Below, one piece after another: positions 1 through 64,000 of a stretch of DNA of 64,000 nucleotides. The notes below the pieces were generated by a model. It saw only the letters and a program-made list of their open reading frames with translations, did not search any database and had not been told where the DNA came from. Position 1 is the stretch's first letter. Every line of letters starts with the position of its first letter. The DNA is taken from contig CAXXVK010000030.1 of assembly GCA_963676915.2 (NCBI GenBank), forward strand, positions 1 to 64,000, in the 5' to 3' direction. Both the position numbers and the translations under genes were made by a program. The stretch comes from Myxococcota bacterium (GTDB lineage Bacteria > Myxococcota_A > SURF-8 > G963663525).

Positions 1-631
1 CCACGGGCAGAGCTTCGACACATTGGTTGATCGACTGCTGCAAGGCGCTGTTTTCTTCGATTGCTACGGCAGGACAATTCTCCTTTTTTAGGCAAAGGTC
101 GTAACATTCCGACACGAAAACGGCGAAAAGCCCAAGACTCGTCGTCTCGTAGGTTATCGATGATTCCCCTTCACGGCTTTGCACATACAAGGGAATCGTA
201 GAGACACCCGGCTGAATCTTGCGCACGATCAAAGCATTTCGATCGATCAGATGTCCCGCATCCATGGCAGACAAATCGAATTGCAGTTCCAACGGGAGAT
301 TCAATGTGACTTCCGGCTCCAAACCTACGAAAAAGGCGTCGGAAACCATGGATGGAAATTCGGTGAACGTATTTTTATCGATTGCATTGACCACGAGATT
401 GACATCCTGGTCGAGAGCGTTCATCGGCACAACGACGCTCAATCCCGGTACCGTAACGGTATCCCCTGCCCTTCCGATGCTATTCGTCGAGGCTTCGACT
501 TCCCCATCATCCTGATCGCCGGGAGTGATAGAGTCGTTATTCATGAAATCAGGGCTTGAATCGAAACAACCCGCCATCAGGATCGTAACCAGCCCTACAA
601 GCAAACCAAGAGTCGAAACGTCGCGTTTCAT
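1..631 (-). CDS. Lipoprotein with ZU5-like domain (3' end truncated by window edge)
   Basis: Read by hand, not in ORF track. ATG at 631 gives MKRDVSTLGLLVGLVTILMAG-C (lipobox), an acidic linker PGDQDDGEVE, then VVVPMNALDQDVNLVV...LEPEVTLNLPLELQF (ZU5-like). Frame is open to the window start. Confidence 0.75.
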   Translation of the reverse strand, partial: MKRDVSTLGLLVGLVTILMAGCFDSSPDFMNNDSITPGDQDDGEVEASTNSIGRAGDTVTVPGLSVVVPMNALDQDVNLVVNAIDKNTFTEFPSMVSDAFFVGLEPEVTLNLPLELQFDLSAMDAGHLIDRNALIVRKIQPGVSTIPLYVQSREGESSITYETTSLGLFAVFVSECYDLCLKKENCPAVAIEENSALQQSINQCVEALPV

Positions 632-783
632 ACCCACGACCTCCGAAAATAAGTTGAACGTTCACGCAACCTTGCTGAAGTTTTGATTAAATGACATCAA
701 CGACCGATTGTCAATTTACTCTCTTCGTTCTATGATGAAAACGAGTCCTGTCCCCTCAAACCGTTCAGCTTTACAGGTATAAG

Positions 784-1266
784 ATGTTCATTGTGCAGAT
801 TGTCGGTCGGAAAAATCATGGAAAAACCACACTGGTGCTTGAACTTCTTCAGGAATTTCGTAAACGGGGACTTCGAGTCGGAACGGTCAAGCACACCGGC
901 CATGAACACGAACTGGACACCCCCGGCAAAGATTCGCATCGTCACCGAATGGCTGGAGGCTATCCCGCGGCCGTTCTTACACACAATCTCGCGGCGGTAT
1001 ACCTGGACGGACAAAACGACTGGGACGCCTGGAAAACGATCGAACCGTTGTACCAATCGTGCGATGTCGTGCTGGTGGAAGGTTTCGCCGAGGGACCGGG
1101 AATCAAAATCGAGGTCTGGCGTCAATGTGTCGGTACCCGCCCCATGGCACAGGAACGGGACGATATCGTTGCCGTCTGTACAAACGACACCATCGACCTA
1201 CCCTGCCCTATCTGGGCACGAAACGATCTTGCGGAACTGGCCACAAAGATTCTTGCCATGAAATAG
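784..1266 (+). CDS. mobB: Molybdopterin-guanine dinucleotide biosynthesis protein B
   Basis: P-loop VGRKNHGKTT, VGTVKHTGH, DTPGKDSHRH and DVVLVEGF motifs. Confidence 0.92.
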   Translation: MFIVQIVGRKNHGKTTLVLELLQEFRKRGLRVGTVKHTGHEHELDTPGKDSHRHRMAGGYPAAVLTHNLAAVYLDGQNDWDAWKTIEPLYQSCDVVLVEGFAEGPGIKIEVWRQCVGTRPMAQERDDIVAVCTNDTIDLPCPIWARNDLAELATKILAMK

Positions 1267-1288
1267 TTTTTTGAATATTTCCTGCTAG

Positions 1289-1762
1289 TTACATATCAAC
1301 GCTGGCCTTGATCGCCGTACCGAAGGCAAGAATCTCCAACCCTGCCGTTCCTTTACCTTGAAACGAAGAACTGGCCAGACGCGAGGTTTCCAAACGAACG
1401 TTGATTACGGCATCGTACCCTTTTGCGATAGCCTCTTCCTTCATGCGCAACAGGGCTTCGCGCCGGGCACGTTCCAATAAGCTGTCGTACATGGCGATTC
1501 GTCCGCCGAAAATCTGGATAAAGCTTGCAATGAACCGCTTGAAATAATCGACGGAAATCACGACGCTTCCCGATACGAGTTCGGCACCTTCAGCCTTCCA
1601 GCTTGCAGGAGCCTTTTTAAACGTAACCGCTGGAAATCCTGCAAGTTTTCCTTCCCGATCTACAAGAGACCGGAAATGTCGCTTTTCCACTAAGGTACCG
1701 ACAATCAACCCCAGCATCAGCGGGATGAGTATCGACAAAATATTGATGATGGTTTGTTCCAT
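1289..1762 (-). CDS. YbjQ/UPF0145 family protein with N-terminal TM helix
   Basis: LVSGSVVISVDYFKRF...GGRIAMYDSLLERARREALLRM...DAVINVRLET...EILAFGTA. Confidence 0.88.
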   Translation of the reverse strand: MEQTIINILSILIPLMLGLIVGTLVEKRHFRSLVDREGKLAGFPAVTFKKAPASWKAEGAELVSGSVVISVDYFKRFIASFIQIFGGRIAMYDSLLERARREALLRMKEEAIAKGYDAVINVRLETSRLASSSFQGKGTAGLEILAFGTAIKASVDM

Positions 1763-1788
1763 GGTATCCCGACTCCGTAGTCAAAAAG

Positions 1789-2107
1789 CTATTCGACCGT
1801 AACAGCCGTACCATAAGCAAACAGTTCGGCAGCACCCTGCGCCACGGAACTCGTTGAAAAACGCACGTTCACCACCGCATTGGCTCCCATTTCTTCGGCC
1901 TGAACCATCATCCGACGCACGGCCTCGTCACGGGCTTCCTGCAATAATTCCGTGTACCCTTTCAATTCACCACCCACCATGTTTTTCAAACCGGCCCATG
2001 ATGTCCCGCCCGATGTGCTTGGCCCGCACCGTGCTCCCGGTGACTACGCCATAAATAGCCACGATGTTTTTGCCGGGAATCTCTTCGGTATTCGATAGTA
2101 TCAGCAT
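1789..2107 (-). CDS. YbjQ/UPF0145 family protein (one extra base at ~1995-1997)
   Basis: ATG 2107 gives MLILSNTEEIPGKNIVAIYGVVTGSTVRAKHIGRDIM. Removing one G continues AGLKNMVGGELKGYTELL...GANAVVNVRFST...YGTAV. Confidence 0.85.
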
Positions 2108-2250
2108 GATTTTTCCTCGTTAAACGTATTGATCCTCGTTACCGTTGCTTGTGCACGGTAAACCTGTTTTGTTCACTTTTCACGATTCCTTGCCTACGAT
2201 ACCTGCGTTTCACACAAAAGACAATCGGATATTTTCTTACGGTTTCAAGG

Positions 2251-2452
2251 GGGTGCATCACAAAATGGTGCGAATTGGCCCAATAACATTGAAGCATTCA
2301 TTCATTTGGTTGTAGCGGCGAGGCGTAAGCCCGCCGAAAAGGGAGATTGGGGGCGTAAAAGCAACTTTCAAAAGGCAAAAACGGCGGGCTTACGCCTCGC
2401 CGCCACGAAAAAAGAGGATTTTACGAAAGTCGCACTATTTTGTGATACACCC
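2251..2452. mobile_element. MITE family A, copy 1 (202 bp), with internal inverted REP pair
   Basis: Terminal inverted repeats GGGTGCATCACAAAATGGTGCGA / TCGCACTATTTTGTGATACACCC. 9-bp direct repeat GTTTCAAGG at 2242-2250 and 2453-2461. Second copy at 19779-19980. Confidence 0.9.
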
Positions 2453-2473
2453 GTTTCAAGGTGTTATCGATCT

Positions 2474-4147
2474 TTAACGTTTCGTTTCGGTACGAGTCTG
2501 CAAATAGCTCTTCAACGACTGTACACCCGTTCGGAAATCTTCGAGCGTATAGGTCTTGCGCGGGTCGTTTTCCACGTAGGATTCAATCGCCGTAACCGTC
2601 TCATCGATACTTTCCTCCCAGGACATAGAGGAAACAAGTTGCTTTAAAGCAGCGGATTCACTTGCATAAATCGCTGCGCATTCCGCATCGTTCAGGCAAT
2701 GAGTCGGGATCACGCTAGACCCGGACGGCATCAACGAAAAACTCTCGAAACAACGATCCGTTCCCCAAGGAAGCATATGGAAGTATCCAGAAGCATCCGC
2801 ATGTAAATAGTAGTTATTACTTGCCATCGAATACCCATCTTCATGACCGATGAAATTCTCCACCGCCCATAGCCGAACCATTTCTTCAAGGTTCGCAACA
2901 GTGGCAATAGTGTCCATCCATTGATCATCCGAAGTTTGATTGATCGTCTGAATCAAAGCCGTCAGATCTTCTATATCCTCGGCATCTCCTTCATCCACTT
3001 CGAATTGAGTAGCCTGTCCCGAATAGAGATCCACACTTCCCTCGTAAAGATGCGCTGTGGACGCAAACATGCGATTGAGGAAAATATCGTCGTACTTTTC
3101 CAAAACGAGATACAAACCATACGGCTCATCATTTACACGAATCCAAGCGTAGCCGCTCAATGGTGCGGGCACGTCGAACGCTCGAAATACGCTGTAGGCC
3201 ATCGTTTCGTGCAGATTCGAGGGATCGTCGGTCATATTGTTCAACGTCATCGCTTTCAAACCGTGAAAACGCGCATCATCGTCGAATTCATCGAATTTGA
3301 TCTTGAAGGCCGCTTTTTCGGACAACGGCTTGAACGACAACCCGCTTTTCAGACGCACACCGACCGTCATTGTATCGTAGGTGACCCCGAATGCTTTCAT
3401 GGTAAAGGTAGCTTCAACGTACTCGAACGGGCTGTTTTCCAAGGCTTGTACAGAGGCATCCGGTAACGTGAGATCGATTTCGTGAACAGCGGTGGAGTCG
3501 AATAAAAACGCCGCTTCGCCTTCCGACACGGTATTGGTCTCCCCTTGGCTCGGCAGCGTTTCCCGCCACGACCCGGTGCTGTCCGGGTATCGTCCCCAGG
3601 TCGTTCCCGAAGTGGTATCGCCCACGGCGGCTTGGTCGATGATTTCTCCTGTATTATCCATCAAATAGATCGTATCGCCACCGCATTTGATTCCGAATGG
3701 CAATCCCGATTCTCCCTCGTCTTCATCTTCCTCTTTGATCACGAGGTATTCACCCGGTTTCAATGAAAGACCTTCGGCAAACGTATAGATATGCTCGGAA
3801 TCGTCAAGCACGTCCGTCAGGCTCCATCCCGATAAATCGGTCGTTTCCGTCCCTGGATTTACCAGCTCGATCCAATCCCGGCCATGGCAATCGATTTCAT
3901 TGAGCACCGCCGGCAGCCGTACGATTTCAGCCGGATCGACATCCAAGTCCCCGTTTTCCGAGCCGTTTTCGGTATCGCCGGTTCCGTTATCCTCACAACA
4001 GGGCGGGCAACCGTCGTCGCAGGCGACAAACAGCAAAATTGAGAGCAAAACAGTTACAAACCATGAAAATGCAGTCCCTGAAATTCCTGCGATTCGTAGT
4101 ACGATCATTGGTGCTATCATCCTAGATTGAGTTGATCCCATTGGCAT
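2474..4147 (-). CDS. Lipoprotein with lamin-tail domain (LTD) and CotH kinase domain
   Basis: FVA-C lipobox. LTD: LNEI..DWIELVNPG..DLSGWSLTD. CotH: KAAFKIKFD, LNNMTDDPSNLHE, YGLYLVLE, GHEDGY..NNYYL, LPWGTD. True start may be a downstream Met. Confidence 0.85.
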   Translation of the reverse strand: MPMGSTQSRMIAPMIVLRIAGISGTAFSWFVTVLLSILLFVACDDGCPPCCEDNGTGDTENGSENGDLDVDPAEIVRLPAVLNEIDCHGRDWIELVNPGTETTDLSGWSLTDVLDDSEHIYTFAEGLSLKPGEYLVIKEEDEDEGESGLPFGIKCGGDTIYLMDNTGEIIDQAAVGDTTSGTTWGRYPDSTGSWRETLPSQGETNTVSEGEAAFLFDSTAVHEIDLTLPDASVQALENSPFEYVEATFTMKAFGVTYDTMTVGVRLKSGLSFKPLSEKAAFKIKFDEFDDDARFHGLKAMTLNNMTDDPSNLHETMAYSVFRAFDVPAPLSGYAWIRVNDEPYGLYLVLEKYDDIFLNRMFASTAHLYEGSVDLYSGQATQFEVDEGDAEDIEDLTALIQTINQTSDDQWMDTIATVANLEEMVRLWAVENFIGHEDGYSMASNNYYLHADASGYFHMLPWGTDRCFESFSLMPSGSSVIPTHCLNDAECAAIYASESAALKQLVSSMSWEESIDETVTAIESYVENDPRKTYTLEDFRTGVQSLKSYLQTRTETKR

Positions 4148-4438
4148 TGGAAATTATTTCGTTTATTTAAAAATCATCATCCCCGCCCAAAAGATTACTT
4201 TATCAGAAATCGTTGAAAGAAAAGAACAAACTAGACGTTTTCGTCGCTGTATAGAATTCACAAGCCTTTTTCCCATCGCTCCGAAAGGCCATTCGGTTGG
4301 ATTATACCACCGAATGTGATAGTATTCACGAATACAAGCGTAGATGGGTCCAGCCTGCATAAGTCAAGCAGATTTCAGTCGGGGATATTGAACGGGGAAG
4401 CCGACACAGCGAGTGATTTTTTTCGGGGACGGGTGCCG

Positions 4439-5158
4439 ATGAAAAAGAAAACACATGTGGAAATACTTGAGAAACTCGTAATCCGGTATGGCATCAAAGA
4501 CGTGTTTTTTCAACGCGTTCTCGATGTCCTGACCGATGCGGATAAAATGCACGCCGACGAGTTTCTTAAAGATCTCATCGAAAAATACGGCGTCGAGGAC
4601 ACTCAACTTTGCGAGGTTCTTGCAGAAGTTTTCCATACCTCCGTCGTGGAATTGAACCGAGGCGAGTTATCCAAGGATATCATTGACCCAATCGGTTTCG
4701 ACATTTGTTACAAGTACAATTTGATTCCTTTCAAGATGGATCACGAATCGATTCATCTTGCCTGCTTCAATCCCGGCAATCTGGAAGCCGCCGATATCGT
4801 CCAGTCACTGACTCGCAAGAAACCGGTATTGGTTGCCTGCCCCTACGAGGAGGTGCGAAAAGCCATCGGTTCGATGTATCCGATGGAAACGGATTTATCC
4901 CATTATTTCGACAGGTTGGGCGTTTCTCGTGCCGAACTGGACAACAGCCTTTTGTCCCTTGAACAAAGGTTCTTGCAAGAAAACGAACCGGAGGAAGTTC
5001 AAGAAACAGAGGACGAATACGACGAACCCTACGATTACGAGGAAGATTCACCCGAAGAATCGACCGAAACCAAACCACCGGATCTCCCTCCACCGCTGCC
5101 GAATGCGGAAGAAAAAGAGAAACCCCGCCCATCGTTCGCCGTTTCATACAACGGATGA
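4439..5158 (+). CDS. GspE/PilB N-terminal (T2SSE_N-like) domain; probably the N-terminal part of the downstream protein
   Basis: LAEVFHTSVVEL...ICYKYNLIPF...IHLACFNPGNLEAADIV...EEVRKAI. Removing one C at 5123-5126 joins it to PIVRRFIQRMIVRA of the next ORF. Confidence 0.75.
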   Translation: MKKKTHVEILEKLVIRYGIKDVFFQRVLDVLTDADKMHADEFLKDLIEKYGVEDTQLCEVLAEVFHTSVVELNRGELSKDIIDPIGFDICYKYNLIPFKMDHESIHLACFNPGNLEAADIVQSLTRKKPVLVACPYEEVRKAIGSMYPMETDLSHYFDRLGVSRAELDNSLLSLEQRFLQENEPEEVQETEDEYDEPYDYEEDSPEESTETKPPDLPPPLPNAEEKEKPRPSFAVSYNG

Positions 5159-8100
5159 TCGTTCGAGCGGAAAGCGTACGAGCCGACGTGGTGGAATTCG
5201 TATTCACCGGAACCGCCGTGTTGATCCGTTACCGAATCGATGGTGTTTGGTTCGATGAACTGGTGCTCGCCCGGTACTTCCATCTCGTTTTCGGTGAGAC
5301 GATTCAATCGGTCTGCGGGCTAAAAATCCTTGATCCGGGTGACCACAGGCATGTCAGAATCGATACGGGAGAAAAGGAACATCTACAAGCTCGGTTATAT
5401 TATAACATCACCGATGACGGCTGGATGTACCGAATCAGTCTCCCCGATGTAAAAACGCAACTCAAGGATCTGCTGAAACTCGGCATCAGCCAATCCACGC
5501 TGAAACGCTACCGAAAAGCTTTCGAAACTCCGAAAGGAATGGTGATCGTCAGCGGTCCTCCGGGTAGCGGACGTACAACGACACTGTATGCAACGTTGCG
5601 GGAATTGAAGGAAAAAGGCAAAAAAATCGTCACCTTCGAGTCCCCGGCGAAACGAACTTTCAAAGGAATTACGCAACACGAAATTTCTAAGAAAAACCAA
5701 ATGGTTGAAGCTCTGGCGGAGGTCTTCAAATCCCCGCCGGATGTGCTGATGATATCCGACATCGACGACCCGGAAGTATTGGAACTAGCATTTCAGGCCG
5801 CCGAACAAGGCATGACGGTTCTCACTCGTGTAGAAGCCGAATCCGCTCCGAAAACCCTGGTTCACCTCGCCCAGAAAATGGAAATGCCGGTAGATAGGGT
5901 CGTAGAAGTCGTAAAAGGCGTACTCAGCCAACGATTGTTACGACGAAGCTGTCCCTATTGTTCGGAAGAAGTCGAGCCAACAGGAAAAGACAAAAAACTT
6001 CTGGCTTTGATGGGTCGCAGGAACATCCGAAAAATCACGGTAGAAAACGGCTGCGATTTCTGCCGCTGGGTGGGTCTTGCAGGACGTACCGGAGTTTTCG
6101 AGTTTTTACCCATCGCCGGACCGGTAGCCGAAATTTTCCGAAACGACCCGGAAGTAATTCCCCTTCGCCGGGAAATGAAAAAACGTGGCCTGAAACGGTT
6201 TATGGATTACGCCTACCTCAAAGCTTACGATGGCATAACCACCCTCGCTGAAGCTCAAAGGGTCGCAACTCCCGTTCCGAAATCCGAAAATGAATCCCCA
6301 AATTCCGATGCCCCCCTTCCCTTGTCAAAGGAAGTGCAAACCGTTTACGAAAGTGGTGCTGTTACCTCCATTGCACCGGTTTATAGGTTCCATCTAGCGC
6401 AACAACAGGGAGAATCATCGTTATCGGACAAACCCACAACGATTCGGAAGATCTCCGAAGCTCCTCCACTACTGACCGTGATTTACACCGGCGATCCTCA
6501 ACACCGAACCCAGGCACAAAAAGTTCTCGAAGGCGAATTGGATGAAAATGCCCCACCGGTGGAATTTCATCACGTATTGAATCTTTCGAACGGTGAGGTG
6601 GTTCTCAATCAGCTAGGTCAGTTGCGAGCGCTTCTTGCACCGAAACCGGTGGAAATTCCTTTAGCTGAACCGGAAGAAATTCCCTCGGAAACCGAAGAAC
6701 AGGAAGCTCCATCTAAAAGCTCTCATGATACCGACTTCGGTGAACCGGACGATTTCGACACTCAAAAGCGTAGAAAACCGAGTAAAGGTGTCAAACGAGG
6801 ACCACACACGCGGGCCTTGCACCTCGACCCAAACAACCCCGTAATGACGGCGGAAACCGTTACGGGAGCCATCGCTCAATCCTGCCTGAACTTTTTCACG
6901 AACGGGCAAAAGTACGCCAAGGGATTGATCGAACTGGTGATCTACGAAAACGCCACGCCGCTTTCGCTGATGTTCATTTTCACATTGGTTGGTTTGCTTC
7001 TGGAAGGCTTCGTTGCATCACGAGCCATCGAAGTTACGGTGGGACTGGGCTTTTCTCCGTTGACATTGCTGTTTCCCGTATTCCACCATTTGGATCTCGG
7101 CCTCCCGGATTGGATCGGCTACACACTGGGTTCGGGACTGGGATTGCTGCTGATTTCCATGGTTTTCTGGTTGACACTGAAATTGCTGGGAGACGAATTA
7201 CCGATCATGCTGTTGATCACCCTTGTGGGATTTCCCCGTGCGGTGATGATGCTCCCCATCGGCATCGTGGTACTGCTGTTGCAGTCCCAGCATGTTCCTC
7301 ACCTTGGATACATCGTGTTCCTTGTCGGTTTGATCGGCCTGTGGCGGATGATCGCCATGTTGCGGAGCTTTGCCTATCAGTTCAGCGAAGCCGTGATTCA
7401 CATCGTCTTGGTTCTCGGCATCTCGTGGACACTGTTCGGGGTAATTGTCGTGACGGACGAACGCATCGACTATAAAAACACCAAAGAATATCAAATTGTT
7501 GCCGCGTTTATTCAACAAATGTACGACCCGGACGGGTACCAAGCCAAACAGGAAAAGAAGACGATCGATCGCAAAAAGCTGGAACAAGCCATGCAGGTTC
7601 TGAACAACGAGGAAAAACAAAAGGAAGCCATCGAAAAACTCAAGAAGATGACCGAGCAGATCAAGAACCTCAAGGCTACCGAAATCCACGAGAACTATGA
7701 AGAAATCCTGGAGCAAGTAGGCACCAACGCTGCCGCATTGAACGCCTGCGAAACGATGCAGACCGACACGGGGATAATCAACGACATGACGGTACAAGTG
7801 TTGATGCGCCCCGAAAAAGCCAAGGAAATGACAAGCCTCGTTCAGGAAATGATTCAGGCAGGCGAGACGAAAAACCCCGAAGCTTTCGTGGAAGCGGACG
7901 AAAAACTCGAAGCGTTTTTGGAGGATTTCTCGGAAAACGAAGCAAAACAGGAAGATCTTGTGGTACAGGCTGCGATCCTCGGACCAGAGGAAAGCGACGA
8001 GGGAGAGCTTTTGCGCTATTCTCTGTCGCTTCAAAGCACGTCACCGAAGGTATCGCGCCCCGTCGTCTACTGGGATCTGGACTACAACGGAAAAAGCTTT

Positions 8101-8646
8101 CACCCGCACGAACAACACCAGCCGGAAGATGAACTCTCCATTCGTTGGCCGGATGATGGCGAATACCGTATCGCGGCTCGCGTGGGTGACGGTGTAAACG
8201 CCCTGAGTCCGGTTCTGGAAAAAACCGTTCGGATCAACAATGTACCTCCAACCATCCTGCCAACTCGGAAAAAATACATCCAGCAGGCTGGATCTTCCCT
8301 GCGCATCGAGAGTCGTGTGAACGATCCGGCGAACGAGCACGACACCTACGTTATCGAATACGATTTTGATTACGATGGTGGAACGTTCAAAGCCGATGAA
8401 TCTGTGGAAAATCACAATATTCTCAACCTGGACGGATCAAAACTTTCGGATGGAATACATGCCATCGCCATGCGCCCGAGAGACGAGGACTGCGGCTATG
8501 GAAATCTTGCGGTCGTGCAGGTTGCCAAGGGAGCCAAAGCGGCTCAAAGCTGTTCGGAAAACAAGGACCATTCTACGAGGGTGAAGATGTACGCCTTGAA
8601 GCCGACTACAGTCTGCCGGAGTTCGAGCAGGAACCTTATTCCGTGA
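5155..8646 (+). CDS. Degenerate GspE/PilB-type ATPase fused to multi-pass membrane domain, coiled coil and PKD-like repeats
   Basis: IRYRIDG, GMVIVSGPPGSGRTTTLY, SQRLLRRSCPYC..GCDFC..GRTGVFE, DGITTLAEAQRV, then about six hydrophobic segments, a coiled coil and WDLDYNG / YDFDYDG repeats. Confidence 0.8.
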   Translation: MIVRAESVRADVVEFVFTGTAVLIRYRIDGVWFDELVLARYFHLVFGETIQSVCGLKILDPGDHRHVRIDTGEKEHLQARLYYNITDDGWMYRISLPDVKTQLKDLLKLGISQSTLKRYRKAFETPKGMVIVSGPPGSGRTTTLYATLRELKEKGKKIVTFESPAKRTFKGITQHEISKKNQMVEALAEVFKSPPDVLMISDIDDPEVLELAFQAAEQGMTVLTRVEAESAPKTLVHLAQKMEMPVDRVVEVVKGVLSQRLLRRSCPYCSEEVEPTGKDKKLLALMGRRNIRKITVENGCDFCRWVGLAGRTGVFEFLPIAGPVAEIFRNDPEVIPLRREMKKRGLKRFMDYAYLKAYDGITTLAEAQRVATPVPKSENESPNSDAPLPLSKEVQTVYESGAVTSIAPVYRFHLAQQQGESSLSDKPTTIRKISEAPPLLTVIYTGDPQHRTQAQKVLEGELDENAPPVEFHHVLNLSNGEVVLNQLGQLRALLAPKPVEIPLAEPEEIPSETEEQEAPSKSSHDTDFGEPDDFDTQKRRKPSKGVKRGPHTRALHLDPNNPVMTAETVTGAIAQSCLNFFTNGQKYAKGLIELVIYENATPLSLMFIFTLVGLLLEGFVASRAIEVTVGLGFSPLTLLFPVFHHLDLGLPDWIGYTLGSGLGLLLISMVFWLTLKLLGDELPIMLLITLVGFPRAVMMLPIGIVVLLLQSQHVPHLGYIVFLVGLIGLWRMIAMLRSFAYQFSEAVIHIVLVLGISWTLFGVIVVTDERIDYKNTKEYQIVAAFIQQMYDPDGYQAKQEKKTIDRKKLEQAMQVLNNEEKQKEAIEKLKKMTEQIKNLKATEIHENYEEILEQVGTNAAALNACETMQTDTGIINDMTVQVLMRPEKAKEMTSLVQEMIQAGETKNPEAFVEADEKLEAFLEDFSENEAKQEDLVVQAAILGPEESDEGELLRYSLSLQSTSPKVSRPVVYWDLDYNGKSFHPHEQHQPEDELSIRWPDDGEYRIAARVGDGVNALSPVLEKTVRINNVPPTILPTRKKYIQQAGSSLRIESRVNDPANEHDTYVIEYDFDYDGGTFKADESVENHNILNLDGSKLSDGIHAIAMRPRDEDCGYGNLAVVQVAKGAKAAQSCSENKDHSTRVKMYALKPTTVCRSSSRNLIP

Positions 8647-9110
8647 AATGGGACTTGAATTACAAAAAGAAGAAATTCAACACGGATCGTCTGGTCACCA
8701 ACGAGACCTCGCTGATCGTGCGTTTTCCCGATGAAGGTACATACACGCTGGCCTATCAACCGAAACGGCAGGGCGTCGAAAAGAGAAAAGAGATTCCGAT
8801 CACGGTTCAGGTACTCAATCGGCCTCCTAGCGCCAAACTGACGCCGGACTTCGTCAAAGTACTTCCCAGGAAAAAGCTGGTACTGCTTGCCGAATGCCAA
8901 GATCCTGGTGAAGGCGACCGCATCGCACAATACCAATGGGATACGAATTACGACGGTCAAAATTTCAAAGCCAGGAAAAAAGGAAAGAATATCACAAGCT
9001 TGGAGATTCAAGCCCCATTATCTGGAACTCTGCGAGTCGCAATGCGCTGTGTAGATAACGATAAAGGAATCGGCAAAGAAGCCGTGACGTTGATCAAAGT
9101 TGTAGAGTAA
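8643..9110 (+). CDS. PKD-like repeat protein; probably the C-terminus of the upstream fusion (frame break ~8529-8547)
   Basis: KWDLNY...FPDEGTYT...VLNRPPSA and YQWDTNYDG...CVDNDKG match upstream repeats. The frame is open upstream as KLFGKQGPFYEGEDVRLEADY. Confidence 0.7.
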   Translation: MKWDLNYKKKKFNTDRLVTNETSLIVRFPDEGTYTLAYQPKRQGVEKRKEIPITVQVLNRPPSAKLTPDFVKVLPRKKLVLLAECQDPGEGDRIAQYQWDTNYDGQNFKARKKGKNITSLEIQAPLSGTLRVAMRCVDNDKGIGKEAVTLIKVVE

Positions 9111-9133
9111 ACTCGAAAAAACGCAGTCATTGA

Positions 9134-9260
9134 AATGTGCACAAGGCAATCAAGCCCAGGATCTCAGCAGGAGTAAAGTATATATTTAAAGAAGGTGTGG
9201 TGTGCCTTTTTTGCATAGAGTGCTGGGCTAAAAACGGGGCTTGATTGCCTTGTGCACATT
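9134..9260. repeat. 127-bp element bounded by perfect 24-bp inverted repeats
   Basis: AATGTGCACAAGGCAATCAAGCCC (9134-9157) and its exact reverse complement (9237-9260), 79-bp spacer, between convergent genes. Confidence 0.85.
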
Positions 9261-9503
9261 CCGTGGGCTCGTTTTTCAAAGAAGCTCTTATCTGTTACAG
9301 TTTCATCTTAATGCCCGTTTCACTTTTGTCAATGATCGAAAAGTCACCTCGCCACGTTTCTTCCGTTTATTCACAATACTTCGTGTAATTCTACGGAAAC
9401 GGGGGCGGGAGTTTTCTAGGAAATCACCGAGCGAAGAATCCCCCAATCCAGTTGTTTTCTTTATGGAAATTGCTAGAAAACCATTTGGAGATACAGGACT
9501 TTT

Positions 9504-10577
9504 TCAGCGTTTGCTTTTGATTTTTTTGACCTGCTTACGCAACCGACCCATTTTTTTGCCACTGGATTTGGATTGCATTTTTCCAGCCAGGGTCTGCTTT
9601 CGAGCCAGTCGCGCCATTTCGTCACGCTGCTTTTTGTAGTTGTTCACGCGAGCGGCATCCAGTTTGCCGTTTTCTACCGCTTCCCTAACGGCACAACCCG
9701 GTTCTTCGTCGTGTAGGCAATCGCGGAATTTGCACAACTGAGCCACTTCCTCAACATCCTCGAAAGCCTGCTGAAGCCCTTCGTCATCCACCCAGAGTTG
9801 GATTTCCCGCAACCCCGGAGTATCGACCACCATGGCTCCATTCTGCAAGAGGATCAATTCCCGGTGGGTGGTCGTATGGCGACCTTTACCGTCCTCTTCG
9901 CGTATTTCTCCCGTCCGCTGGCGCTCCGTACCAAGAAGGCGGTTGATCAGAGTAGACTTGCCGACACCGGAAGAACCAAGAAATACAACGGTATCTCCGG
10001 CTTTTAAGTACGAATTCAGAGTATCGATTCCATTGCCGGTTCGAGCACTCACGGCATGAACGTCCACACCTGGAGCGACATCTTCGACTTCCGCCAAAAA
10101 AGCTTCCGCATCCTCGCATAGATCCATTTTATTCAGAACAACCACCGGGCGGGCGCCGCTTTCCCAGGCCAAGGTAAGATAACGCTCGATACGTCGAAGG
10201 TTGTATTCGCGATCCAACGCCGATACAAGAAACACGGTTTCGATGTTCGCGGCAACGACTTGTTCTTCATCCGCTTTTCCGGCTTCTTTGCGTGAAAATG
10301 AACTGAAACGAGGCAAAACAGCGTGAATCTGCGCGGTATGGTCTGCATCCGAACGTTCGATGACAACCCAGTCACCTACACGGGGGTAGTCGGCGCGACA
10401 AGTAGCTTCGTGACGGAATTTCCCCGTGACTTCAGCCAACCATTCGCCTTTGGTATCTCGCAATCGGTAGTACCCGCGATCCTCTCGAACGATACGCGCC
10501 GGAACCCATCCGAACTCCCGGTATTCGGCGTAATACGCTTCGAAAACCGGTTTCCAGCCTAGTTGCTCAAGATCCAT
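9504..10577 (-). CDS. rsgA: Ribosome small subunit-dependent GTPase A
   Basis: VGDWV, NKMD, GSSGVGKSTLIN, GRHTTT, DTPGLRE and Zn site CKFRDCLHDEEPGC. Confidence 0.97.
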   Translation of the reverse strand: MDLEQLGWKPVFEAYYAEYREFGWVPARIVREDRGYYRLRDTKGEWLAEVTGKFRHEATCRADYPRVGDWVVIERSDADHTAQIHAVLPRFSSFSRKEAGKADEEQVVAANIETVFLVSALDREYNLRRIERYLTLAWESGARPVVVLNKMDLCEDAEAFLAEVEDVAPGVDVHAVSARTGNGIDTLNSYLKAGDTVVFLGSSGVGKSTLINRLLGTERQRTGEIREEDGKGRHTTTHRELILLQNGAMVVDTPGLREIQLWVDDEGLQQAFEDVEEVAQLCKFRDCLHDEEPGCAVREAVENGKLDAARVNNYKKQRDEMARLARKQTLAGKMQSKSSGKKMGRLRKQVKKIKSKR

Positions 10578-10706
10578 TCACCACCGAAAAAAGAAGGGAA
10601 AACACGACGATCCAGTCATTTACCATGAAACGTTCCCTTTGTACCTCAATTTCCCATTTACAAGCAAGATCGGGAGTGAATTTTTCGTGGGGAAACGTAA
10701 AAATGC

Positions 10707-10768
10707 GATGGTGCGGGATTGTATCCCGCACCCAAACGTTTCGGTTCAGGTTGGAAACCTGAACCATC
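10707..10768. repeat. Inverted pair of 26-nt REP-like palindromes
   Basis: GATGGTGCGGGATTGTATCCCGCACC (+, 10707-10732) and GATGGTTCAGGTTTCCAACCTGAACC (-, 10743-10768). Related unit at 16706-16731. Confidence 0.7.
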
Positions 10769-10808
10769 AGATTTTGTGTGAGAGTGGCAATATTCACGCC
10801 CGTCAAGA

Positions 10809-11117
10809 TCACCCCTTGCGGGAAATTTTCTCCCCAACTTTTCGCCATGGGTAAAGAAGCAACTCTTTGACACGCTCGGCTCCGGCTTCCCGTCCTCTTG
10901 CCCGATCTATGGCAATAAACAACGGCAACAACACGAGCATCAGCACAAACAGGACGAGAATCGCCAGAACGAATAACAACAGACTCAGCGTCCATCCCAC
11001 TCGCGCCACGGGAGCCATAACCCGTCGAGTTTCGTAACGTTCACCCAACTCGTTGATTTTCTCTGCCCATTTGTTCGGGGAACCTTCGATTTCCATGGCA
11101 GGATCGCTCATGTTCAC
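10809..11117 (-). CDS. Small hypothetical membrane protein
   Basis: Start overlaps the gcvPB stop; one long hydrophobic segment. Confidence 0.6.
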   Translation of the reverse strand: MNMSDPAMEIEGSPNKWAEKINELGERYETRRVMAPVARVGWTLSLLLFVLAILVLFVLMLVLLPLFIAIDRARGREAGAERVKELLLYPWRKVGEKISRKG

Positions 11118-12616
11118 TCCTCCTCGGAAGGACTCCAGCGCAGAATCGGACGCCTCGCCGCCGTTGCCTCATCGAAGCGCCGCCGAACCGGTCGAACCGG
11201 CGCATCGTGCAGAACTTCAGGAGACGTGCGGCACTCTTCGGCCACCTGCTTCATGGCTTCCACAAAACTGTCGAGCGTCTCCAGGCTTTCCGTGTCGGTG
11301 GGTTCGATCATCAATGCACCGTGAACGATCAACGGAAACGACATCGTAGGCGGATGGAAACCGAGGTCGATCAAACGCTTGGAAATATCGAGATTGTTGA
11401 CACCGTTTTGTGTGTGCTGACGTTTATCGCTGAACACGACTTCATGCATGCAGGTTCCGGGATACGGCAGATGGTAGTCGTCAACGAGACTGGCTCGCAG
11501 GTAATTGGCGTTGAGCACTGCCGATTCCGCAATGCGACGCAGATTGTCCCGACCCATTTCCATCAGGTAACTGTAAGCACGAACAAGCACGCCGAAATTG
11601 CCCCAAAAACCTTTCACTTTGCCGATGGACAACGGTCTTTCGTGATCGAAACGAAGCTTTCCTTCGTCAGAGACAATCACGGGAGACGGCAAGAACGGCT
11701 CCAACACGGATTTGACACCCACGGGACCGGCACCCGGACCGCCGCCGCCATGAGGCGTCGAAAACGTTTTGTGCAGGTTGAAATGAAGAACGTCGAACCC
11801 CATATCTCCGGGGCGAACCACGCCCAATATGGCGTTGAGATTGGCCCCGTCACAGTACACCAAACCACCTTTATCATGAACGATATCACATATTTCCTTA
11901 ATATGCGTCTCGAACAATCCCAAGGTGTTGGGATTGGTCATCATCACCCCGGCGACATCCTCGTCCATCGCCTCGGCAATGGTCTCGGGCAGCACGATGC
12001 CATCGGGACCGGATTTGATTTCTACCGTTTTGAATCCGCACAGAGCCGCAGAGGCCGGGTTGGTGCCATGAGCCGAATCCGGTACGAGAATTTTCTTACG
12101 AGGCTGTCCCTTATGAACGTGGTAAGCTCGAATCAGCATCAGACCGGTAAGTTCTCCATGCGCCCCGGCAGCAGGCTGGAGCGTCACGGCATCCATGCCG
12201 CTGATCTCGGCGAGTATGGATTCGAGGCAATGCATCATTTGCAGGTTGCCTTGCACCAACTCATCGGGAAGTTTGGGATGGGTTTTGGTGAACTCCGGCA
12301 GGCGAGCCATGTCCTCGTTGATTTTGGGGTTGTATTTCATCGTACACGACCCCAGCGGATAAAAGCCGGTATCGATGCAGTAATTCCACTGACTCAACCG
12401 CAAGAAATGCCGCATGACATCCACTTCGGTCAGCTCCGGAAAATGGCTTACTTCCTCGCGGACGAATTCCGCGCCCAGTTCTTCCGCCGGATCCACTTCG
12501 GGAACGTCGAGCGGAGCGAAACTATAGCCGGTTCTACCTGGCGAACCGATCTCGAATACCGTGGGCTCTTCCATCATCAACCCGGTCGTGCCGGGAGTAC
12601 AAGTTCTCGTTGTCAT
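11114..12616 (-). CDS. gcvPB: Glycine dehydrogenase (decarboxylating) subunit 2
   Basis: YPLGSCTMKYNP, QPAAGAHGE, SAHGTNPASA and PLP lysine in NLHKTFSTPHGGGGPG. Start set at ATG 12616 after GGAG. Confidence 0.96.
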   Translation of the reverse strand: MTTRTCTPGTTGLMMEEPTVFEIGSPGRTGYSFAPLDVPEVDPAEELGAEFVREEVSHFPELTEVDVMRHFLRLSQWNYCIDTGFYPLGSCTMKYNPKINEDMARLPEFTKTHPKLPDELVQGNLQMMHCLESILAEISGMDAVTLQPAAGAHGELTGLMLIRAYHVHKGQPRKKILVPDSAHGTNPASAALCGFKTVEIKSGPDGIVLPETIAEAMDEDVAGVMMTNPNTLGLFETHIKEICDIVHDKGGLVYCDGANLNAILGVVRPGDMGFDVLHFNLHKTFSTPHGGGGPGAGPVGVKSVLEPFLPSPVIVSDEGKLRFDHERPLSIGKVKGFWGNFGVLVRAYSYLMEMGRDNLRRIAESAVLNANYLRASLVDDYHLPYPGTCMHEVVFSDKRQHTQNGVNNLDISKRLIDLGFHPPTMSFPLIVHGALMIEPTDTESLETLDSFVEAMKQVAEECRTSPEVLHDAPVRPVRRRFDEATAARRPILRWSPSEEE

Positions 12617-12638
12617 TGTTTTTTCTCCTCGCCTCGGT

Positions 12639-13982
12639 TTACAGGGCCGCCAGTTCGTCGGCCAACCGGTCCAGATCCTCTTTGGCGTGAATTTCGGTTG
12701 CACATACCAACAGGTGACGATTCAACTCCGGATAATCGTCTTCCAGGGACAAACCGGCGACGATGTTCTTTTCCAGGAGTCGTTCTTGTACAACCTGCGG
12801 AGCGTGCTTTTCGCAGTGGAGAACGAACTCGTTGAACGTAGTTCCTTGAAATGCCAAAGAAAATCCCTCTATCCCAGCGAGTTTCTTTTTAAGGTACGTA
12901 GCCTTGGACAAGTTGGTTTTGGCCAAGCTTCGGATTCCTTCTTTACCTACCGTCGAAAGGAAAATGGTGGCGGCCAGCGCCATCAGTCCCTGATTGGTGC
13001 AGATATTGCTCGTCGCCTTATCGCGCCGAATGTGCTGTTCACGGGTGGACAACGTTAGCACGTAGCCTTTTCGTCCATCGGCGTCCGTAGCTTCTCCGCA
13101 AAGACGGCCCGGCATCTGTCGTACGTTTTTCTGCCCGGCCGAGAAAATCCCGAGCGACGGCCCGCCGAAATTGGGATCGCCCAAAAACGACTGCCCTTCC
13201 CCGCACACGATATCCGCACCGGCTCGTCCCGGTCCGGGAATCAGACCGAAAGCCAGCGGTTCGGAGAAGGTCGAAACCAGCAAGGCATCCGCATCATGGA
13301 CGATCGTCGCCAACGCGGGAAGATCTTCCAACACCCCGAAATAATTAGGATGTCCAACGATCAGACAGGCGCAATCGTCGAGTTTCGAACGAAGATCTTC
13401 GGTATCGATTTTGCCATCGGCACCGAAACCGACTTCAACCAGTTGATCCGGCTGATCCACCATGTAGGTCTGTGTCACCCGACGAAATTCGGGATGAACC
13501 GAACGTGCGATCAATACCTTATGTTTCTTGCGCTTGACTCGAAGACTCATCAACGCAGCTTCCGCGCAGGCGGTCGCACCGTCATACATAGATGCATTGG
13601 TCACATCCATTTCGAGCAACAAACACATCAACGTCTGGTATTCGAAAATCGCCTGCAGCGTTCCTTGACTGACTTCCGGCTGGTACGGCGTATAAGCCGT
13701 GTAAAACTCCGAACGCCGTAAAAGATGATCCACGACCCTCGGTGCTCGATGAGGATACTGTCCGGCTCCTAAGAAGGATACGAACTCTCCAGCACGGTTC
13801 ATGGCGGTAAGACGGGCAAATTCGCGCTCCACCTCTTCCTCGGATTTCGCCGGGGGAAGATCGAGTGCTTCTTTACATTGAAGTTCCTTGGGTATCGGTT
13901 CGAACAGTTCGTCCATCGACCCGATGCCGATCTTTTGCAGCATGCGGTCGATGTCCCGAGAAGTGTGGGGAAGATAACGCAT
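12639..13982 (-). CDS. gcvPA: Glycine dehydrogenase (decarboxylating) subunit 1
   Basis: MRYLPHT, FYTAYTPYQPEVSQG, NASMYDGATA, TREQHIRRDKATSNICTN. Confidence 0.96.
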   Translation of the reverse strand: MRYLPHTSRDIDRMLQKIGIGSMDELFEPIPKELQCKEALDLPPAKSEEEVEREFARLTAMNRAGEFVSFLGAGQYPHRAPRVVDHLLRRSEFYTAYTPYQPEVSQGTLQAIFEYQTLMCLLLEMDVTNASMYDGATACAEAALMSLRVKRKKHKVLIARSVHPEFRRVTQTYMVDQPDQLVEVGFGADGKIDTEDLRSKLDDCACLIVGHPNYFGVLEDLPALATIVHDADALLVSTFSEPLAFGLIPGPGRAGADIVCGEGQSFLGDPNFGGPSLGIFSAGQKNVRQMPGRLCGEATDADGRKGYVLTLSTREQHIRRDKATSNICTNQGLMALAATIFLSTVGKEGIRSLAKTNLSKATYLKKKLAGIEGFSLAFQGTTFNEFVLHCEKHAPQVVQERLLEKNIVAGLSLEDDYPELNRHLLVCATEIHAKEDLDRLADELAAL

Positions 13983-14284
13983 CGTCACCTCGAAAAGTAT
14001 GAAAAAATAATACGTTACACGACCAAACAGACAGTCCATCTGCAAGAAAAACCATGGTTTGCCGTTGTCGGAAACCTCGGGCCGTCCATCGGTCACAAGA
14101 AATCGTTGCCAGATCGTTCAATGGCACAGGCGAACAAAGATGTCAATACCACAAACCTGCAAAGAAAGCCGTGAATCTCACCGAAATCGTGCAGTTTTTC
14201 CCCTTGGCTATTGAAAGCGGCAAGAAATAGCCTATTGTTTGGATACGAGAAGCTTTTTTCAACAATTCAACCGGCGGGGCGCTT

Positions 14285-15499
14285 ATGACGAAAATCACCC
14301 TTCCCAATATCATCGTGGAAATGGACGGAGACGAAATGACCCGCGTCATCTGGCGCATGGTCAAGGAAAAACTGCTGTTTCCCTATCTTAGCTTGAACCT
14401 CGAAGCCTATGATCTTCACGTTTCTCACAGAGACGAAACCGACGATCAGGTAACCATCGAAGCCGCCAAGGCTATCCAGAAACACGGGGTAGGCGTCAAA
14501 TGCGCGACGATCACCCCCGATGCCGGTCGAGTCACCGAGTACAACCTGAAAAAAGCCTGGAAATCCCCCAACGGTACGATTCGGGCCATTCTCGATGGAA
14601 CGGTATTCCGAAAACCGATCATGACCCGCAACATTCCTCCGTTCGTACGGACCTGGAAAAAACCGATCGTCATTGGCCGTCACGCCTTCGGAGACATTTA
14701 CAAATCTTCGGAAATGATCGTCCCAGGGGCGGGAGAAGCCAAACTCGTATTCACCTCCGAAGATGGTCGAACGGAAGAGAAAACGCTCGCCCGCTTCGAA
14801 GGTCCGGGCGTGACCATGGGAATTTTCAACACGGAAAAATCGATCCGCAGCTTTGCGAAAGCTTGCATCCACTATGCAGGCGACCAAAGCATGGATCTCT
14901 GGTTTGCAGCGAAAGATACGATCAGCAAAACCTATCACGCCCGTTTCCGGGATATTTTCCAGGAAGAAATCGATTCGGCGAAAGAACGCTTGGACGAGGC
15001 AGGGTCTTCGTACCGTTATTTGCTGATCGACGACGCCGTGGCTCAGATCATCAAACACGAGGGCGGACTCCTGTGGGCTTGCATGAACTATGACGGCGAC
15101 GTCTTTTCGGACATGGTCGCCGCAGGCTTCGGCAGCTTGGGCATGATGAGTTCCGTTCTGGTATCCCCCGACGGTAAATATGAGTATGAAGCCGCTCATG
15201 GGACGGTACGGCGGCATTTCATGGAGCACCAAAAAGGCAATCCTACGAGTACAAATTCCGTCGCCACAATTTTCGCCTGGACCGGCGCCATCCGCAAACG
15301 CGGTCAGTTCGACGATGTGCCCGAAGCCATCGATTTCGCCGACAAACTGGAAGCAGCGGTCGTGCAGACCATCGAAAACGGCAACATGACCAAGGACTTG
15401 CGCCTGCTGGCCGATCCAAAACCCGAACGTTGGCTGACGACCGAAGAGTTTTTGGACGCCGTAGCCGACACACTCGAACAAAGTCTATCGTCCAAATAG
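14285..15499 (+). CDS. icd: NADP-dependent isocitrate dehydrogenase (homodimeric, eukaryote-like type)
   Basis: [46 protein letters not shown]. Confidence 0.96.
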
Positions 15500-15515
15500 T
15501 GAAACGAGGTTCGCA

Positions 15516-15788
15516 ATGCTGTTCGAAGTGGTGGTTTGTCGAAAAGGTGAAGCAATCTACCGGGCGTCAGTCGCCGAAATGGACACGGCGCGCCGCACGG
15601 CGGAATATCTTGCGATGAAGTACGACGAAAAAGCCGACAGCGTGTTCGTGTTGCGCGAGGGTAAGGTGCCGTTCTGGCTGATTTTCGACGAAACAAAGGA
15701 AGATTGGATCGAAGCCGACGAAGACCGCCTCCTTCAACTCAATCTGCAACCGGACAAAGTGGCAGGAACCTGGAAAGAAAAAGAATAA
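15516..15788 (+). CDS. Hypothetical protein
   Basis: GAGG ribosome-binding site, directly follows icd, typical codon usage. Confidence 0.65.
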   Translation: MLFEVVVCRKGEAIYRASVAEMDTARRTAEYLAMKYDEKADSVFVLREGKVPFWLIFDETKEDWIEADEDRLLQLNLQPDKVAGTWKEKE

Positions 15789-15874
15789 AATAATTGGATT
15801 TTTGCCATTTCTTTTCGTAATTTACCCAAGGATTATCGTCGCTTTTGGAACTTTGAGGTTCTATAAAAAAATTC

Positions 15875-15903
15875 TTGACAGCCAAGGGGCGTCGATATAG
15901 GTT
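15875..15903 (+). promoter_or_regulatory. Sigma70-type promoter of rplU-rpmA
   Basis: TTGACA-17 bp-TAGGTT, followed by leader hairpin CTTACGG...CCGTAAG (15913-15933). Confidence 0.7.
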
Positions 15904-15957
15904 TATGGCCCTCTTACGGGGGATTTCCGTAAGTATATTGTGTAGAAAGGTAGTAAC

Positions 15958-16287
15958 ATGTTCGCGGTAATCAAAACCGGTGGAAAACAATACAAAGTGG
16001 CTCCCGGCGATGTCATCCAGGTGGAAAAACTGGATGCGGAACTGGGTGAGATTACCTTGAATGACGTGCTGATGATCGGCAAGGACGGTGATTTCACCGT
16101 AGGTAAACCGTTTATCGAAGGTGCGGCGGTCAAAGCCATGGTCCTGCCCCAGGGCAAAGAAGGTCTGACCTACGGCAAAGGCGAGAAAATCTACGTGCTC
16201 AAAAGACGACGCCGCAAAAACTATCGGCGGAAAACCGGGCATCGCCAACTTTTCACCGAGTTGAAAATCACGTCGATCGAAGGCTGA
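15958..16287 (+). CDS. rplU: 50S ribosomal protein L21
   Basis: [14 protein letters not shown]...[11 protein letters not shown]. Confidence 0.97.
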
Positions 16288-16314
16288 GTCCCTTCACGGA
16301 AAGGCAGGAATCCG

Positions 16315-16578
16315 ATGGCACATAAAAAAGGTGGCGGCAGCAGCAGAAACGGTCGAGACAGCAACGGTCAACGCCGTGGCATCAAACGATACGATGGCCA
16401 GTTCGTAACGGGTGGATCGATCCTCGTACGCCAACTGGGCACGAAAATCCATCCCGGCTACAACGTCGGTCTGGGCAAAGACTACACCCTGTTCGCCAAA
16501 GTGGACGGGTATGTGAAATACGAACGGATGGGACGCGACCGCAAAAAGGTCTCGATTTATCCCGAACCGGTCAACTAA
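16315..16578 (+). CDS. rpmA: 50S ribosomal protein L27
   Basis: [16 protein letters not shown]...[25 protein letters not shown]. Confidence 0.98.
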
Positions 16579-16599
16579 ATCTTTCGAGATTTCAGTGAT

Positions 16600-16792
16600 T
16601 CAACCCGCCTTTCGGCGGGTTTTTTTATTGGTGAAACGTTTTCGACATCCATACGAAACGTTGCTTTTTCCCCGTCCGCATAGTTCTCCACAAAACAAAA
16701 CGCGAGGAGCAGGATACAATCCTGCTCCATCTGTAAAAATTTATCCATTTTACGAAACTTGATTCTTCCGAGACGTTGCTTTTTTTTTCCGC
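16600..16792 (-). ncRNA. Candidate GGA-rich small RNA (CsrB/RsmZ-like)
   Basis: Nine GGA on the minus strand within 16645-16792, two of them as ATGGA in hairpin loops, plus a duplicated GGAAAAA..GCAACGTYTCG unit. Speculative. Confidence 0.3.
16602..16626 (+). terminator. Intrinsic terminator after rpmA
   Basis: AACCCGCC-TTTC-GGCGGGTT followed by a T run. Confidence 0.88.
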
Positions 16793-16935
16793 TTTCTTTT
16801 ATGCAATATCGTGCCGAATCGGAGGGGATAACGCAAATTCGTACAATCTCACTGCGTGCCGCGTCTGTGCGGGTCAAACCACATCGTTTCATGCTGTTTC
16901 GTGCTCGAAAACCACCCTCTGTGCCACACCTTGTG

Positions 16936-16972
16936 CTGTCATATATGACAGATTCTGTGATATATCACAGAA
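16936..16972. promoter_or_regulatory. Tandem perfect palindromes, putative transcription-factor sites
   Basis: CTGTCATATATGACAG (16936-16951) and TTCTGTGATATATCACAGAA (16953-16972). Confidence 0.6.
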
Positions 16973-17125
16973 AACAGCCGTTTTCGAGGGTTTGCGCAGA
17001 CGCGAATCTGCCGGACGTTTTTGCGTAATCTCCTCCGAATCGACGTGAAACGGCGCGATTCGAAACGAAATGGCACAAGACGATTTTCGTCTGTCCGAAA
17101 GAGGTTGTTGGGACTCTCCTAAATC

Positions 17126-19684
17126 TTACTTGCTACCGGAAGCTTCAAGTTCGAAGCAAAGCTCCGTTTGATCCAACGTTGTACTTGCAAAACGGTAGGT
17201 CGTTGCACCTTCCCATGTGGAAGTGGTTGTAACGGTTGCATCCGTCTCTTCTCCACATACTCCGACACGGGCGACGGTCCAGCTCTCATCCGAACCCACA
17301 TACGCCATTTGCGCCACATAGCCGGAAGCCTTATCGCTCGCCAGTTTGATACGAACGCCGTCGGTCAGGCTTTCTACGGTCAGGGTTATACGGGAGTCCT
17401 CCAAGCGAAGGTTTTCCACCGTGAACGAAGGCCAGTCGTTGGGTAAGTGAATGGCGAAATCTACTGTCTTTTCACGGGCATCCGGTTCGAAACCGGTCAG
17501 ATATTGCTGCATCGCTTCCCCGACGATCGCACCTTCCCACGACCGGTACTTGCCCCAGATTTCACCCGTCCGGCTACTGGGATCGTAAATGACCTGCAAC
17601 GATTTGTTGGGCTGATTGAAGGCATAGATTTCAGGATAATTGCCCGATGTCGTGGCGTAGATCGGTAAAGTATTGAAGACTCCTTCGGCGTAGCTGGCGT
17701 GCTCCATCGTTGACCAGCAATAGAGTTGGTATCCCAACGTCATTCCCACGGCCAGTCCGGAACTTACGTCAAACCCCATCAACTCTCCGGCACCCGCTTC
17801 GGCGGTTTGCATCACGCCATCTCCCACACCGATGCGCTTGTATACATTGAGCACGTTTTGCACGGCGCGTTCTTCATCCGGTGCGGCGTAACCCAGCCAA
17901 AACAGTTTCGTGTTGACATCCTCGCTTGGGAACTCGCTGGTTACCAGAGTTTCTTTGTCGATGAACGCCCCGTAATAACCTTTATCCTCCAGCCAGTATC
18001 GTTGCTCGATTCCTTCGCGTACCGGTTCGGCTAATTGCCTGAAATGCTCGGCATCCAGCCCTTCGGCCTGTGCCTTCTCGGCAGCTTCAGCCAATTGTTC
18101 CGTGGCGACGACATAAAGCAACGAACTGTTGAGGGAGTACGAATGGTCCTCCCAGACATACTGTGCGTCGTAACCGATATTCACGCCGTAACCCACACGG
18201 AACGTCTCGTCTCCCGACCATTCCATCAAGCCACCTTCGGAAATAGGTTGGCCATCGAGGGCGTGTTGCATCAAACGCCAGCGCTCTTTGATTCGTTCCA
18301 ACGAGCCGGTGTATTTCCAATCCGAAAGATAGTACAGCACCAGGTAACTCGGACCCTCCCCGGCCATCCGACCTGAAAACGGATGACTCTGACGTTCGGA
18401 CCAGTCCGGTTCCTCCGGTTCGGTATCCACGGTATAATTGCTTTCGTAAGCGTTGTTGATTCCGCCACGGATTTTGTTGGCCAGCCAGGAGTAATCCAGG
18501 ATCGCACGGGCGTCGTCCCATCCTCCCAGTTTATACAACCAGCGTAACGGCGGATAGGTATCCCGCTGCCACATGTTGGTATAGTGCGACATTTCCGAAA
18601 TCGAACCGTTTTCCGCCATCGAGCTTTTAACCGTCACCACCAGCGAATCGAACAAATCGTTGACGTAAGGGTCTGGGGTATCAAGAACAACCAGCCCGGA
18701 GCGCCAGGTTTTCCACGTTTCTTTGGTGGTTTCGAGCAAGGTATCCGGGTTGCTCAACGCCTGCTCGACTTCATCGAAGCGGCTGTCATCCTCGGCTTTG
18801 CAGTGTTCCGCCCAATCTTTTTCGAATCGCGTCAGGAAAGCCAACGTCGTTTCGGTAGAACTCTTGGCTTCTACTGTGGGAAGATCCGTAAACAACGTGC
18901 GGGTATCGTCGAGCGTTTCCTGAGTATTCGTGCCATTCAAGAATTTCAACCGCATACGCTGATGGTGACGCACGACTTCCCAGGTTTCGGTTTTGGTTGC
19001 GTCAGGAGCCGTGGCGGGAAATGCGGCAAGACGAAGCCCGTCGCGGGATGCGTCCGACCGGTTGATAACCTGAATCATCTGCACGAGCGCATTCGATGCC
19101 GCACCGACATCGCCCCAGGGCGCGAACGTCACGGTGACGACTTCCAAAGAGTCATCGAAAGACACGGCACGGGTCACATTGATTCCGGTTTCACGAATTC
19201 GCCAGGCGAGACCGGTCTTGAAGAACACTTCCGTTTCTCCATCGAAAAGCCTGACACCGACATCGGGAAACCATCCGGCAGACCCATCGGCCTGAAGGTC
19301 GGGACCGACGAATTCATGCACGGTGTGAATCGGGTCCGTGGTGCCTACAAAACCGAACACCCGGCCGTTGCTCGCGCCGAGATATCCCAACGCGGCGAGG
19401 TCGATATCATCAAAGCGGCTTGCCCTGTCGTAGCGCGTAATCCAGGTTACACGTTCATCGATGAGCCATGGGAAACGACTCGGCAAACCATCGTCTTCCT
19501 CAAGAGCAAGAATGGCGGAATCATCCGGTGTATCCCAAAGTTTTGCACTCGTCGTTTCGGTATCGTTTTCCTGCACTTCGCTATCGGTATCTCCACCGGG
19601 CGGAGTATCGTTGCTATCGGAAGAACACCCTATTAAAAGTAAACCCAATAACAGGCTCGCTATCCATCCCCATTGAAGTTTCAT
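17126..19684 (-). CDS. Lipoprotein with six-hairpin glycosidase-like (alpha/alpha)6 domain
   Basis: LIG-C lipobox. YTNMWQRDTY, YWLEDKGYYG, TTSGNYPE and a C-terminal FEPD..HLPNDWPSFTVENLRL beta-sandwich resemble GH15/63/65-like folds. Confidence 0.7.
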   Translation of the reverse strand: MKLQWGWIASLLLGLLLIGCSSDSNDTPPGGDTDSEVQENDTETTSAKLWDTPDDSAILALEEDDGLPSRFPWLIDERVTWITRYDRASRFDDIDLAALGYLGASNGRVFGFVGTTDPIHTVHEFVGPDLQADGSAGWFPDVGVRLFDGETEVFFKTGLAWRIRETGINVTRAVSFDDSLEVVTVTFAPWGDVGAASNALVQMIQVINRSDASRDGLRLAAFPATAPDATKTETWEVVRHHQRMRLKFLNGTNTQETLDDTRTLFTDLPTVEAKSSTETTLAFLTRFEKDWAEHCKAEDDSRFDEVEQALSNPDTLLETTKETWKTWRSGLVVLDTPDPYVNDLFDSLVVTVKSSMAENGSISEMSHYTNMWQRDTYPPLRWLYKLGGWDDARAILDYSWLANKIRGGINNAYESNYTVDTEPEEPDWSERQSHPFSGRMAGEGPSYLVLYYLSDWKYTGSLERIKERWRLMQHALDGQPISEGGLMEWSGDETFRVGYGVNIGYDAQYVWEDHSYSLNSSLLYVVATEQLAEAAEKAQAEGLDAEHFRQLAEPVREGIEQRYWLEDKGYYGAFIDKETLVTSEFPSEDVNTKLFWLGYAAPDEERAVQNVLNVYKRIGVGDGVMQTAEAGAGELMGFDVSSGLAVGMTLGYQLYCWSTMEHASYAEGVFNTLPIYATTSGNYPEIYAFNQPNKSLQVIYDPSSRTGEIWGKYRSWEGAIVGEAMQQYLTGFEPDAREKTVDFAIHLPNDWPSFTVENLRLEDSRITLTVESLTDGVRIKLASDKASGYVAQMAYVGSDESWTVARVGVCGEETDATVTTTSTWEGATTYRFASTTLDQTELCFELEASGSK

Positions 19685-19778
19685 CACCCGAACCCCTTTC
19701 AATCTTTTGTCACTGGTCGTTCATTGTATTCAAGCGGATTGATTATTGAAATGTTTTCTTTCAAGAAAGGCTTACTTG

Positions 19779-19980
19779 GGGTGCATCACAAAATGGTGCG
19801 AATTGGCCCAATAGTATTGAAGCATTCATTCATTTGGTTGTAGCGGCGAGGCGTAAGCCCGCCGAAAAGGGAGATTGGGGGCATAAAAGCAACTTTCAAA
19901 AGGCAAAAACGGCGGGCTTACGCCTCGCCGCTACGAAAAAAGAGCATTTTACGAAAGTCGCTATATTTTGTGATGCACCC
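19779..19980. mobile_element. MITE family A, copy 2 (202 bp)
   Basis: Perfect 16-bp TIR GGGTGCATCACAAAAT/ATTTTGTGATGCACCC. Flanks GCTTACTTG / TCTTACTTG (8 of 9 match). About 8 substitutions relative to copy 1. Confidence 0.9.
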
Positions 19981-20217
19981 TCTTACTTGATAAAGAGCAG
20001 GAAAATTGTACCAGTCAAAGAAACTTTCGGTTAAAAACCCAGATAATGACGCTCAATTGAGCGATTCCAACCTGCAACCACTTGCTTCCATGAAAGCCAT
20101 CTTGACAGGGCACCGACCAAACAGCACAATAGCTTCAGAATAAGTTTTCTTTTTCGGAACGATCCAAACGCAAACGATACGGATTTTCGCAAAAAACAAC
20201 GGAAATAGAGGATTTTT

Positions 20218-22207
20218 ATGGGTATCGCTACGGATATCATCCTTCTGATCGTCGCCGCCTTCGCCTGTGGCGTGGTGCTTCAAAAACTGGGGCAACCGTT
20301 GATCTTGGGATACATCGCCGCCGGATTCCTATTGGGACCGCATTCGGGAGGATTGACGGTCTCCAACACCCACGACATAGAACTTCTTTCCGAAATCGGC
20401 GTCGCTTTGCTGCTGTTCGCGTTGGGACTGGAGTTTTCGCTCAAAGATCTTCAGCCGGTAAAAAAAATAGCCCTTATCGGTACGCCGATCCAAATGGGTT
20501 TGACAATCGTTCTGGGATACGGAATCGGTACGGCCATAGGTCTGGAATGGACGCATGCCCTATGGCTAGGCGCGCTGATTTCGCTGTCGAGCACGATGGT
20601 GATTCTGAAAACCCTCATGAATCAGGGCTGGTTGGGAACATTGTCCAGCAAAGTGATGATCGGAATGCTGATCGTGCAGGATCTCGCCGTCATCCCACTA
20701 ATGATCATTCTTCCTCAGATGAGCGATCCCGGCGTAGGGTTGTCGGCATTGGGTATCGCCGTGGTGAAAGCGGCAGGATTTCTCGTGGGCATGATTCTAC
20801 TCGGCACTCGCCTGCTTCCGAAATTAATGGCCTATATCGCCCCGTCTCGGTTCCCGAGAATTGTTTTTACTGGCGATTACCGCGATCGGTTTGGGTATCG
20901 GCTATATCACGCATGTGGCGGGCTTGTCGTTCGCTTTCGGAGCCTTCGTGGCGGGTATGGTCTTGAGCGAATCCGATTTCGGACACCAAGCGTTGAGTGA
21001 CATCATCCCCCTTCGCGACTTGTTTGGGCTTTTGTTTTTCGCTTCCGTGGGAATGCTGCTCGATCCCGTTTTTCTGGTGAACCACATCCAACTGGTCTTG
21101 TTGCTGTTTTTGGCGATCAGTGTAGGTAAAGGGCTGATTTTTGCCTTTCTGGCCAGGGTTTTCCATTACGGAAACGTGATCCCTCTGGCCGTGGGATTGG
21201 GAATGTTCCAAGTCGGCGAATTCTCCTTTGTTCTTGCCAAGGTAGGCGTTTCCACCGGATCGATCGACAACGAACTGTATTCGCTCATGCTGACCACCGC
21301 GATTTTTTCCATGGCGTTGACACCGATGATTTCCGGCCAGACGGCCCGCCTTTACAAATTGAAAAAGCGTTTGTTCGACCATGAGGAGTTGGACACCCAC
21401 AACATACCCGAAGCCGGTCTGCACGATCATGTTGTCATCGCCGGAGGCGGAAAAGACGGTCTCCAGGTAGCTCGCGCCTTGAAAAAAACCGGCATTGTTT
21501 CGGTGATTGTGGAAATCGATCAAAGAAAGCTGGAACGCTACAAAACCGAAGAATTACCGGTCGTTTACGGAGATGCGGGAAACGAAATCGTACTGGAAGC
21601 GGCGAACATCGAAAGCGCACGACTGCTGGTTGTGACCGCCCAGGATATGGTTGCCGCACGGGAAATGATCGTTCATGCAAAGCGCATGAATCCTGACCTC
21701 GAAATCCTGGTCAAAGCATCCGATTCGGGGTTCCTTCCGGTTTTCGAGGAAATCGGAGCAAGCGGCGTGGTGCTGCCTGAATTCGAAACCGGACTGGAAC
21801 TGATTCGACAAGCATTGTTGCATTATCGGGTTCCGGTACCGGAAATCCAACGGCAGGCCGAGTCGATGCGCTGCGAGCTGTTCTCTCCGTTTCTTAAATC
21901 CAACGAAGGATACAGGACACTCCATCAACTGAGCAGCGCCGAAAGGCAATTCGAATTGCATTGGGTCTTTTTGGACGATGGAAGTGCTTTGACTCGTCGT
22001 TCGTTGAAAGAATCCGACGTACGCAACCGCACAGGGGCTTCCGTGGTTGCGGTATTGCGCAAAGAAACCCTTACGACAAACCCGGACGCGGATTTCCAGT
22101 TGGAAGCCGGGGATCACGTGGCGATTATCGGGACGGACACCGCCCACCGGGATTTTCTGGAATTGGCTCATTCCGTGGAGCTTGTAGGAGATCTCTCCGA
22201 AGCCTAG
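20218..22207 (+). CDS. CPA2-family cation:proton antiporter (Kef/YbaL-like) with TrkA-N and TrkA-C domains; one extra base at ~20840-20843
   Basis: [56 protein letters not shown]. Removing one C joins the two ORFs as [13 protein letters not shown]. Confidence 0.9.
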
Positions 22208-22350
22208 CCGGGGACGATAGCCTCACGAATCAAAAAATCCGAGTACTGTGCAAGCCATTAAGACACAGCCTTCCTCGCTCCACGCGTAAGACTATGGCAC
22301 AAGCAGTTTGTAAACCCCGAATTTCGCAAAAGCATTCGTTAGAACAACAC

Positions 22351-22377
22351 AAAAAACGCCTGGAAAATCCAGGCGTT
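22351..22377 (-). terminator. Intrinsic terminator after trxA
   Basis: AACGCCTGGA-AAA-TCCAGGCGTT hairpin with a T run on the minus strand. Confidence 0.7.
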
Positions 22378-22401
22378 GCATAAACCAGAATCGATGATGG
22401 A

Positions 22402-22725
22402 TTACAGGTGGCGATTGATGAAAGAAACCAACTGCTCTTTCGGAAGCGCTCCGACCTGCATTTCGGCCAGTTTGCCATCTTTGAAGATCATCAGGCTGGG
22501 AATCGAGCGAATCCGGTAGTTGACGGCAGTCTGCTGGTTTTCATCGGTGTTGAGTTTGACGAATTTCACCTTACCGTCGAATTCATCGGAAAGCTCCTCG
22601 ATCACCGGACCGATGAAACGGCAGGGACCACACCAGGGAGCCCAGAAATCCACGAGGGTGGGGATTTCGGACTTGAGGACTTCGGCTTCGAAATTGGCAT
22701 CCGTTACATGGGTTACGTTAGACAT
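22402..22725 (-). CDS. trxA: Thioredoxin
   Basis: VDFWAPWCGPC, IRSIP. Confidence 0.96.
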   Translation of the reverse strand: MSNVTHVTDANFEAEVLKSEIPTLVDFWAPWCGPCRFIGPVIEELSDEFDGKVKFVKLNTDENQQTAVNYRIRSIPSLMIFKDGKLAEMQVGALPKEQLVSFINRHL

Positions 22726-22899
22726 CGTAAAATCCTTTCGTTTCAAATTTCAATTCATCGTTCCAGTATTGAACTTTCAATGTACCAGAGACAAACGAGA
22801 CTGTCAGGTTTCAAAAAATGTAAGAGGTATTGAAAAAAAAGCAAGCGAGAAAATCCAAAACAGGGAGAAAGCCGCAAAAAACCTCGAAGGGAATGATTT

Positions 22900-23080
22900 A
22901 ACCCGAATAATTCATGAAAAACCTGCTACGACTTGAAAATCCTCGATCTTTCACTCGTTTCGCGATTTTTACTACTCAACAACCTGTCAAGGTTGCTTCC
23001 GTTTAAAAAGTCGCTCCAACTTCATGAAATATCATTGGTTTTCAGCGTCTCGCGACGATTTCTCATGAATTATCCGGGTT
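22900..23080. mobile_element. MITE family B, copy 1 (181 bp)
   Basis: TIRs AACCCGAATAATTCATGA / TCATGAATTATCCGGGTT (1 mismatch). Homologous copy at 54657-54835. Confidence 0.8.
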
Positions 23081-23169
23081 GATATCGTCGAAATTAGTAA
23101 GCGCTGAAAATCATTTGTTGCCGCCCCCTACCTCGGCTATAGTGAATCAGCAACATCAGCGGAGTCTTA

Positions 23170-26079
23170 ATGCGATCCTCGTATCGAACAATCCTGTTGT
23201 TCCTGACGTTCTTCCTATTCTTAACGAAGACGAGTTGGGCCTATCCGCCCGAACTGGAATGGCGCACGATCGAAACCGAGCATTTCCGCATCCATTACCA
23301 CGAAGGCACCGAGCGCCTCGCCGAACGTACTGCCCGCATGTCGGAGGCGATGTTCGACGAAATGGTCCCGTTGATGGACTGGGACCCCGGCTACAAACCG
23401 GAATTCACGGTGGTCGACCACACCGATTCTCCCAACGGCTGGGCCAATGTCATTCCGTACAGCCAATCGACCTTCTACGCCGTACCTCCCTCAACCAACC
23501 ATGCACTTAACGATTACGACGACTGGAAACGAGTGCTGATCATCCATGAATTCACGCACGTTCTTCAGTTGGACGTACGGCGCGGATTTCCCGCTTTGGT
23601 TCACATGGTCGGGGGTAAAACATTCCACCCCAACCAGATGTTACCCCGGTTTTATACCGAAGGCATGGCGCAATATTACGAATCCCATTTCACGGCAGGC
23701 GGACGAAACCGGTCCTCGACCTACGAAATGTACATGCGTATGGACATTCTGGAGGGCAACGAGCGCCGCTTGGATCAAATCACCGGAGACACCGCCCGCT
23801 GGCCGGGAGGCACCCTGGCCTATCTCTATGGCGCCAAATTCATGGCCTATCTTTCCGACCGCTATGGGGAAAAAACCTATGCTGCGATGAGCTACCTTCT
23901 CGGACAGATGCTCGTTCCCTATTCTCTGAGTGCATGGCTTCGCCAGGTCGGCGACATGGACTGGCCCGACCTCTATGACCAATGGATGACCGGCCTTAAA
24001 GCCCGATACCAAACGGAAATGGAACGACTCAAGGAACTAGGCCTGACTCCTGTAACCAAGCTTACAGACACAGGAGATTCTCATTGGGCCGGCAGGATCG
24101 ATCCCACAGGCCGCAAAATCCTGATGTTCCATGCCGACGCTTTGGAGTCTCCCAACTGGAAAATCTACGACCTCGAAACGGGCGACTCGGAAACCCTGCT
24201 CGAACTTCGCACCAATGGCGGAATCGACTGGGGACCGGACGGAACGGAACTGGTGTATTCCACCGTCTCTTATCCGGACCGCCGCCTGCCCTTCCACGAC
24301 CTGTATCTGTATGACATGAAAACCGGTCTCGGCAAGCAGATCACCTTCGACCGCCGAGCCAGGGAACCGGCATTTTCGCGAACGGGACGTCGTATTGCCT
24401 ACGTCAGTTATCAAACCGGCTTCTCCCACCTCGAAATCCTCGATCTCGACCGAAATAAAACAATTGAACCATTTGATCGAGAACGATTCGACCAGGTATT
24501 TGCTCCCACATGGTCCCCTGACGGGCGCTTGCTGGCTTTCGGTGGTTTCGAAGAAGGCGGTTTCAAACATATTTACCTTTACGACACACAAACCAAGGAA
24601 TTACGGCAAGTTACCCATACCGGAGCCATCAATTTCTATCCGTCGTTCAGTCCCGATGGCCGCACTCTGGTTTATTCCTCCGACCGGAGCGGAATTTTCA
24701 ACGCCTATGCCTACGATCTTGAACGCGGAACCACGCATCAGATGACCAACGTCCTCGCGGGTGTTTTCGGTCCTCAGATTTCACCCGATGGCCGCCGATT
24801 GTATTTCACCACGTATTCCTCGAACGGATACGATCTCGCCTATACCGATCTGGCCGACACATTCTGGATCGAAGAACCCGAAGCCATGGATATTCGGGTC
24901 AAATTCGAGCCGTTCGAACCTGAAATGCCCTATGTGGATCGGGATTATTCGCCCTTCCCCGCCCTCTATCCTCACCACTGGCGACCGGATTGGGGCCAGG
25001 ATCATGCAGGCGACACGCTGGGAATCTCCACCTATGCCACCGATCCGGCAGAGCGTCACAGTTGGAGCGCTGCCTTCGACTACGGCATTCAAAGCAAACA
25101 ACCCACCTTCGGAGTCGGCTATACGGCGAGAGTCTTTTACCCAACGATTTCCATGCGTTTCGCGCATACCTCCTATACGTTGCACAACGGAGGACGGAAA
25201 GACGGTGCAAAAATCGATCAGGACGAGTCGCGCTACTCCGGCGGCATGAGTTTTTCCTATTCCTTCCGAGGAACGGACAACCGTTTCGACGACATCCACG
25301 GCTACGCGCATAGTCTCTATATGAGCTATAATTTCAGATACTTACGCCTACTCAATTCCTATACGTACGAACCTTTGGAGGATGCACCCTCGTTCGTCGA
25401 TACCGGATTCCTGGGAAGCTTGAGTTTCGGATACAGCTATTCGAACCTGGAAGGACGCACGGGGTTTATCGGAGCCGCCAAAGGACGATCCTTTGGAGTT
25501 TCTTTAGGATTAAGCCACGACGTATTTGGCTCGGAATACAACGGAGCGAGTATTTACGGATCGTACAACGAATACATCCCCAACCCCTGGGTAGCCCACC
25601 ACTCGCTCGCCTTGCGAATCGTGGGTGGTATGGGAGCCTACGACTACCGCAACCGCCAAGTTTTTTACATCGGTGGTCCACCGGAACGCGATATCGTAGA
25701 CGACATCATCAAAGACGAGCGCCAGTGGGGAGATTATGTCCGAGGATACAAACCTTATTCCTTAAGTGGCGATAAATACATTCTCTTACGAAGTGAATAT
25801 CGCTTCCCGATCTGGAACATCGAGCGCGGCGTTTACACCCTGCCCCTTTTTTTCCGCCGAATTCACGCCGCTCCGTTCTTCGATATGGCCAGTATCTGGA
25901 CCAAAGATTTCACCACCGACAGCTTCGCTCCCGGCGTCGGAGGAGAGATTCGCCTGGACATGCTAACCGGCTATTTCGATCCTTTGACGCTCCGCGTTGG
26001 CTACATGGCCGGATTGAGCAAACACTATAAAGATGCTAGAAATAATACTATTTATTTCGGGCTGGATAACATATACTGA
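23170..26079 (+). CDS. Outer-membrane protein: metallopeptidase-like HExxH domain + PD40/TolB-like propeller + Omp85-like beta-barrel
   Basis: Signal peptide; TEHFRIHY, HEFTH..TEGMA; repeated PxWSPDG/SFSPDG; VRGY, SEYRFP, GVGGEIR and aromatic C-terminus. Confidence 0.85.
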   Translation: MRSSYRTILLFLTFFLFLTKTSWAYPPELEWRTIETEHFRIHYHEGTERLAERTARMSEAMFDEMVPLMDWDPGYKPEFTVVDHTDSPNGWANVIPYSQSTFYAVPPSTNHALNDYDDWKRVLIIHEFTHVLQLDVRRGFPALVHMVGGKTFHPNQMLPRFYTEGMAQYYESHFTAGGRNRSSTYEMYMRMDILEGNERRLDQITGDTARWPGGTLAYLYGAKFMAYLSDRYGEKTYAAMSYLLGQMLVPYSLSAWLRQVGDMDWPDLYDQWMTGLKARYQTEMERLKELGLTPVTKLTDTGDSHWAGRIDPTGRKILMFHADALESPNWKIYDLETGDSETLLELRTNGGIDWGPDGTELVYSTVSYPDRRLPFHDLYLYDMKTGLGKQITFDRRAREPAFSRTGRRIAYVSYQTGFSHLEILDLDRNKTIEPFDRERFDQVFAPTWSPDGRLLAFGGFEEGGFKHIYLYDTQTKELRQVTHTGAINFYPSFSPDGRTLVYSSDRSGIFNAYAYDLERGTTHQMTNVLAGVFGPQISPDGRRLYFTTYSSNGYDLAYTDLADTFWIEEPEAMDIRVKFEPFEPEMPYVDRDYSPFPALYPHHWRPDWGQDHAGDTLGISTYATDPAERHSWSAAFDYGIQSKQPTFGVGYTARVFYPTISMRFAHTSYTLHNGGRKDGAKIDQDESRYSGGMSFSYSFRGTDNRFDDIHGYAHSLYMSYNFRYLRLLNSYTYEPLEDAPSFVDTGFLGSLSFGYSYSNLEGRTGFIGAAKGRSFGVSLGLSHDVFGSEYNGASIYGSYNEYIPNPWVAHHSLALRIVGGMGAYDYRNRQVFYIGGPPERDIVDDIIKDERQWGDYVRGYKPYSLSGDKYILLRSEYRFPIWNIERGVYTLPLFFRRIHAAPFFDMASIWTKDFTTDSFAPGVGGEIRLDMLTGYFDPLTLRVGYMAGLSKHYKDARNNTIYFGLDNIY

Positions 26080-26192
26080 TTTTTCCGTTGGATTTCCCGC
26101 TTGTTCGTTCTGTTTCCCCGCTCCATTTACCGTTATTTTTACCTATAACCAAAAAAATGACGCAAGAAGTCAAAAAGGTCATTCAAACTGTA

Positions 26193-26221
26193 TTGACAAA
26201 GCTCTTTTACCGAACTAAGTT
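26193..26221 (+). promoter_or_regulatory. Sigma70-type promoter of the acyl-CoA ligase gene
   Basis: TTGACA-17 bp-TAAGTT. Confidence 0.6.
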
Positions 26222-26342
26222 CGACAAAGTTTTTGCCATGTGGTCGAAACATGTTTCTTTGATACTCTTCGATTGATCCTGTTCGCGTTCCAGTCATTTC
26301 GGCTACATTCCTAACGTTCCACTGAATGGAGAGAATCGCACT

Positions 26343-28442
26343 ATGTTGAAAGGTCTGCTGAATCCTGAGTCCATAGCCGTGATTGGCGCTTCGAAAAAGC
26401 CAGGAAAGGTTGGCAACGATGTGTTGAACAACCTTTTGGAAGGCGGTTTCGAAGGCTCGATTATTCCTATTAACCCAACTGCCGATGAAATTCTCGGCCA
26501 AAAGTGCTACCCGTCACTGAAAAAATACGGGAAGCAGGTGGAAATGTGTGTCATCACCGTTCCCGCCTTCGCCGCCAAGGATGCGGTGACCGATTCGGTC
26601 AACGCAGGTGCCAAAGCTGTTGTCGTCATTACGGCAGGTTTTAAAGAAGTCAGCGAAGAAGGCGCCTCCCTGGAAAAAGAAATCGCCGACATCTGCCGTG
26701 CGAAAAACGTTCGTCTGCTCGGTCCCAACGTTTTGGGTCTGATCAATACCTATCATAAGATGAACGCCTCTTTCGCCCACTACATGCCGGAGCCGGGTGG
26801 AATCTCGGTGATCTCGCAATCGGGTGCTGTATGTACGGCCATCCTAGACTGGGCCGCCTCGCGTCACCTCGGTCTGGCCAAACTCATCAGTATCGGTAAC
26901 AAAGCAGACATCACGGAAATCGACCTTCTCCGCGATCTGGGGGAAGACGATGAAACCAAAGTCATCGTCGCCTATCTCGAAAGCATCAGCGACGGCAAAG
27001 AGTTCATTCGTGTTGCCGAGCAGGTCACGACCAAGAAACCCGTGGTTATCTTCAAAGCCGGAACCACTGCCGCCGGCGTAAAAGCCGCCAGTTCCCACAC
27101 CGGTAGTCTTGCCGGTACGGACATGGCCTACGGTGCAGCATTCCAGCGCTCGGGTGTAATCCGCGCCGAAACGTTTGAACAACTCTTCGATTTTTCGACG
27201 GCCCTGGCCATGCAGCCCATGCCGAGAGGCAAACGGGTAGCCATCGTAACGAACGCCGGTGGCCCTGGAATCATCGCCGCCGACTCCGTGGAAAACGCCG
27301 GGCTGGAAGTCGCCGAACTGGATTGGCAGACCGCCGCAGCCCTCAAGCAGAAACTTCCCGATGCCGCAAGCGTCGGTAACCCCATCGACGTGCTCGGCGA
27401 TGCCGACCCGGATCGCTACCGGCTCGCCATCACCGCCGCCATGGAAGCGGATACGGTAGACGCCGTGATCGTCATCCTGACACCTCAGGCCATGACGAAA
27501 CCCGCCGAAACCGCCAAAATGATTGCAGGCTGCTCGACCGGCAAAAAGCCGCTCTTGGCTTGCTTCATGGGTGGCCGGGACGTTATCCCCGCGCGACGGG
27601 AACTGGTACAACACAACCTCCCCGACTACAACTCTCCCGAACGCGCCGTCGCTTCGTTGAAGGCCATGCGCAACTACGCTGCGTGGCAGGATCGTCCACC
27701 GCGCATCGTGACCCGCTTCCCCGTCAACCGCCGCCGTGTGGCTCGTTTGATCAACCGGCACATCCGTATGGGTCAAGCGCAAATCGGCGAAATCGACGCG
27801 AAAAAGATTCTCGACGCGTACGACTTCATCGTCCCCAAAGGAGCGATCTGTCAGTCCGCCGAGGAAGCGGTAGAAGCCGGGAACCAGTTCGGATTTCCGC
27901 TGGCAATGAAAATCTACTCGCCTGATATCATTCATAAATCCGATGTCGGAGGCGTAAAACTCAACCTACAAAGCGCCGAACAGGTTCGTGACGCTTTCGA
28001 TCTGATGATGCTACGAATCGGCCGAGCCTTCCCCGATGCAAGACTCGATGGGGTATACGTCGAAACCATGGCCCCAAGAGGCCGGGAAGTGATCGTCGGT
28101 ATGCACCGCGATCCCCAATTCGGACCGATGTTGATGTTCGGTCTGGGCGGAATTTTCGTGGAAGTGATGAAAGACGTCACCTTCCACCTCGCCCCGATCA
28201 CCGAGGAAGAAGCCATGCAGATGCTTAGAGGAACCCGTTCCTTCAGCCTGCTCAAAGGCGTTCGCGGTCAAACCGGTGTCGATATGCGCGCCATCGCCAA
28301 AGGCTTGCAACATGTAAGTCAGTTGGCTACGGATTTCCCGCAAATCACCGAACTCGACATCAATCCCTTTATCGTTGGCTCTATCGGCGTAGACGCCGTG
28401 GCTGCCGATGCACGTATCACCATCCAAATCGACGAGAAATAA
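26343..28442 (+). CDS. Acetate/acyl-CoA ligase (ADP-forming), fused alpha-beta
   Basis: AVIGAS, GPNVLG, ISQSG, SIGNKAD, phospho-His motif SSHTGSLAG, TNAGG, NPID and ATP-grasp HKSDVGGV..FGLGG..ELDINP. Confidence 0.92.
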   Translation: MLKGLLNPESIAVIGASKKPGKVGNDVLNNLLEGGFEGSIIPINPTADEILGQKCYPSLKKYGKQVEMCVITVPAFAAKDAVTDSVNAGAKAVVVITAGFKEVSEEGASLEKEIADICRAKNVRLLGPNVLGLINTYHKMNASFAHYMPEPGGISVISQSGAVCTAILDWAASRHLGLAKLISIGNKADITEIDLLRDLGEDDETKVIVAYLESISDGKEFIRVAEQVTTKKPVVIFKAGTTAAGVKAASSHTGSLAGTDMAYGAAFQRSGVIRAETFEQLFDFSTALAMQPMPRGKRVAIVTNAGGPGIIAADSVENAGLEVAELDWQTAAALKQKLPDAASVGNPIDVLGDADPDRYRLAITAAMEADTVDAVIVILTPQAMTKPAETAKMIAGCSTGKKPLLACFMGGRDVIPARRELVQHNLPDYNSPERAVASLKAMRNYAAWQDRPPRIVTRFPVNRRRVARLINRHIRMGQAQIGEIDAKKILDAYDFIVPKGAICQSAEEAVEAGNQFGFPLAMKIYSPDIIHKSDVGGVKLNLQSAEQVRDAFDLMMLRIGRAFPDARLDGVYVETMAPRGREVIVGMHRDPQFGPMLMFGLGGIFVEVMKDVTFHLAPITEEEAMQMLRGTRSFSLLKGVRGQTGVDMRAIAKGLQHVSQLATDFPQITELDINPFIVGSIGVDAVAADARITIQIDEK

Positions 28443-28443
28443 T

Positions 28444-30324
28444 ATGAATCGCAAGCCTAAAATGACTCCCCGTATGGAAGACTGGAAAACCCATTATCGC
28501 GACCAGATTCTTTCCTCTCATGACGCCGTGAAAGCCGTAAAACCCGGCCATCGCGTGTTTCTCGGCACCGGTTGCGCCCAACCCAATTCCCTCGTGCAGT
28601 CGCTCACGGACCGACACGCGGAACTCAATGATGTGGAACTGATTCAGCTTTTCACGATGGGCGAAGCTCCCTACGCCGACAAAAAAATGATAGACCACTT
28701 CAAGGTCAACACGTTTTTCGTCAGCCGCAACGTTCGTAATCTGGTCAAAGAAGGATTCGGAAGTTATACTCCGATTTTCTTGAGCGACATCCCCAAACTG
28801 TTCGCTTCCGGTGAAATGCCGATCGATGTCTCTTTGATCCAGGTTTCACCTCCCGACGAACGAGGCATGTGCAGTCTTGGTGTTTCGGTCGATATCGTCA
28901 GAGCTGCCGTGGAAAACTCCCGGCTGGTCATCGCCGAAGTCAACGAGCAAATGCCCCGCACTCATGGTGATAGCCTGATCAACATTTACGATCTCGATCA
29001 CCTCGTGCCGGTCAATTCCCCGTTGATCGAATACGATTCCCAGGAGCCTACTCAGGAATCTCAGAAAATCGGCGAATACATCGCAGCGCTCGTAGAAAGC
29101 GGCTCGACGGTGGAACTGGGAATCGGCCTGATTCCCCAGGCTTCGCTCGACCATTTCAAAGGAAAATCCAACCTTGGCATTCATACCGAAATGCTGAGCG
29201 ATTCCATTATCGACCTGATTGAATCGGGCGTGGTCAACGGCTCGCGGAAATCCATGGACCCCGGCAAAGTCGTTGCAAGTTTCTGTATGGGCACGAAAAA
29301 ACTGTACGAATACATCGATGACAACCCGATGTTCAGCTTCCGTCCCACGGAATACGTCAACGATCCGTTCACCATCGCTCGTCAGACCAAAATGGTTGCC
29401 ATCAACACGTCGATGGAAGTGGATCTCACCGGTCAGGTCTGTGCCGATTCGGTCGGTCCGAAATTCTATTCCGGCATCGGCGGCCAGGTGGACTTCAACC
29501 GGGGCGCGACACAATCCCCGGGCGGCAAAGCGATCATCGCCCTTCCCTCTACCGCAAACAACGGCGAAGTATCTAGAATCGTTACACATTTAAGCCCCGG
29601 CTCCGGTGTTGTCACCACCCGAGGCGATGTGCATTACGTCGTCACCGAATATGGCACCGCTTACCTCCATGGTAAGAGCATTCAGGGTCGCGCACTGGCG
29701 TTGATCAGCATTTCGCACCCCAAATTCCGTGCGCAATTGATCAAAGAAGCCATCGAAGCCAAGTACCTGATGCCGGATATGGCCGCCGTGCAAGGCAAAA
29801 TGTTCGTCGAACCGCCTGGACTGCGTGCTTCAATGATCATGGAAGACGGCACGCCGATCAAGTTCCGCCCAATTCACCCCACGGATGAACCTCGGATGCG
29901 CGAACTGTTCTACGCTCTGAGCGAAAGCACGATTTACTATCGTTTCGGCAGCCATATGAAGAAACTGCCGCAGAAACAGATCCAGGATTTTGTGTATATC
30001 GACCACCGCAACGAAGTCTCCATCGTCGGCACCATTCCAGAGGCCCACGGCGAGGAAATCGTTGCCATGGGATGCTACTATCTCGATACCAAGAACAACC
30101 GGGCCGAGGTGGCGTTGGTCACTCGCGATCCCTGGCAGAATCGCGGTATCGGAACGTTCCTGCTGAAGACATTGGCCCGAATCGCACGTCGAAACGGCAT
30201 TCGCGGACTGACTGCGCAGATCCATTTCCAGAACAAAATCATGCAGAATCTGATGTACAAGATCGGCGCGAAAGTCAAAAGCGAATTGAAAGACGGAGTG
30301 TACGGAATTACGGTAGACTTTTAA
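28444..30324 (+). CDS. Acetyl-CoA hydrolase/CoA-transferase fused to C-terminal GNAT domain
   Basis: VSPPD, LGIHTEM, EVDLTGQ, SGIGGQVDF, VVTEYG, ISHPKFR. GNAT: FRPIHPTD...AEVALV..WQNRGIGT. Confidence 0.9.
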   Translation: MNRKPKMTPRMEDWKTHYRDQILSSHDAVKAVKPGHRVFLGTGCAQPNSLVQSLTDRHAELNDVELIQLFTMGEAPYADKKMIDHFKVNTFFVSRNVRNLVKEGFGSYTPIFLSDIPKLFASGEMPIDVSLIQVSPPDERGMCSLGVSVDIVRAAVENSRLVIAEVNEQMPRTHGDSLINIYDLDHLVPVNSPLIEYDSQEPTQESQKIGEYIAALVESGSTVELGIGLIPQASLDHFKGKSNLGIHTEMLSDSIIDLIESGVVNGSRKSMDPGKVVASFCMGTKKLYEYIDDNPMFSFRPTEYVNDPFTIARQTKMVAINTSMEVDLTGQVCADSVGPKFYSGIGGQVDFNRGATQSPGGKAIIALPSTANNGEVSRIVTHLSPGSGVVTTRGDVHYVVTEYGTAYLHGKSIQGRALALISISHPKFRAQLIKEAIEAKYLMPDMAAVQGKMFVEPPGLRASMIMEDGTPIKFRPIHPTDEPRMRELFYALSESTIYYRFGSHMKKLPQKQIQDFVYIDHRNEVSIVGTIPEAHGEEIVAMGCYYLDTKNNRAEVALVTRDPWQNRGIGTFLLKTLARIARRNGIRGLTAQIHFQNKIMQNLMYKIGAKVKSELKDGVYGITVDF

Positions 30325-30359
30325 TTGAAAAAAGCGGCTTCTCCCCTCGGAAACTTTCC

Positions 30360-30412
30360 TTGACAGAGGGGAGAAGCTTGGCTAAATTGTCGATGAATGA
30401 CCATTCATTCAT
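30360..30412 (+). promoter_or_regulatory. Sigma70 promoter plus FadR(TetR)-type operator for the beta-oxidation operon
   Basis: TTGACA-17 bp-TAAATT (30360-30388), then palindrome ATGAATGA-CCAT-TCATTCAT (30393-30412). Confidence 0.75.
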
Positions 30413-30529
30413 TTTGTTCACGTAACGGCGAATATCATTGATGACCCGGCGGCCATCGCTCGGGTCTTTCGTTTGTATTCGCTCATTGTGCAAGACGAAC
30501 CTTACTCGCACTACAACAAGGAGGTATCG

Positions 30530-32917
30530 ATGGCAAGACAGATCAAAAAGGTAGCCGTCCTGGGCGCCGGTGTAATGGGTGCCGGGATAGCCGCCCAACT
30601 CACCAATTACGGGATTCCTGTCTACCTGCTTGATATCGTCCCGCCGAAACTGACGGACGAAGAAAAGCAGATTCCAGCGAAGCGCAACGCTTTCGCGGCA
30701 GGCGCCGTAATGAAGATGAAAAAGATGAAACGGCCTCCGGTGGCGTTCTACGTCCCCGAAAACGCCAACCTCGTCACCGTCGGTAACTTCGACGATGATC
30801 TGGAAAAAATCGCCGAATGCGATTGGATCATCGAAGTAGTCGTGGAAAATCTGCAAATCAAGCAGAGCCTTTTCGAAAAAATCGAAAAGTTCCGCAAGCC
30901 CGGTACGATCATCAGCTCGAACACCTCGGGTATCGCCATCAACAAGATGGTCGAGGGACGCTCTGACGATTTCAAGAAAAACTTCTGCGTCACTCACTTC
31001 TTCAATCCTCCTTACTTCATGAAGCTTTTGGAAATGGTTCCCGGCGTGGACACCGATCCCGAAGTCATGAAAGACCTGGCGGAATTCGGCGAGACGACCC
31101 TCGGCAAAGGCATTGTCTGGGCCAAGGACACCCCCAACTTCGTCGCCAACCGCATCGGTGTGGCGGGTATCGCTTCGACCTTCAAGCACATGGTCGAAGG
31201 TGAATACACCATCGCCGAAGTCGACGCCGTCACCGGCAAAGTTTCGGGCGCGGCCATGCCGACGTTCAAAACCACCGACCTCGTGGGTCTGGACACCATT
31301 CATCACATCATCACCAACAGCTACGATCAACTCGAAGATGATGAAACCCGCGAAGATCTGAAAGTTCCCGAATGGCTGGCCAAGTTGATCGACAACGGCT
31401 GCCTCGGCACCAAGACCCGTAAAGGTTTCTACAAAAAAGAAGGCAAAAAGAAACTCGTTTGGGATTGGAAAGCGATGGAGTACGTCGAGCTTGAAAAAGT
31501 CAAGAACGACACCATCAAAAAAGCCAAAAACACCGACGATCCGGCTGAAAAAGCCAAAACTCTCATCGGTGCCGACGATCGCCTGAGCCAACTGGCGTGG
31601 AAACTGTTCGTAGACAACTGCCTGTATTCGGCACGCCGCCTGGGCGAAATCTGCGACGACATCATGCAGATCGACAACGGCATGAAATGGGGCTACAACC
31701 GTGAAAACGGCCCGTTCGAAGCCTGGGATCTCGTGGGTGTGAAAGAAAGCGTCGAGCGCATGAAAGCCGACGGCTACGAAATTCCCGCCGTCGTCGAAAC
31801 CATGCTCGAAAAGAGCGACGGAAGCTGGTACAAATCCGAGGGTGGAAAACTCTACTTCTGGGATTTCCGTGAGGAAAAATACGCTCCCGTACCGACCAAA
31901 GCCCATTGGTTCAACCTGAAACTGATGCGCGAAGACGGCAAAGTCGTCAAAGAAAACAGCGGTGCTTCGCTGATCGACATGGGCGACGGCGTACTCTGCT
32001 GCGAGTTCCACACCAAAATGAACGCCATCGACGACGACATCATCAAGATGCTGCTCGAAGGTTGCGACATGCTCGACGCTTCCGATAAATGGGAAGGCAT
32101 GGTCGTGGCCAACCAGGGAGAGAACTTCTCCGTGGGCGCGAACCTGATGATGATCATGATGCTCGCGATGGGCAAAGACTTCGATAACATCAAGCTGGCC
32201 GTCGAAGGTCTGCACGAAGCCAGCAAACGGCTGCGCTACTGCTCCAAGCCTACGGTTTCCGCGCCCTTCGGCATGGTCCTGGGTGGTGGTTGCGAAGTGC
32301 TGATGGCTACCGACGCGGTGTGCGCGCACTCCCTGAGCTGGATCGGTCTCGTCGAAATCGGCGCCGGCCTGATCCCCGGTGGTGGTGGTAACCTCGGTCT
32401 GCTGACCCGCTGGTTGGAAAACATCCCGGCATCTGCAGCCGTGGACCGCTTCCCCTACATCCAGAAAACCTTCGAAACCATCGCGATGGCTACGGTTTCC
32501 AACACGGCCGAACATGCCCGCGACCTCAAATTCCTGCGCATGTCCGACCGCATCGTCGCCAACCGTGACGACCTCATCGGCACCGCCAAGAAGATGGTTC
32601 TCGGAATGGCCACCGCCGGTTATCAACCGAAGCTGCCGCCGAACAACCTGATCCTCCCCGGCCGTCCCGGATACTCCACCTTCGAGATGGGCCTTTACAA
32701 CATGGGTCTCGGCCTGTTCGTCACCGAGCACGAAGTCAAGATCGCCAAGAAACTGGCGAACGTCCTGACCGGCGGCGACATCGAACCGAACACGGCCGTG
32801 AGCGAAGACTACCTGCTCGAACTCGAAACGGAAGCCTTCATGAGCCTCGTCGGAGAGCCGAAGTCCATCGAACGTATGCAGTCCCTGCTGACCACCGGCA
32901 AGCCGCTGCGCAACTAG
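30530..32917 (+). CDS. 3-hydroxyacyl-CoA dehydrogenase / enoyl-CoA hydratase (FadN-type domain order)
   Basis: VAVLGAGVMG, EVVVE, SSNTSG, HFFNPP, PNFVANRIG; crotonase domain NFSVGANL, GGGCE, GLVEIGAGLIPGGGG. AAGGAGG RBS. Confidence 0.93.
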   Translation: MARQIKKVAVLGAGVMGAGIAAQLTNYGIPVYLLDIVPPKLTDEEKQIPAKRNAFAAGAVMKMKKMKRPPVAFYVPENANLVTVGNFDDDLEKIAECDWIIEVVVENLQIKQSLFEKIEKFRKPGTIISSNTSGIAINKMVEGRSDDFKKNFCVTHFFNPPYFMKLLEMVPGVDTDPEVMKDLAEFGETTLGKGIVWAKDTPNFVANRIGVAGIASTFKHMVEGEYTIAEVDAVTGKVSGAAMPTFKTTDLVGLDTIHHIITNSYDQLEDDETREDLKVPEWLAKLIDNGCLGTKTRKGFYKKEGKKKLVWDWKAMEYVELEKVKNDTIKKAKNTDDPAEKAKTLIGADDRLSQLAWKLFVDNCLYSARRLGEICDDIMQIDNGMKWGYNRENGPFEAWDLVGVKESVERMKADGYEIPAVVETMLEKSDGSWYKSEGGKLYFWDFREEKYAPVPTKAHWFNLKLMREDGKVVKENSGASLIDMGDGVLCCEFHTKMNAIDDDIIKMLLEGCDMLDASDKWEGMVVANQGENFSVGANLMMIMMLAMGKDFDNIKLAVEGLHEASKRLRYCSKPTVSAPFGMVLGGGCEVLMATDAVCAHSLSWIGLVEIGAGLIPGGGGNLGLLTRWLENIPASAAVDRFPYIQKTFETIAMATVSNTAEHARDLKFLRMSDRIVANRDDLIGTAKKMVLGMATAGYQPKLPPNNLILPGRPGYSTFEMGLYNMGLGLFVTEHEVKIAKKLANVLTGGDIEPNTAVSEDYLLELETEAFMSLVGEPKSIERMQSLLTTGKPLRN

Positions 32918-32982
32918 GAATTATGGCTAGGACATCAAGAAATTCCGCGGCACAAGCCGCGTCAAGAAAAGGAGCTTGAATC

Positions 32983-34162
32983 ATGAGAAAAGCCGTTATC
33001 GTAGCCGCGAAGCGCACGCCGATCGGTCGCGCCAAACGAGGCACGCTGATTTACACCCGCCCCGAATCGATGGGTAAAGTGGTCATCCAGAAGATCCTCG
33101 AAGTAACCGGTGTCAAAGGTGAAGAAATCGACGACTTGGTCGTTGGTTGCGCCATGCCGGAAGCCGAGCAGGGCATGAACATCGCCCGCATGGTCGGCCT
33201 GCACGCCGGTCTGCCGGATCGCGTTCCTGCCGTGACCGTCAACCGCTTCTGCTCTTCCGGACTCGAAACCATCGCCATGGCCGCGACCCGCGTTGTGGCC
33301 GGATACCAGGACATCGTTCTGGCCGGTGGCGTCGAAACCATGTCCATGATCCCCATGGGCGGCAACAAGATCGTCGGCCATCCCGACATCACCGCCGATT
33401 CTCACCAGATCGAAGGCTACTGCTCGATGGGTAACACCGCCGAGCACGTCGTACAGCGCTACGGTGAAGAATTCAACCTGACCCGTGAAGAAATGGACCG
33501 CTTTGGTCTGGAATCCAACCTCAAAGCCGCTGCCGCCATCAAGGCCGGTAAGTTTGATGAGGAAATCGTTCCGATGCCGTACACCACCTGGAAAAACGGC
33601 AAAAAGATCGAAGGCGTCTTCAAGATGGACGAAGGCCCCCGCCCGAACTCCACCATGGAAGGCATGGCCAAACTGCGTCCCGCGTTCAAGGTGAAAGGTT
33701 CCGTCACGGCGGCCAACTCTTCCCAGATGAACGACGGCGCGGCTTTCGCGTTGATCATGTCCGAAGAAGAAGCCAACAAACGTGGCTTGGAAATCCTGGC
33801 CTACTTCCGTAACTACCAGGTCGAAGGTGTCCGCCCCGACGAAATGGGTGTCGGACCTGCGGCCGCGATTCCGAAGCTGTTGGCCAAAGAAGGTCTGACC
33901 GTGGACGACATCGACGTGTTCGAACTGAACGAAGCTTTCGCCAGCCAGGCGATTGTACAGCATGCGCAAACTCGGTATCGACCCGAAGAAGGTCAACCCG
34001 AACGGCGGCGCCATCGCTTTGGGCCACCCGCTGGGCTGCACCGGCGCGAAGCTGACCACCCAGATCGTGCACGAAATGAAGCGCGAAGGTCACAAGCTGG
34101 GTATCGTTTCCATGTGCATCGGCGGCGGCATGGGCGCTGCGGGACTGTTTGAACGCCCCTAA
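32983..34162 (+). CDS. Acetyl-CoA C-acyltransferase (thiolase); one extra base at ~33950-33953
   Basis: [24 protein letters not shown]; the other frame continues [26 protein letters not shown]. Confidence 0.92.
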
Positions 34163-34197
34163 GGTACGTTCGACGTCCTTTCTCCATTAGGAGATCC

Positions 34198-34228
34198 AAA
34201 CGGGAGGCCACATGGTCTCCCGTTTTTT
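34198..34228 (+). terminator. Intrinsic terminator after thiolase
   Basis: AAACGGGAGGCC..GGTCTCCCGTTT plus T run. Confidence 0.85.
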
Positions 34229-34372
34229 GTTTCTAGTGTTGCAAAACTGTTGCCCTATGTCCTTGTCTTGATCAACATTTACCGATTGTTGACTTTCGCC
34301 TCCGCTTTGCGCTATTTTCGACACTGGATGAGCGTTTGTTTGTGTCTCAAACCTATGAACTCGACGGTTCCC

Positions 34373-35401
34373 ATGGCAAAACTCTCTTCAGCCTTTCTCG
34401 CTTTCTGTGTTGTCACACTGTCTTGCGTTTTTCTATCCTGCACGAGTCATCTGACCGAAGATCCGGCCGATAATGACCAGATCGCCGACCTGGATTTGGA
34501 TCTTGAAGATGAAGAAAGCGAAAGCACTCCGGGCGATATCGACGAAATCGAACCCGAACCCGATGCCATCGACGAAGAACCCGAGCTGGAACCGGAGCCA
34601 GAACCAGAGCCTGAACCTGAACCGGAACCAGAGGAGGAAGAAGCAGAATACGAAGAAGCTCCTCAAATTTCTCCCTATTCAAAGCTTTCCAATCAACTGC
34701 CGAGTTATCCAATCGACTTGGCCAATCCCGGCGCGATTCGTGTGTTCATCGAAGTCAGCGGCGAGGATCTTCCGGTATGGGATATCAATATCCCGCTGTG
34801 GATCGTCCATCCTTTCCGTGGAGAACTGAGCATCGTGCTCGAAAGCCCGTCGGGTCGTAAAGTCACCTTGTTCGAGCCAAGTTCCGACGGAGCCTCCAAC
34901 ATCCTGGAAATGTTGACCGTCACCGGCTTCCGTGGCGACCGCACAACCGGCACCTGGACTTTGACCGTCACCGATACCTTGCAAGATGACGCCGGACAAC
35001 TGGTCTGGTGGACGCTGCTATTCGTCGATCCACCCGAATTCGAAACCGACCCGAGTCTTAACGCCTGGCCGATCGAAATTCCCGACAACGACTCGTACGG
35101 CGTTACGGACGTTGTGCAAGTAGAACAAAGCGGAACGCTGAACAAAGTATGCGTTTTCGTCGCGATTCGGCACCGTTTTCCCGGAGATCTGCATATCGTG
35201 CTGACTTCACCGGACGGGGATTCGGCAGTCCTTAAAGAACGTAACGATTTGAATTCCCTGGGACTTTTCGAAACCTACATACTGGACGACTTCAAAGGCA
35301 ATGAACGCCAAGGAACCTGGGCACTTACGGTTTCCGACCGACGAACCGGCGACTGGGGCTACTGGGACGGCTGGAACCTCACCTTCGATTGTGCTGACTG
35401 A
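34373..35401 (+). CDS. Lipoprotein with two proprotein-convertase P-domains and an EP-rich linker
   Basis: FLS-C lipobox; two copies of I.H...G(E/D)L.IVL.SP.G ... G.W.L.V.D....D.G....W.L. Confidence 0.85.
   Translation: MAKLSSAFLAFCVVTLSCVFLSCTSHLTEDPADNDQIADLDLDLEDEESESTPGDIDEIEPEPDAIDEEPELEPEPEPEPEPEPEPEEEEAEYEEAPQISPYSKLSNQLPSYPIDLANPGAIRVFIEVSGEDLPVWDINIPLWIVHPFRGELSIVLESPSGRKVTLFEPSSDGASNILEMLTVTGFRGDRTTGTWTLTVTDTLQDDAGQLVWWTLLFVDPPEFETDPSLNAWPIEIPDNDSYGVTDVVQVEQSGTLNKVCVFVAIRHRFPGDLHIVLTSPDGDSAVLKERNDLNSLGLFETYILDDFKGNERQGTWALTVSDRRTGDWGYWDGWNLTFDCAD
34548..34635 (+). repeat. Glu-Pro hexanucleotide repeat (coding linker)
   Basis: GARCCN units encoding EPEP...EPELEPEPEPEPEPEPEPE. Confidence 0.8.
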
Positions 35402-35467
35402 CAAGCTATCCTTAGGGAATTACAAGCCTTTTGCCAATTAGAATCCATTTTCCTCAAGGAGGCTTCC

Positions 35468-35794
35468 ATGCTCGCCTATTGCGGACTCGACTGTCACCAG
35501 TGCCCTGCTTACCTTGCTACACAAAATGATGATGAGGCGTTGCGGCAAAAAACCGCCGCCGAATGGTCGGCGATGTTTCAGGCAACCATCACGCCCGAGC
35601 AAATCGTCTGTCATGGATGCAAAAGCGATGGACAAGAACAGTTCTTCCATTGTTCACAATGCGGAATTCGCTCGTGCGCACGTTCCAAAGGATTCGACAC
35701 CTGCGCCCCCTGCGAAGACTACGCCTGTGATCAACTCGCTTTCGTGATCGATAACGTCCCGGAAGCCAAGGCGGCGTTGGAAAAACTGCGATAA
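35468..35794 (+). CDS. Cys-rich DUF3795-family protein
   Basis: AYCGLDC..CP, C.GC, C..C.IR.CA, C..C..Y.C pattern; AAGGAGG RBS. Confidence 0.85.
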   Translation: MLAYCGLDCHQCPAYLATQNDDEALRQKTAAEWSAMFQATITPEQIVCHGCKSDGQEQFFHCSQCGIRSCARSKGFDTCAPCEDYACDQLAFVIDNVPEAKAALEKLR

Positions 35795-35833
35795 CAACCT
35801 CAAACGATTTGCCAAAAATCGTTCCACGTCACG

Positions 35834-38018
35834 CTAAAACATACCGAGTTTGGGAATGGTCGTCTCGAAATAGAGCAACGCCTGCCCATAGATATGCCAG
35901 TTTGCCGGAATGAAATCCCGCCCCATCGGTGCCATGGTGTATTTCAACATGCTTGGCATACCGGGGTGGTGATCGTAGAAATACGTAACGGAAGCCTCCA
36001 ACCCGACACTGACAATAGAATGCAACGGCGCTCCTCCGCGAAAATCGCGACGACTCCACAGATGATTGTATTGCATTCGACCGCCCCCCTCTACGTTGAA
36101 TGACTTCGCATCCGTAACCAAATAGCGAAAGCCACCGAAAGTTTTCAACGTCAAGCGGTTATCCAGCAGGTTCCTGTCGTAAATAACGGAAAAATAGCTG
36201 GCCAGGTTGTATTTATCCCCTTTTTTCATTCCACTTCGGATATCCAGAATTTCTGGAGCCATACCGACCGAAAACAGCAAGCGACGGGTTAAAAAACTCC
36301 ACAGTGTGCCCATTACCTAAGGCATTGAGCACTACACCGAATTCCAGAGGCCGGAAACCATAGGAACTTGTATCGCTTTCGTACAGCATTTCCAGCATGT
36401 CCAGTTTGATTCCCCACCAGGAGTGTGGAACACATTTCGTTTCGAAAGGATTGACGAAGGGATAATCCACTTCCGTACGTCCCGAACCGTCTTCCGCTTC
36501 CATTCTACAAAACAGCAAAGCAGGATTTTCCACCGCCTTGACATGCAAAAGATAGGAAGACGGCGCGAAAGTAAACACCGAGTCGAAACGCATAACGTTG
36601 AATTGACCACTGGTCGTGGGTACTTCGGCGATGGTCGTACCGATCATCATTCCCCGCATGTTGCCGCCAGCCATACGGATTTTCCCGATTTTTACAGCTT
36701 GAATCTCCTCCTCGCGAGTCAGAGAACAGTCTTTGTCCGTTCGTCCACAGGGGCAATCGGGATCGAATTCGTTGGAAAACTTCTTTTCGACCTTCAGGTC
36801 ATAGGTATCCAAACCGACCTGATCGGCAAACGGACCGAATTCCTGTTTCATGTCGCGTCGGATGTTCTCGATAATCCAGGGAAAATCCTTCTGACTGACC
36901 CATTTTTTTCCGTTATCCGGCAATAGGAACGTCCGAGCTTTCTTGGGATCGACGTAAAAATGGAATTCGTACAGATCCTCCAACCGGAGATCTTTCGGAC
37001 CAGCCGTTGGAACCTCCAAAACTTCCGGCTTGTCCTTACGAACTCCGCAATAGGGAGAAAAAGCGTCCGGTACCCGCCACGGGGTGATGGAATCGCCGAC
37101 CTCCATGTTACGCCGGGTAATCAGTCGCATGTCGGGGATTTTCTTCGAACTGTCCCACCAGATTCCATCCACGACATTCAACGTTTCCTTGGTATGACCG
37201 TTGGGTAAAGGCACCAGGGAATGGACTTTCTCATTAAGAATACGAGTGACCTGCTCGTCGTAGTCGTTCCCGTTTCGAATGGCTTCAGCCCCGATTTTCG
37301 CCCCTAGAAGATTGGAATAGAGGTCTTCCGGGGAAAACGAAGAGGCTTTTTCGGAAAAGATATCGACACTGCGGTAATCGTACCAGGTAACGATTTCGTG
37401 CCAGACGGACAGCATGAAACTGATCCGTTCCGCAAGCAACAAGGCCAGCTCGTCTTTTTCTTCCTGCGTCAGAGTTTCTTGAATGGAACGTAAAAGAATA
37501 AAGCGCTTTCCGCCTTCCGCCGGAATCGGCAACAACACGCCGCTTCCGAGTACGATACGGATTCTTTCGTACAAATACGCCGTGTAGTCGGCATAATCCC
37601 TGATGTGGGCAATATCTACGACACCACCGCGACAGGTGTATATCAAGCCCAATTGCTCTGTTTCCACGCTGAGTTTACGGTAGGAATGCCGTCCCAGGCG
37701 ATCCGGGTACAAGATGTTGTCCAGTTTGACCGGAACGCTGGTATCGTTGAGCGTTGTCCTGAGATTATATCCCAGCATACAGCAAGGACGAAGTTTCGGA
37801 GGTTTCAGAAAACGTTCGACCTTCACCCCGTCTGTAAACTCTTCCCGTTCTTTTTCTACTTCAGAATTGTTTTCATTACATCCCGGAACCGTTGCACCAG
37901 CCGTCTGAGAAATCTCAGGAGAAGACTCAAGCGGTTCCGACTCCTGCGCCCAAGCGGCTGGAATCGCCCACACAAGCAGCAGCCATGCACCAATCAAACG
38001 GGAGCAAACTTCGTTCAT
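35834..38018 (-). CDS. DUF4056-domain exported protein with beta-rich C-terminus; one extra T at ~36291-36296
   Basis: Signal peptide; LRPCC.LGY, GLIYTCRGG.VDIAHIRD, WHEI..WY, FSPEDLYSNLLG. Removing one T joins ORF 35834-36313 as TVEFLTRRLLF. Confidence 0.75.
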
Positions 38019-38116
38019 CCCAAAACGTCCTTCGGCAAACAATCAACTATCCGGGAAAAGAAATCCTATAGAGAATCATAACGCCTCGGAAACGTTTTGG
38101 AAACAATCCGATGCCG

Positions 38117-38160
38117 AAAAAGAAAACCTCTCGGAACATGTCGTTTGCCGAGAGGTTTCT
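38117..38160 (-). terminator. Intrinsic terminator after lon
   Basis: AAACCTCTCGG...CCGAGAGGTTT with T run on the minus strand. Confidence 0.7.
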
Positions 38161-38221
38161 TGAGGATTTTTTTAGCCGAAACGATGGTAAATCCTTCATT
38201 AAAAAGGATTCACCGTCATTC

Positions 38222-40546
38222 TCAATTGGTAAAGGCGTTTTCCAGAACTTCGCTCATGTCGTTGACGAAAACGAACTCCATCCCTTCCCGAGACGATTCG
38301 GTAATGTCGATGAGATCTTTCTCGTTTTTGGCAGGCATTACGATTTTCGTGATTCCGGCACGCTTGGCAGCCAGAATCTTTTCTTTAATGCCGCCAACCG
38401 GCAACACGGCTCCACGTAAGGTGATTTCACCCGTCATCGCCATATTGTTCTGAATCGGCTTGTCGGTCAAAATCGATGTCAACGCCGTCATCAACGTGAC
38501 TCCCGCCGAGGGGCCATCCTTGGGAATCGCACCGGCGGGAACGTGAACGTGAAGATCTTTCTGAGAGAAAATGTCCTCATCGATATTCAGTTCCTTGGCT
38601 TTGGTACGAACGTAGGACAACGCAGCCTTCGCGGATTCTTTCATCACATCGCCCAATTGGCCGGTGATCATCAAACCGCCCTTCCCTTTCATCATCGTGG
38701 CTTCGATGAAAAGAATATCTCCGCCGGTAGGCGTCCAGGCCAATCCGGTCGCGACGCCGGGCTTTGCGGTTCGAATTGCTACATCATTCCAGTATTTCTG
38801 CGGACCGAGGATTTTCTCGACCGTGTCCGGCTCGATCAACGATTTATCCTCTTTTCCGTATGCAACATCTTTGGCAATGGAGCGACAAACCGAGGCAATC
38901 TCACGCTTCAGGTTACGCACACCGGATTCTCGCGTGTAATCGCTGATAATGGTATGCAGCGCTTCGTCAGTGAACTCGATCAACTCCTCGCTCAACCCGT
39001 GATCCTCGATGTTTTCCGGAATCAGGTATTTCTTGGCGATATGGTACTTTTCTTCCTCGGAATAGCCCGGAATCTGAATGACTTCCAGCCGATCGCGCAG
39101 AGCGGGAGGAATCGTGTCGAGCATGTTGGCGGTACAGATAAACAACACCTTGGACAAGTCGAACGGGACATCCAAGTAATGATCCTGGAAAGAGAAATTC
39201 TGTTCCGGGTCCAACACTTCGAGTAGCGCTGAAGCCGGATCTCCACGGAAATCCTTGCCGAGTTTTTCGATTTCATCGAGCATGAACACGGGGTTGTTCG
39301 TCCCGCACTTTTTCAGTCCACCGATAATCCGTCCAGGCATGGAACCGATGTAGGTTCTGCGGTGTCCACGGATTTCTGCCTCGTCGTGCACGCCACCCAG
39401 ACTCATCCGGTAGAACTTACGCCCCAAGGAACGAGCCACGGATTTCCCCAGCGAGGTTTTACCGACACCGGGAGGACCGGAGAGACACAGGATGGGACCG
39501 CGCAGGTCGTTTTTCAGTTTGCGCACCGCGAGGAACTCAATGATGCGTTTTTTGACTTTTTCCAGGTCGTAGTGATCTTCGTTGAGGATTTTTTCCGCCT
39601 CGGCGATATCGAGGTTGTCTTCGGTCGATTCGCTCCAGGGAACGTCGATCATCCAGTCCAGATAGGTCCGGGCCACCTGATATTCAGGCGAGGAAGAATG
39701 CATTCGCTGAAGCCGTTTCAACTCTTTCATGGCCGCTTTATGAGCCTCTTCCGGCATCTTTTTCTCTTCGAGCTTCTCCCGAAGCTTTTCGAGTTCCTCG
39801 TTGCCGTCCGACTCGCCAAGTTCCTTTTGAATCGCCTTGAGTTGTTCGCGCAGATACACTTCCCGCTGATGACTATCGAGCTTCTCCTTGACCTCGTGTT
39901 GGATTTTGTTCCCCAACTCCAGTACGTCCAATTCGCGGGTAAGAATACCCGTGATGAGTTCCAGACGTTCCTTGACCGGAGTGGTTTCCAAAATCTTCTG
40001 CTTCTCGCTGATGTCGAGATCCAGATAATGCCCAATCATATCAGCCAGATAGGACGGAGACGGCACCTTGTCTACCAGGTAGGCCGCTTCGTCGGGAATG
40101 TTCGGACTCAAGCGGATGACTTTGTTGACAATTTGCTTGAGATTCCGGTGCATGGCCGAAATTTCGATATCATCCGGCACCTCGTCGGGAACGTATTCGA
40201 CCTTCACCCTGTGGTACGGTTCCTCACTAAGGTACTCGACCACTCGGAAACGAACCACACCTTGCACGAGGATCGAAGCCGTACCTTCGGTATGATCCGA
40301 AGATTTGATAATCTTTCCCAACGTGCCGTAATAATGGAGATCTTGTTCCCCCGGCAGATCCACGTTGCCATCGATTTGGGCAACAACGCCGATCATCTTG
40401 TCACCAGGTAATACGTCCTGGAGGATGCGCAGGGATTTTTCTCTACCGATGGAGAGCGGCAGGGTCATGTAAGGATATAGTACCGTGTTGCGCACGGGAA
40501 GTACGGGAACTATCGTAGGCAGATTCGCGATCAGTGTCTCTTCCAT
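38222..40546 (-). CDS. lon: Endopeptidase La (Lon protease)
   Basis: DHYDLEKVK, GPPGVGKTS, RRTYIGSMPG, PKDGPSAG, PVGGIKEK. Confidence 0.98.
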   Translation of the reverse strand: MEETLIANLPTIVPVLPVRNTVLYPYMTLPLSIGREKSLRILQDVLPGDKMIGVVAQIDGNVDLPGEQDLHYYGTLGKIIKSSDHTEGTASILVQGVVRFRVVEYLSEEPYHRVKVEYVPDEVPDDIEISAMHRNLKQIVNKVIRLSPNIPDEAAYLVDKVPSPSYLADMIGHYLDLDISEKQKILETTPVKERLELITGILTRELDVLELGNKIQHEVKEKLDSHQREVYLREQLKAIQKELGESDGNEELEKLREKLEEKKMPEEAHKAAMKELKRLQRMHSSSPEYQVARTYLDWMIDVPWSESTEDNLDIAEAEKILNEDHYDLEKVKKRIIEFLAVRKLKNDLRGPILCLSGPPGVGKTSLGKSVARSLGRKFYRMSLGGVHDEAEIRGHRRTYIGSMPGRIIGGLKKCGTNNPVFMLDEIEKLGKDFRGDPASALLEVLDPEQNFSFQDHYLDVPFDLSKVLFICTANMLDTIPPALRDRLEVIQIPGYSEEEKYHIAKKYLIPENIEDHGLSEELIEFTDEALHTIISDYTRESGVRNLKREIASVCRSIAKDVAYGKEDKSLIEPDTVEKILGPQKYWNDVAIRTAKPGVATGLAWTPTGGDILFIEATMMKGKGGLMITGQLGDVMKESAKAALSYVRTKAKELNIDEDIFSQKDLHVHVPAGAIPKDGPSAGVTLMTALTSILTDKPIQNNMAMTGEITLRGAVLPVGGIKEKILAAKRAGITKIVMPAKNEKDLIDITESSREGMEFVFVNDMSEVLENAFTN

Positions 40547-40662
40547 AATCTTTGCTTTCGTTTCGTGGTCCGAATCGATTTCTCGGTTCGAATCCGTGTT
40601 TGAACGACCGGTATCGCTCCATTCAAACTAATTCGCGCCCGCCTGTTGTCAAGAATGACGCA

Positions 40663-41952
40663 TTACCCCAAAGCTTTTAATTTGCCGCATACGGTTTGCG
40701 CCAGCGAGCGAATTTCGTCTGCCGTGTGGGATCGGCACAAAAACCACAATTCGTAACCGGACGGTGGCAAATAATATCCAGCCTGCAACATTTCGTGATA
40801 AATCGCGTTGAATCGTTCGATAGGACGCGATGGAATCTTATCGGCTCGCCGAGGCACCTCGCCTTCCTCGAAATAAACCCAGATCAACGATCCTAACCGT
40901 CTCCAGTTTAAAAACGGCAGGTCCGATTTCGCCGCTTCAAGCGTTTCGTCGAAAACTTTACCCAGGTTCTCCAGATGGGTATAGACGGAACCGTCCTCCA
41001 ACTGATCGAGCGTCGCCTTTCCCGCCGCCATCGCCACGGGGTTTCCACTTAACGTACCTGCCTGATAAACTTTGCCCAGCGGCGCTAGATTCTCCATATG
41101 GTCCTTCGGTCCCACGACCGCCCCAACCGGCATTCCACCACCGATGATTTTCCCAAGCGTCACAAGGTCAGCCTGAATTCCCAAGGAATCGCCATATCCA
41201 CCGAATCGCAGGCGAAAACCGGAAATCACCTCGTCGAAAATCAACAAAGAGCCGTGCGTTTTCGTCAACGCCCGCAATTTTTCGAGCCATTCGGGACGTT
41301 GTTCCAACAATCCGTTGTTACCCGGCAAAGGCTCGATGACGGCACAGGCGATTTCCGAACCGAATTTCTCGAAGGCAGCTTCCAGCGCCTCGTCGTCGTC
41401 CAGCGGCAAAACCAACGTCAAACCGGCGAGTTCGTCGGGTACGCCGCCACTCGAAGACACACCGGAGGTTGCCAGACCGCTCCCGGCTTTCACCAACAGG
41501 CTGTCGGAATGGCCATGGTACCCGCCCTCGAATTTGACGATCCGTGAGCGCCCGGTAATTCCACGAGCCAGGCGAATGGCTGTCATCACGGCTTCGGTTC
41601 CCGAACTGACGAACCGCACCCGGTCGTATGTCGGAAATGCTCTTAAAACGCTTTCGGCCAGAGCCACTTCTTTATCGTGACATGCACCGAAACTAAGACC
41701 ATCCACAGCAGCTTTTCGGACAGCATCCACCACGGTTTCGTCTGCGTGACCGAGGATCAACGGTCCCCAAGATTGGCAAAAATCCAGGTAGTCGTTGCCA
41801 TCGGCATCGATACAATGCCCGCCTTTTCCACGGGCAAAAAATACCGGGGTTCCCCCCACCGATCCAAAAGCCCGAACGGGGCTATGCACTCCACCTGGAG
41901 CGAGAGTTTTGGCTTTTTCGAATAGTTCGCGAGATTTCTCGATCGTTTTCAT
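40663..41952 (-). CDS. hemL: Glutamate-1-semialdehyde 2,1-aminomutase
   Basis: PGGVHSPVRAF, SWGPLILGH, SSGTEA, FDEVISGFR, LGKIIGGG, YQAGTLSGNP. Confidence 0.96.
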   Translation of the reverse strand: MKTIEKSRELFEKAKTLAPGGVHSPVRAFGSVGGTPVFFARGKGGHCIDADGNDYLDFCQSWGPLILGHADETVVDAVRKAAVDGLSFGACHDKEVALAESVLRAFPTYDRVRFVSSGTEAVMTAIRLARGITGRSRIVKFEGGYHGHSDSLLVKAGSGLATSGVSSSGGVPDELAGLTLVLPLDDDEALEAAFEKFGSEIACAVIEPLPGNNGLLEQRPEWLEKLRALTKTHGSLLIFDEVISGFRLRFGGYGDSLGIQADLVTLGKIIGGGMPVGAVVGPKDHMENLAPLGKVYQAGTLSGNPVAMAAGKATLDQLEDGSVYTHLENLGKVFDETLEAAKSDLPFLNWRRLGSLIWVYFEEGEVPRRADKIPSRPIERFNAIYHEMLQAGYYLPPSGYELWFLCRSHTADEIRSLAQTVCGKLKALG

Positions 41953-42059
41953 ACTACTTCCTTGAATTCATCTCTTAGACTTGAATCGTAGTTTATGGAT
42001 TCAATGAAAATCCCCCTCGAATCCACATTTTTCCTGTATGTCGAACTAGTGTCTCCAGT

Positions 42060-43010
42060 TTACCAGGAACGTGCCGGTTTACAAAGCTCATCTGAGGAAA
42101 AAGATGGCTCGGAACCCTCTACTTCCCCGTCCCGCCATGCGATGGAACGAGGCAACACCTCGTTTTGATTGAGGTTTTCGAAATACGAGGTCTTCCAGCT
42201 TCCATCAGCGAAAAGAGAAGCGATAAGCACCGAGAATTTCTCGTTTTCCACCTGAACCCAGCAAGCAAACGGATCGTGACAACCGCAACCGAAGGCTACG
42301 AGCAGGTCACGTTCCAGGTCGACCGCTTGTCTTGTGGGAGTATGATCGATCTTTGCAACCGTTCGCTCCACCTCCGGGTCGTTTTCCCGAATCTGTACAC
42401 CAACCGCCCCCTGACCGGAAGCGCAAGGCCAGAGATAGGGATTTAGATCGAAGGCTTTTAAAGGAGCAATATCCAGCTTCAGGCGTTCCAGACCGGCTCG
42501 TGCTAGGATGGCGGCATCGAATTCTCCCGAAACGATTTTGGAAATGCGCGTGGGAACATTGCCCCGCATCAAGCTGGGTTCGAGATCGGGTCGAAACGAC
42601 TTCAACAGTGCCTGACGACGAAGACTTGTAGCACCGATAACACTCCCTTTTTTCACGGGAAACGGCTCATCGGGGGCATATGCGTCAGGAGATACCAACA
42701 GCACATCATTGACCGACGCTCTCGGCGGGGTAGCACCCAACACCAGTCCCGGAGGATTTTCGGTAGGCAGATCTTTGAGCGAGTGAATCGCGGCGTCTAC
42801 CTCGTGATCCATCAGAGCCTGTTCGATTTCTTTGGTAAAAAAACCCTTGTCGATTCGACCTTGTAGCGGCACCGAAAGCAAACGGTCACCGCTCGTTTTG
42901 ATGACATGCACTTCGGCCGGAACGTCGAGCAGGTCTTTGACCATATTGGCCTGCCAAAGAGCCAGTTGACTGCCACGGGTGCCGATCCTGAAACGCGTCT
43001 CGTTCTTCAT
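42060..43010 (-). CDS. hemC: Hydroxymethylbilane synthase (porphobilinogen deaminase)
   Basis: IGTRGSQLALWQA, FTKEIE, HSLKDLP, TSLRR, RGNVPTR, LARAGL.RL, GCGC. Confidence 0.95.
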   Translation of the reverse strand: MKNETRFRIGTRGSQLALWQANMVKDLLDVPAEVHVIKTSGDRLLSVPLQGRIDKGFFTKEIEQALMDHEVDAAIHSLKDLPTENPPGLVLGATPPRASVNDVLLVSPDAYAPDEPFPVKKGSVIGATSLRRQALLKSFRPDLEPSLMRGNVPTRISKIVSGEFDAAILARAGLERLKLDIAPLKAFDLNPYLWPCASGQGAVGVQIRENDPEVERTVAKIDHTPTRQAVDLERDLLVAFGCGCHDPFACWVQVENEKFSVLIASLFADGSWKTSYFENLNQNEVLPRSIAWRDGEVEGSEPSFSSDELCKPARSW

Positions 43011-43036
43011 CCAGTCACTCTTTCCTCAGAAAATCT

Positions 43037-44215
43037 TTATTCGAAAGAAATTTTCGACGCACGTTCGTTGGTGTCGATGATGTGTTTCACCTGCACCAGC
43101 GCTTCTTTTTTCATCGCTTCGAGTTCCGGCGTCTCTTCGGACATGTTTTTCGCCGCGTTATACACTTCGACAAAGCTTTTCTTGGCCTGCTCGTTGAAAT
43201 CGCGGGAAAGATAACGCGACCACGCCAGCATGTAGAGAGATCGGCAATGCCACAACGTGCCTACTTCGTACTTTGCAGCGGCTTTTTCGAAAAAGATCGC
43301 CGCTTGCGTGAAATGGTCGAAACTCTGAGGCGAATGAAAATGGGTGTAAGCCAGCCGGAAAAGGATTTCCGCAATCACCGGGCTGTCCGGGTGAAGCCTG
43401 ACGTAATCATCCCACATCTGCGCTTTTTCACGCGTCTGTTTCAATTCACTGTATAGTTGTGCCAGCATGGAAACCGCTTCGGCATGATTCGGAAAATCCT
43501 GATGCTTTTCAAGCACTTCCGCAACGGCATCCCGAATTCTGAGCATATTTTTAACATACTCGGGCTTCTTCTCGGCAGGTGCCGTCACTTCGGCCGTTTC
43601 CACCTCGGGAGTTTCTTCTTTTTCGATCAGGGGTGTTTTGTAGGCGGCCAGTTCATCTTCTTCGGTTTTTTCGACCGCTTTTTCTTCCTTCGTTTCCTCT
43701 TCGAACACCGGACGAGGACCGGGAATCGCCTCGACGACCGGCGGTTGAGGATCTTTGTAGTCCTGATCGCGAACCGGGTAATACAGCCGGGCAATGAGCA
43801 TCAACAGATAGGGATCGGAGGAATTGTCCTGCAAAGCCTTTTCGGCATGATAGATAATCGCGCTCCAGAGGCGTTTTTTCCTCTCGGGAAAATCGGCGAT
43901 CATTTTCTTTTTATCTTCACGAAGCTGTTTTTGTAACGCCTTGCGTTCTTTATACTTTTTGATCTTTCTTGTAAGTTTGATCTGCTCGTCCATCTCCTGG
44001 GTCAGTGCTTTTTTCGTAGTGTCCCAGTCGAGATAAGCTTTGAGATCCCGAAGGAGTTCAGGATATGCCTCGGCGTAGCTGTCGGGCAACATCGGATCGG
44101 CCGGTTGATACCCGAATTCGAAATCCAGACCGGGAGCCTGAAGAGCGAACGCCATCGGCGATACCAGCAAGAACAGCCAAAAAACGCTATGCACGACCAA
44201 GGTTCTCAGATTCAT
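43037..44215 (-). CDS. Exported tetratricopeptide-repeat protein
   Basis: Signal peptide; helical repeats HPDSPVIAEILFRLAY and RSLYMLAWSRY. Confidence 0.7.
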   Translation of the reverse strand: MNLRTLVVHSVFWLFLLVSPMAFALQAPGLDFEFGYQPADPMLPDSYAEAYPELLRDLKAYLDWDTTKKALTQEMDEQIKLTRKIKKYKERKALQKQLREDKKKMIADFPERKKRLWSAIIYHAEKALQDNSSDPYLLMLIARLYYPVRDQDYKDPQPPVVEAIPGPRPVFEEETKEEKAVEKTEEDELAAYKTPLIEKEETPEVETAEVTAPAEKKPEYVKNMLRIRDAVAEVLEKHQDFPNHAEAVSMLAQLYSELKQTREKAQMWDDYVRLHPDSPVIAEILFRLAYTHFHSPQSFDHFTQAAIFFEKAAAKYEVGTLWHCRSLYMLAWSRYLSRDFNEQAKKSFVEVYNAAKNMSEETPELEAMKKEALVQVKHIIDTNERASKISFE

Positions 44216-44512
44216 GCCATCTCCTTATGATCCACTAAAATTCGTCATAGAAGTTACTTGGCCTCATTGAATCGATTCTCCCACCTTTTGGCAAGATTTT
44301 TCGGGAAAACGTCCGAAAAAGCGGCATTTTCAAGAAGATAGCGCTCCATTTCACGAAAACATCCAACGTTTTCATGGAGAAGAGTCTTGATAGCTCTTGT
44401 CGTATAGTATAAATTCAATCAAGAGTACGTCCAATGTATATGCATGGCGTTCATCCGTCCATTTGTCGGAATTCGCCAGTTGCTGCAATGATAGCTATCA
44501 AGGGAGGTTTCG

Positions 44513-47500
44513 ATGTCTCGCGTTCCCTCATCCATTCTTGTTTTTCTCGCACTGGCGATGACGCTGTTTTCCGTCTCGGCCTGCACCTCGGATAGCACGG
44601 GAAATCCTGGTGATACAGACACCGATCTGGTTGAGGCAACCGATAAGATAGATATCGATTTCGAAGAATGGCCGGACAACTGTATACGCCTCATTTCCGA
44701 CAAAGAATTGTCCCTCATTGCCGGTACCGAGTTCGAAGCCACGTTTCCCGAGGGAATCGTGACCGAGCAAACGACAGTCTGCTACGAAAAACTGGCGACT
44801 ACAGCGGTTCAGCTTCCCGATGGAGTGGAAGCGCTGAGTCCGATCGTGACGTTCACACCTGCGGACATGACCCTGCAAAAAGAGTTCAAAATCACCTGGA
44901 AAAGCCTCACTGACCTGCCGGAAAACGTGAACGCGTACATCCTCAAGGAAGACAGTGACAACGAATGGGATGTAACCACCGTTCCGGTGGAATCCGGCAC
45001 GGCAAGCGTTACGTCGATTCGTCTTGCCACTGCATTTTTGGGACAGCTTGCCGAAACGCCCACGGATGGCGATATCGACGAGGTCGAGGAAGAGGAAGAC
45101 CTCGACGAAGCGGACACCGTGGACGAAATCGACGAAATCGAAGAAGTGGATGTCGATGAAGAACCGCCAAATCTTTGCGATCCCGATCCTTGCAACGGTC
45201 ACGGAACCTGCGATCCAACGGACGGCTCCTGCACCTGTGACGACTATTTCGCCGGTGACGCTTGCGATGCCTGCGATACAGGAACCCTCGGCACCTATCC
45301 CGACTGCGTTGACGACCCCTGCGATCCCGATCCCTGCAACGGACATGGCTCCTGTGACACGGCGGACGGCTCCTGCACCTGCAACGACTATTTCGCCGGA
45401 GATGCCTGCGATGCCTGCGACGCGGATGCCGTGGGAACCTATCCCGATTGTGTAGACAATCCCTGCGATCCCGACCCATGCAACGGTCACGGAACCTGCG
45501 ACACGACGGACGGTTCCTGTACCTGCGCGGACAACTACGCCGGAGACGCCTGCGACACCTGTGCACCGGGATATGTCGGGGAATATCCAGACTGCATCTT
45601 GGCCACACCGCTTCCCGCTCCGGGAGAAATCGTCATCACCGAGTTTTTCGCCTATCCTCCCGATGCCCGCAGTGAAAATGGTGAATGGATCGAAATCCGC
45701 AACGTTTCCAGCGAAACCCGTCGTCTGCAACTGTGCGAAATCGGCCATGGTTTGGAAGGTGTCACCGAAAGTTCGACGATCAATGATCCTATCGAATTGG
45801 AAGCCGGTGAAACGATCGTTTTCGGAAAAAACACAGAGATCCTCGATAGCGGTCTCAATGTGCCGCCGGACATCATCTGGACCGGATGGCAGTTGGGCGA
45901 CGTAGCGGACACGCTATGGCTCGATTGTCCTGGAAGCGCACGAGACACGATGCGACGTATCGACGAAGTAACCTACACCGAAAGCTGGGCCGTGCTCCAA
46001 GGATATTCGAAACAATTCGACATCGAAACCCTTGAAGATACAAACCTCCAACATGCCGTCGAAAACGACAAATTCTGGAACTGGTGCGACAGCGCCGACG
46101 AACGAACCTATGGCTATGGCGACCACGGCACCCCGAAAATCGACAACACCGTTTGCGCCGAAATCACTCAGCCACCCGAAGAGGGGGATGTGTTTATTAC
46201 CGAAATCTTTGCGGATAACAGGTTTCGAATCGAATAACGGCCAATGGTTTGAAATTGTCAATACAACCAATAAAACCAAAGAGCTACATCACTGCAAGGT
46301 CTCGTCTTCCACGAATGAAATCATGATCGACGAATCGTTGTTGATCGGCCCAAGTGAAATCCTTGTACTGGGAAACACGGCGGACGTTTTCGGCGACGTA
46401 ACGCTGGATTACCAATTCGATCTGTTCTTCAACCCCACAAGCGACACCATCAGCCTGACCTGCTATGATCTGCCGGTGGATGAAGTAACGTACGATCTGG
46501 AGCAAGGCTGGCCGATTGCCACCCAGGCATCGCTTTCACTTATTCCGGGCAACGATGCCTTAGGGAATGATGACGCCACCAACTGGTGCTACAGCCATGA
46601 CGTATATTTTGCCGCTTCGATGCGTTTCGGCACACCCGGCACGGCGAATCCTACCTGCGATTTCGAACCTGTCGGAACGAGAACAACCCACGGAGATCAC
46701 ACGTATTTCATCTCTGCCGAAGGTTCTTTCCTGACCTGGACTGACGCGCAGGACTATTGCCGCAACATTTGGAACCAATCCAACGAGGAAGGCGATCTTG
46801 TAACCCTCAACGACACCAACGACACCCCCGGCGGGGAGTACCATTTCATCAAGGAATATTATCTCAACAACACAATTCGCCGCCCGTTTTGGATCGGCCT
46901 CAACGACCGGGAAACGGAGGGGCAGTTCGTCTGGTCCAACGGAGAAACACCCGCCGTAATGCCGACACCGGAAGGCAATACCGATACAAAAGACTGTGCC
47001 GCTCAGGAAAATGGCGTCACGATGAATCTCTGCCGGGTACCGCGAAAATTCATCTGCGAAGTCGAAGGCAGCTATGTCCCAGAAATCACGGTTTACGAGC
47101 TGATGGATGAAACCAACATCAACCATCAACCGCCGGGAACTCTGGTCACGATGGGAGCAGACAAACAACCTGCAGGTCATCGGTGTATTTCCCGAAAACG
47201 GCGTGCTTCGCGTCAAGGCCAAAGACACTTCGGAATTCGGCATCGAGTACGCCTATTCCTTCATTTTCTTCCGTGGTTTCGATGGGGTTTCGATCGATAC
47301 GATTCAGCTCGGTGACATCCTTCACTTGACGGGCGGTGTCTCGGATAACGGCGATTTCCTGCAAATCAGCCTGCAACCATCGCTATTCCCGGACGCAACC
47401 CTCGAAGTGGTGGCGAACGATCCGACCATCGACGATCCCGTTATTACCATTGCCGGAAGCGAAACCGACGATTACCTGCCGGGAGGCACCAATCACAAAC

Positions 47501-50500
47501 CTTATGCCCTCCATACGGTTAAACTGGAAAACGCTATCGTCGATAGTTCCGATGCCTATCCTTACGTGGATCTGGCAGCCCCTTACGACGGATTCCAGCT
47601 ATGGGCATTCATTTACGCTTTTGATGAACCTCTCCCCCAGACGATCTATCCCGAAGTCTCGGGCGTTCTGCTCAACAACCTCGTGTTGCCGCTTGACGAA
47701 AGCTGTATGGCCGATCCGATCATTCCCGAAAACCTCTGCGATGTCGGGGAAATCGTCATCACCGAATTCATGCGCCGCCCGTTGGCTTTGTTCGGTGTCG
47801 ATGGCGAATACGTAGAGTTGACCAACGTCACGGATAAACGTTGCAAACTCACCGGTTGCGAACTCCGTGACGCGGCCTTTACCGACCGGCATGTGTTCTC
47901 GGCAAGTGGAATCGTCGGTGACGCGGAATCCCCGGTCATCGAACCCAATTCAACCTATTTGCTGGCACGGACCGAGAACAACAACGGCATGATTTATGCC
48001 CCCGACTACCTGTACGGTACGGATTTCGAGCTTTCCAATCTCACGGACCAAATCTATCTCACCTGCCAGATCGACGGCAACAGCGTCGATATCGACCAGG
48101 TATCCTACGATGAGGGATGGTACCTGGAAGATCCCGGAATCGCTCTACAATTCGACGCTTCCTTGTTGCCATGGGGCGACAACAACCAGCAATCGAACTG
48201 GTGTGTTTCCACGGAAACGTTCGGTGATCCTTTACAGTACGGCTCACCCGGCAACCGGAACTCTTCTTGCGAAACCTCCTATGTCGTTTATTCGATTCAG
48301 GAATTGCAGGACGAAAGCGACGTCAACCATCCTGAAACCGGCCAACTCGTCGGTATCGAGGATGCCGTTGTCGTTTCTCCCGTTTTCAATGTCGGTACGA
48401 GTACTACGCGAAAATCCGTTATCGTAATGGACCCCTACGGTGGAGAATACAGCGGCATTCAAGTCATTTGGAACCAAACCACCTACCCGGTAACAAGCTT
48501 GCAAGTCGGACAAATCATACAAGCGGTCGGGGTGTATCGAGAAACCTGCGAGGAAGGCTCCTTGCCGGATTGCGTACCCAGTACCGTTATCGATATCGAG
48601 GAAGCGGCCAACCAAAACCTGGATTACTACGAAATCCGTGCTACCGGTGGAACCTCACCGCTACCGCAACCGTATCTCGTCACGAATCCCTGCGATATCA
48701 TGACCGATGGTTCTTTGGCCGACAAACTACAGCATGTTCTCGTTCGCGTCGAAAGCGTTTTAATTACAGATAACGCCAATTACACCGCTCAGGGAGAATT
48801 CACGGTCGGGACAGACTGTAACCTGCCGGTGGACGACTACATCCACCATCGCGATCCCTCGGAAGATTATCCCAGACCGCGTATCGGTGACACGTATGAC
48901 CTGGAGGGTGTGCTTGTTACCAGTTACGATACCTTCAAGTTAGCGCCCAGAGATACGGAAGACATCGAAATGCTGGCCGTAGGCATCCAAACCGGCGAAC
49001 TCGTCTTTACGGAATTCTTCCTGCAGTCCGCTCTTTATCCCGATACTCAGTGGTTCGAAATCTACAACGCCACACGAGGAACCGGGAACGAGCGAACTCT
49101 CAACCTCAACGGATGCGGCGTTGTCGCCGACAACGAGAGCATGGATATCGAAGTCGATTTGTTCGTGGAAGCCGGCGACTACATCGTGCTGGGTAATTCC
49201 GCAGATGTTTCAGCCAACCAGGGAGCGTGCATCGATCACACCTACCTGCCGGACGATGACGAAGAGGAATTGGATTTCATCATCAGCGTACAAGAACAGA
49301 CGATTTACCTGCTATGCGAAGGTGGACGCGAAATCGACAGCATACCGTTCCATCCGACGTACTTCCCCTTCGAGAACAACAAATCCATCGAAGTCCGTAG
49401 CGTCGCCCGAAACGCCGATCTGAACGACCACGGCGAATACTGGTGCGCTGCCCGCGTGAAATACGGCGAACCGGATTGGGACGGCCCCTACGGTACACCC
49501 GGCACTGCCAACGATTGTGAAACCACCTCGGTGGAAATTCAAAGCTGTATCCCGGACATCTGGCCGGGTGACCTGATCGTCAGTGAAGTTATGTATTCTC
49601 CGGCCGCTGTCTCGACCGATGAGGGACAATGGCTGGAAATCTACAACCGCTCCGGTGAGGCGGCGAACCTTGACGGCTGCAACATCGTCGTGGATGGCGT
49701 CGATCATCCGATTGAGGACTCAGGTTTGACAATCGATGCCGGTGGTTTCGTCGTTTTCGCCAATTCGGACAACAGCGCCACCAATGGCGGCCTCGTCCCC
49801 GATTATGCCTTCGGATCGGAAAACCTGCTGAATCTCGACTACTATTCCTCGCAGATTCAAATCATCTGCAACGACACTAACCTGGGTTATGACCTGTTGA
49901 TCGACGAAGTCACCTACTCGCCTCTCAACGCTTTCCCGGTCGAGAAGAACGGCTGGGCCATTTCCCTCAAAGAAGAAAACTTCGATGATACGATCAACGA
50001 CCGAGGGATTTCCTGGTGTTATTCCGGCGCGACCTATGGCGATGGCGATTATGGAACACCCGGAGAAGGAAACGAATGCTACGTCGAGCTTCGAGGTCAA
50101 ATTGAGATCATCGGCAGCTATACCTATTTCATCTCCGACGAGGACTTCGTCAAGAACTGGTACGACGCAGACAGTTGGTGCAAAAACAACATGTTCGGCG
50201 GTGCCGGTGGCGGCTACCTGATGTTCGTCCAGGATCGTTTCGAAGTCCTGCCTCTTGCCGCTGGCGACCTGTTCCAGACCTTCGAATACGCCTGGGTCGG
50301 TGTCCACGACTACAATCAGGAAGGCACCTTAGAGTATTCGTACGCCCCACAGGCAGGAGAAGACTGGGACAGCGCAATCCAAGCCCAGTTGATCAACCCC
50401 ACCCTCGGCAACAACTCCGAAGACCGGGACTGCGGCACCGTACAAAAGAACGTGTTGAGCCAGTTCGACTACTCGATGCAACAGTGCCTCGACGAGAAAC

Positions 50501-51060
50501 GGTTCATCTGTCAACGTGCCGGTGGATTGCCTGAACCTGTGTATGGCGACATCGTGATTTCAGAAATCATGATCGATCCCGACTCACCCTACACAACCGA
50601 TTACCCTTATGAATGGCTCGAAATCCACAACATCTCCGATCATGCCTTGAATCTCGATGGCTGCACCATACAAGCCGGCACGTCGGAAGTGGATATCGAT
50701 GAGGTTTCGATCGTCAACCAGGACGCCTATTTCGTGCTGGGACAAGGATACACGGAGAACGGTGGATACACGGCTGATTTCAGTTATGGCGAATCGTTGC
50801 TCTTCGACAACCAATCCGGACGTATTGCCATCAAATGTTCGAATACCACCATCGATGAAGTCACTTACAACGTCCTGTTCCCGCTCAACGAAGGATACTC
50901 GATCGGCCTTATTCCCGATCCCACCCTTCACACACCACAGGGGAACGATCAGGCATCTTCGTGGTGCAACAGTAGTATCATGTATGGTGGAACCATCGGC
51001 GACACCGCAGATCCACCCAACTACGGAACTCCGGGTGAAGCGACTTACTGCCAACCCTGA
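44513..51060 (+). CDS. Giant (~2,180 aa) surface lipoprotein: ZU5-like, 3 laminin-EGF-like, 6 lamin-tail, 2 C-type lectin and OB-fold-like modules; two frame breaks
   Basis: VSA-C lipobox. ORFs 44513-46237, 46032-47315 and 47107-51060 join by removing one A at 46217-46218 and one A at 47163-47165. Six G(E/D)xxx(T/S)E...W(C)...G(T/S)P LTD units; WIGLND and WVGVHD lectin motifs. Confidence 0.8.
45176..45596 (+). repeat. Three tandem 144-bp repeats encoding laminin-type EGF-like units
   Basis: Units start at 45176, 45320 and 45464: CDPDPCNGHG(T/S)CD..DGSCTC..Y.GDACD.C.....G.YPDC. Confidence 0.92.
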
Positions 51061-51079
51061 TCTTTCTTGACCCATTCAC

Positions 51080-51114
51080 ACTCCCCGGCCTTACTGCAAG
51101 GCTGGGGAGTTTTT
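51080..51114 (+). terminator. Intrinsic terminator
   Basis: ACTCCCCGGCCTT-ACTGC-AAGGCTGGGGAGT plus T run. Confidence 0.85.
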
Positions 51115-51166
51115 GTTTCTCGAAAGCGAACACCCGTTTTCCATAGCGATTTCAACGAAGTAACCC

Positions 51167-52723
51167 ATGCCTCCTACCGATTCCATCCTGTTAGATCCCT
51201 GCACGGCGTTTTCGTGCCAAAACCATCCGGATCTTCCAGGAGGATACCGGCTCGATCAAGCCAAACGAGAAGGCGAACGGGTCGTTTTGCACCTGTCCAA
51301 GGATGAAACACTCCAATTCGTGCTTCATGTCGTCCCCCGTGACACTTCGCCTCCTCATACGTTAGCCGTCGAAGATATCGCCTTCGACACCAAGGAGTGC
51401 CCAACCGAGGTTCCCGCCGGTGAGCTTCAAACCTTGGTGACCGAGTTATCCCACCGCTACAAAACGTTGCGCACGACTCAACCCGACCACGGGTTGTATA
51501 CGGCGACGATCAACCCCGAAACCACCGGACCGGAATGGTCGTTGACGCAGGATGTGCTTCCCTTTTCCCTGCTCGTCGTGCTTGTGATTCTCGCCGTTTT
51601 AACCGGGTTGAACTTGCGAAAAAGACCGTTTTTTCATGCGTTGTCCCATTCTTTGGCGACGTTGCTTCAATATGTGGTGATTCTCGTTCTTTGCCTCGTC
51701 AGTGGAGAGATAGCGCTACGACTGATCGACTACGACCCAACCGAACGCACGGACCTTTATCATAAGAACGGCAGCTATCATTTTTCCGAACGACAGGGCG
51801 AAAAGGGACAGGATCTCCACCGGGAACTCATCAAGGAAACCGTGGACGGCATCGACTTCTGGACGATCCGTGATTCGGAAATGGATGTCAACGGCCAATT
51901 GGAATACAGTTTCGCTCCCCTGACCAAACCCGGCGAAGAACGCCTGTTGGGTATCGGGGACAGCATCATGTTCGGATCGGGCGTAAAAAGCCATCAGACC
52001 TTTCTTTCGGCTCTTCAGCGTCTTGGACGAAAAAACGGAATGCGGTTGGACTGCCTGAATGTTTCGATGCCCGGCTGGAACCTTCCCCAATACCGGATCG
52101 CCGCTCAAAAATACATCGAAGCAACAAAGCCCGAAATCGTCCTGTTGGGACTGCATAACGGCGACGTGGTGCCTGTAAAACTTTCAGGTCATCGAACGAT
52201 CAACGCCAACCTGCTGGTCGCTGATCCCACCGTAATCTCCGACGGCTTGCCGCTGCAAAAAGAAGACGCCCGCTGGCTGGGCCGGTACAGCCTGCTTGCT
52301 CGAACCATGGGACATTGGATCTCACGGGGACGCGTTCCGCGTAGCTATCGGCTGATCGGTAAAAAGGAATTATTGGTTCGGGAACTCGACCGTATCGACG
52401 CACTATGCACTAAAAATCACGTCAAGCTGGCATTAGCCTGGATGCCTCCCATGCATCGCCCGTTCGGGGAACAGATCGATCATCCTTCCTGGATGGAAGA
52501 TGTCTGGAGCGACGTGCAAGAATGGCAAAAAAGCCACCCGAACGTTCTGTTGATCGATCCCCGACCCGCCATGCGCGATACACCGCCCGAGTCGATCCGA
52601 CTGGATCTCTGCTGCCACCTGAACCGCAAAGGGCACGTTTTGATGGGAGATATCCTTTTCAATTCCTTCGTTCAGGCCGGTTGGTTGAAAAAAACGGAAC
52701 ATTCTTCGCAACAAACCGAATAA
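51167..52723 (+). CDS. Membrane-anchored SGNH/GDSL hydrolase family protein
   Basis: Two TM segments; GIGDSIMFG, NVSMPGWN, NGD and DLCCHLNRKGH. Confidence 0.8.
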   Translation: MPPTDSILLDPCTAFSCQNHPDLPGGYRLDQAKREGERVVLHLSKDETLQFVLHVVPRDTSPPHTLAVEDIAFDTKECPTEVPAGELQTLVTELSHRYKTLRTTQPDHGLYTATINPETTGPEWSLTQDVLPFSLLVVLVILAVLTGLNLRKRPFFHALSHSLATLLQYVVILVLCLVSGEIALRLIDYDPTERTDLYHKNGSYHFSERQGEKGQDLHRELIKETVDGIDFWTIRDSEMDVNGQLEYSFAPLTKPGEERLLGIGDSIMFGSGVKSHQTFLSALQRLGRKNGMRLDCLNVSMPGWNLPQYRIAAQKYIEATKPEIVLLGLHNGDVVPVKLSGHRTINANLLVADPTVISDGLPLQKEDARWLGRYSLLARTMGHWISRGRVPRSYRLIGKKELLVRELDRIDALCTKNHVKLALAWMPPMHRPFGEQIDHPSWMEDVWSDVQEWQKSHPNVLLIDPRPAMRDTPPESIRLDLCCHLNRKGHVLMGDILFNSFVQAGWLKKTEHSSQQTE

Positions 52724-52730
52724 TTCCGAA

Positions 52731-54587
52731 TTAGCGGTCGAAATACTCCCGAATGCGTTCAGCGACAACCGTTGTAATGCCTTGCACGGACAACAGGTCG
52801 TCTGTCGAGGCCGCTTTGACCCGTTTCAAACTCCCGAAATGACGTAATAAAGCTTTCATTCGGGTAGGACCGACACCCGGAATTTCCAGCAACGAGGAAC
52901 GTAACCCCTCTTTTTTACGTAACTTTCGGTGATAGGTAATGGCGAAACGATGGGCTTCGTCCCGAATTCGCTGAAATAGAAAGAGTTCTCCTGTGCCGGG
53001 TTTGAACAGAATCGGCATTTTTACGCCCGGACGAAACACCCTTTCCGGCGTCCGCTTGCTGCCTTCCCAATCCTCGGCGATTTCGCCTTCTCCCACACTG
53101 TCTTTCAACCGTGATTTCGCCAAAGAAGCCAACTCGACATCGTGAATACCCATACGTTCCAAAATGGTTTCCGCGATTTTAAGCTGTCCCTTCCCTCCAT
53201 CGAGCACCAGCAAATCCGGCAGGTTGCCTTCTTCCAGCCCTCGTTTGAGACGCCGGGAAAGCACCTCGTGCATCATGGCGTAATCGTCGGGACGATCCAG
53301 CGTTTTGATACGGTAGCGACGATACTCGCTTTTTTCCGCCACCCCATGAATGAAACACACGCCAGAGCCAACCGCCATTCGTCCCTGAATATTGGAAATA
53401 TCGTAACATTCAATGCGCTCGGGAAAACTCCTAAGCCTTAGTTTTCGCTGAATTTTCTCAAGGGTTACCTGGTTCCCAAGTTCCCGATTGATCCGCTCTT
53501 CGAAATTCCGCCGGGCGTTGGTCGTGGCGTTCTCTACCAGTTTGCTTTTAACTCCCCGCTGGGGAACGTGAATCGTAACGTTTCGTTCGGCCAGATCCGC
53601 AATCCATTGTTCCAAAATATCCAAACTCACCACATCGAATGGCAGGAAAATCCCCTTCGGAAAAGAGGTCGTCCGCTCGTAGTGCCGAACCATGGCGTAA
53701 TGCAGCAGCGCACCATCTTCCTGTTCTTCACCCGACGCCATCAAAGCGCTCTGCCCCATCAATGCGCCGCTTCGATAATGGGAAAACAGCACGCAGGCTT
53801 CCGAACCTTCCCGATGAAACCCTATTACGTCCCAGTTTTCCGCCTGGGTCATCTGGGCATACTGCTTTTCGAGGGTCGCCTCAACCGCTCGAATCGAATC
53901 CCGGTAGCGTGCAGCATCCTCGAACCGCTGTTCCGTGGCCGCCTCTTTCATAAGTTGCTGTAAATCCTTGACGAGCAGATCCTTGCGACCTTCTAAAAAC
54001 AGTTTCACCCGATGGATTTCGGCCTGATACGTTTCCTTTTCCACCGGCAAACAGCACGGTCCGAGGCAGCGGTTCATCTGGTATCGCACACAGGGACGGC
54101 GTGCGGCAGCAAACGCCCGTTCGGTACAGGTACGAATTTTGAAATGCTTGTTGACCAGCCGAATGACCTCTCTCGCCTTTCCTGCCGAGGCATAGGGGCC
54201 GAAGAACATCCCCTTTCCTTTCGCGACTCGGGCGCGAACGATGTTCAACCGTGGGAAATCCCGGCTGGTATCCAGCTTGATCAGGAAATAGCTACGGTCA
54301 TCCTTGATACGAACATTGTACCGAGGTTTGTGCTTGCGAATCAGGTTACTTTCGAGAATCAACGCTTCTTTTTCGGATGCCGTGAGGATGAACTCCACGT
54401 CGTACAAAAGCTCCGGCAGGAGTTTTACGAAAGGCCGGGTATCGGAAGCAGGAGGAATGTACTGGCGCATCCGGGCCAGCAGATTCTTGGCCTTACCGAT
54501 ATAAAAGATACGGCCGTCCTTGTTTTTCATCAGGTAACAGCCGGGATCGTGGGGGGCTTTCCCCAGGATTTCGGAAACATCCGGCAT
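52731..54587 (-). CDS. uvrC: Excinuclease ABC subunit C
   Basis: PGCYLM..YIGKAKNL, PRYN, FEDAARYRD, IECYDISN, DGGKGQ, RDEAHRFA and HhH motifs. Confidence 0.97.
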   Translation of the reverse strand: MPDVSEILGKAPHDPGCYLMKNKDGRIFYIGKAKNLLARMRQYIPPASDTRPFVKLLPELLYDVEFILTASEKEALILESNLIRKHKPRYNVRIKDDRSYFLIKLDTSRDFPRLNIVRARVAKGKGMFFGPYASAGKAREVIRLVNKHFKIRTCTERAFAAARRPCVRYQMNRCLGPCCLPVEKETYQAEIHRVKLFLEGRKDLLVKDLQQLMKEAATEQRFEDAARYRDSIRAVEATLEKQYAQMTQAENWDVIGFHREGSEACVLFSHYRSGALMGQSALMASGEEQEDGALLHYAMVRHYERTTSFPKGIFLPFDVVSLDILEQWIADLAERNVTIHVPQRGVKSKLVENATTNARRNFEERINRELGNQVTLEKIQRKLRLRSFPERIECYDISNIQGRMAVGSGVCFIHGVAEKSEYRRYRIKTLDRPDDYAMMHEVLSRRLKRGLEEGNLPDLLVLDGGKGQLKIAETILERMGIHDVELASLAKSRLKDSVGEGEIAEDWEGSKRTPERVFRPGVKMPILFKPGTGELFLFQRIRDEAHRFAITYHRKLRKKEGLRSSLLEIPGVGPTRMKALLRHFGSLKRVKAASTDDLLSVQGITTVVAERIREYFDR

Positions 54588-54656
54588 GGTTCGCTCCACG
54601 GTGGTTGATCATCCTGCCAAACGATCCGCGCATCGTATCACGGAATGTCAACGCCT

Positions 54657-54835
54657 AGCCTGAATAATTCATGAAGAATCTACTACGACTTGAAAACTCT
54701 CGATCTTTCATTCGTTTCGCAATTTTTTATACTCAACAACCTGTCAAGGTTGCTTCCGTTAAAAAATCACTCCAACTTCATGAAATATCTTCGGTTTTCG
54801 TCGTCTCGTAACGATCTTCATAAATTATCCAGTCT
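54657..54835. mobile_element. MITE family B, copy 2 (degenerate ends)
   Basis: Colinear with 22900-23080: shares CTACGACTTGAAAA, TACTCAACAACCTGTCAAGGTTGCTTCCGTT and CTCCAACTTCATGAAATATC. Confidence 0.75.
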
Positions 54836-54937
54836 TGAAGGACTCTCTTCAGGATGTAATGAAAGAAGTAAACGGAGGGAAAAATCCAAATAAAACCGGT
54901 GAGATAAAAACGCATCCCACCGGCTTCTTCGTGAGTT

Positions 54938-55678
54938 TTACAGTCCAAGAAAAGCGATGGCAGACCCGGACAACGCAATGACGAACCCCGCCATGGCGTG
55001 GATGTAGCGTTCCATCCAGTCGGTGGAAATGATCTTGATTCCCGAGTACAGCGCCAGAGCAATGACCGTCATCGTGGTGATCGTCACGACTCCGAACACG
55101 CCTGCCACGAGAACCACGCCGATGATCGAATGTTCGGCAGCGGGGAACATCACCAGCGGAATCAACGGTTCACAGGGACCGAGCAGGAAAATGATGAACA
55201 TCGCCCAGACACTGACGTTGATCTTGGAAGAGTCGTCTTTCTCCTCTTCATGGAGGTGTTTGTGCTCGGCATGAGTGTGGTCGTGGGTATGTTCGTGTTC
55301 GTGCTCGTGTTCATGTTCGTCGATATGAAAATGCTTGTGGGTGTGCGGTTTCGACTGCATTCCCCGACGAAGCCCCCAGATGCCGTAGGCCAGACCGAAG
55401 GCGATCAACAGATAGCTGGCCAATTCTCCCCGAACGCCTTCGAAGGATTCCAAGCTACCCAGCGCAATTCCCGCCGCAATGCCGATCAAGCCCAGCGCCA
55501 CAGACGACAACACATGTGCTATACCGCAAATTACGGTAATTACGGCAAGTTTCAGGTGACTCCAGCGACGTGCACGACCAATCATGACGAAAGGAAGGTA
55601 GTGATCCGGTCCCATTAAGGTATGGGTGAAACCGATGAACGCAGCCGTGGCGGCAATCGCAAGAATCTCGGGACTCAT
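54938..55678 (-). CDS. Ni/Co transporter-like membrane protein (UreH/RcnA-like) with His-rich loop
   Basis: HTLMGPDHY, CGIAHV, loop HTHKHFHIDEHEHEHEHEHTHDHTHAEHKHLH, and GPCEPL. Confidence 0.85.
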   Translation of the reverse strand: MSPEILAIAATAAFIGFTHTLMGPDHYLPFVMIGRARRWSHLKLAVITVICGIAHVLSSVALGLIGIAAGIALGSLESFEGVRGELASYLLIAFGLAYGIWGLRRGMQSKPHTHKHFHIDEHEHEHEHEHTHDHTHAEHKHLHEEEKDDSSKINVSVWAMFIIFLLGPCEPLIPLVMFPAAEHSIIGVVLVAGVFGVVTITTMTVIALALYSGIKIISTDWMERYIHAMAGFVIALSGSAIAFLGL

Positions 55679-55792
55679 TGGACATCCTTTCGCCTGAAAT
55701 CTGCAAAAACAACGCACCGTAACACAAAACGCTCTTTTTTGCTACACTTCAAATGGGAGAATGTCAAGGATATTCATGGATTAGGGGTTGAT

Positions 55793-58585
55793 TTACGGCC
55801 TTGCCTGGGGGTGTTCTCCTGACTTTGTACCAATTTCCGGCACGCAGTCCGGGTAGTTCATGTATCCTTCGGCGCAGCGGTCGCAGCGGTCCCCCGCATA
55901 ACCTTCGGCGCAAGGGCAATCGGCCCATTTGACGATACGGAGGCCTTTATAACCTTGTCCAGTATAAATATAGGGGCCTTTGACAAAGTAATCTCTGAAA
56001 TTGTCCGTCGAATTGAAACTCCCCAAACCGATACTCCCCATCCGTTGCGGGGCAGCAGGATTGCTGATATCAATGATTTCAATTTCTCTTGAGCCACTAC
56101 CTTCATCAATTGCATGGTACATCAATGCAAAAATATAGTTTCCCGAGATAGAAATCATAGATGGGATACTTGAACCGTTAAGTCGAGAAAGTAATTCCGG
56201 TTGCGCAATATCCGTGACATTGTAAATTTCCAGACCTTTATTTTCATCTTCGCTATAGGGAACGACCACAATTTGCCCCAAAGCATCTACAGCGACTTTT
56301 TTCACTAAATGAGAAGAAGTAATTTCTGTTCTATGCACAATTCCAAACTGTTCAGAAAAAGTAAAAATATTTAAATATTTACCGTAACCGACAAAAATAC
56401 GATTTCCCCGAACCTCAATATCGTATTCCATCCATCCCCCATCTAACTCTTTGAAATCATAGGGAAGAGAACTTAAAAGATACCCATGCGATGGATTCGA
56501 GAAATCGTAAATCGCCACCCCCTCACCCGAAGAATTATCTATGACTGAATATAATGTTTTACCGGACACATAAATGCTTTGAGCCTCAAAAGAGTAGTCT
56601 GCAATCAAAGTAGCATTTGATGTCTCTGACATGTCCAGTACCTGCAACCTGTTCATACTCACATATTCATCACCCAACAAGTAACCAACATCATCCAAAA
56701 CAAAAAAATTACCATTTAGTGCATACCAACTAACAAATCCCTTAGGATTCAACGGGTCTGAGACATCGAAACGTACTAATAGATGATCATTCATAGTGTA
56801 TATGCTTTGCTCACTTGCGAAAAACCGCTGAATTGTGTCGGGAGACCTACCATATCCCCCGAGTCGTTTTGGATCCGAAGGAACAGAAACATCGAATGAT
56901 TCAAGAATTTCAATATCATATGAAATGTTGTATAAAATGTTATCAACACCTAAAAGACCGTTCGACATCGTAGTCAATTCACTTTCACATTCCCCAATAA
57001 GGCGTGGAATCGAAGGTTGCGAAATATCGTAAATCCTCAATGAATACTCTTTAAAATAAGCCAAATTGTCTTTGATCCAGAATTTGAAAGGATGATTGGG
57101 AATTGTAGAAATTTCCGTGGGGTTGTTTGGATCAGAGATATCCAACTCAACAATATGGCCAATTCCTTCAAGTAAATAGGCTATTTGCCCCTCAACATGA
57201 AAATCGTCCAAAACTCGTGTCTTGAAACTGGCGATTTCAACAATTCTCTCTGGTTCCGAAATATCAAGAATGTGAATGGAAGAAGGATTCGTAGCATCGT
57301 ATCTCTCACATTGCAAATAGGCGTATTGCCCTGCAATCTGTAATTTTACGCACGATCCATCCAATTCATACGAGCTTATCCGCTGGACATCGACCGGATT
57401 CGAAACATCCAGAACAATGAAACCATCATACATAGCCAGCCAAGCCTTCTGGTCTTGAACGATAATGTCATAAACAGTTCCACCAGTATAATAGCTACCA
57501 ATTTGTACCGGATGCCTGGGATTATTGACGTCAATAATTACTAACGTACTGGAATCAAGAGCATATGCAATACCTTCTTCCGTCACGTCCAATACGTCTA
57601 TCACTCCTTTTGCATCAAAATGTCCCCACATTTTAGGATTCGCTGGATCGGATACATCCAAAATCTGCATTCCACCAAAACCCATGGCAACATAGGCAAC
57701 ATTACCCACAACAGCCAGATCCCGAGCATTTCCACCGAAACTTTGAATAAGTTCCGGTTCACGATAGGTACACTGACAAATCGCCCTTCCGCTGGAGTCA
57801 TCACAAGCGTAGTGCCCTCCACAAGCATCCGGGTGGGTACAAGCCATTTCACACAAACCATCGCCGTCGTTGTCCTGATAATTGTCTCTACAGGGACACC
57901 CTCCGATACCATCGCAATAATTACCACCGACACAATGATATCGTGTTCCCTGGCAATAACCGGACGAATAATAACTACCACCACGTTGGCAACTATCCGA
58001 ATACGTGCAAGGATTTTCATCGTCACAGGGGCCGTAATCGATTGGAGTCCAATCATTCCAGCTCAAAGAAGAACTGCATATTTTGCATGCATCGTGAGAA
58101 GATTCTCCTTTAAACGCTCCTTCTTTCACGCATTGCCCGACGATATAGCAGCCGGATGTCGCCCCGACAACCTCTTTGCACTCTCCCCTATCACAAACCG
58201 CTTCGGTACATTCCACCCCATCGTCACACGGCGTACCATCATCTGCCATGGTATCGTCGTGGCAGGTAAGCTCATTGCCGTTGCAAACATCTTGAGCATC
58301 GCAGGGAAACGCGGGTTCTCGGCAGACCGTCCCTTTCGGACGTGGGGACCAGTCGGTGGAACTCATCTCGGGATCGCAAACCCCGCAGAGTTCTTCGGGA
58401 TGTGCTTCTCCGGTAGGAACCCACTCGCCGTCGATTGTGCAGCCGTCGCAGCCTTCTTCATCCGCCGGTTGATTCTCTGTATCGGTTGAATCACCGGACA
58501 GCTGGTTGGCTCCTTCACCGGAACAACCCCAAACGAGTAGAAAAAGGATCAGAATCGTAAAAAAACGAACGTTTTCACCAAACAT
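55793..58585 (-). CDS. Lipoprotein with Cys-rich (disintegrin/EGF-like) modules and LVIVD-repeat propeller
   Basis: VWG-C lipobox; PKGTVCREPAFPCDAQDVCNG; repeated ILDVSDP/IIDISNP (LVIVD); C-terminal CPCAEGYAGDRCDRCAEGYMNYPDC. Confidence 0.85.
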   Translation of the reverse strand: MFGENVRFFTILILFLLVWGCSGEGANQLSGDSTDTENQPADEEGCDGCTIDGEWVPTGEAHPEELCGVCDPEMSSTDWSPRPKGTVCREPAFPCDAQDVCNGNELTCHDDTMADDGTPCDDGVECTEAVCDRGECKEVVGATSGCYIVGQCVKEGAFKGESSHDACKICSSSLSWNDWTPIDYGPCDDENPCTYSDSCQRGGSYYSSGYCQGTRYHCVGGNYCDGIGGCPCRDNYQDNDGDGLCEMACTHPDACGGHYACDDSSGRAICQCTYREPELIQSFGGNARDLAVVGNVAYVAMGFGGMQILDVSDPANPKMWGHFDAKGVIDVLDVTEEGIAYALDSSTLVIIDVNNPRHPVQIGSYYTGGTVYDIIVQDQKAWLAMYDGFIVLDVSNPVDVQRISSYELDGSCVKLQIAGQYAYLQCERYDATNPSSIHILDISEPERIVEIASFKTRVLDDFHVEGQIAYLLEGIGHIVELDISDPNNPTEISTIPNHPFKFWIKDNLAYFKEYSLRIYDISQPSIPRLIGECESELTTMSNGLLGVDNILYNISYDIEILESFDVSVPSDPKRLGGYGRSPDTIQRFFASEQSIYTMNDHLLVRFDVSDPLNPKGFVSWYALNGNFFVLDDVGYLLGDEYVSMNRLQVLDMSETSNATLIADYSFEAQSIYVSGKTLYSVIDNSSGEGVAIYDFSNPSHGYLLSSLPYDFKELDGGWMEYDIEVRGNRIFVGYGKYLNIFTFSEQFGIVHRTEITSSHLVKKVAVDALGQIVVVPYSEDENKGLEIYNVTDIAQPELLSRLNGSSIPSMISISGNYIFALMYHAIDEGSGSREIEIIDISNPAAPQRMGSIGLGSFNSTDNFRDYFVKGPYIYTGQGYKGLRIVKWADCPCAEGYAGDRCDRCAEGYMNYPDCVPEIGTKSGEHPQARP

Positions 58586-58699
58586 GACGACCTGTTGCCC
58601 GCAAGAGAAAATCCGTAGCACATGAACTTGATCGTTTCATTGTACCCGGTTTGCGTCTTTTGGCAACAACAAGCCCGAAGTGGAGTAAATTTTGCCGAC

Positions 58700-59389
58700 T
58701 CAGTGCCCCGCTTTTTTCCGCAGGCGTTCTTGTACGGCATCACTGGATAATTCCTTGATGGCATCTTTGGCAATCCATTGAGCGCTTTTAAAGGGAAACT
58801 CCGCAATCGCATAGGCATTGGCCAACGCCATTTCATTCAGTGCCAAATTGCGTTTACCGATACCCCGCAATGCCCAATTCACCGCTTTTTTCACAAAGTT
58901 ACGGTCGTCATCCGTGGCTTGAGCAATAAACTTGAAAAGCCCGATAAACACCGCATCCGGGGCTTTTTTATCGTGTACCGCAAGAGAAGCCATCAGAACG
59001 AATCCGGCGCGCTTGACGAACTCCTCCTCGCGCTCGCTCCAATCCATGGCTTTTGAATAAGCCCATGGGGTGCGATCGAAGAGGTTGCTCACCACCTGGT
59101 CACAGATGTCCCACGAGTCGAAATCGAGCACCCATTGCTCCATAAGTTTCTCGGTAACACGGGCCGGTTCTCCAATGAAAGCCGCCAGCAAACGCGCTTC
59201 GTGCTTGCCCGTCTCCCACAACTCCAACGCGAGATCGTGGTTCTTACCGATTTCTTTAGCCATTTCTCGCAGTTGCGGTATCGCCACACCGTAGGCATTG
59301 TCGCTGACGATTCCCACCCGCATCATGCCTTTTTTGCGCTCGGGATCGGCCAGTTTTTCCAGTTGTTTCAGAATATCGTCACATTGCAT
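58700..59389 (-). CDS. DNA alkylation repair protein (AlkD-like HEAT-repeat glycosylase)
   Basis: YGVAIPQLR, LWETG.HEAR, FDSWDICD, DDRNFVKKAVNWALRGIGKRN. Confidence 0.9.
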   Translation of the reverse strand: MQCDDILKQLEKLADPERKKGMMRVGIVSDNAYGVAIPQLREMAKEIGKNHDLALELWETGKHEARLLAAFIGEPARVTEKLMEQWVLDFDSWDICDQVVSNLFDRTPWAYSKAMDWSEREEEFVKRAGFVLMASLAVHDKKAPDAVFIGLFKFIAQATDDDRNFVKKAVNWALRGIGKRNLALNEMALANAYAIAEFPFKSAQWIAKDAIKELSSDAVQERLRKKAGH

Positions 59390-59423
59390 CGGTGGCACCT
59401 CGAAATCGGTTTGGGTTCGTTTC

Positions 59424-59693
59424 TTACGATTTGAATCGCCACTTCATCAACATCAAAGAGGCGATACAACAACCGATAAACCCATTGGCTCCAATAATCA
59501 AGGCATCCACACGGAAAATCCCGTAGGCCAGCCAGCAAAATGTACCCACTTCCAAAATGATCAGGGTAACCCAGGACAGATCCTCCAACCGTTTCGTCTG
59601 CCAGCTTTTATAGACCTGAGGAATCCATGACATCGAAGTAAGTACCGCGCCGAACAAACCCAGCATCCAAAACAACCACGAGGGAGCGTTCAT
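59424..59693 (-). CDS. SemiSWEET / PQ-loop transporter
   Basis: LTSMSWIPQVYKSWQTK..EDLS..WLAYG..IIGAN; three TM segments. Confidence 0.85.
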   Translation of the reverse strand: MNAPSWLFWMLGLFGAVLTSMSWIPQVYKSWQTKRLEDLSWVTLIILEVGTFCWLAYGIFRVDALIIGANGFIGCCIASLMLMKWRFKS

Positions 59694-60355
59694 CCGTTTT
59701 CTTTCATGATGGGGAGAGCTTTGGGAAGCCTCGGTGGATAAGGAAATTTGAGCCCTCGGCGATACACCGCTACTTGAGTGCCCATCCAACGCAACGTCAG
59801 TTCCTCACGCCGTGCCAGCGCACGACGATCCAGCCAACCCGCTTCCCGGCGACAGTATCGGTATCCTGCCTGTGCGAAGGCATCGATCCAATACTTTCGG
59901 GGTTGTTCGTTGATGTGTCCGATGCCGCCCTGTCCGGGAGGAGCGGCGCTGAAAACGACGGTATCCGAAAACGTCGTGCAATTCTCGACAAGTACGTCAT
60001 GATGTGCTGCAGGAAGGTGCTCGGCGACATCCAGGCATAACACGAGATCGGCACGGGGCAGGCGCTCAGAATCGATGGGCTGCATTAGATCCGCCAGCAC
60101 CACGTTTTCCACATTTGAAGCCCGCATATTCGCGGGACATTCGAAAGCATCCACACAGGTGACGTTTACCCCTAACTCGATCAGCCGCCCTGCGTGCATC
60201 GCCGCGCCGCATCCGAGATCCAACACCGTAGAGGGTTGATATTGCTCGAAAATCACCTCGGCCATCGCTCTCGCACTTCGACGATACTCGCTGTTGTCCC
60301 TGCCCCACTGTGTGAAAAACGATGTCCCGTATAGATTCGGGTCGTATCGTGTCAT
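59690..60355 (-). CDS. Class I SAM-dependent methyltransferase
   Basis: VLDLGCG, DLVLCLDVAEHL, FSAAPPGQGGIGHINEQ..YW. Confidence 0.85.
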   Translation of the reverse strand: MTRYDPNLYGTSFFTQWGRDNSEYRRSARAMAEVIFEQYQPSTVLDLGCGAAMHAGRLIELGVNVTCVDAFECPANMRASNVENVVLADLMQPIDSERLPRADLVLCLDVAEHLPAAHHDVLVENCTTFSDTVVFSAAPPGQGGIGHINEQPRKYWIDAFAQAGYRYCRREAGWLDRRALARREELTLRWMGTQVAVYRRGLKFPYPPRLPKALPIMKENG

Positions 60356-60474
60356 CGATTGTTCCAAGAAACCTGTCCGGCATTTAAAATGGAAAAATAG
60401 GACTTTCGCCCACACCTTCGCATTTCCATGAAATCGAACGAGCACTCCAACATAGGTTTCTCATCCGATTCCCC

Positions 60475-60515
60475 AAAAACAACGACGCGGGATTGTAGAT
60501 CCATCCCGCGTCGTT
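60475..60515 (-). terminator. Intrinsic terminator after the beta-helix gene
   Basis: AACGACGCGGGAT...ATCCCGCGTCGTT 13-bp stem with a T-rich tail on the minus strand. Confidence 0.7.
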
Positions 60516-60584
60516 AACAAGTTTGTTTTTGTTGAAAGGTTCCGATTTTCGACAACGAAGGCTCGAAAATCGGTATGGGAACGA

Positions 60585-62144
60585 TTACTCCCCGATGGTC
60601 ACTTGGATGGCTCCGATATCCGGTCCTTTTCCTTTGCCTTCCGGATCGATCATGGGAGACCCAGGCATCGGCGTGAAATCCAATTCCAGCGGATTGGCGA
60701 ACAGTGCCGAGGCACGAACGTCTCCAGGACCGGGATGGGCCTTTTTGTAATCCGCATCCTTGTTGTTGTGATACAGATTCGAAAAAGCTTTCGGCTCGTT
60801 GGGATAGTTTCCTTCGTAGCTCAAACCAATGAAATTACCGACAACGGCATTGTGATGAAAATTGCCTTCGGAGTTCTCGGTAAACCAGGCACCCGCTTTA
60901 GTATTGCCATAGAACGTGTTTTCGAACACGCTGGCATATCCCGAGCTTCCTACCAGCATTCCATGCCAACCGTTATTTGCAATAGTGGAGTTGATCAGGA
61001 ACAGCTTGGCTCCGAGCACCACGATTCCGGCTTTACCGTTGCCGTTGATCGTGTTCAGGCTGACCTGCGGGTTGGCGGTTTGACGCACATTCAAGCCGTG
61101 CTCTTTGTTGAAAGAGATCTGGTTCATTTCGATTTCGGCTTCGGACAAACCAAAGACACCAATTCCCATTTTGTTGTACTGAATGAGATTTCCCGTGATT
61201 TTTGGAGACGTGATGCCGTTGATTCGAATCCCTTCATTGGCGTTGACGGAGATCGTGTTCTCTACCACTTCAACGTCCGCACCTTCGTTGATTTCGATAC
61301 CTATGGAATTGCCTTTGACTTCGCTGGCCATCAACATCAGTTTGCCGATTTCATTAACGATGATGCCAGGCGCTCTTTCAACCTCATTGCCGTTGGATTC
61401 GACCGTCAACGCCTCGCCACTGACATGAGCGCCGAGTTCGACCAGCAGACCACCGCTGCCATTTCCTTGCAAAATAACCGATTCCAAAGTGATATGAGCG
61501 CTTTCCTCATCCCGATACTCGATGATTTTTTCCGGCACTTCGTTGAATGCACGAGCCTCAACACCGAATTTTCCGTTTTCGGCGATCAGACTATCCATAA
61601 TGCGAGCGCGTGCCTGTTCATGCAGTAACAATCCGCTTTGGTTGTTACCGGTCACCTCGGAGTTGCGCAGATCGAGCATTCCGAAATTTCGAGATTCAAT
61701 TCCTGCCAATCCACCACCGAGAAAGCGGCAGTTGTTGAAAACCACTTCGGTATCGGTCAACAGCAATGTCGGGTCACGACCTGCTCCACGCTTGTCGAAG
61801 GTCATCCCTTCGACCGAAATATTCTGGGCGCCCTTGCTGTACAATACCGGGCCTTCACCATCGAAGGTCACAATGGTATCTTCTCGGGATTCACCAACGA
61901 GTTGCAGCCCCGTACGCAATTGAATTTGCTCGTTGTATTCGCCGGGACGCACCACGACGATCTGCCCCTGCTCGATATCCACGTTTTGAATGGCTTGGGC
62001 AAGAGAACGATAATCCCCTTCGCCGGTCGGATCGACGACGATTTGCGCCTTGGTCGCGCATCCCCCGAAAATTGCAAGGGAAATCGCCAACAAACACCCG
62101 GTGATCGCTTTTCGAAAACGAAGCCGTTCCATCAGATTCTCCAT
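60585..62144 (-). CDS. Right-handed parallel beta-helix (pectin-lyase-fold) lipoprotein
   Basis: FGG-C lipobox; VDPTGEGDYRSLAQAI..VRPGEYNE; repeated N.I..N...GI; C-terminal SPMID..PDIGA. Confidence 0.85.
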   Translation of the reverse strand: MENLMERLRFRKAITGCLLAISLAIFGGCATKAQIVVDPTGEGDYRSLAQAIQNVDIEQGQIVVVRPGEYNEQIQLRTGLQLVGESREDTIVTFDGEGPVLYSKGAQNISVEGMTFDKRGAGRDPTLLLTDTEVVFNNCRFLGGGLAGIESRNFGMLDLRNSEVTGNNQSGLLLHEQARARIMDSLIAENGKFGVEARAFNEVPEKIIEYRDEESAHITLESVILQGNGSGGLLVELGAHVSGEALTVESNGNEVERAPGIIVNEIGKLMLMASEVKGNSIGIEINEGADVEVVENTISVNANEGIRINGITSPKITGNLIQYNKMGIGVFGLSEAEIEMNQISFNKEHGLNVRQTANPQVSLNTINGNGKAGIVVLGAKLFLINSTIANNGWHGMLVGSSGYASVFENTFYGNTKAGAWFTENSEGNFHHNAVVGNFIGLSYEGNYPNEPKAFSNLYHNNKDADYKKAHPGPGDVRASALFANPLELDFTPMPGSPMIDPEGKGKGPDIGAIQVTIGE

Positions 62145-62360
62145 AATTTTAGATAGTTAGGAATTCTTTTTTTAACGTTATTATACAACATTAAAGCGAA
62201 TTATACCTTTTTTATGGCGAAAGTCAAAGGAATGGCTTGTTGAATGATCTATTAGGAACGTGATTGTTTCGGAAAATAAAAACGATCAACGGCCCTGAAA
62301 GACTCCGCCATTAATCTTCGGGAACGATGATTTAAAGTTTTTCTTCCTGAAGATAATCAT

Positions 62361-63938
62361 TCAGTTTGTTTGTTCGACAAACCTTATGGCAGAGCCGACA
62401 GCTCCCATGCACCACTCGCTCGGACCATCCGCCTCAAGCACCACGTTCATGGCCCTATCGAGATAATCCGGTACAAAAAACGTAGAGGTCGGCTTATCGT
62501 TCACGACCAGCGGTACGCACTGTAACATCTCGGGCATCCACTCCGCCGGATTGCAATTTTCCGGCTTCATGACAAGGTTCAAATCGACCATATCTAGAAA
62601 CATCATTGCGAAAGCGGCATAATCTTCACCACTCAATTTAACTGCTGCTGCCGCAAGTTCGTCGACAGTTGCTTTCTGCTCGTCGGTCAATCCAGGAGCA
62701 TGAAGAGGCTCCAACACGATCGGATAAATCCATTCTCCAGGCAAAACCGGAATATCCGTCAATTCCACGACCTGATCTATACTTTCGATCTCTTTTTCAG
62801 CCAATACGCTGCCCAATTCCGCCGATGGCAACTCCTCATCGGAAGCGACATACGATCCCTTGATAAGTCGTAACAAGCCTCCTTGGGCACGACTGATGCG
62901 TACTGTTATCGTAACGTTCGTACCTTCGGCAGGCACCACAAGCTCATCACCCATTTGTGCGACGGCATCCGCGGAGCTAATTGATAATTCCACTGCGGCT
63001 GCGACAGGGCCACGAGAAACGAAAGTATGACGATCAAGAATGCCTTGCACAAGGCCGTCAACCGTTTCCTCGGTAGATTTGATCCAGGTTGTTGGAAATC
63101 CATTGAGCAAAAACATATGGCGGTCACTACCACCCACCAACGCCACATGAACGCCTCTCGTCAGCATTGCTTCATAAAGAGCTAGAATCTGACCGTACGG
63201 TTCCTGCAAAGCTCGTTTGAAAATCGGACTCGCCGTTCCATGATCCGCTTCCCATTGGTTTAATTCATCCTCTGGAAACGGAGCTGAACTCATCGCCCAA
63301 CGAACATTCCATATTTCGAGTGAATCGTGCGTTCGCGTATCCCAGGGCCAGGGAGTATCGGGTAACAGAGGGTGATTGATGGAAAACGCACCCTTTTTCT
63401 CATGTACGCTATCGATGGCATTCAGGATGTCATCTTGCGAGGTTCCATCCCCCCCCGGATTGTGATCGATAAATTCCTTGGGACCGAAAACGTTGGCATG
63501 CCCTACTGAGCCAAATTCCTGTCCCGGAATCAAAAGCAGTTTCTCGCTGGTCCAATCAGGATCACTCAGAACATCCACCGTGCGATGGTCGGTGATAGAA
63601 ATAAAATCGAGACTGTTTCCAAAATACTCCGGGTGAGCGGCAAGAAACGTTTCATTTTCCAGATATTCACCTAGAGCTATTACCATCGCCGCCTCATCAG
63701 AGCCGTCGCTCCATGTGCTATGCATATGAAGATCGCCGCGCAGCCAACCCTCATCTTTCAGACGAAGAGTGGGATCGACTGTCTCTTCTATCTCGGCTTC
63801 ACTCTCATCCCCATCGAGCAATACATCATTATCCCAATCGCCATTGACATTCTCGTCGTTCGTCCCGTCATCGGAACATCCAGCCAAAAAACTAAAAAGA
63901 CAGAATAGAATCACCACAGCAAAACGACAGTTGAACAT
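62361..63938 (-). CDS. PHP-domain (CehA/McbA-like) metallohydrolase lipoprotein
   Basis: LAG-C lipobox; RGDLHMHSTWSDG, ITDH, GQE..GHAN, INHP, EIWN, GGSDRH. Confidence 0.88.
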   Translation of the reverse strand: MFNCRFAVVILFCLFSFLAGCSDDGTNDENVNGDWDNDVLLDGDESEAEIEETVDPTLRLKDEGWLRGDLHMHSTWSDGSDEAAMVIALGEYLENETFLAAHPEYFGNSLDFISITDHRTVDVLSDPDWTSEKLLLIPGQEFGSVGHANVFGPKEFIDHNPGGDGTSQDDILNAIDSVHEKKGAFSINHPLLPDTPWPWDTRTHDSLEIWNVRWAMSSAPFPEDELNQWEADHGTASPIFKRALQEPYGQILALYEAMLTRGVHVALVGGSDRHMFLLNGFPTTWIKSTEETVDGLVQGILDRHTFVSRGPVAAAVELSISSADAVAQMGDELVVPAEGTNVTITVRISRAQGGLLRLIKGSYVASDEELPSAELGSVLAEKEIESIDQVVELTDIPVLPGEWIYPIVLEPLHAPGLTDEQKATVDELAAAAVKLSGEDYAAFAMMFLDMVDLNLVMKPENCNPAEWMPEMLQCVPLVVNDKPTSTFFVPDYLDRAMNVVLEADGPSEWCMGAVGSAIRFVEQTN

Positions 63939-64000
63939 GTTCTACTCCCACAAGATTAAAAATCACTGTTTAACCAAACCATCCTTACGACACTCCCCGT

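Follow-up and report, generated by a model that had tools for sequence, protein, structure and literature searches.

A PilB/GspE-type ATPase fold with degenerate catalytic motifs, joined to a membrane module and PKD-like domains in a Myxococcota bacterium

We analysed a 64-kb stretch of DNA from a Myxococcota bacterium (hereafter the window), in which positions 4439-9110 of the forward strand hold a single gene spread over three reading frames, flanked on the minus strand by a CotH/LTD gene upstream and by RsgA downstream. Once joined, the three frames encode a product of about 1557 aa, in agreement with a first-pass annotation that had proposed, from the letters of the window, one gene of about 1,550 aa after repair of the frames. 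The gene is 65% identical to, and colinear across all three frames with, an intact orthologue of 1561 aa (P0002). Using P0002 as tblastn query against the window, we obtained three colinear main segments: residues 1-223 matched 4439-5119 in frame 2 (61% identical), residues 231-1374 matched 5119-8547 in frame 1 (65% identical) and residues 1368-1561 matched 8526-9107 in frame 3 (76% identical), while two further weaker matches were PKD repeats aligning with one another. No in-frame stop was found inside the three segments and gap columns were only 5 of 1146. The frame of the ATG at 4439 starts with 26 residues near-identical to the P0002 N-terminus, and the last frame ends at the TAA of 9108-9110. 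From N- to C-terminus, the product comprises an MshEN domain, a PilB/GspE-type ATPase fold, a poorly modelled linker, a membrane module, a helical stalk and four PKD-like Ig domains.

We considered whether the junction between ATPase and membrane module could be a chimeric misassembly, a doubt already raised by the first-pass annotation. Nothing besides the general noisiness of the assembly favours this idea, which we regard as extremely improbable: P0002 lies on a different contig (1.36 Mb) and shows the same domain order in one open frame, and composition is even along the whole gene from 4439 to 9110. Because the same architecture is found in this independent 1561-aa protein, the locus is best read as one fused gene and not as a misassembly.

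Both frame changes are -1 shifts. Alignment with P0002 places the first, from frame 2 to frame 1, at 5119-5127 within A/C homopolymer runs (A5/A3/C4/C3), and the second, from frame 1 to frame 3, at 8526-8550 in PKD repeat 3, where the alignment switches frame between AKAAQ and LFGKQGPFYEGEDV; the positions 5123-5126 and 8529-8547 suggested earlier were essentially right. The corresponding ORFs (4316-5158, 5155-8646 and 8643-9110) overlap by 4 bases (ATGA at 5155-5158, GTGA at 8643-8646), an arrangement that could fit three translationally coupled genes, or else one gene with two programmed -1 frameshifts. We hold this very improbable. Read in the new frame, homology to P0002 is already present over the 12 codons ahead of 5155 and over the 39 codons (8526-8642) ahead of 8643. 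The ATG at 5155 lies inside a conserved helix, the first of the ATPase N-lobe (PIVRRFIQRMIVRAE), which reads in frame 1 upstream of this codon, and the GTG at 8643 falls within a PKD repeat; splitting the gene at these points would sever a conserved helix and a beta-sandwich repeat, and the orthologue P0002 is unbroken. As for programmed frameshifting, inspection of the incoming frame revealed no X XXY YYZ slippery heptamer at either site.

At least three other genes of the window are frame-broken too. The gene for a kefB-like Na/H exchanger is split over two frames (one ORF matches Pfam profile positions 2-189 and the other 209-372), a thiolase gene is split as well (frame 1 covers Thiolase_C 2-62 and frame 2 covers 54-122, with a break that is not within a homopolymer), and a giant LTD/EGF/lectin gene passes through three frames. 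Because other genes are broken in this way, the two breaks at 4439-9110 most likely arose as indels in the assembly, and the organism itself most probably carries an intact gene. On the other hand, considering the four breaks inferred elsewhere in about 59 kb, only about 0.3 would be expected in a 4.7-kb gene, with a probability of about 0.04 for at least two, so that one has to reckon with a real pseudogene in this strain. According to this alternative, the gene would be a recent pseudogene, or only truncated pieces would be expressed (MshEN alone, then a protein ending after repeat 2), P0002 alone being functional. Besides two independent -1 breaks in one gene, above the density elsewhere, this would fit the presence of the product in the protein collection only as a 1163-aa middle piece (P0001), and the fact that no intact copy more than 65% identical was found, though a longer contig does encode a Lon of 95% identity. 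On the contrary, apart from the shifts the gene shows no decay, with its open and almost gapless segments and 57-79% identity across domains. Moreover, conserved housekeeping-type genes (thiolase, kefB-like) are broken alike, pointing to assembly noise, and both sites sit among short homopolymer runs. We consider real breaks rather unlikely.

The first segment (4439-5119, frame 2) holds an N-terminal MshEN domain (T2SSE_N, PF05157; Pfam match at 4640-4891, E 7.2e-13, 48.8 bits against a cut-off of 23.1), followed by an acidic, proline-rich linker. For MshEN, a c-di-GMP receptor domain, PMC12943098 gives two RLGxxL..G......L...L..Q motifs, whose Arg and Gln are pivotal. In the window protein, FLK aligns to the RLG of the second c-di-GMP motif of PilB, and sequence inspection showed that the first motif candidate has I-L-E instead of R-L-G and that neither candidate ends in Gln; the N-terminus therefore has no RLG c-di-GMP motif, as had been noticed in the first reading.

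Downstream, at 5125-6279, lies the PilB/GspE-type ATPase fold. The Pfam profile T2SSE (PF00437) matched over positions 8-370 of 370 (E 1.8e-48, 165.5 bits against a cut-off of 24.9), so that both the T2SSE_N and the T2SSE families anticipated by the first-pass annotation were recovered, and the top eight matches to PDB entries of PilB/GspE had E values from 4e-36 to 2.6e-34. The AF2 model of residues 1-385 of the window protein reached pLDDT 79-98, and Foldseek superposed it on PilB (5tsh_E, TM-score 0.87, E 1.4e-34) and PilF (5oiu_B, TM-score 0.89), showing that the two-lobed N2D + CTD fold of the T2SSE superfamily is present. The NCBIfam models for GspE (TIGR02533, 190.2 bits against a cut-off of 630.25) and PilB (TIGR02538, 174.8 bits against 675.65) were matched far below equivalog level.

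We then read the catalytic motifs against PilB structures and 35 T2SSE homologues, nearly all of them canonical. The four signatures that are required for hydrolysis in T2SSE ATPases are all altered, and the orthologue is replaced at the same four positions. In Walker A (5554-5580), GPPGSGRTT has Arg for Lys (GLPGSGRTT in P0002). The Asp box (5635-5652) reads FESPAK against the canonical EDPVE (YEHPVK in P0002). The Walker B region (5734-5769) is PPDVLMISDIDD against the canonical DPDxxxVGEIRD, with Asp for the catalytic Glu and SDIDD as the equivalent of GEIRD (PPDVLMLSDIDD in P0002). The His box (5821-5847) is LTRVEAESA against the canonical STLHTNDA, with Glu for His (LARMKAESA in P0002). 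The N-lobe motifs ASDIHxEP and PQDGR are altered as well. By contrast with the catalytic positions, the tetracysteine zinc module is kept (5950-6063, CPYC at 5950-5961 and CDFC at 6052-6063), its Cys columns being invariant or at least 90% conserved in the homologue alignment, and so is GRTGVFE. Therefore, the earlier readings of GSGRTT, ESPAK, PPDVLMISDIDD and TRVEAE, as well as of the retained zinc motif and GRTGVFE, agree with the alignments. Of the 207 related ATPase segments taken from the best hits, 195 retain the full set of four catalytic residues, and only 4 (the window protein, P0002, P0136_2 and P0046) have lost the whole set.

The degenerate domain is nevertheless well conserved. 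In the one pairwise comparison that the two full-length sequences (the window gene and P0002) allow, the ATPase core is 74% identical with 0 gap columns, close to the membrane module (77%) and PKD repeats 3-4 (79%, 8550-9107); the stalk is 65% identical, the middle region of the linker 61% and the linkers 30-40%. Because of this difference between core and linkers, we conclude that the ATPase core is constrained and not decaying. The first-pass annotation had warned that its reading would suffer if homologues carried intact motifs or if the ATPase part were free of constraint; P0002 and the identity profile speak the other way on both points. From these sequences we infer that the PilB-like domain is catalytically degenerate and no longer a motor, although nucleotide binding or slow turnover could persist with Arg for the Walker A Lys and Asp for Glu. 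One might also think of a working, unorthodox membrane-tethered PilB-type motor, with Walker A Arg and Walker B Asp, that drives an envelope process via its own membrane module. The P-loop glycines, Thr-Thr, zinc module, GRTGVFE and overall fold are all kept, and conservation between the two orthologues extends to the altered motifs, as expected if these still take part in chemistry. However, four signatures present in nearly all related segments have changed together, along with the N-lobe motifs, and we find such a motor improbable.

The region that follows the ATPase (6280-6879) combines a conserved middle region of about 120 aa, without assigned fold, with a linker that is acidic and then basic, so that the acidic linker described at first reading is present. 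AF2 gave it pLDDT mostly below 50, and Pfam assigned no family to it, the receiver-domain profile scoring only -0.7 bits. It leads to the membrane module (6880-7464), which hydropathy and AF2, the latter at low confidence, resolve into five long hydrophobic helices and a sixth that is short and weak; both AF2 models contain five long helices plus one of 11-12 residues, with pLDDT 26-72 in the membrane part. Of the approximately six transmembrane segments announced by the first-pass annotation, five are strongly hydrophobic while the sixth is only weak and short. Its suggestion of Yip1 (PF04893) has to be dropped, as Pfam gave no such match even at E up to 10; the module hit only DUF6057, below threshold (9.8 bits in the window protein, 19.1 in P0002 and 11.5 in P0051, against a cut-off of 29.8). 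The module is homologous to those of two further proteins, P0051 and P0195. Next comes a Lys/Glu-rich helical stalk (7465-7968), modelled by AF2 as long helices where a putative coiled coil had been proposed.

The C-terminal part consists of PKD-like Ig repeats 1 and 2 (7969-8547, cores WDLDY and YDFDY) and, in the third segment (8550-9110, frame 3), repeats 3 and 4 (cores WDLNY and WDTNY), located by tblastn and motif search. A regular expression found the [WY]D.[DN]Y core in 4 of 4 repeats, as first described. AF2 modelled repeats 1-2 as beta-sandwiches (pLDDT 75-85), which Foldseek matched to tandem Ig/FN3-like modules (E 2.6e-09 and weaker); the Ig-like beta-sandwich fold is thus present in the modelled repeats. 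The expected Pfam assignment to PKD (PF18911 / PF00801 clan) was only partly obtained: the window repeats stay below every cut-off, with only a K319L-like PKD match in the third segment at 15.6 bits against 27, but the homologous repeats of P0051 (34.7 bits) and P0195 (27.2 bits) reach PKD_4, whose cut-off is 27. Repeat 4 carries a Cys pair, conserved in 4 of 4 family members (the window protein, P0002, P0051 and P0195).

Concerning topology, if the Ig-like domains are periplasmic, as the first-pass annotation had assumed, an odd number of membrane spans is needed. No N-terminal signal-like segment was found in the window protein. A strongly basic stretch precedes the first membrane span, and the C-terminal flank of the module is net negative in 3 of 3 sequences. 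The periplasmic placement fits the five long helices of the AF2 models, the negative C-terminal flank and the repeat-4 Cys pair, none of which is proof. The topology is probably N-in, C-out with five spans, but the membrane loops carry few charges and the models of the membrane part are of low confidence; a six-span topology with a cytoplasmic C-terminus is possible.

We also looked for relatives of the two proteins. In an IQ-TREE phylogeny of 60 rows, the window protein and P0002 formed a group (SH-aLRT 100), joined by P0063 and P0071 (99) and then by the canonical P0062 (96); a FastTree of 207 rows agreed on the grouping with P0063 and P0071 (support 97), a placement that involves long branches. 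P0063 (569 aa) and P0071 (608 aa) resemble the window protein in having MshEN + T2SSE, a similar N-terminus and an EYAY[IL]KA-type signature at the C-terminus, and in lacking the Walker B Glu; P0063 has also lost the His-box His. Unlike the window protein, both keep the Walker A Lys and are soluble, without membrane module, stalk or PKD repeats. Conversely, P0195 (1088 aa) and P0051 (745 aa) share the same membrane module, helical stalk, four PKD-like repeats and repeat-4 Cys pair, with 25-29% identity to the window and P0002 copies of this module, but no T2SSE domain; in P0195 its place is taken by a head unrelated to the ATPase, about 340 aa long and containing two small units as well as a long low-complexity linker. 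The two halves of the protein hence do occur as separate genes elsewhere, which the first-pass annotation had seen as a threat to its reading, whereas P0002 has them joined. As the membrane module exists without ATPase and the closest ATPase relatives are soluble, the fusion is lineage-specific. Trees and searches indicate that a canonical PilB lineage, near P0062, gave rise to soluble degenerate paralogues (P0063, P0071), one of which was fused to a pre-existing membrane-stalk-PKD module, also seen with another head in P0195.

Next to the gene, no pilus or T2SS genes had been noticed at first, and indeed no such families appeared when 37 ORFs of the window were compared with Pfam and 11 with NCBIfam, a set that takes in few ORFs below 150 aa; these scanned ORFs of the 64-kb window include no platform, pilin or secretin gene alongside it. 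The earlier proposal that the protein co-assembles with the real motor and couples an outside signal to pilus or secretion activity is, in this context, pure speculation.

Taken together, we regard as moderately probable that the gene is intact and encodes a membrane-anchored, catalytically degenerate PilB/GspE member of about 1557 aa that acts as a non-motor scaffold or regulator. MshEN, without c-di-GMP motif, and the two-lobed ATPase-like domain would lie in the cytoplasm, the polytopic module, probably with five spans, would take the chain through the membrane, and the helical stalk and four PKD-like Ig domains would stand outside the cytoplasm. The PilB-like domain would then have a structural or binding role, acting at most as a nucleotide-binding switch via its remaining P-loop, and would be held at the membrane and mechanically linked to an envelope-facing ligand-binding or adhesive arm. 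Its most likely role would be to engage partners of PilB-type ATPases, such as platform proteins or a real motor; alternatively, it could serve in hydrolysis-independent signalling. While a non-catalytic, membrane-tethered scaffold or signalling function is an inference, the architecture, the loss of the four catalytic signatures, the same loss in P0002, the persistence of the zinc module and a strongly conserved dead core are directly observed.

A full-text literature search found no description of this architecture, and a membrane-anchored degenerate PilB-like ATPase is apparently a rare, undescribed variant. The known members of the PilB/GspE group are soluble proteins that dock on PilC/PilM or GspF/GspL. 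The window protein has in common with them the N-terminal MshEN, the N2D/CTD fold (TM-score 0.87-0.89), the zinc module and GR.G..E, but it replaces the Walker A Lys, the Asp box, the Walker B Glu and the His-box His, a covalent link attaches it to a polytopic membrane module, a stalk and PKD domains, and no pilus or T2SS genes were detected nearby. ArlH/FlaH of the archaellum is a non-hydrolysing RecA-like partner that modulates the motor ATPase of a type IV filament; its family is another one (KaiC-like), and it is not known to be membrane-anchored. In GspE-GspL (4pht, among the fold matches), a PilB/GspE-type domain is positioned at the inner membrane face and linked to a periplasmic portion. 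That system anchors an active ATPase through a separate, bitopic protein, whereas the window protein combines dead motifs with a covalent, polytopic tether; the likeness would be one of principle only. Finally, according to PMC5544727, PilB of Myxococcus xanthus controls exopolysaccharide production in a manner that does not depend on ATP hydrolysis, offering a case of PilB as signalling intermediary without hydrolysis. That PilB is canonical, soluble and active, with c-di-GMP motifs, features that the window protein does not share.

Results of comparisons with an intact orthologue indicate that 4439-9110 (+) is a single gene of about 1557 codons carrying two -1 frame breaks, as the first-pass annotation had described it. 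In the ORF list it is cut into 4316-5158, 5155-8646 and 8643-9110 (+), with a four-base overlap at both joints. A word-indexed search of a protein collection with the middle piece scored 7,999 candidates and returned 46 proteins with E <= 0.001, among which only two had a query coverage above 90%: P0001 (1163 aa), the entry of the middle piece itself, and P0002, an unbroken protein of 1561 aa that is 65% identical to it. The remaining matches of that search covered at most 36% of the middle piece, in the ATPase part only. By tblastn against the window, P0002 residues 1-223 aligned to 4439-5119 in frame 2, residues 231-1374 to 5119-8547 in frame 1 and residues 1368-1561 to 8526-9107 in frame 3, all on the + strand; these three main segments were colinear and free of internal stops, with 5 gap columns out of 1146 in the long one. 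The P0002 alignment places the breaks at ~5119-5127 and ~8526-8550 (both +). Homology in the new frame begins upstream of both apparent starts, ATG 5155 and GTG 8643: the 12 codons ahead of the former correspond to the conserved helix that opens the ATPase N-lobe, and the 39 codons ahead of the latter are part of the third Ig-like repeat. This, together with the colinearity, argues for one gene, and three separate coupled genes were therefore rejected. Programmed frameshifting was also rejected as unlikely, considering that a slippery heptamer in phase was not seen at either site and that the orthologue needs no shift.

We consider both breaks probable indel errors of a noisy assembly, because ordinary conserved genes in the window are also frame-broken. 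The kefB/kefC-like gene at 20218-22207 (+), encoding Na_H_Exchanger, TrkA_N and TrkA_C domains, shifts frame near 20840-20870, so that Pfam exchanger profile positions 2-189 fall in 20218-21000 and positions 209-372 in 20861-22207. The thiolase gene at 32983-34159 (+), downstream of a fadB-like gene, is split in the same manner, with Thiolase_C positions 2-62 in frame 1 and 54-122 in frame 2 at 33929-34159. In addition, three long overlapping ORFs at about 44495-51060 (+), in three frames and with matches to laminin-type EGF, C-type lectin and three Lamin Tail Domains (LTD), have the appearance of a single, giant gene for a surface protein, with breaks near 46230 and 47180; the first junction is weakly backed by an LTD match in Pfam (E 0.0013) and the second has no such support. 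Lon, by contrast, is colinear in a single frame with a 95%-identical relative; further Lon matches dropped to ~70% identity, and those bearing a taxon name, at ~60%, belonged to MAGs of Thermodesulfobacteriota or "Deltaproteobacteria". That the breaks are genuine and the gene a real pseudogene seems to us rather unlikely in view of the broken kefB-like and thiolase genes, although two points speak for it: the thiolase frame shift used for calibration, near 33940-33980, lies outside any homopolymer, and the density of breaks elsewhere, four in the other ~59 kb, predicts ~0.3 in a 4.7-kb gene, which by our own arithmetic gives a chance of ~4% for two or more. In an assembly with frequent frame breaks, gene calls such as the three ORFs found here should not be trusted at face value.

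The joined protein, encoded throughout on the + strand, starts with an MshEN domain (residues 68-151 of the first segment; Pfam E 7.2e-13), followed by 385 residues of T2SSE (Pfam E 1.8e-48), for which the top eight rows of the PDB search were PilB/GspE structures with E from 4e-36 to 2.6e-34. The AF2 model of the ATPase part is confident (pLDDT 79-98) and superposes on Geobacter PilB (5tsh_E, TM-score 0.87), Thermus PilF (5oiu_B, 0.89) and Vibrio EpsE (1p9r, 0.78). A prediction of two copies of residues 1-385 as a complex returned "no answer" (score 0.00, mark 0.42), which is evidence neither for nor against self-association. The 200 residues after the ATPase contain a block of ~120 aa that is 61% identical to P0002 and end in an acidic and then a strongly basic linker; no Pfam family was found in this stretch, and AF2 pLDDT was under 50. 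A degenerate receiver domain at residues 386-585 of the frame-1 translation, an idea prompted by 31 PilB-receiver fusion proteins among the matches, was rejected for want of support: besides the empty Pfam result and the low pLDDT, a receiver profile built from those fusions gave -0.7 bits on the window protein and on P0002.

Hydropathy along an alignment of four homologues showed five strong hydrophobic segments and a weak one in the membrane module, which had been proposed at first to be Yip1, an identity that we dropped as Pfam shows no match. It is followed by a stalk of ~170 residues, with long Lys/Glu-rich helices, and by four C-terminal repeats with a [WY]D.[DN]Y core. Repeats 1-2 are modeled by AF2 as beta-sandwiches (pLDDT 75-85) matching tandem Ig/FN3-like modules. 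The window repeats remain below the Pfam cut-offs for PKD, while the homologous repeats of P0051 and P0195, 2 membrane-stalk-PKD proteins lacking T2SSE, reach PKD_4.

The absence of a signal-like segment at the N-terminus and the strongly basic stretch before the first span suggest that the PilB-like part is cytoplasmic. In two AF2 models, whose confidence is low in this region (pLDDT 26-72), the weak membrane segment is a helix of only 11-12 residues. If this short helix does not span the membrane, a predicted topology with five spans and with stalk and repeats outside fits the data: the C-terminal flank of the membrane module is net negative in three of three sequences, PKD domains are usually extracytoplasmic, and a Cys pair of repeat 4 (AECQD ... 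MRCVD) is kept in all four family members, although the two subgroups share 25-29% identity, presumably at a position where Ig domains often have a disulfide. The loops of the membrane module carry few charges, so that a six-span arrangement, with the stalk and repeats inside together with the N-terminus, may apply instead, if less probably.

The catalytic motifs of the window protein are altered, with its zinc cysteines and GRTGVFE kept, a claim of the first-pass annotation that was borne out by alignment with PilB structures and with 35 T2SSE homologues, of which nearly all are canonical. Walker A reads GSGRTT in both the window protein and P0002 (canonical GSGKTT), the Asp box ESPAK and EHPVK, respectively (canonical EDPVE), the Walker B region PPD...SDIDD in both (canonical DPD...GEIRD), and the His box RVEAES and RMKAES (canonical TLHTND), so that P0002 is replaced at the same catalytic-motif positions. 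The PQDGR region of the N-lobe is altered too in the window protein, while all four zinc cysteines are retained. As also anticipated, its MshEN lacks the RLG c-di-GMP motif, with FLK standing at the RLG of PilB; neither the pivotal Arg nor the pivotal Gln of the motif printed in PMC12943098 is present.

We also compared 207 ATPase segments, from the window and 190 matched proteins, each covering more than 250 of the 385 query positions (P0001 was omitted as identical to the window). All four key residues are kept in 195 segments and at least one is missing in 12; only four segments, those of the window, P0002, one half of P0136 and P0046, have lost all four. Since so few of the 207 share it, the four-motif degeneracy is a rare derived state common to the window protein and P0002. 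P0046 (663 aa) is a PilB-receiver fusion whose His box, RVEAET, resembles that of the window protein, and P0136 (739 aa) carries two degenerate PilB-like units; because these two are also degenerate, such PilB-like proteins are present in several lineages. Among the top-scoring matches to the ATPase part are proteins of about 980-1050 aa (P0003, P0004 and P0047-P0061), in each of which two stretches match the T2SSE query. P0003 and P0004, inspected in full, have complete tandem T2SSE ATPase units in one chain; the first unit of P0061 lacks the Walker A Lys and an Asp-box residue, and the rest of the group was not flagged as degenerate.

The dead ATPase core does not seem to be decaying, as judged at the protein level from the single pair of window protein and P0002, because its identity (74%, with no gap columns) is far above that of the two linkers (30% and 40%), which serve as an internal yardstick of relaxed sequence. 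The other parts of the pair are 70% (MshEN), 60% (ATPase N-lobe), 61% (middle block), 77% (membrane module), 65% (stalk), 63% and 57% (PKD repeats 1 and 2), and 79% (repeats 3-4) identical.

The full architecture is very rare, and conclusions on it rest on few sequences. HMMER was run exhaustively against 1.84 billion cluster representatives, a library that stands for about 15 billion proteins, and gave 25,966 proteins with E <= 0.001, nearly all matching the ATPase part only. Among the best 150 of these, the C-terminal half was matched, besides the query's own P0001, only by P0051 (745 aa; query residues 586-1122), the cluster sharing the membrane-stalk-PKD module, and by P0057, a 2400-aa protein with a PKD match only; the full-length orthologue P0002 came from the word-indexed search. 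A search with a profile of the C-terminal module retained 3 of 8,000 candidates: P0051, P0195 and a PKD protein of a Pirellulales MAG. P0195 (1088 aa, 78% identical to P0051) shares membrane module, stalk and four repeats, and has a different head of ~340 aa without T2SSE, to which Pfam assigned no family at E up to 0.05; its residues 1-110 form two small units of ~45 residues with a similar pattern, followed by ~230 residues of low-complexity linker. Two scans of the GTDB set, with one genome per species, found no family members: in the first, 123 stretches matched and none was confirmed, and the second left one confirmed stretch out of 52, which matched through PKD only and belongs to a giant surface protein of Phycisphaerae (L001).

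Trees join the window protein and P0002 to two soluble degenerate PilB-like proteins, P0063 (569 aa) and P0071 (608 aa), with SH-like support of 97 (FastTree, 207 rows) and SH-aLRT of 99 (quick IQ-TREE, 60 rows comprising 9 degenerate and 51 canonical segments, P0136 and P0061 being left out), a long-branch warning applying to P0071 and P0046. The next sister (support 96), P0062, is canonical, a PilB-receiver fusion whose motifs are intact. P0063 and P0071 consist of MshEN and T2SSE and have N-terminal and C-terminal signatures in common with the window protein. In both, the Walker A Lys is kept and the Walker B Glu lost; P0063 has lost the His-box His as well. The simplest history would start from a canonical PilB lineage, from which a soluble, degenerate paralogue arose; fusion of this paralogue to a membrane-stalk-PKD module that already existed would be the last step.

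The gene sits alone between a convergent RsgA neighbour and a divergent one at 2474-4147 (-), encoding a CotH kinase domain fused to an LTD. No pilus or secretion genes were found in the window ORFs scanned (37 with Pfam, 11 with NCBIfam), in agreement with the earlier remark that none adjoin it. Domains of eukaryote-like or surface type (LTD, EGF_laminin, Lectin_C, LVIVD, PD40 and P_proprotein) are abundant in the window. A role in anti-phage defence was not supported, since all that PADLOC gave was a weak P-loop match (mad8, 19.6 bits), with nothing on the other gene pieces, the CotH neighbour or P0195. Starting 24 nt after the stop codon, a perfect 24-nt inverted repeat, unique in the window, has its arms at 9134-9157 and 9237-9260, with 79 nt between them. 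The resulting long hairpin (9134-9260; -76.7 kcal/mol, z = -7.2) may represent either a structure resembling a terminator or a small palindromic element; no Rfam family was found in 4000-9600, where the only match was a sub-threshold one of this hairpin to a microRNA precursor, and a promoter and terminator consensus scan of 4100-9550 showed nothing above shuffle expectation. Farther away, an 807-aa open frame without family match at 30308-32731 (-), antisense to the fadB-like gene (30473-32917, +; 3HCDH and ECH), is most likely a shadow ORF.

Considering that the natural partners of PilB and GspE are platform proteins, tethers of the PilM or GspL type and the active motor, the window protein would most likely scaffold or regulate a type IV filament machine. 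The PilB-like domain would have turned non-catalytic, offering a structural or binding surface, with the remaining P-loop acting at most as a nucleotide-binding switch. It would be permanently held at the membrane and coupled by the membrane module and stalk to the outward Ig-like arm, which may bind an envelope component or an external ligand. Myxococcus xanthus PilB offers a precedent for hydrolysis-independent signalling, as described in PMC5544727. A more specific proposal, which we regard as a long shot, is an outside-in receptor with a dead PilB ring as its cytoplasmic output, gating filament assembly without a second messenger. Binding of an envelope or external ligand by the PKD arm would be relayed by stalk and membrane module to the tethered pseudo-ATPase, which would then alter occupancy of the docking site on the type IV pilus or type II secretion platform or, alternatively, mix into the hexamer of the real motor. 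If true, type IV filament machines would be subject to a kind of regulation that is new in principle, exerted by a pseudo-motor anchored in the membrane. Should the protein scaffold or regulate a filament machine, it would give a handle on control of the motor docking site; if the role is unrelated, the PilB/GspE fold would have been reused for a non-motor job.

In conclusion, the membrane-anchored dead PilB-like architecture is real, rare and conserved, and would surprise a specialist; only two full-length sequences have it, both from uncultured sources. A full-text search, covering journals outside subscription, found no literature on membrane-anchored or degenerate PilB/GspE. In a term search of the 2024 PilB review (PMC11656802), "transmembrane" had no occurrences and "degenerate" concerned GGDEF/EAL domains. 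By fold and profile, the window protein falls in the T2SSE superfamily, but it departs from active PilB/GspE in catalytic motifs, solubility, gene context and equivalog scores (190 versus 630 bits for GspE and 175 versus 676 bits for PilB). While the prevailing picture of PilB/GspE motors is one of soluble, active hexamers that partner proteins bring to the membrane, the window protein has lost the catalytic residues and is built into a membrane protein with a predicted outward Ig-like arm. With its dead core conserved, it would count as a pseudoenzyme derived naturally from a secretion motor.
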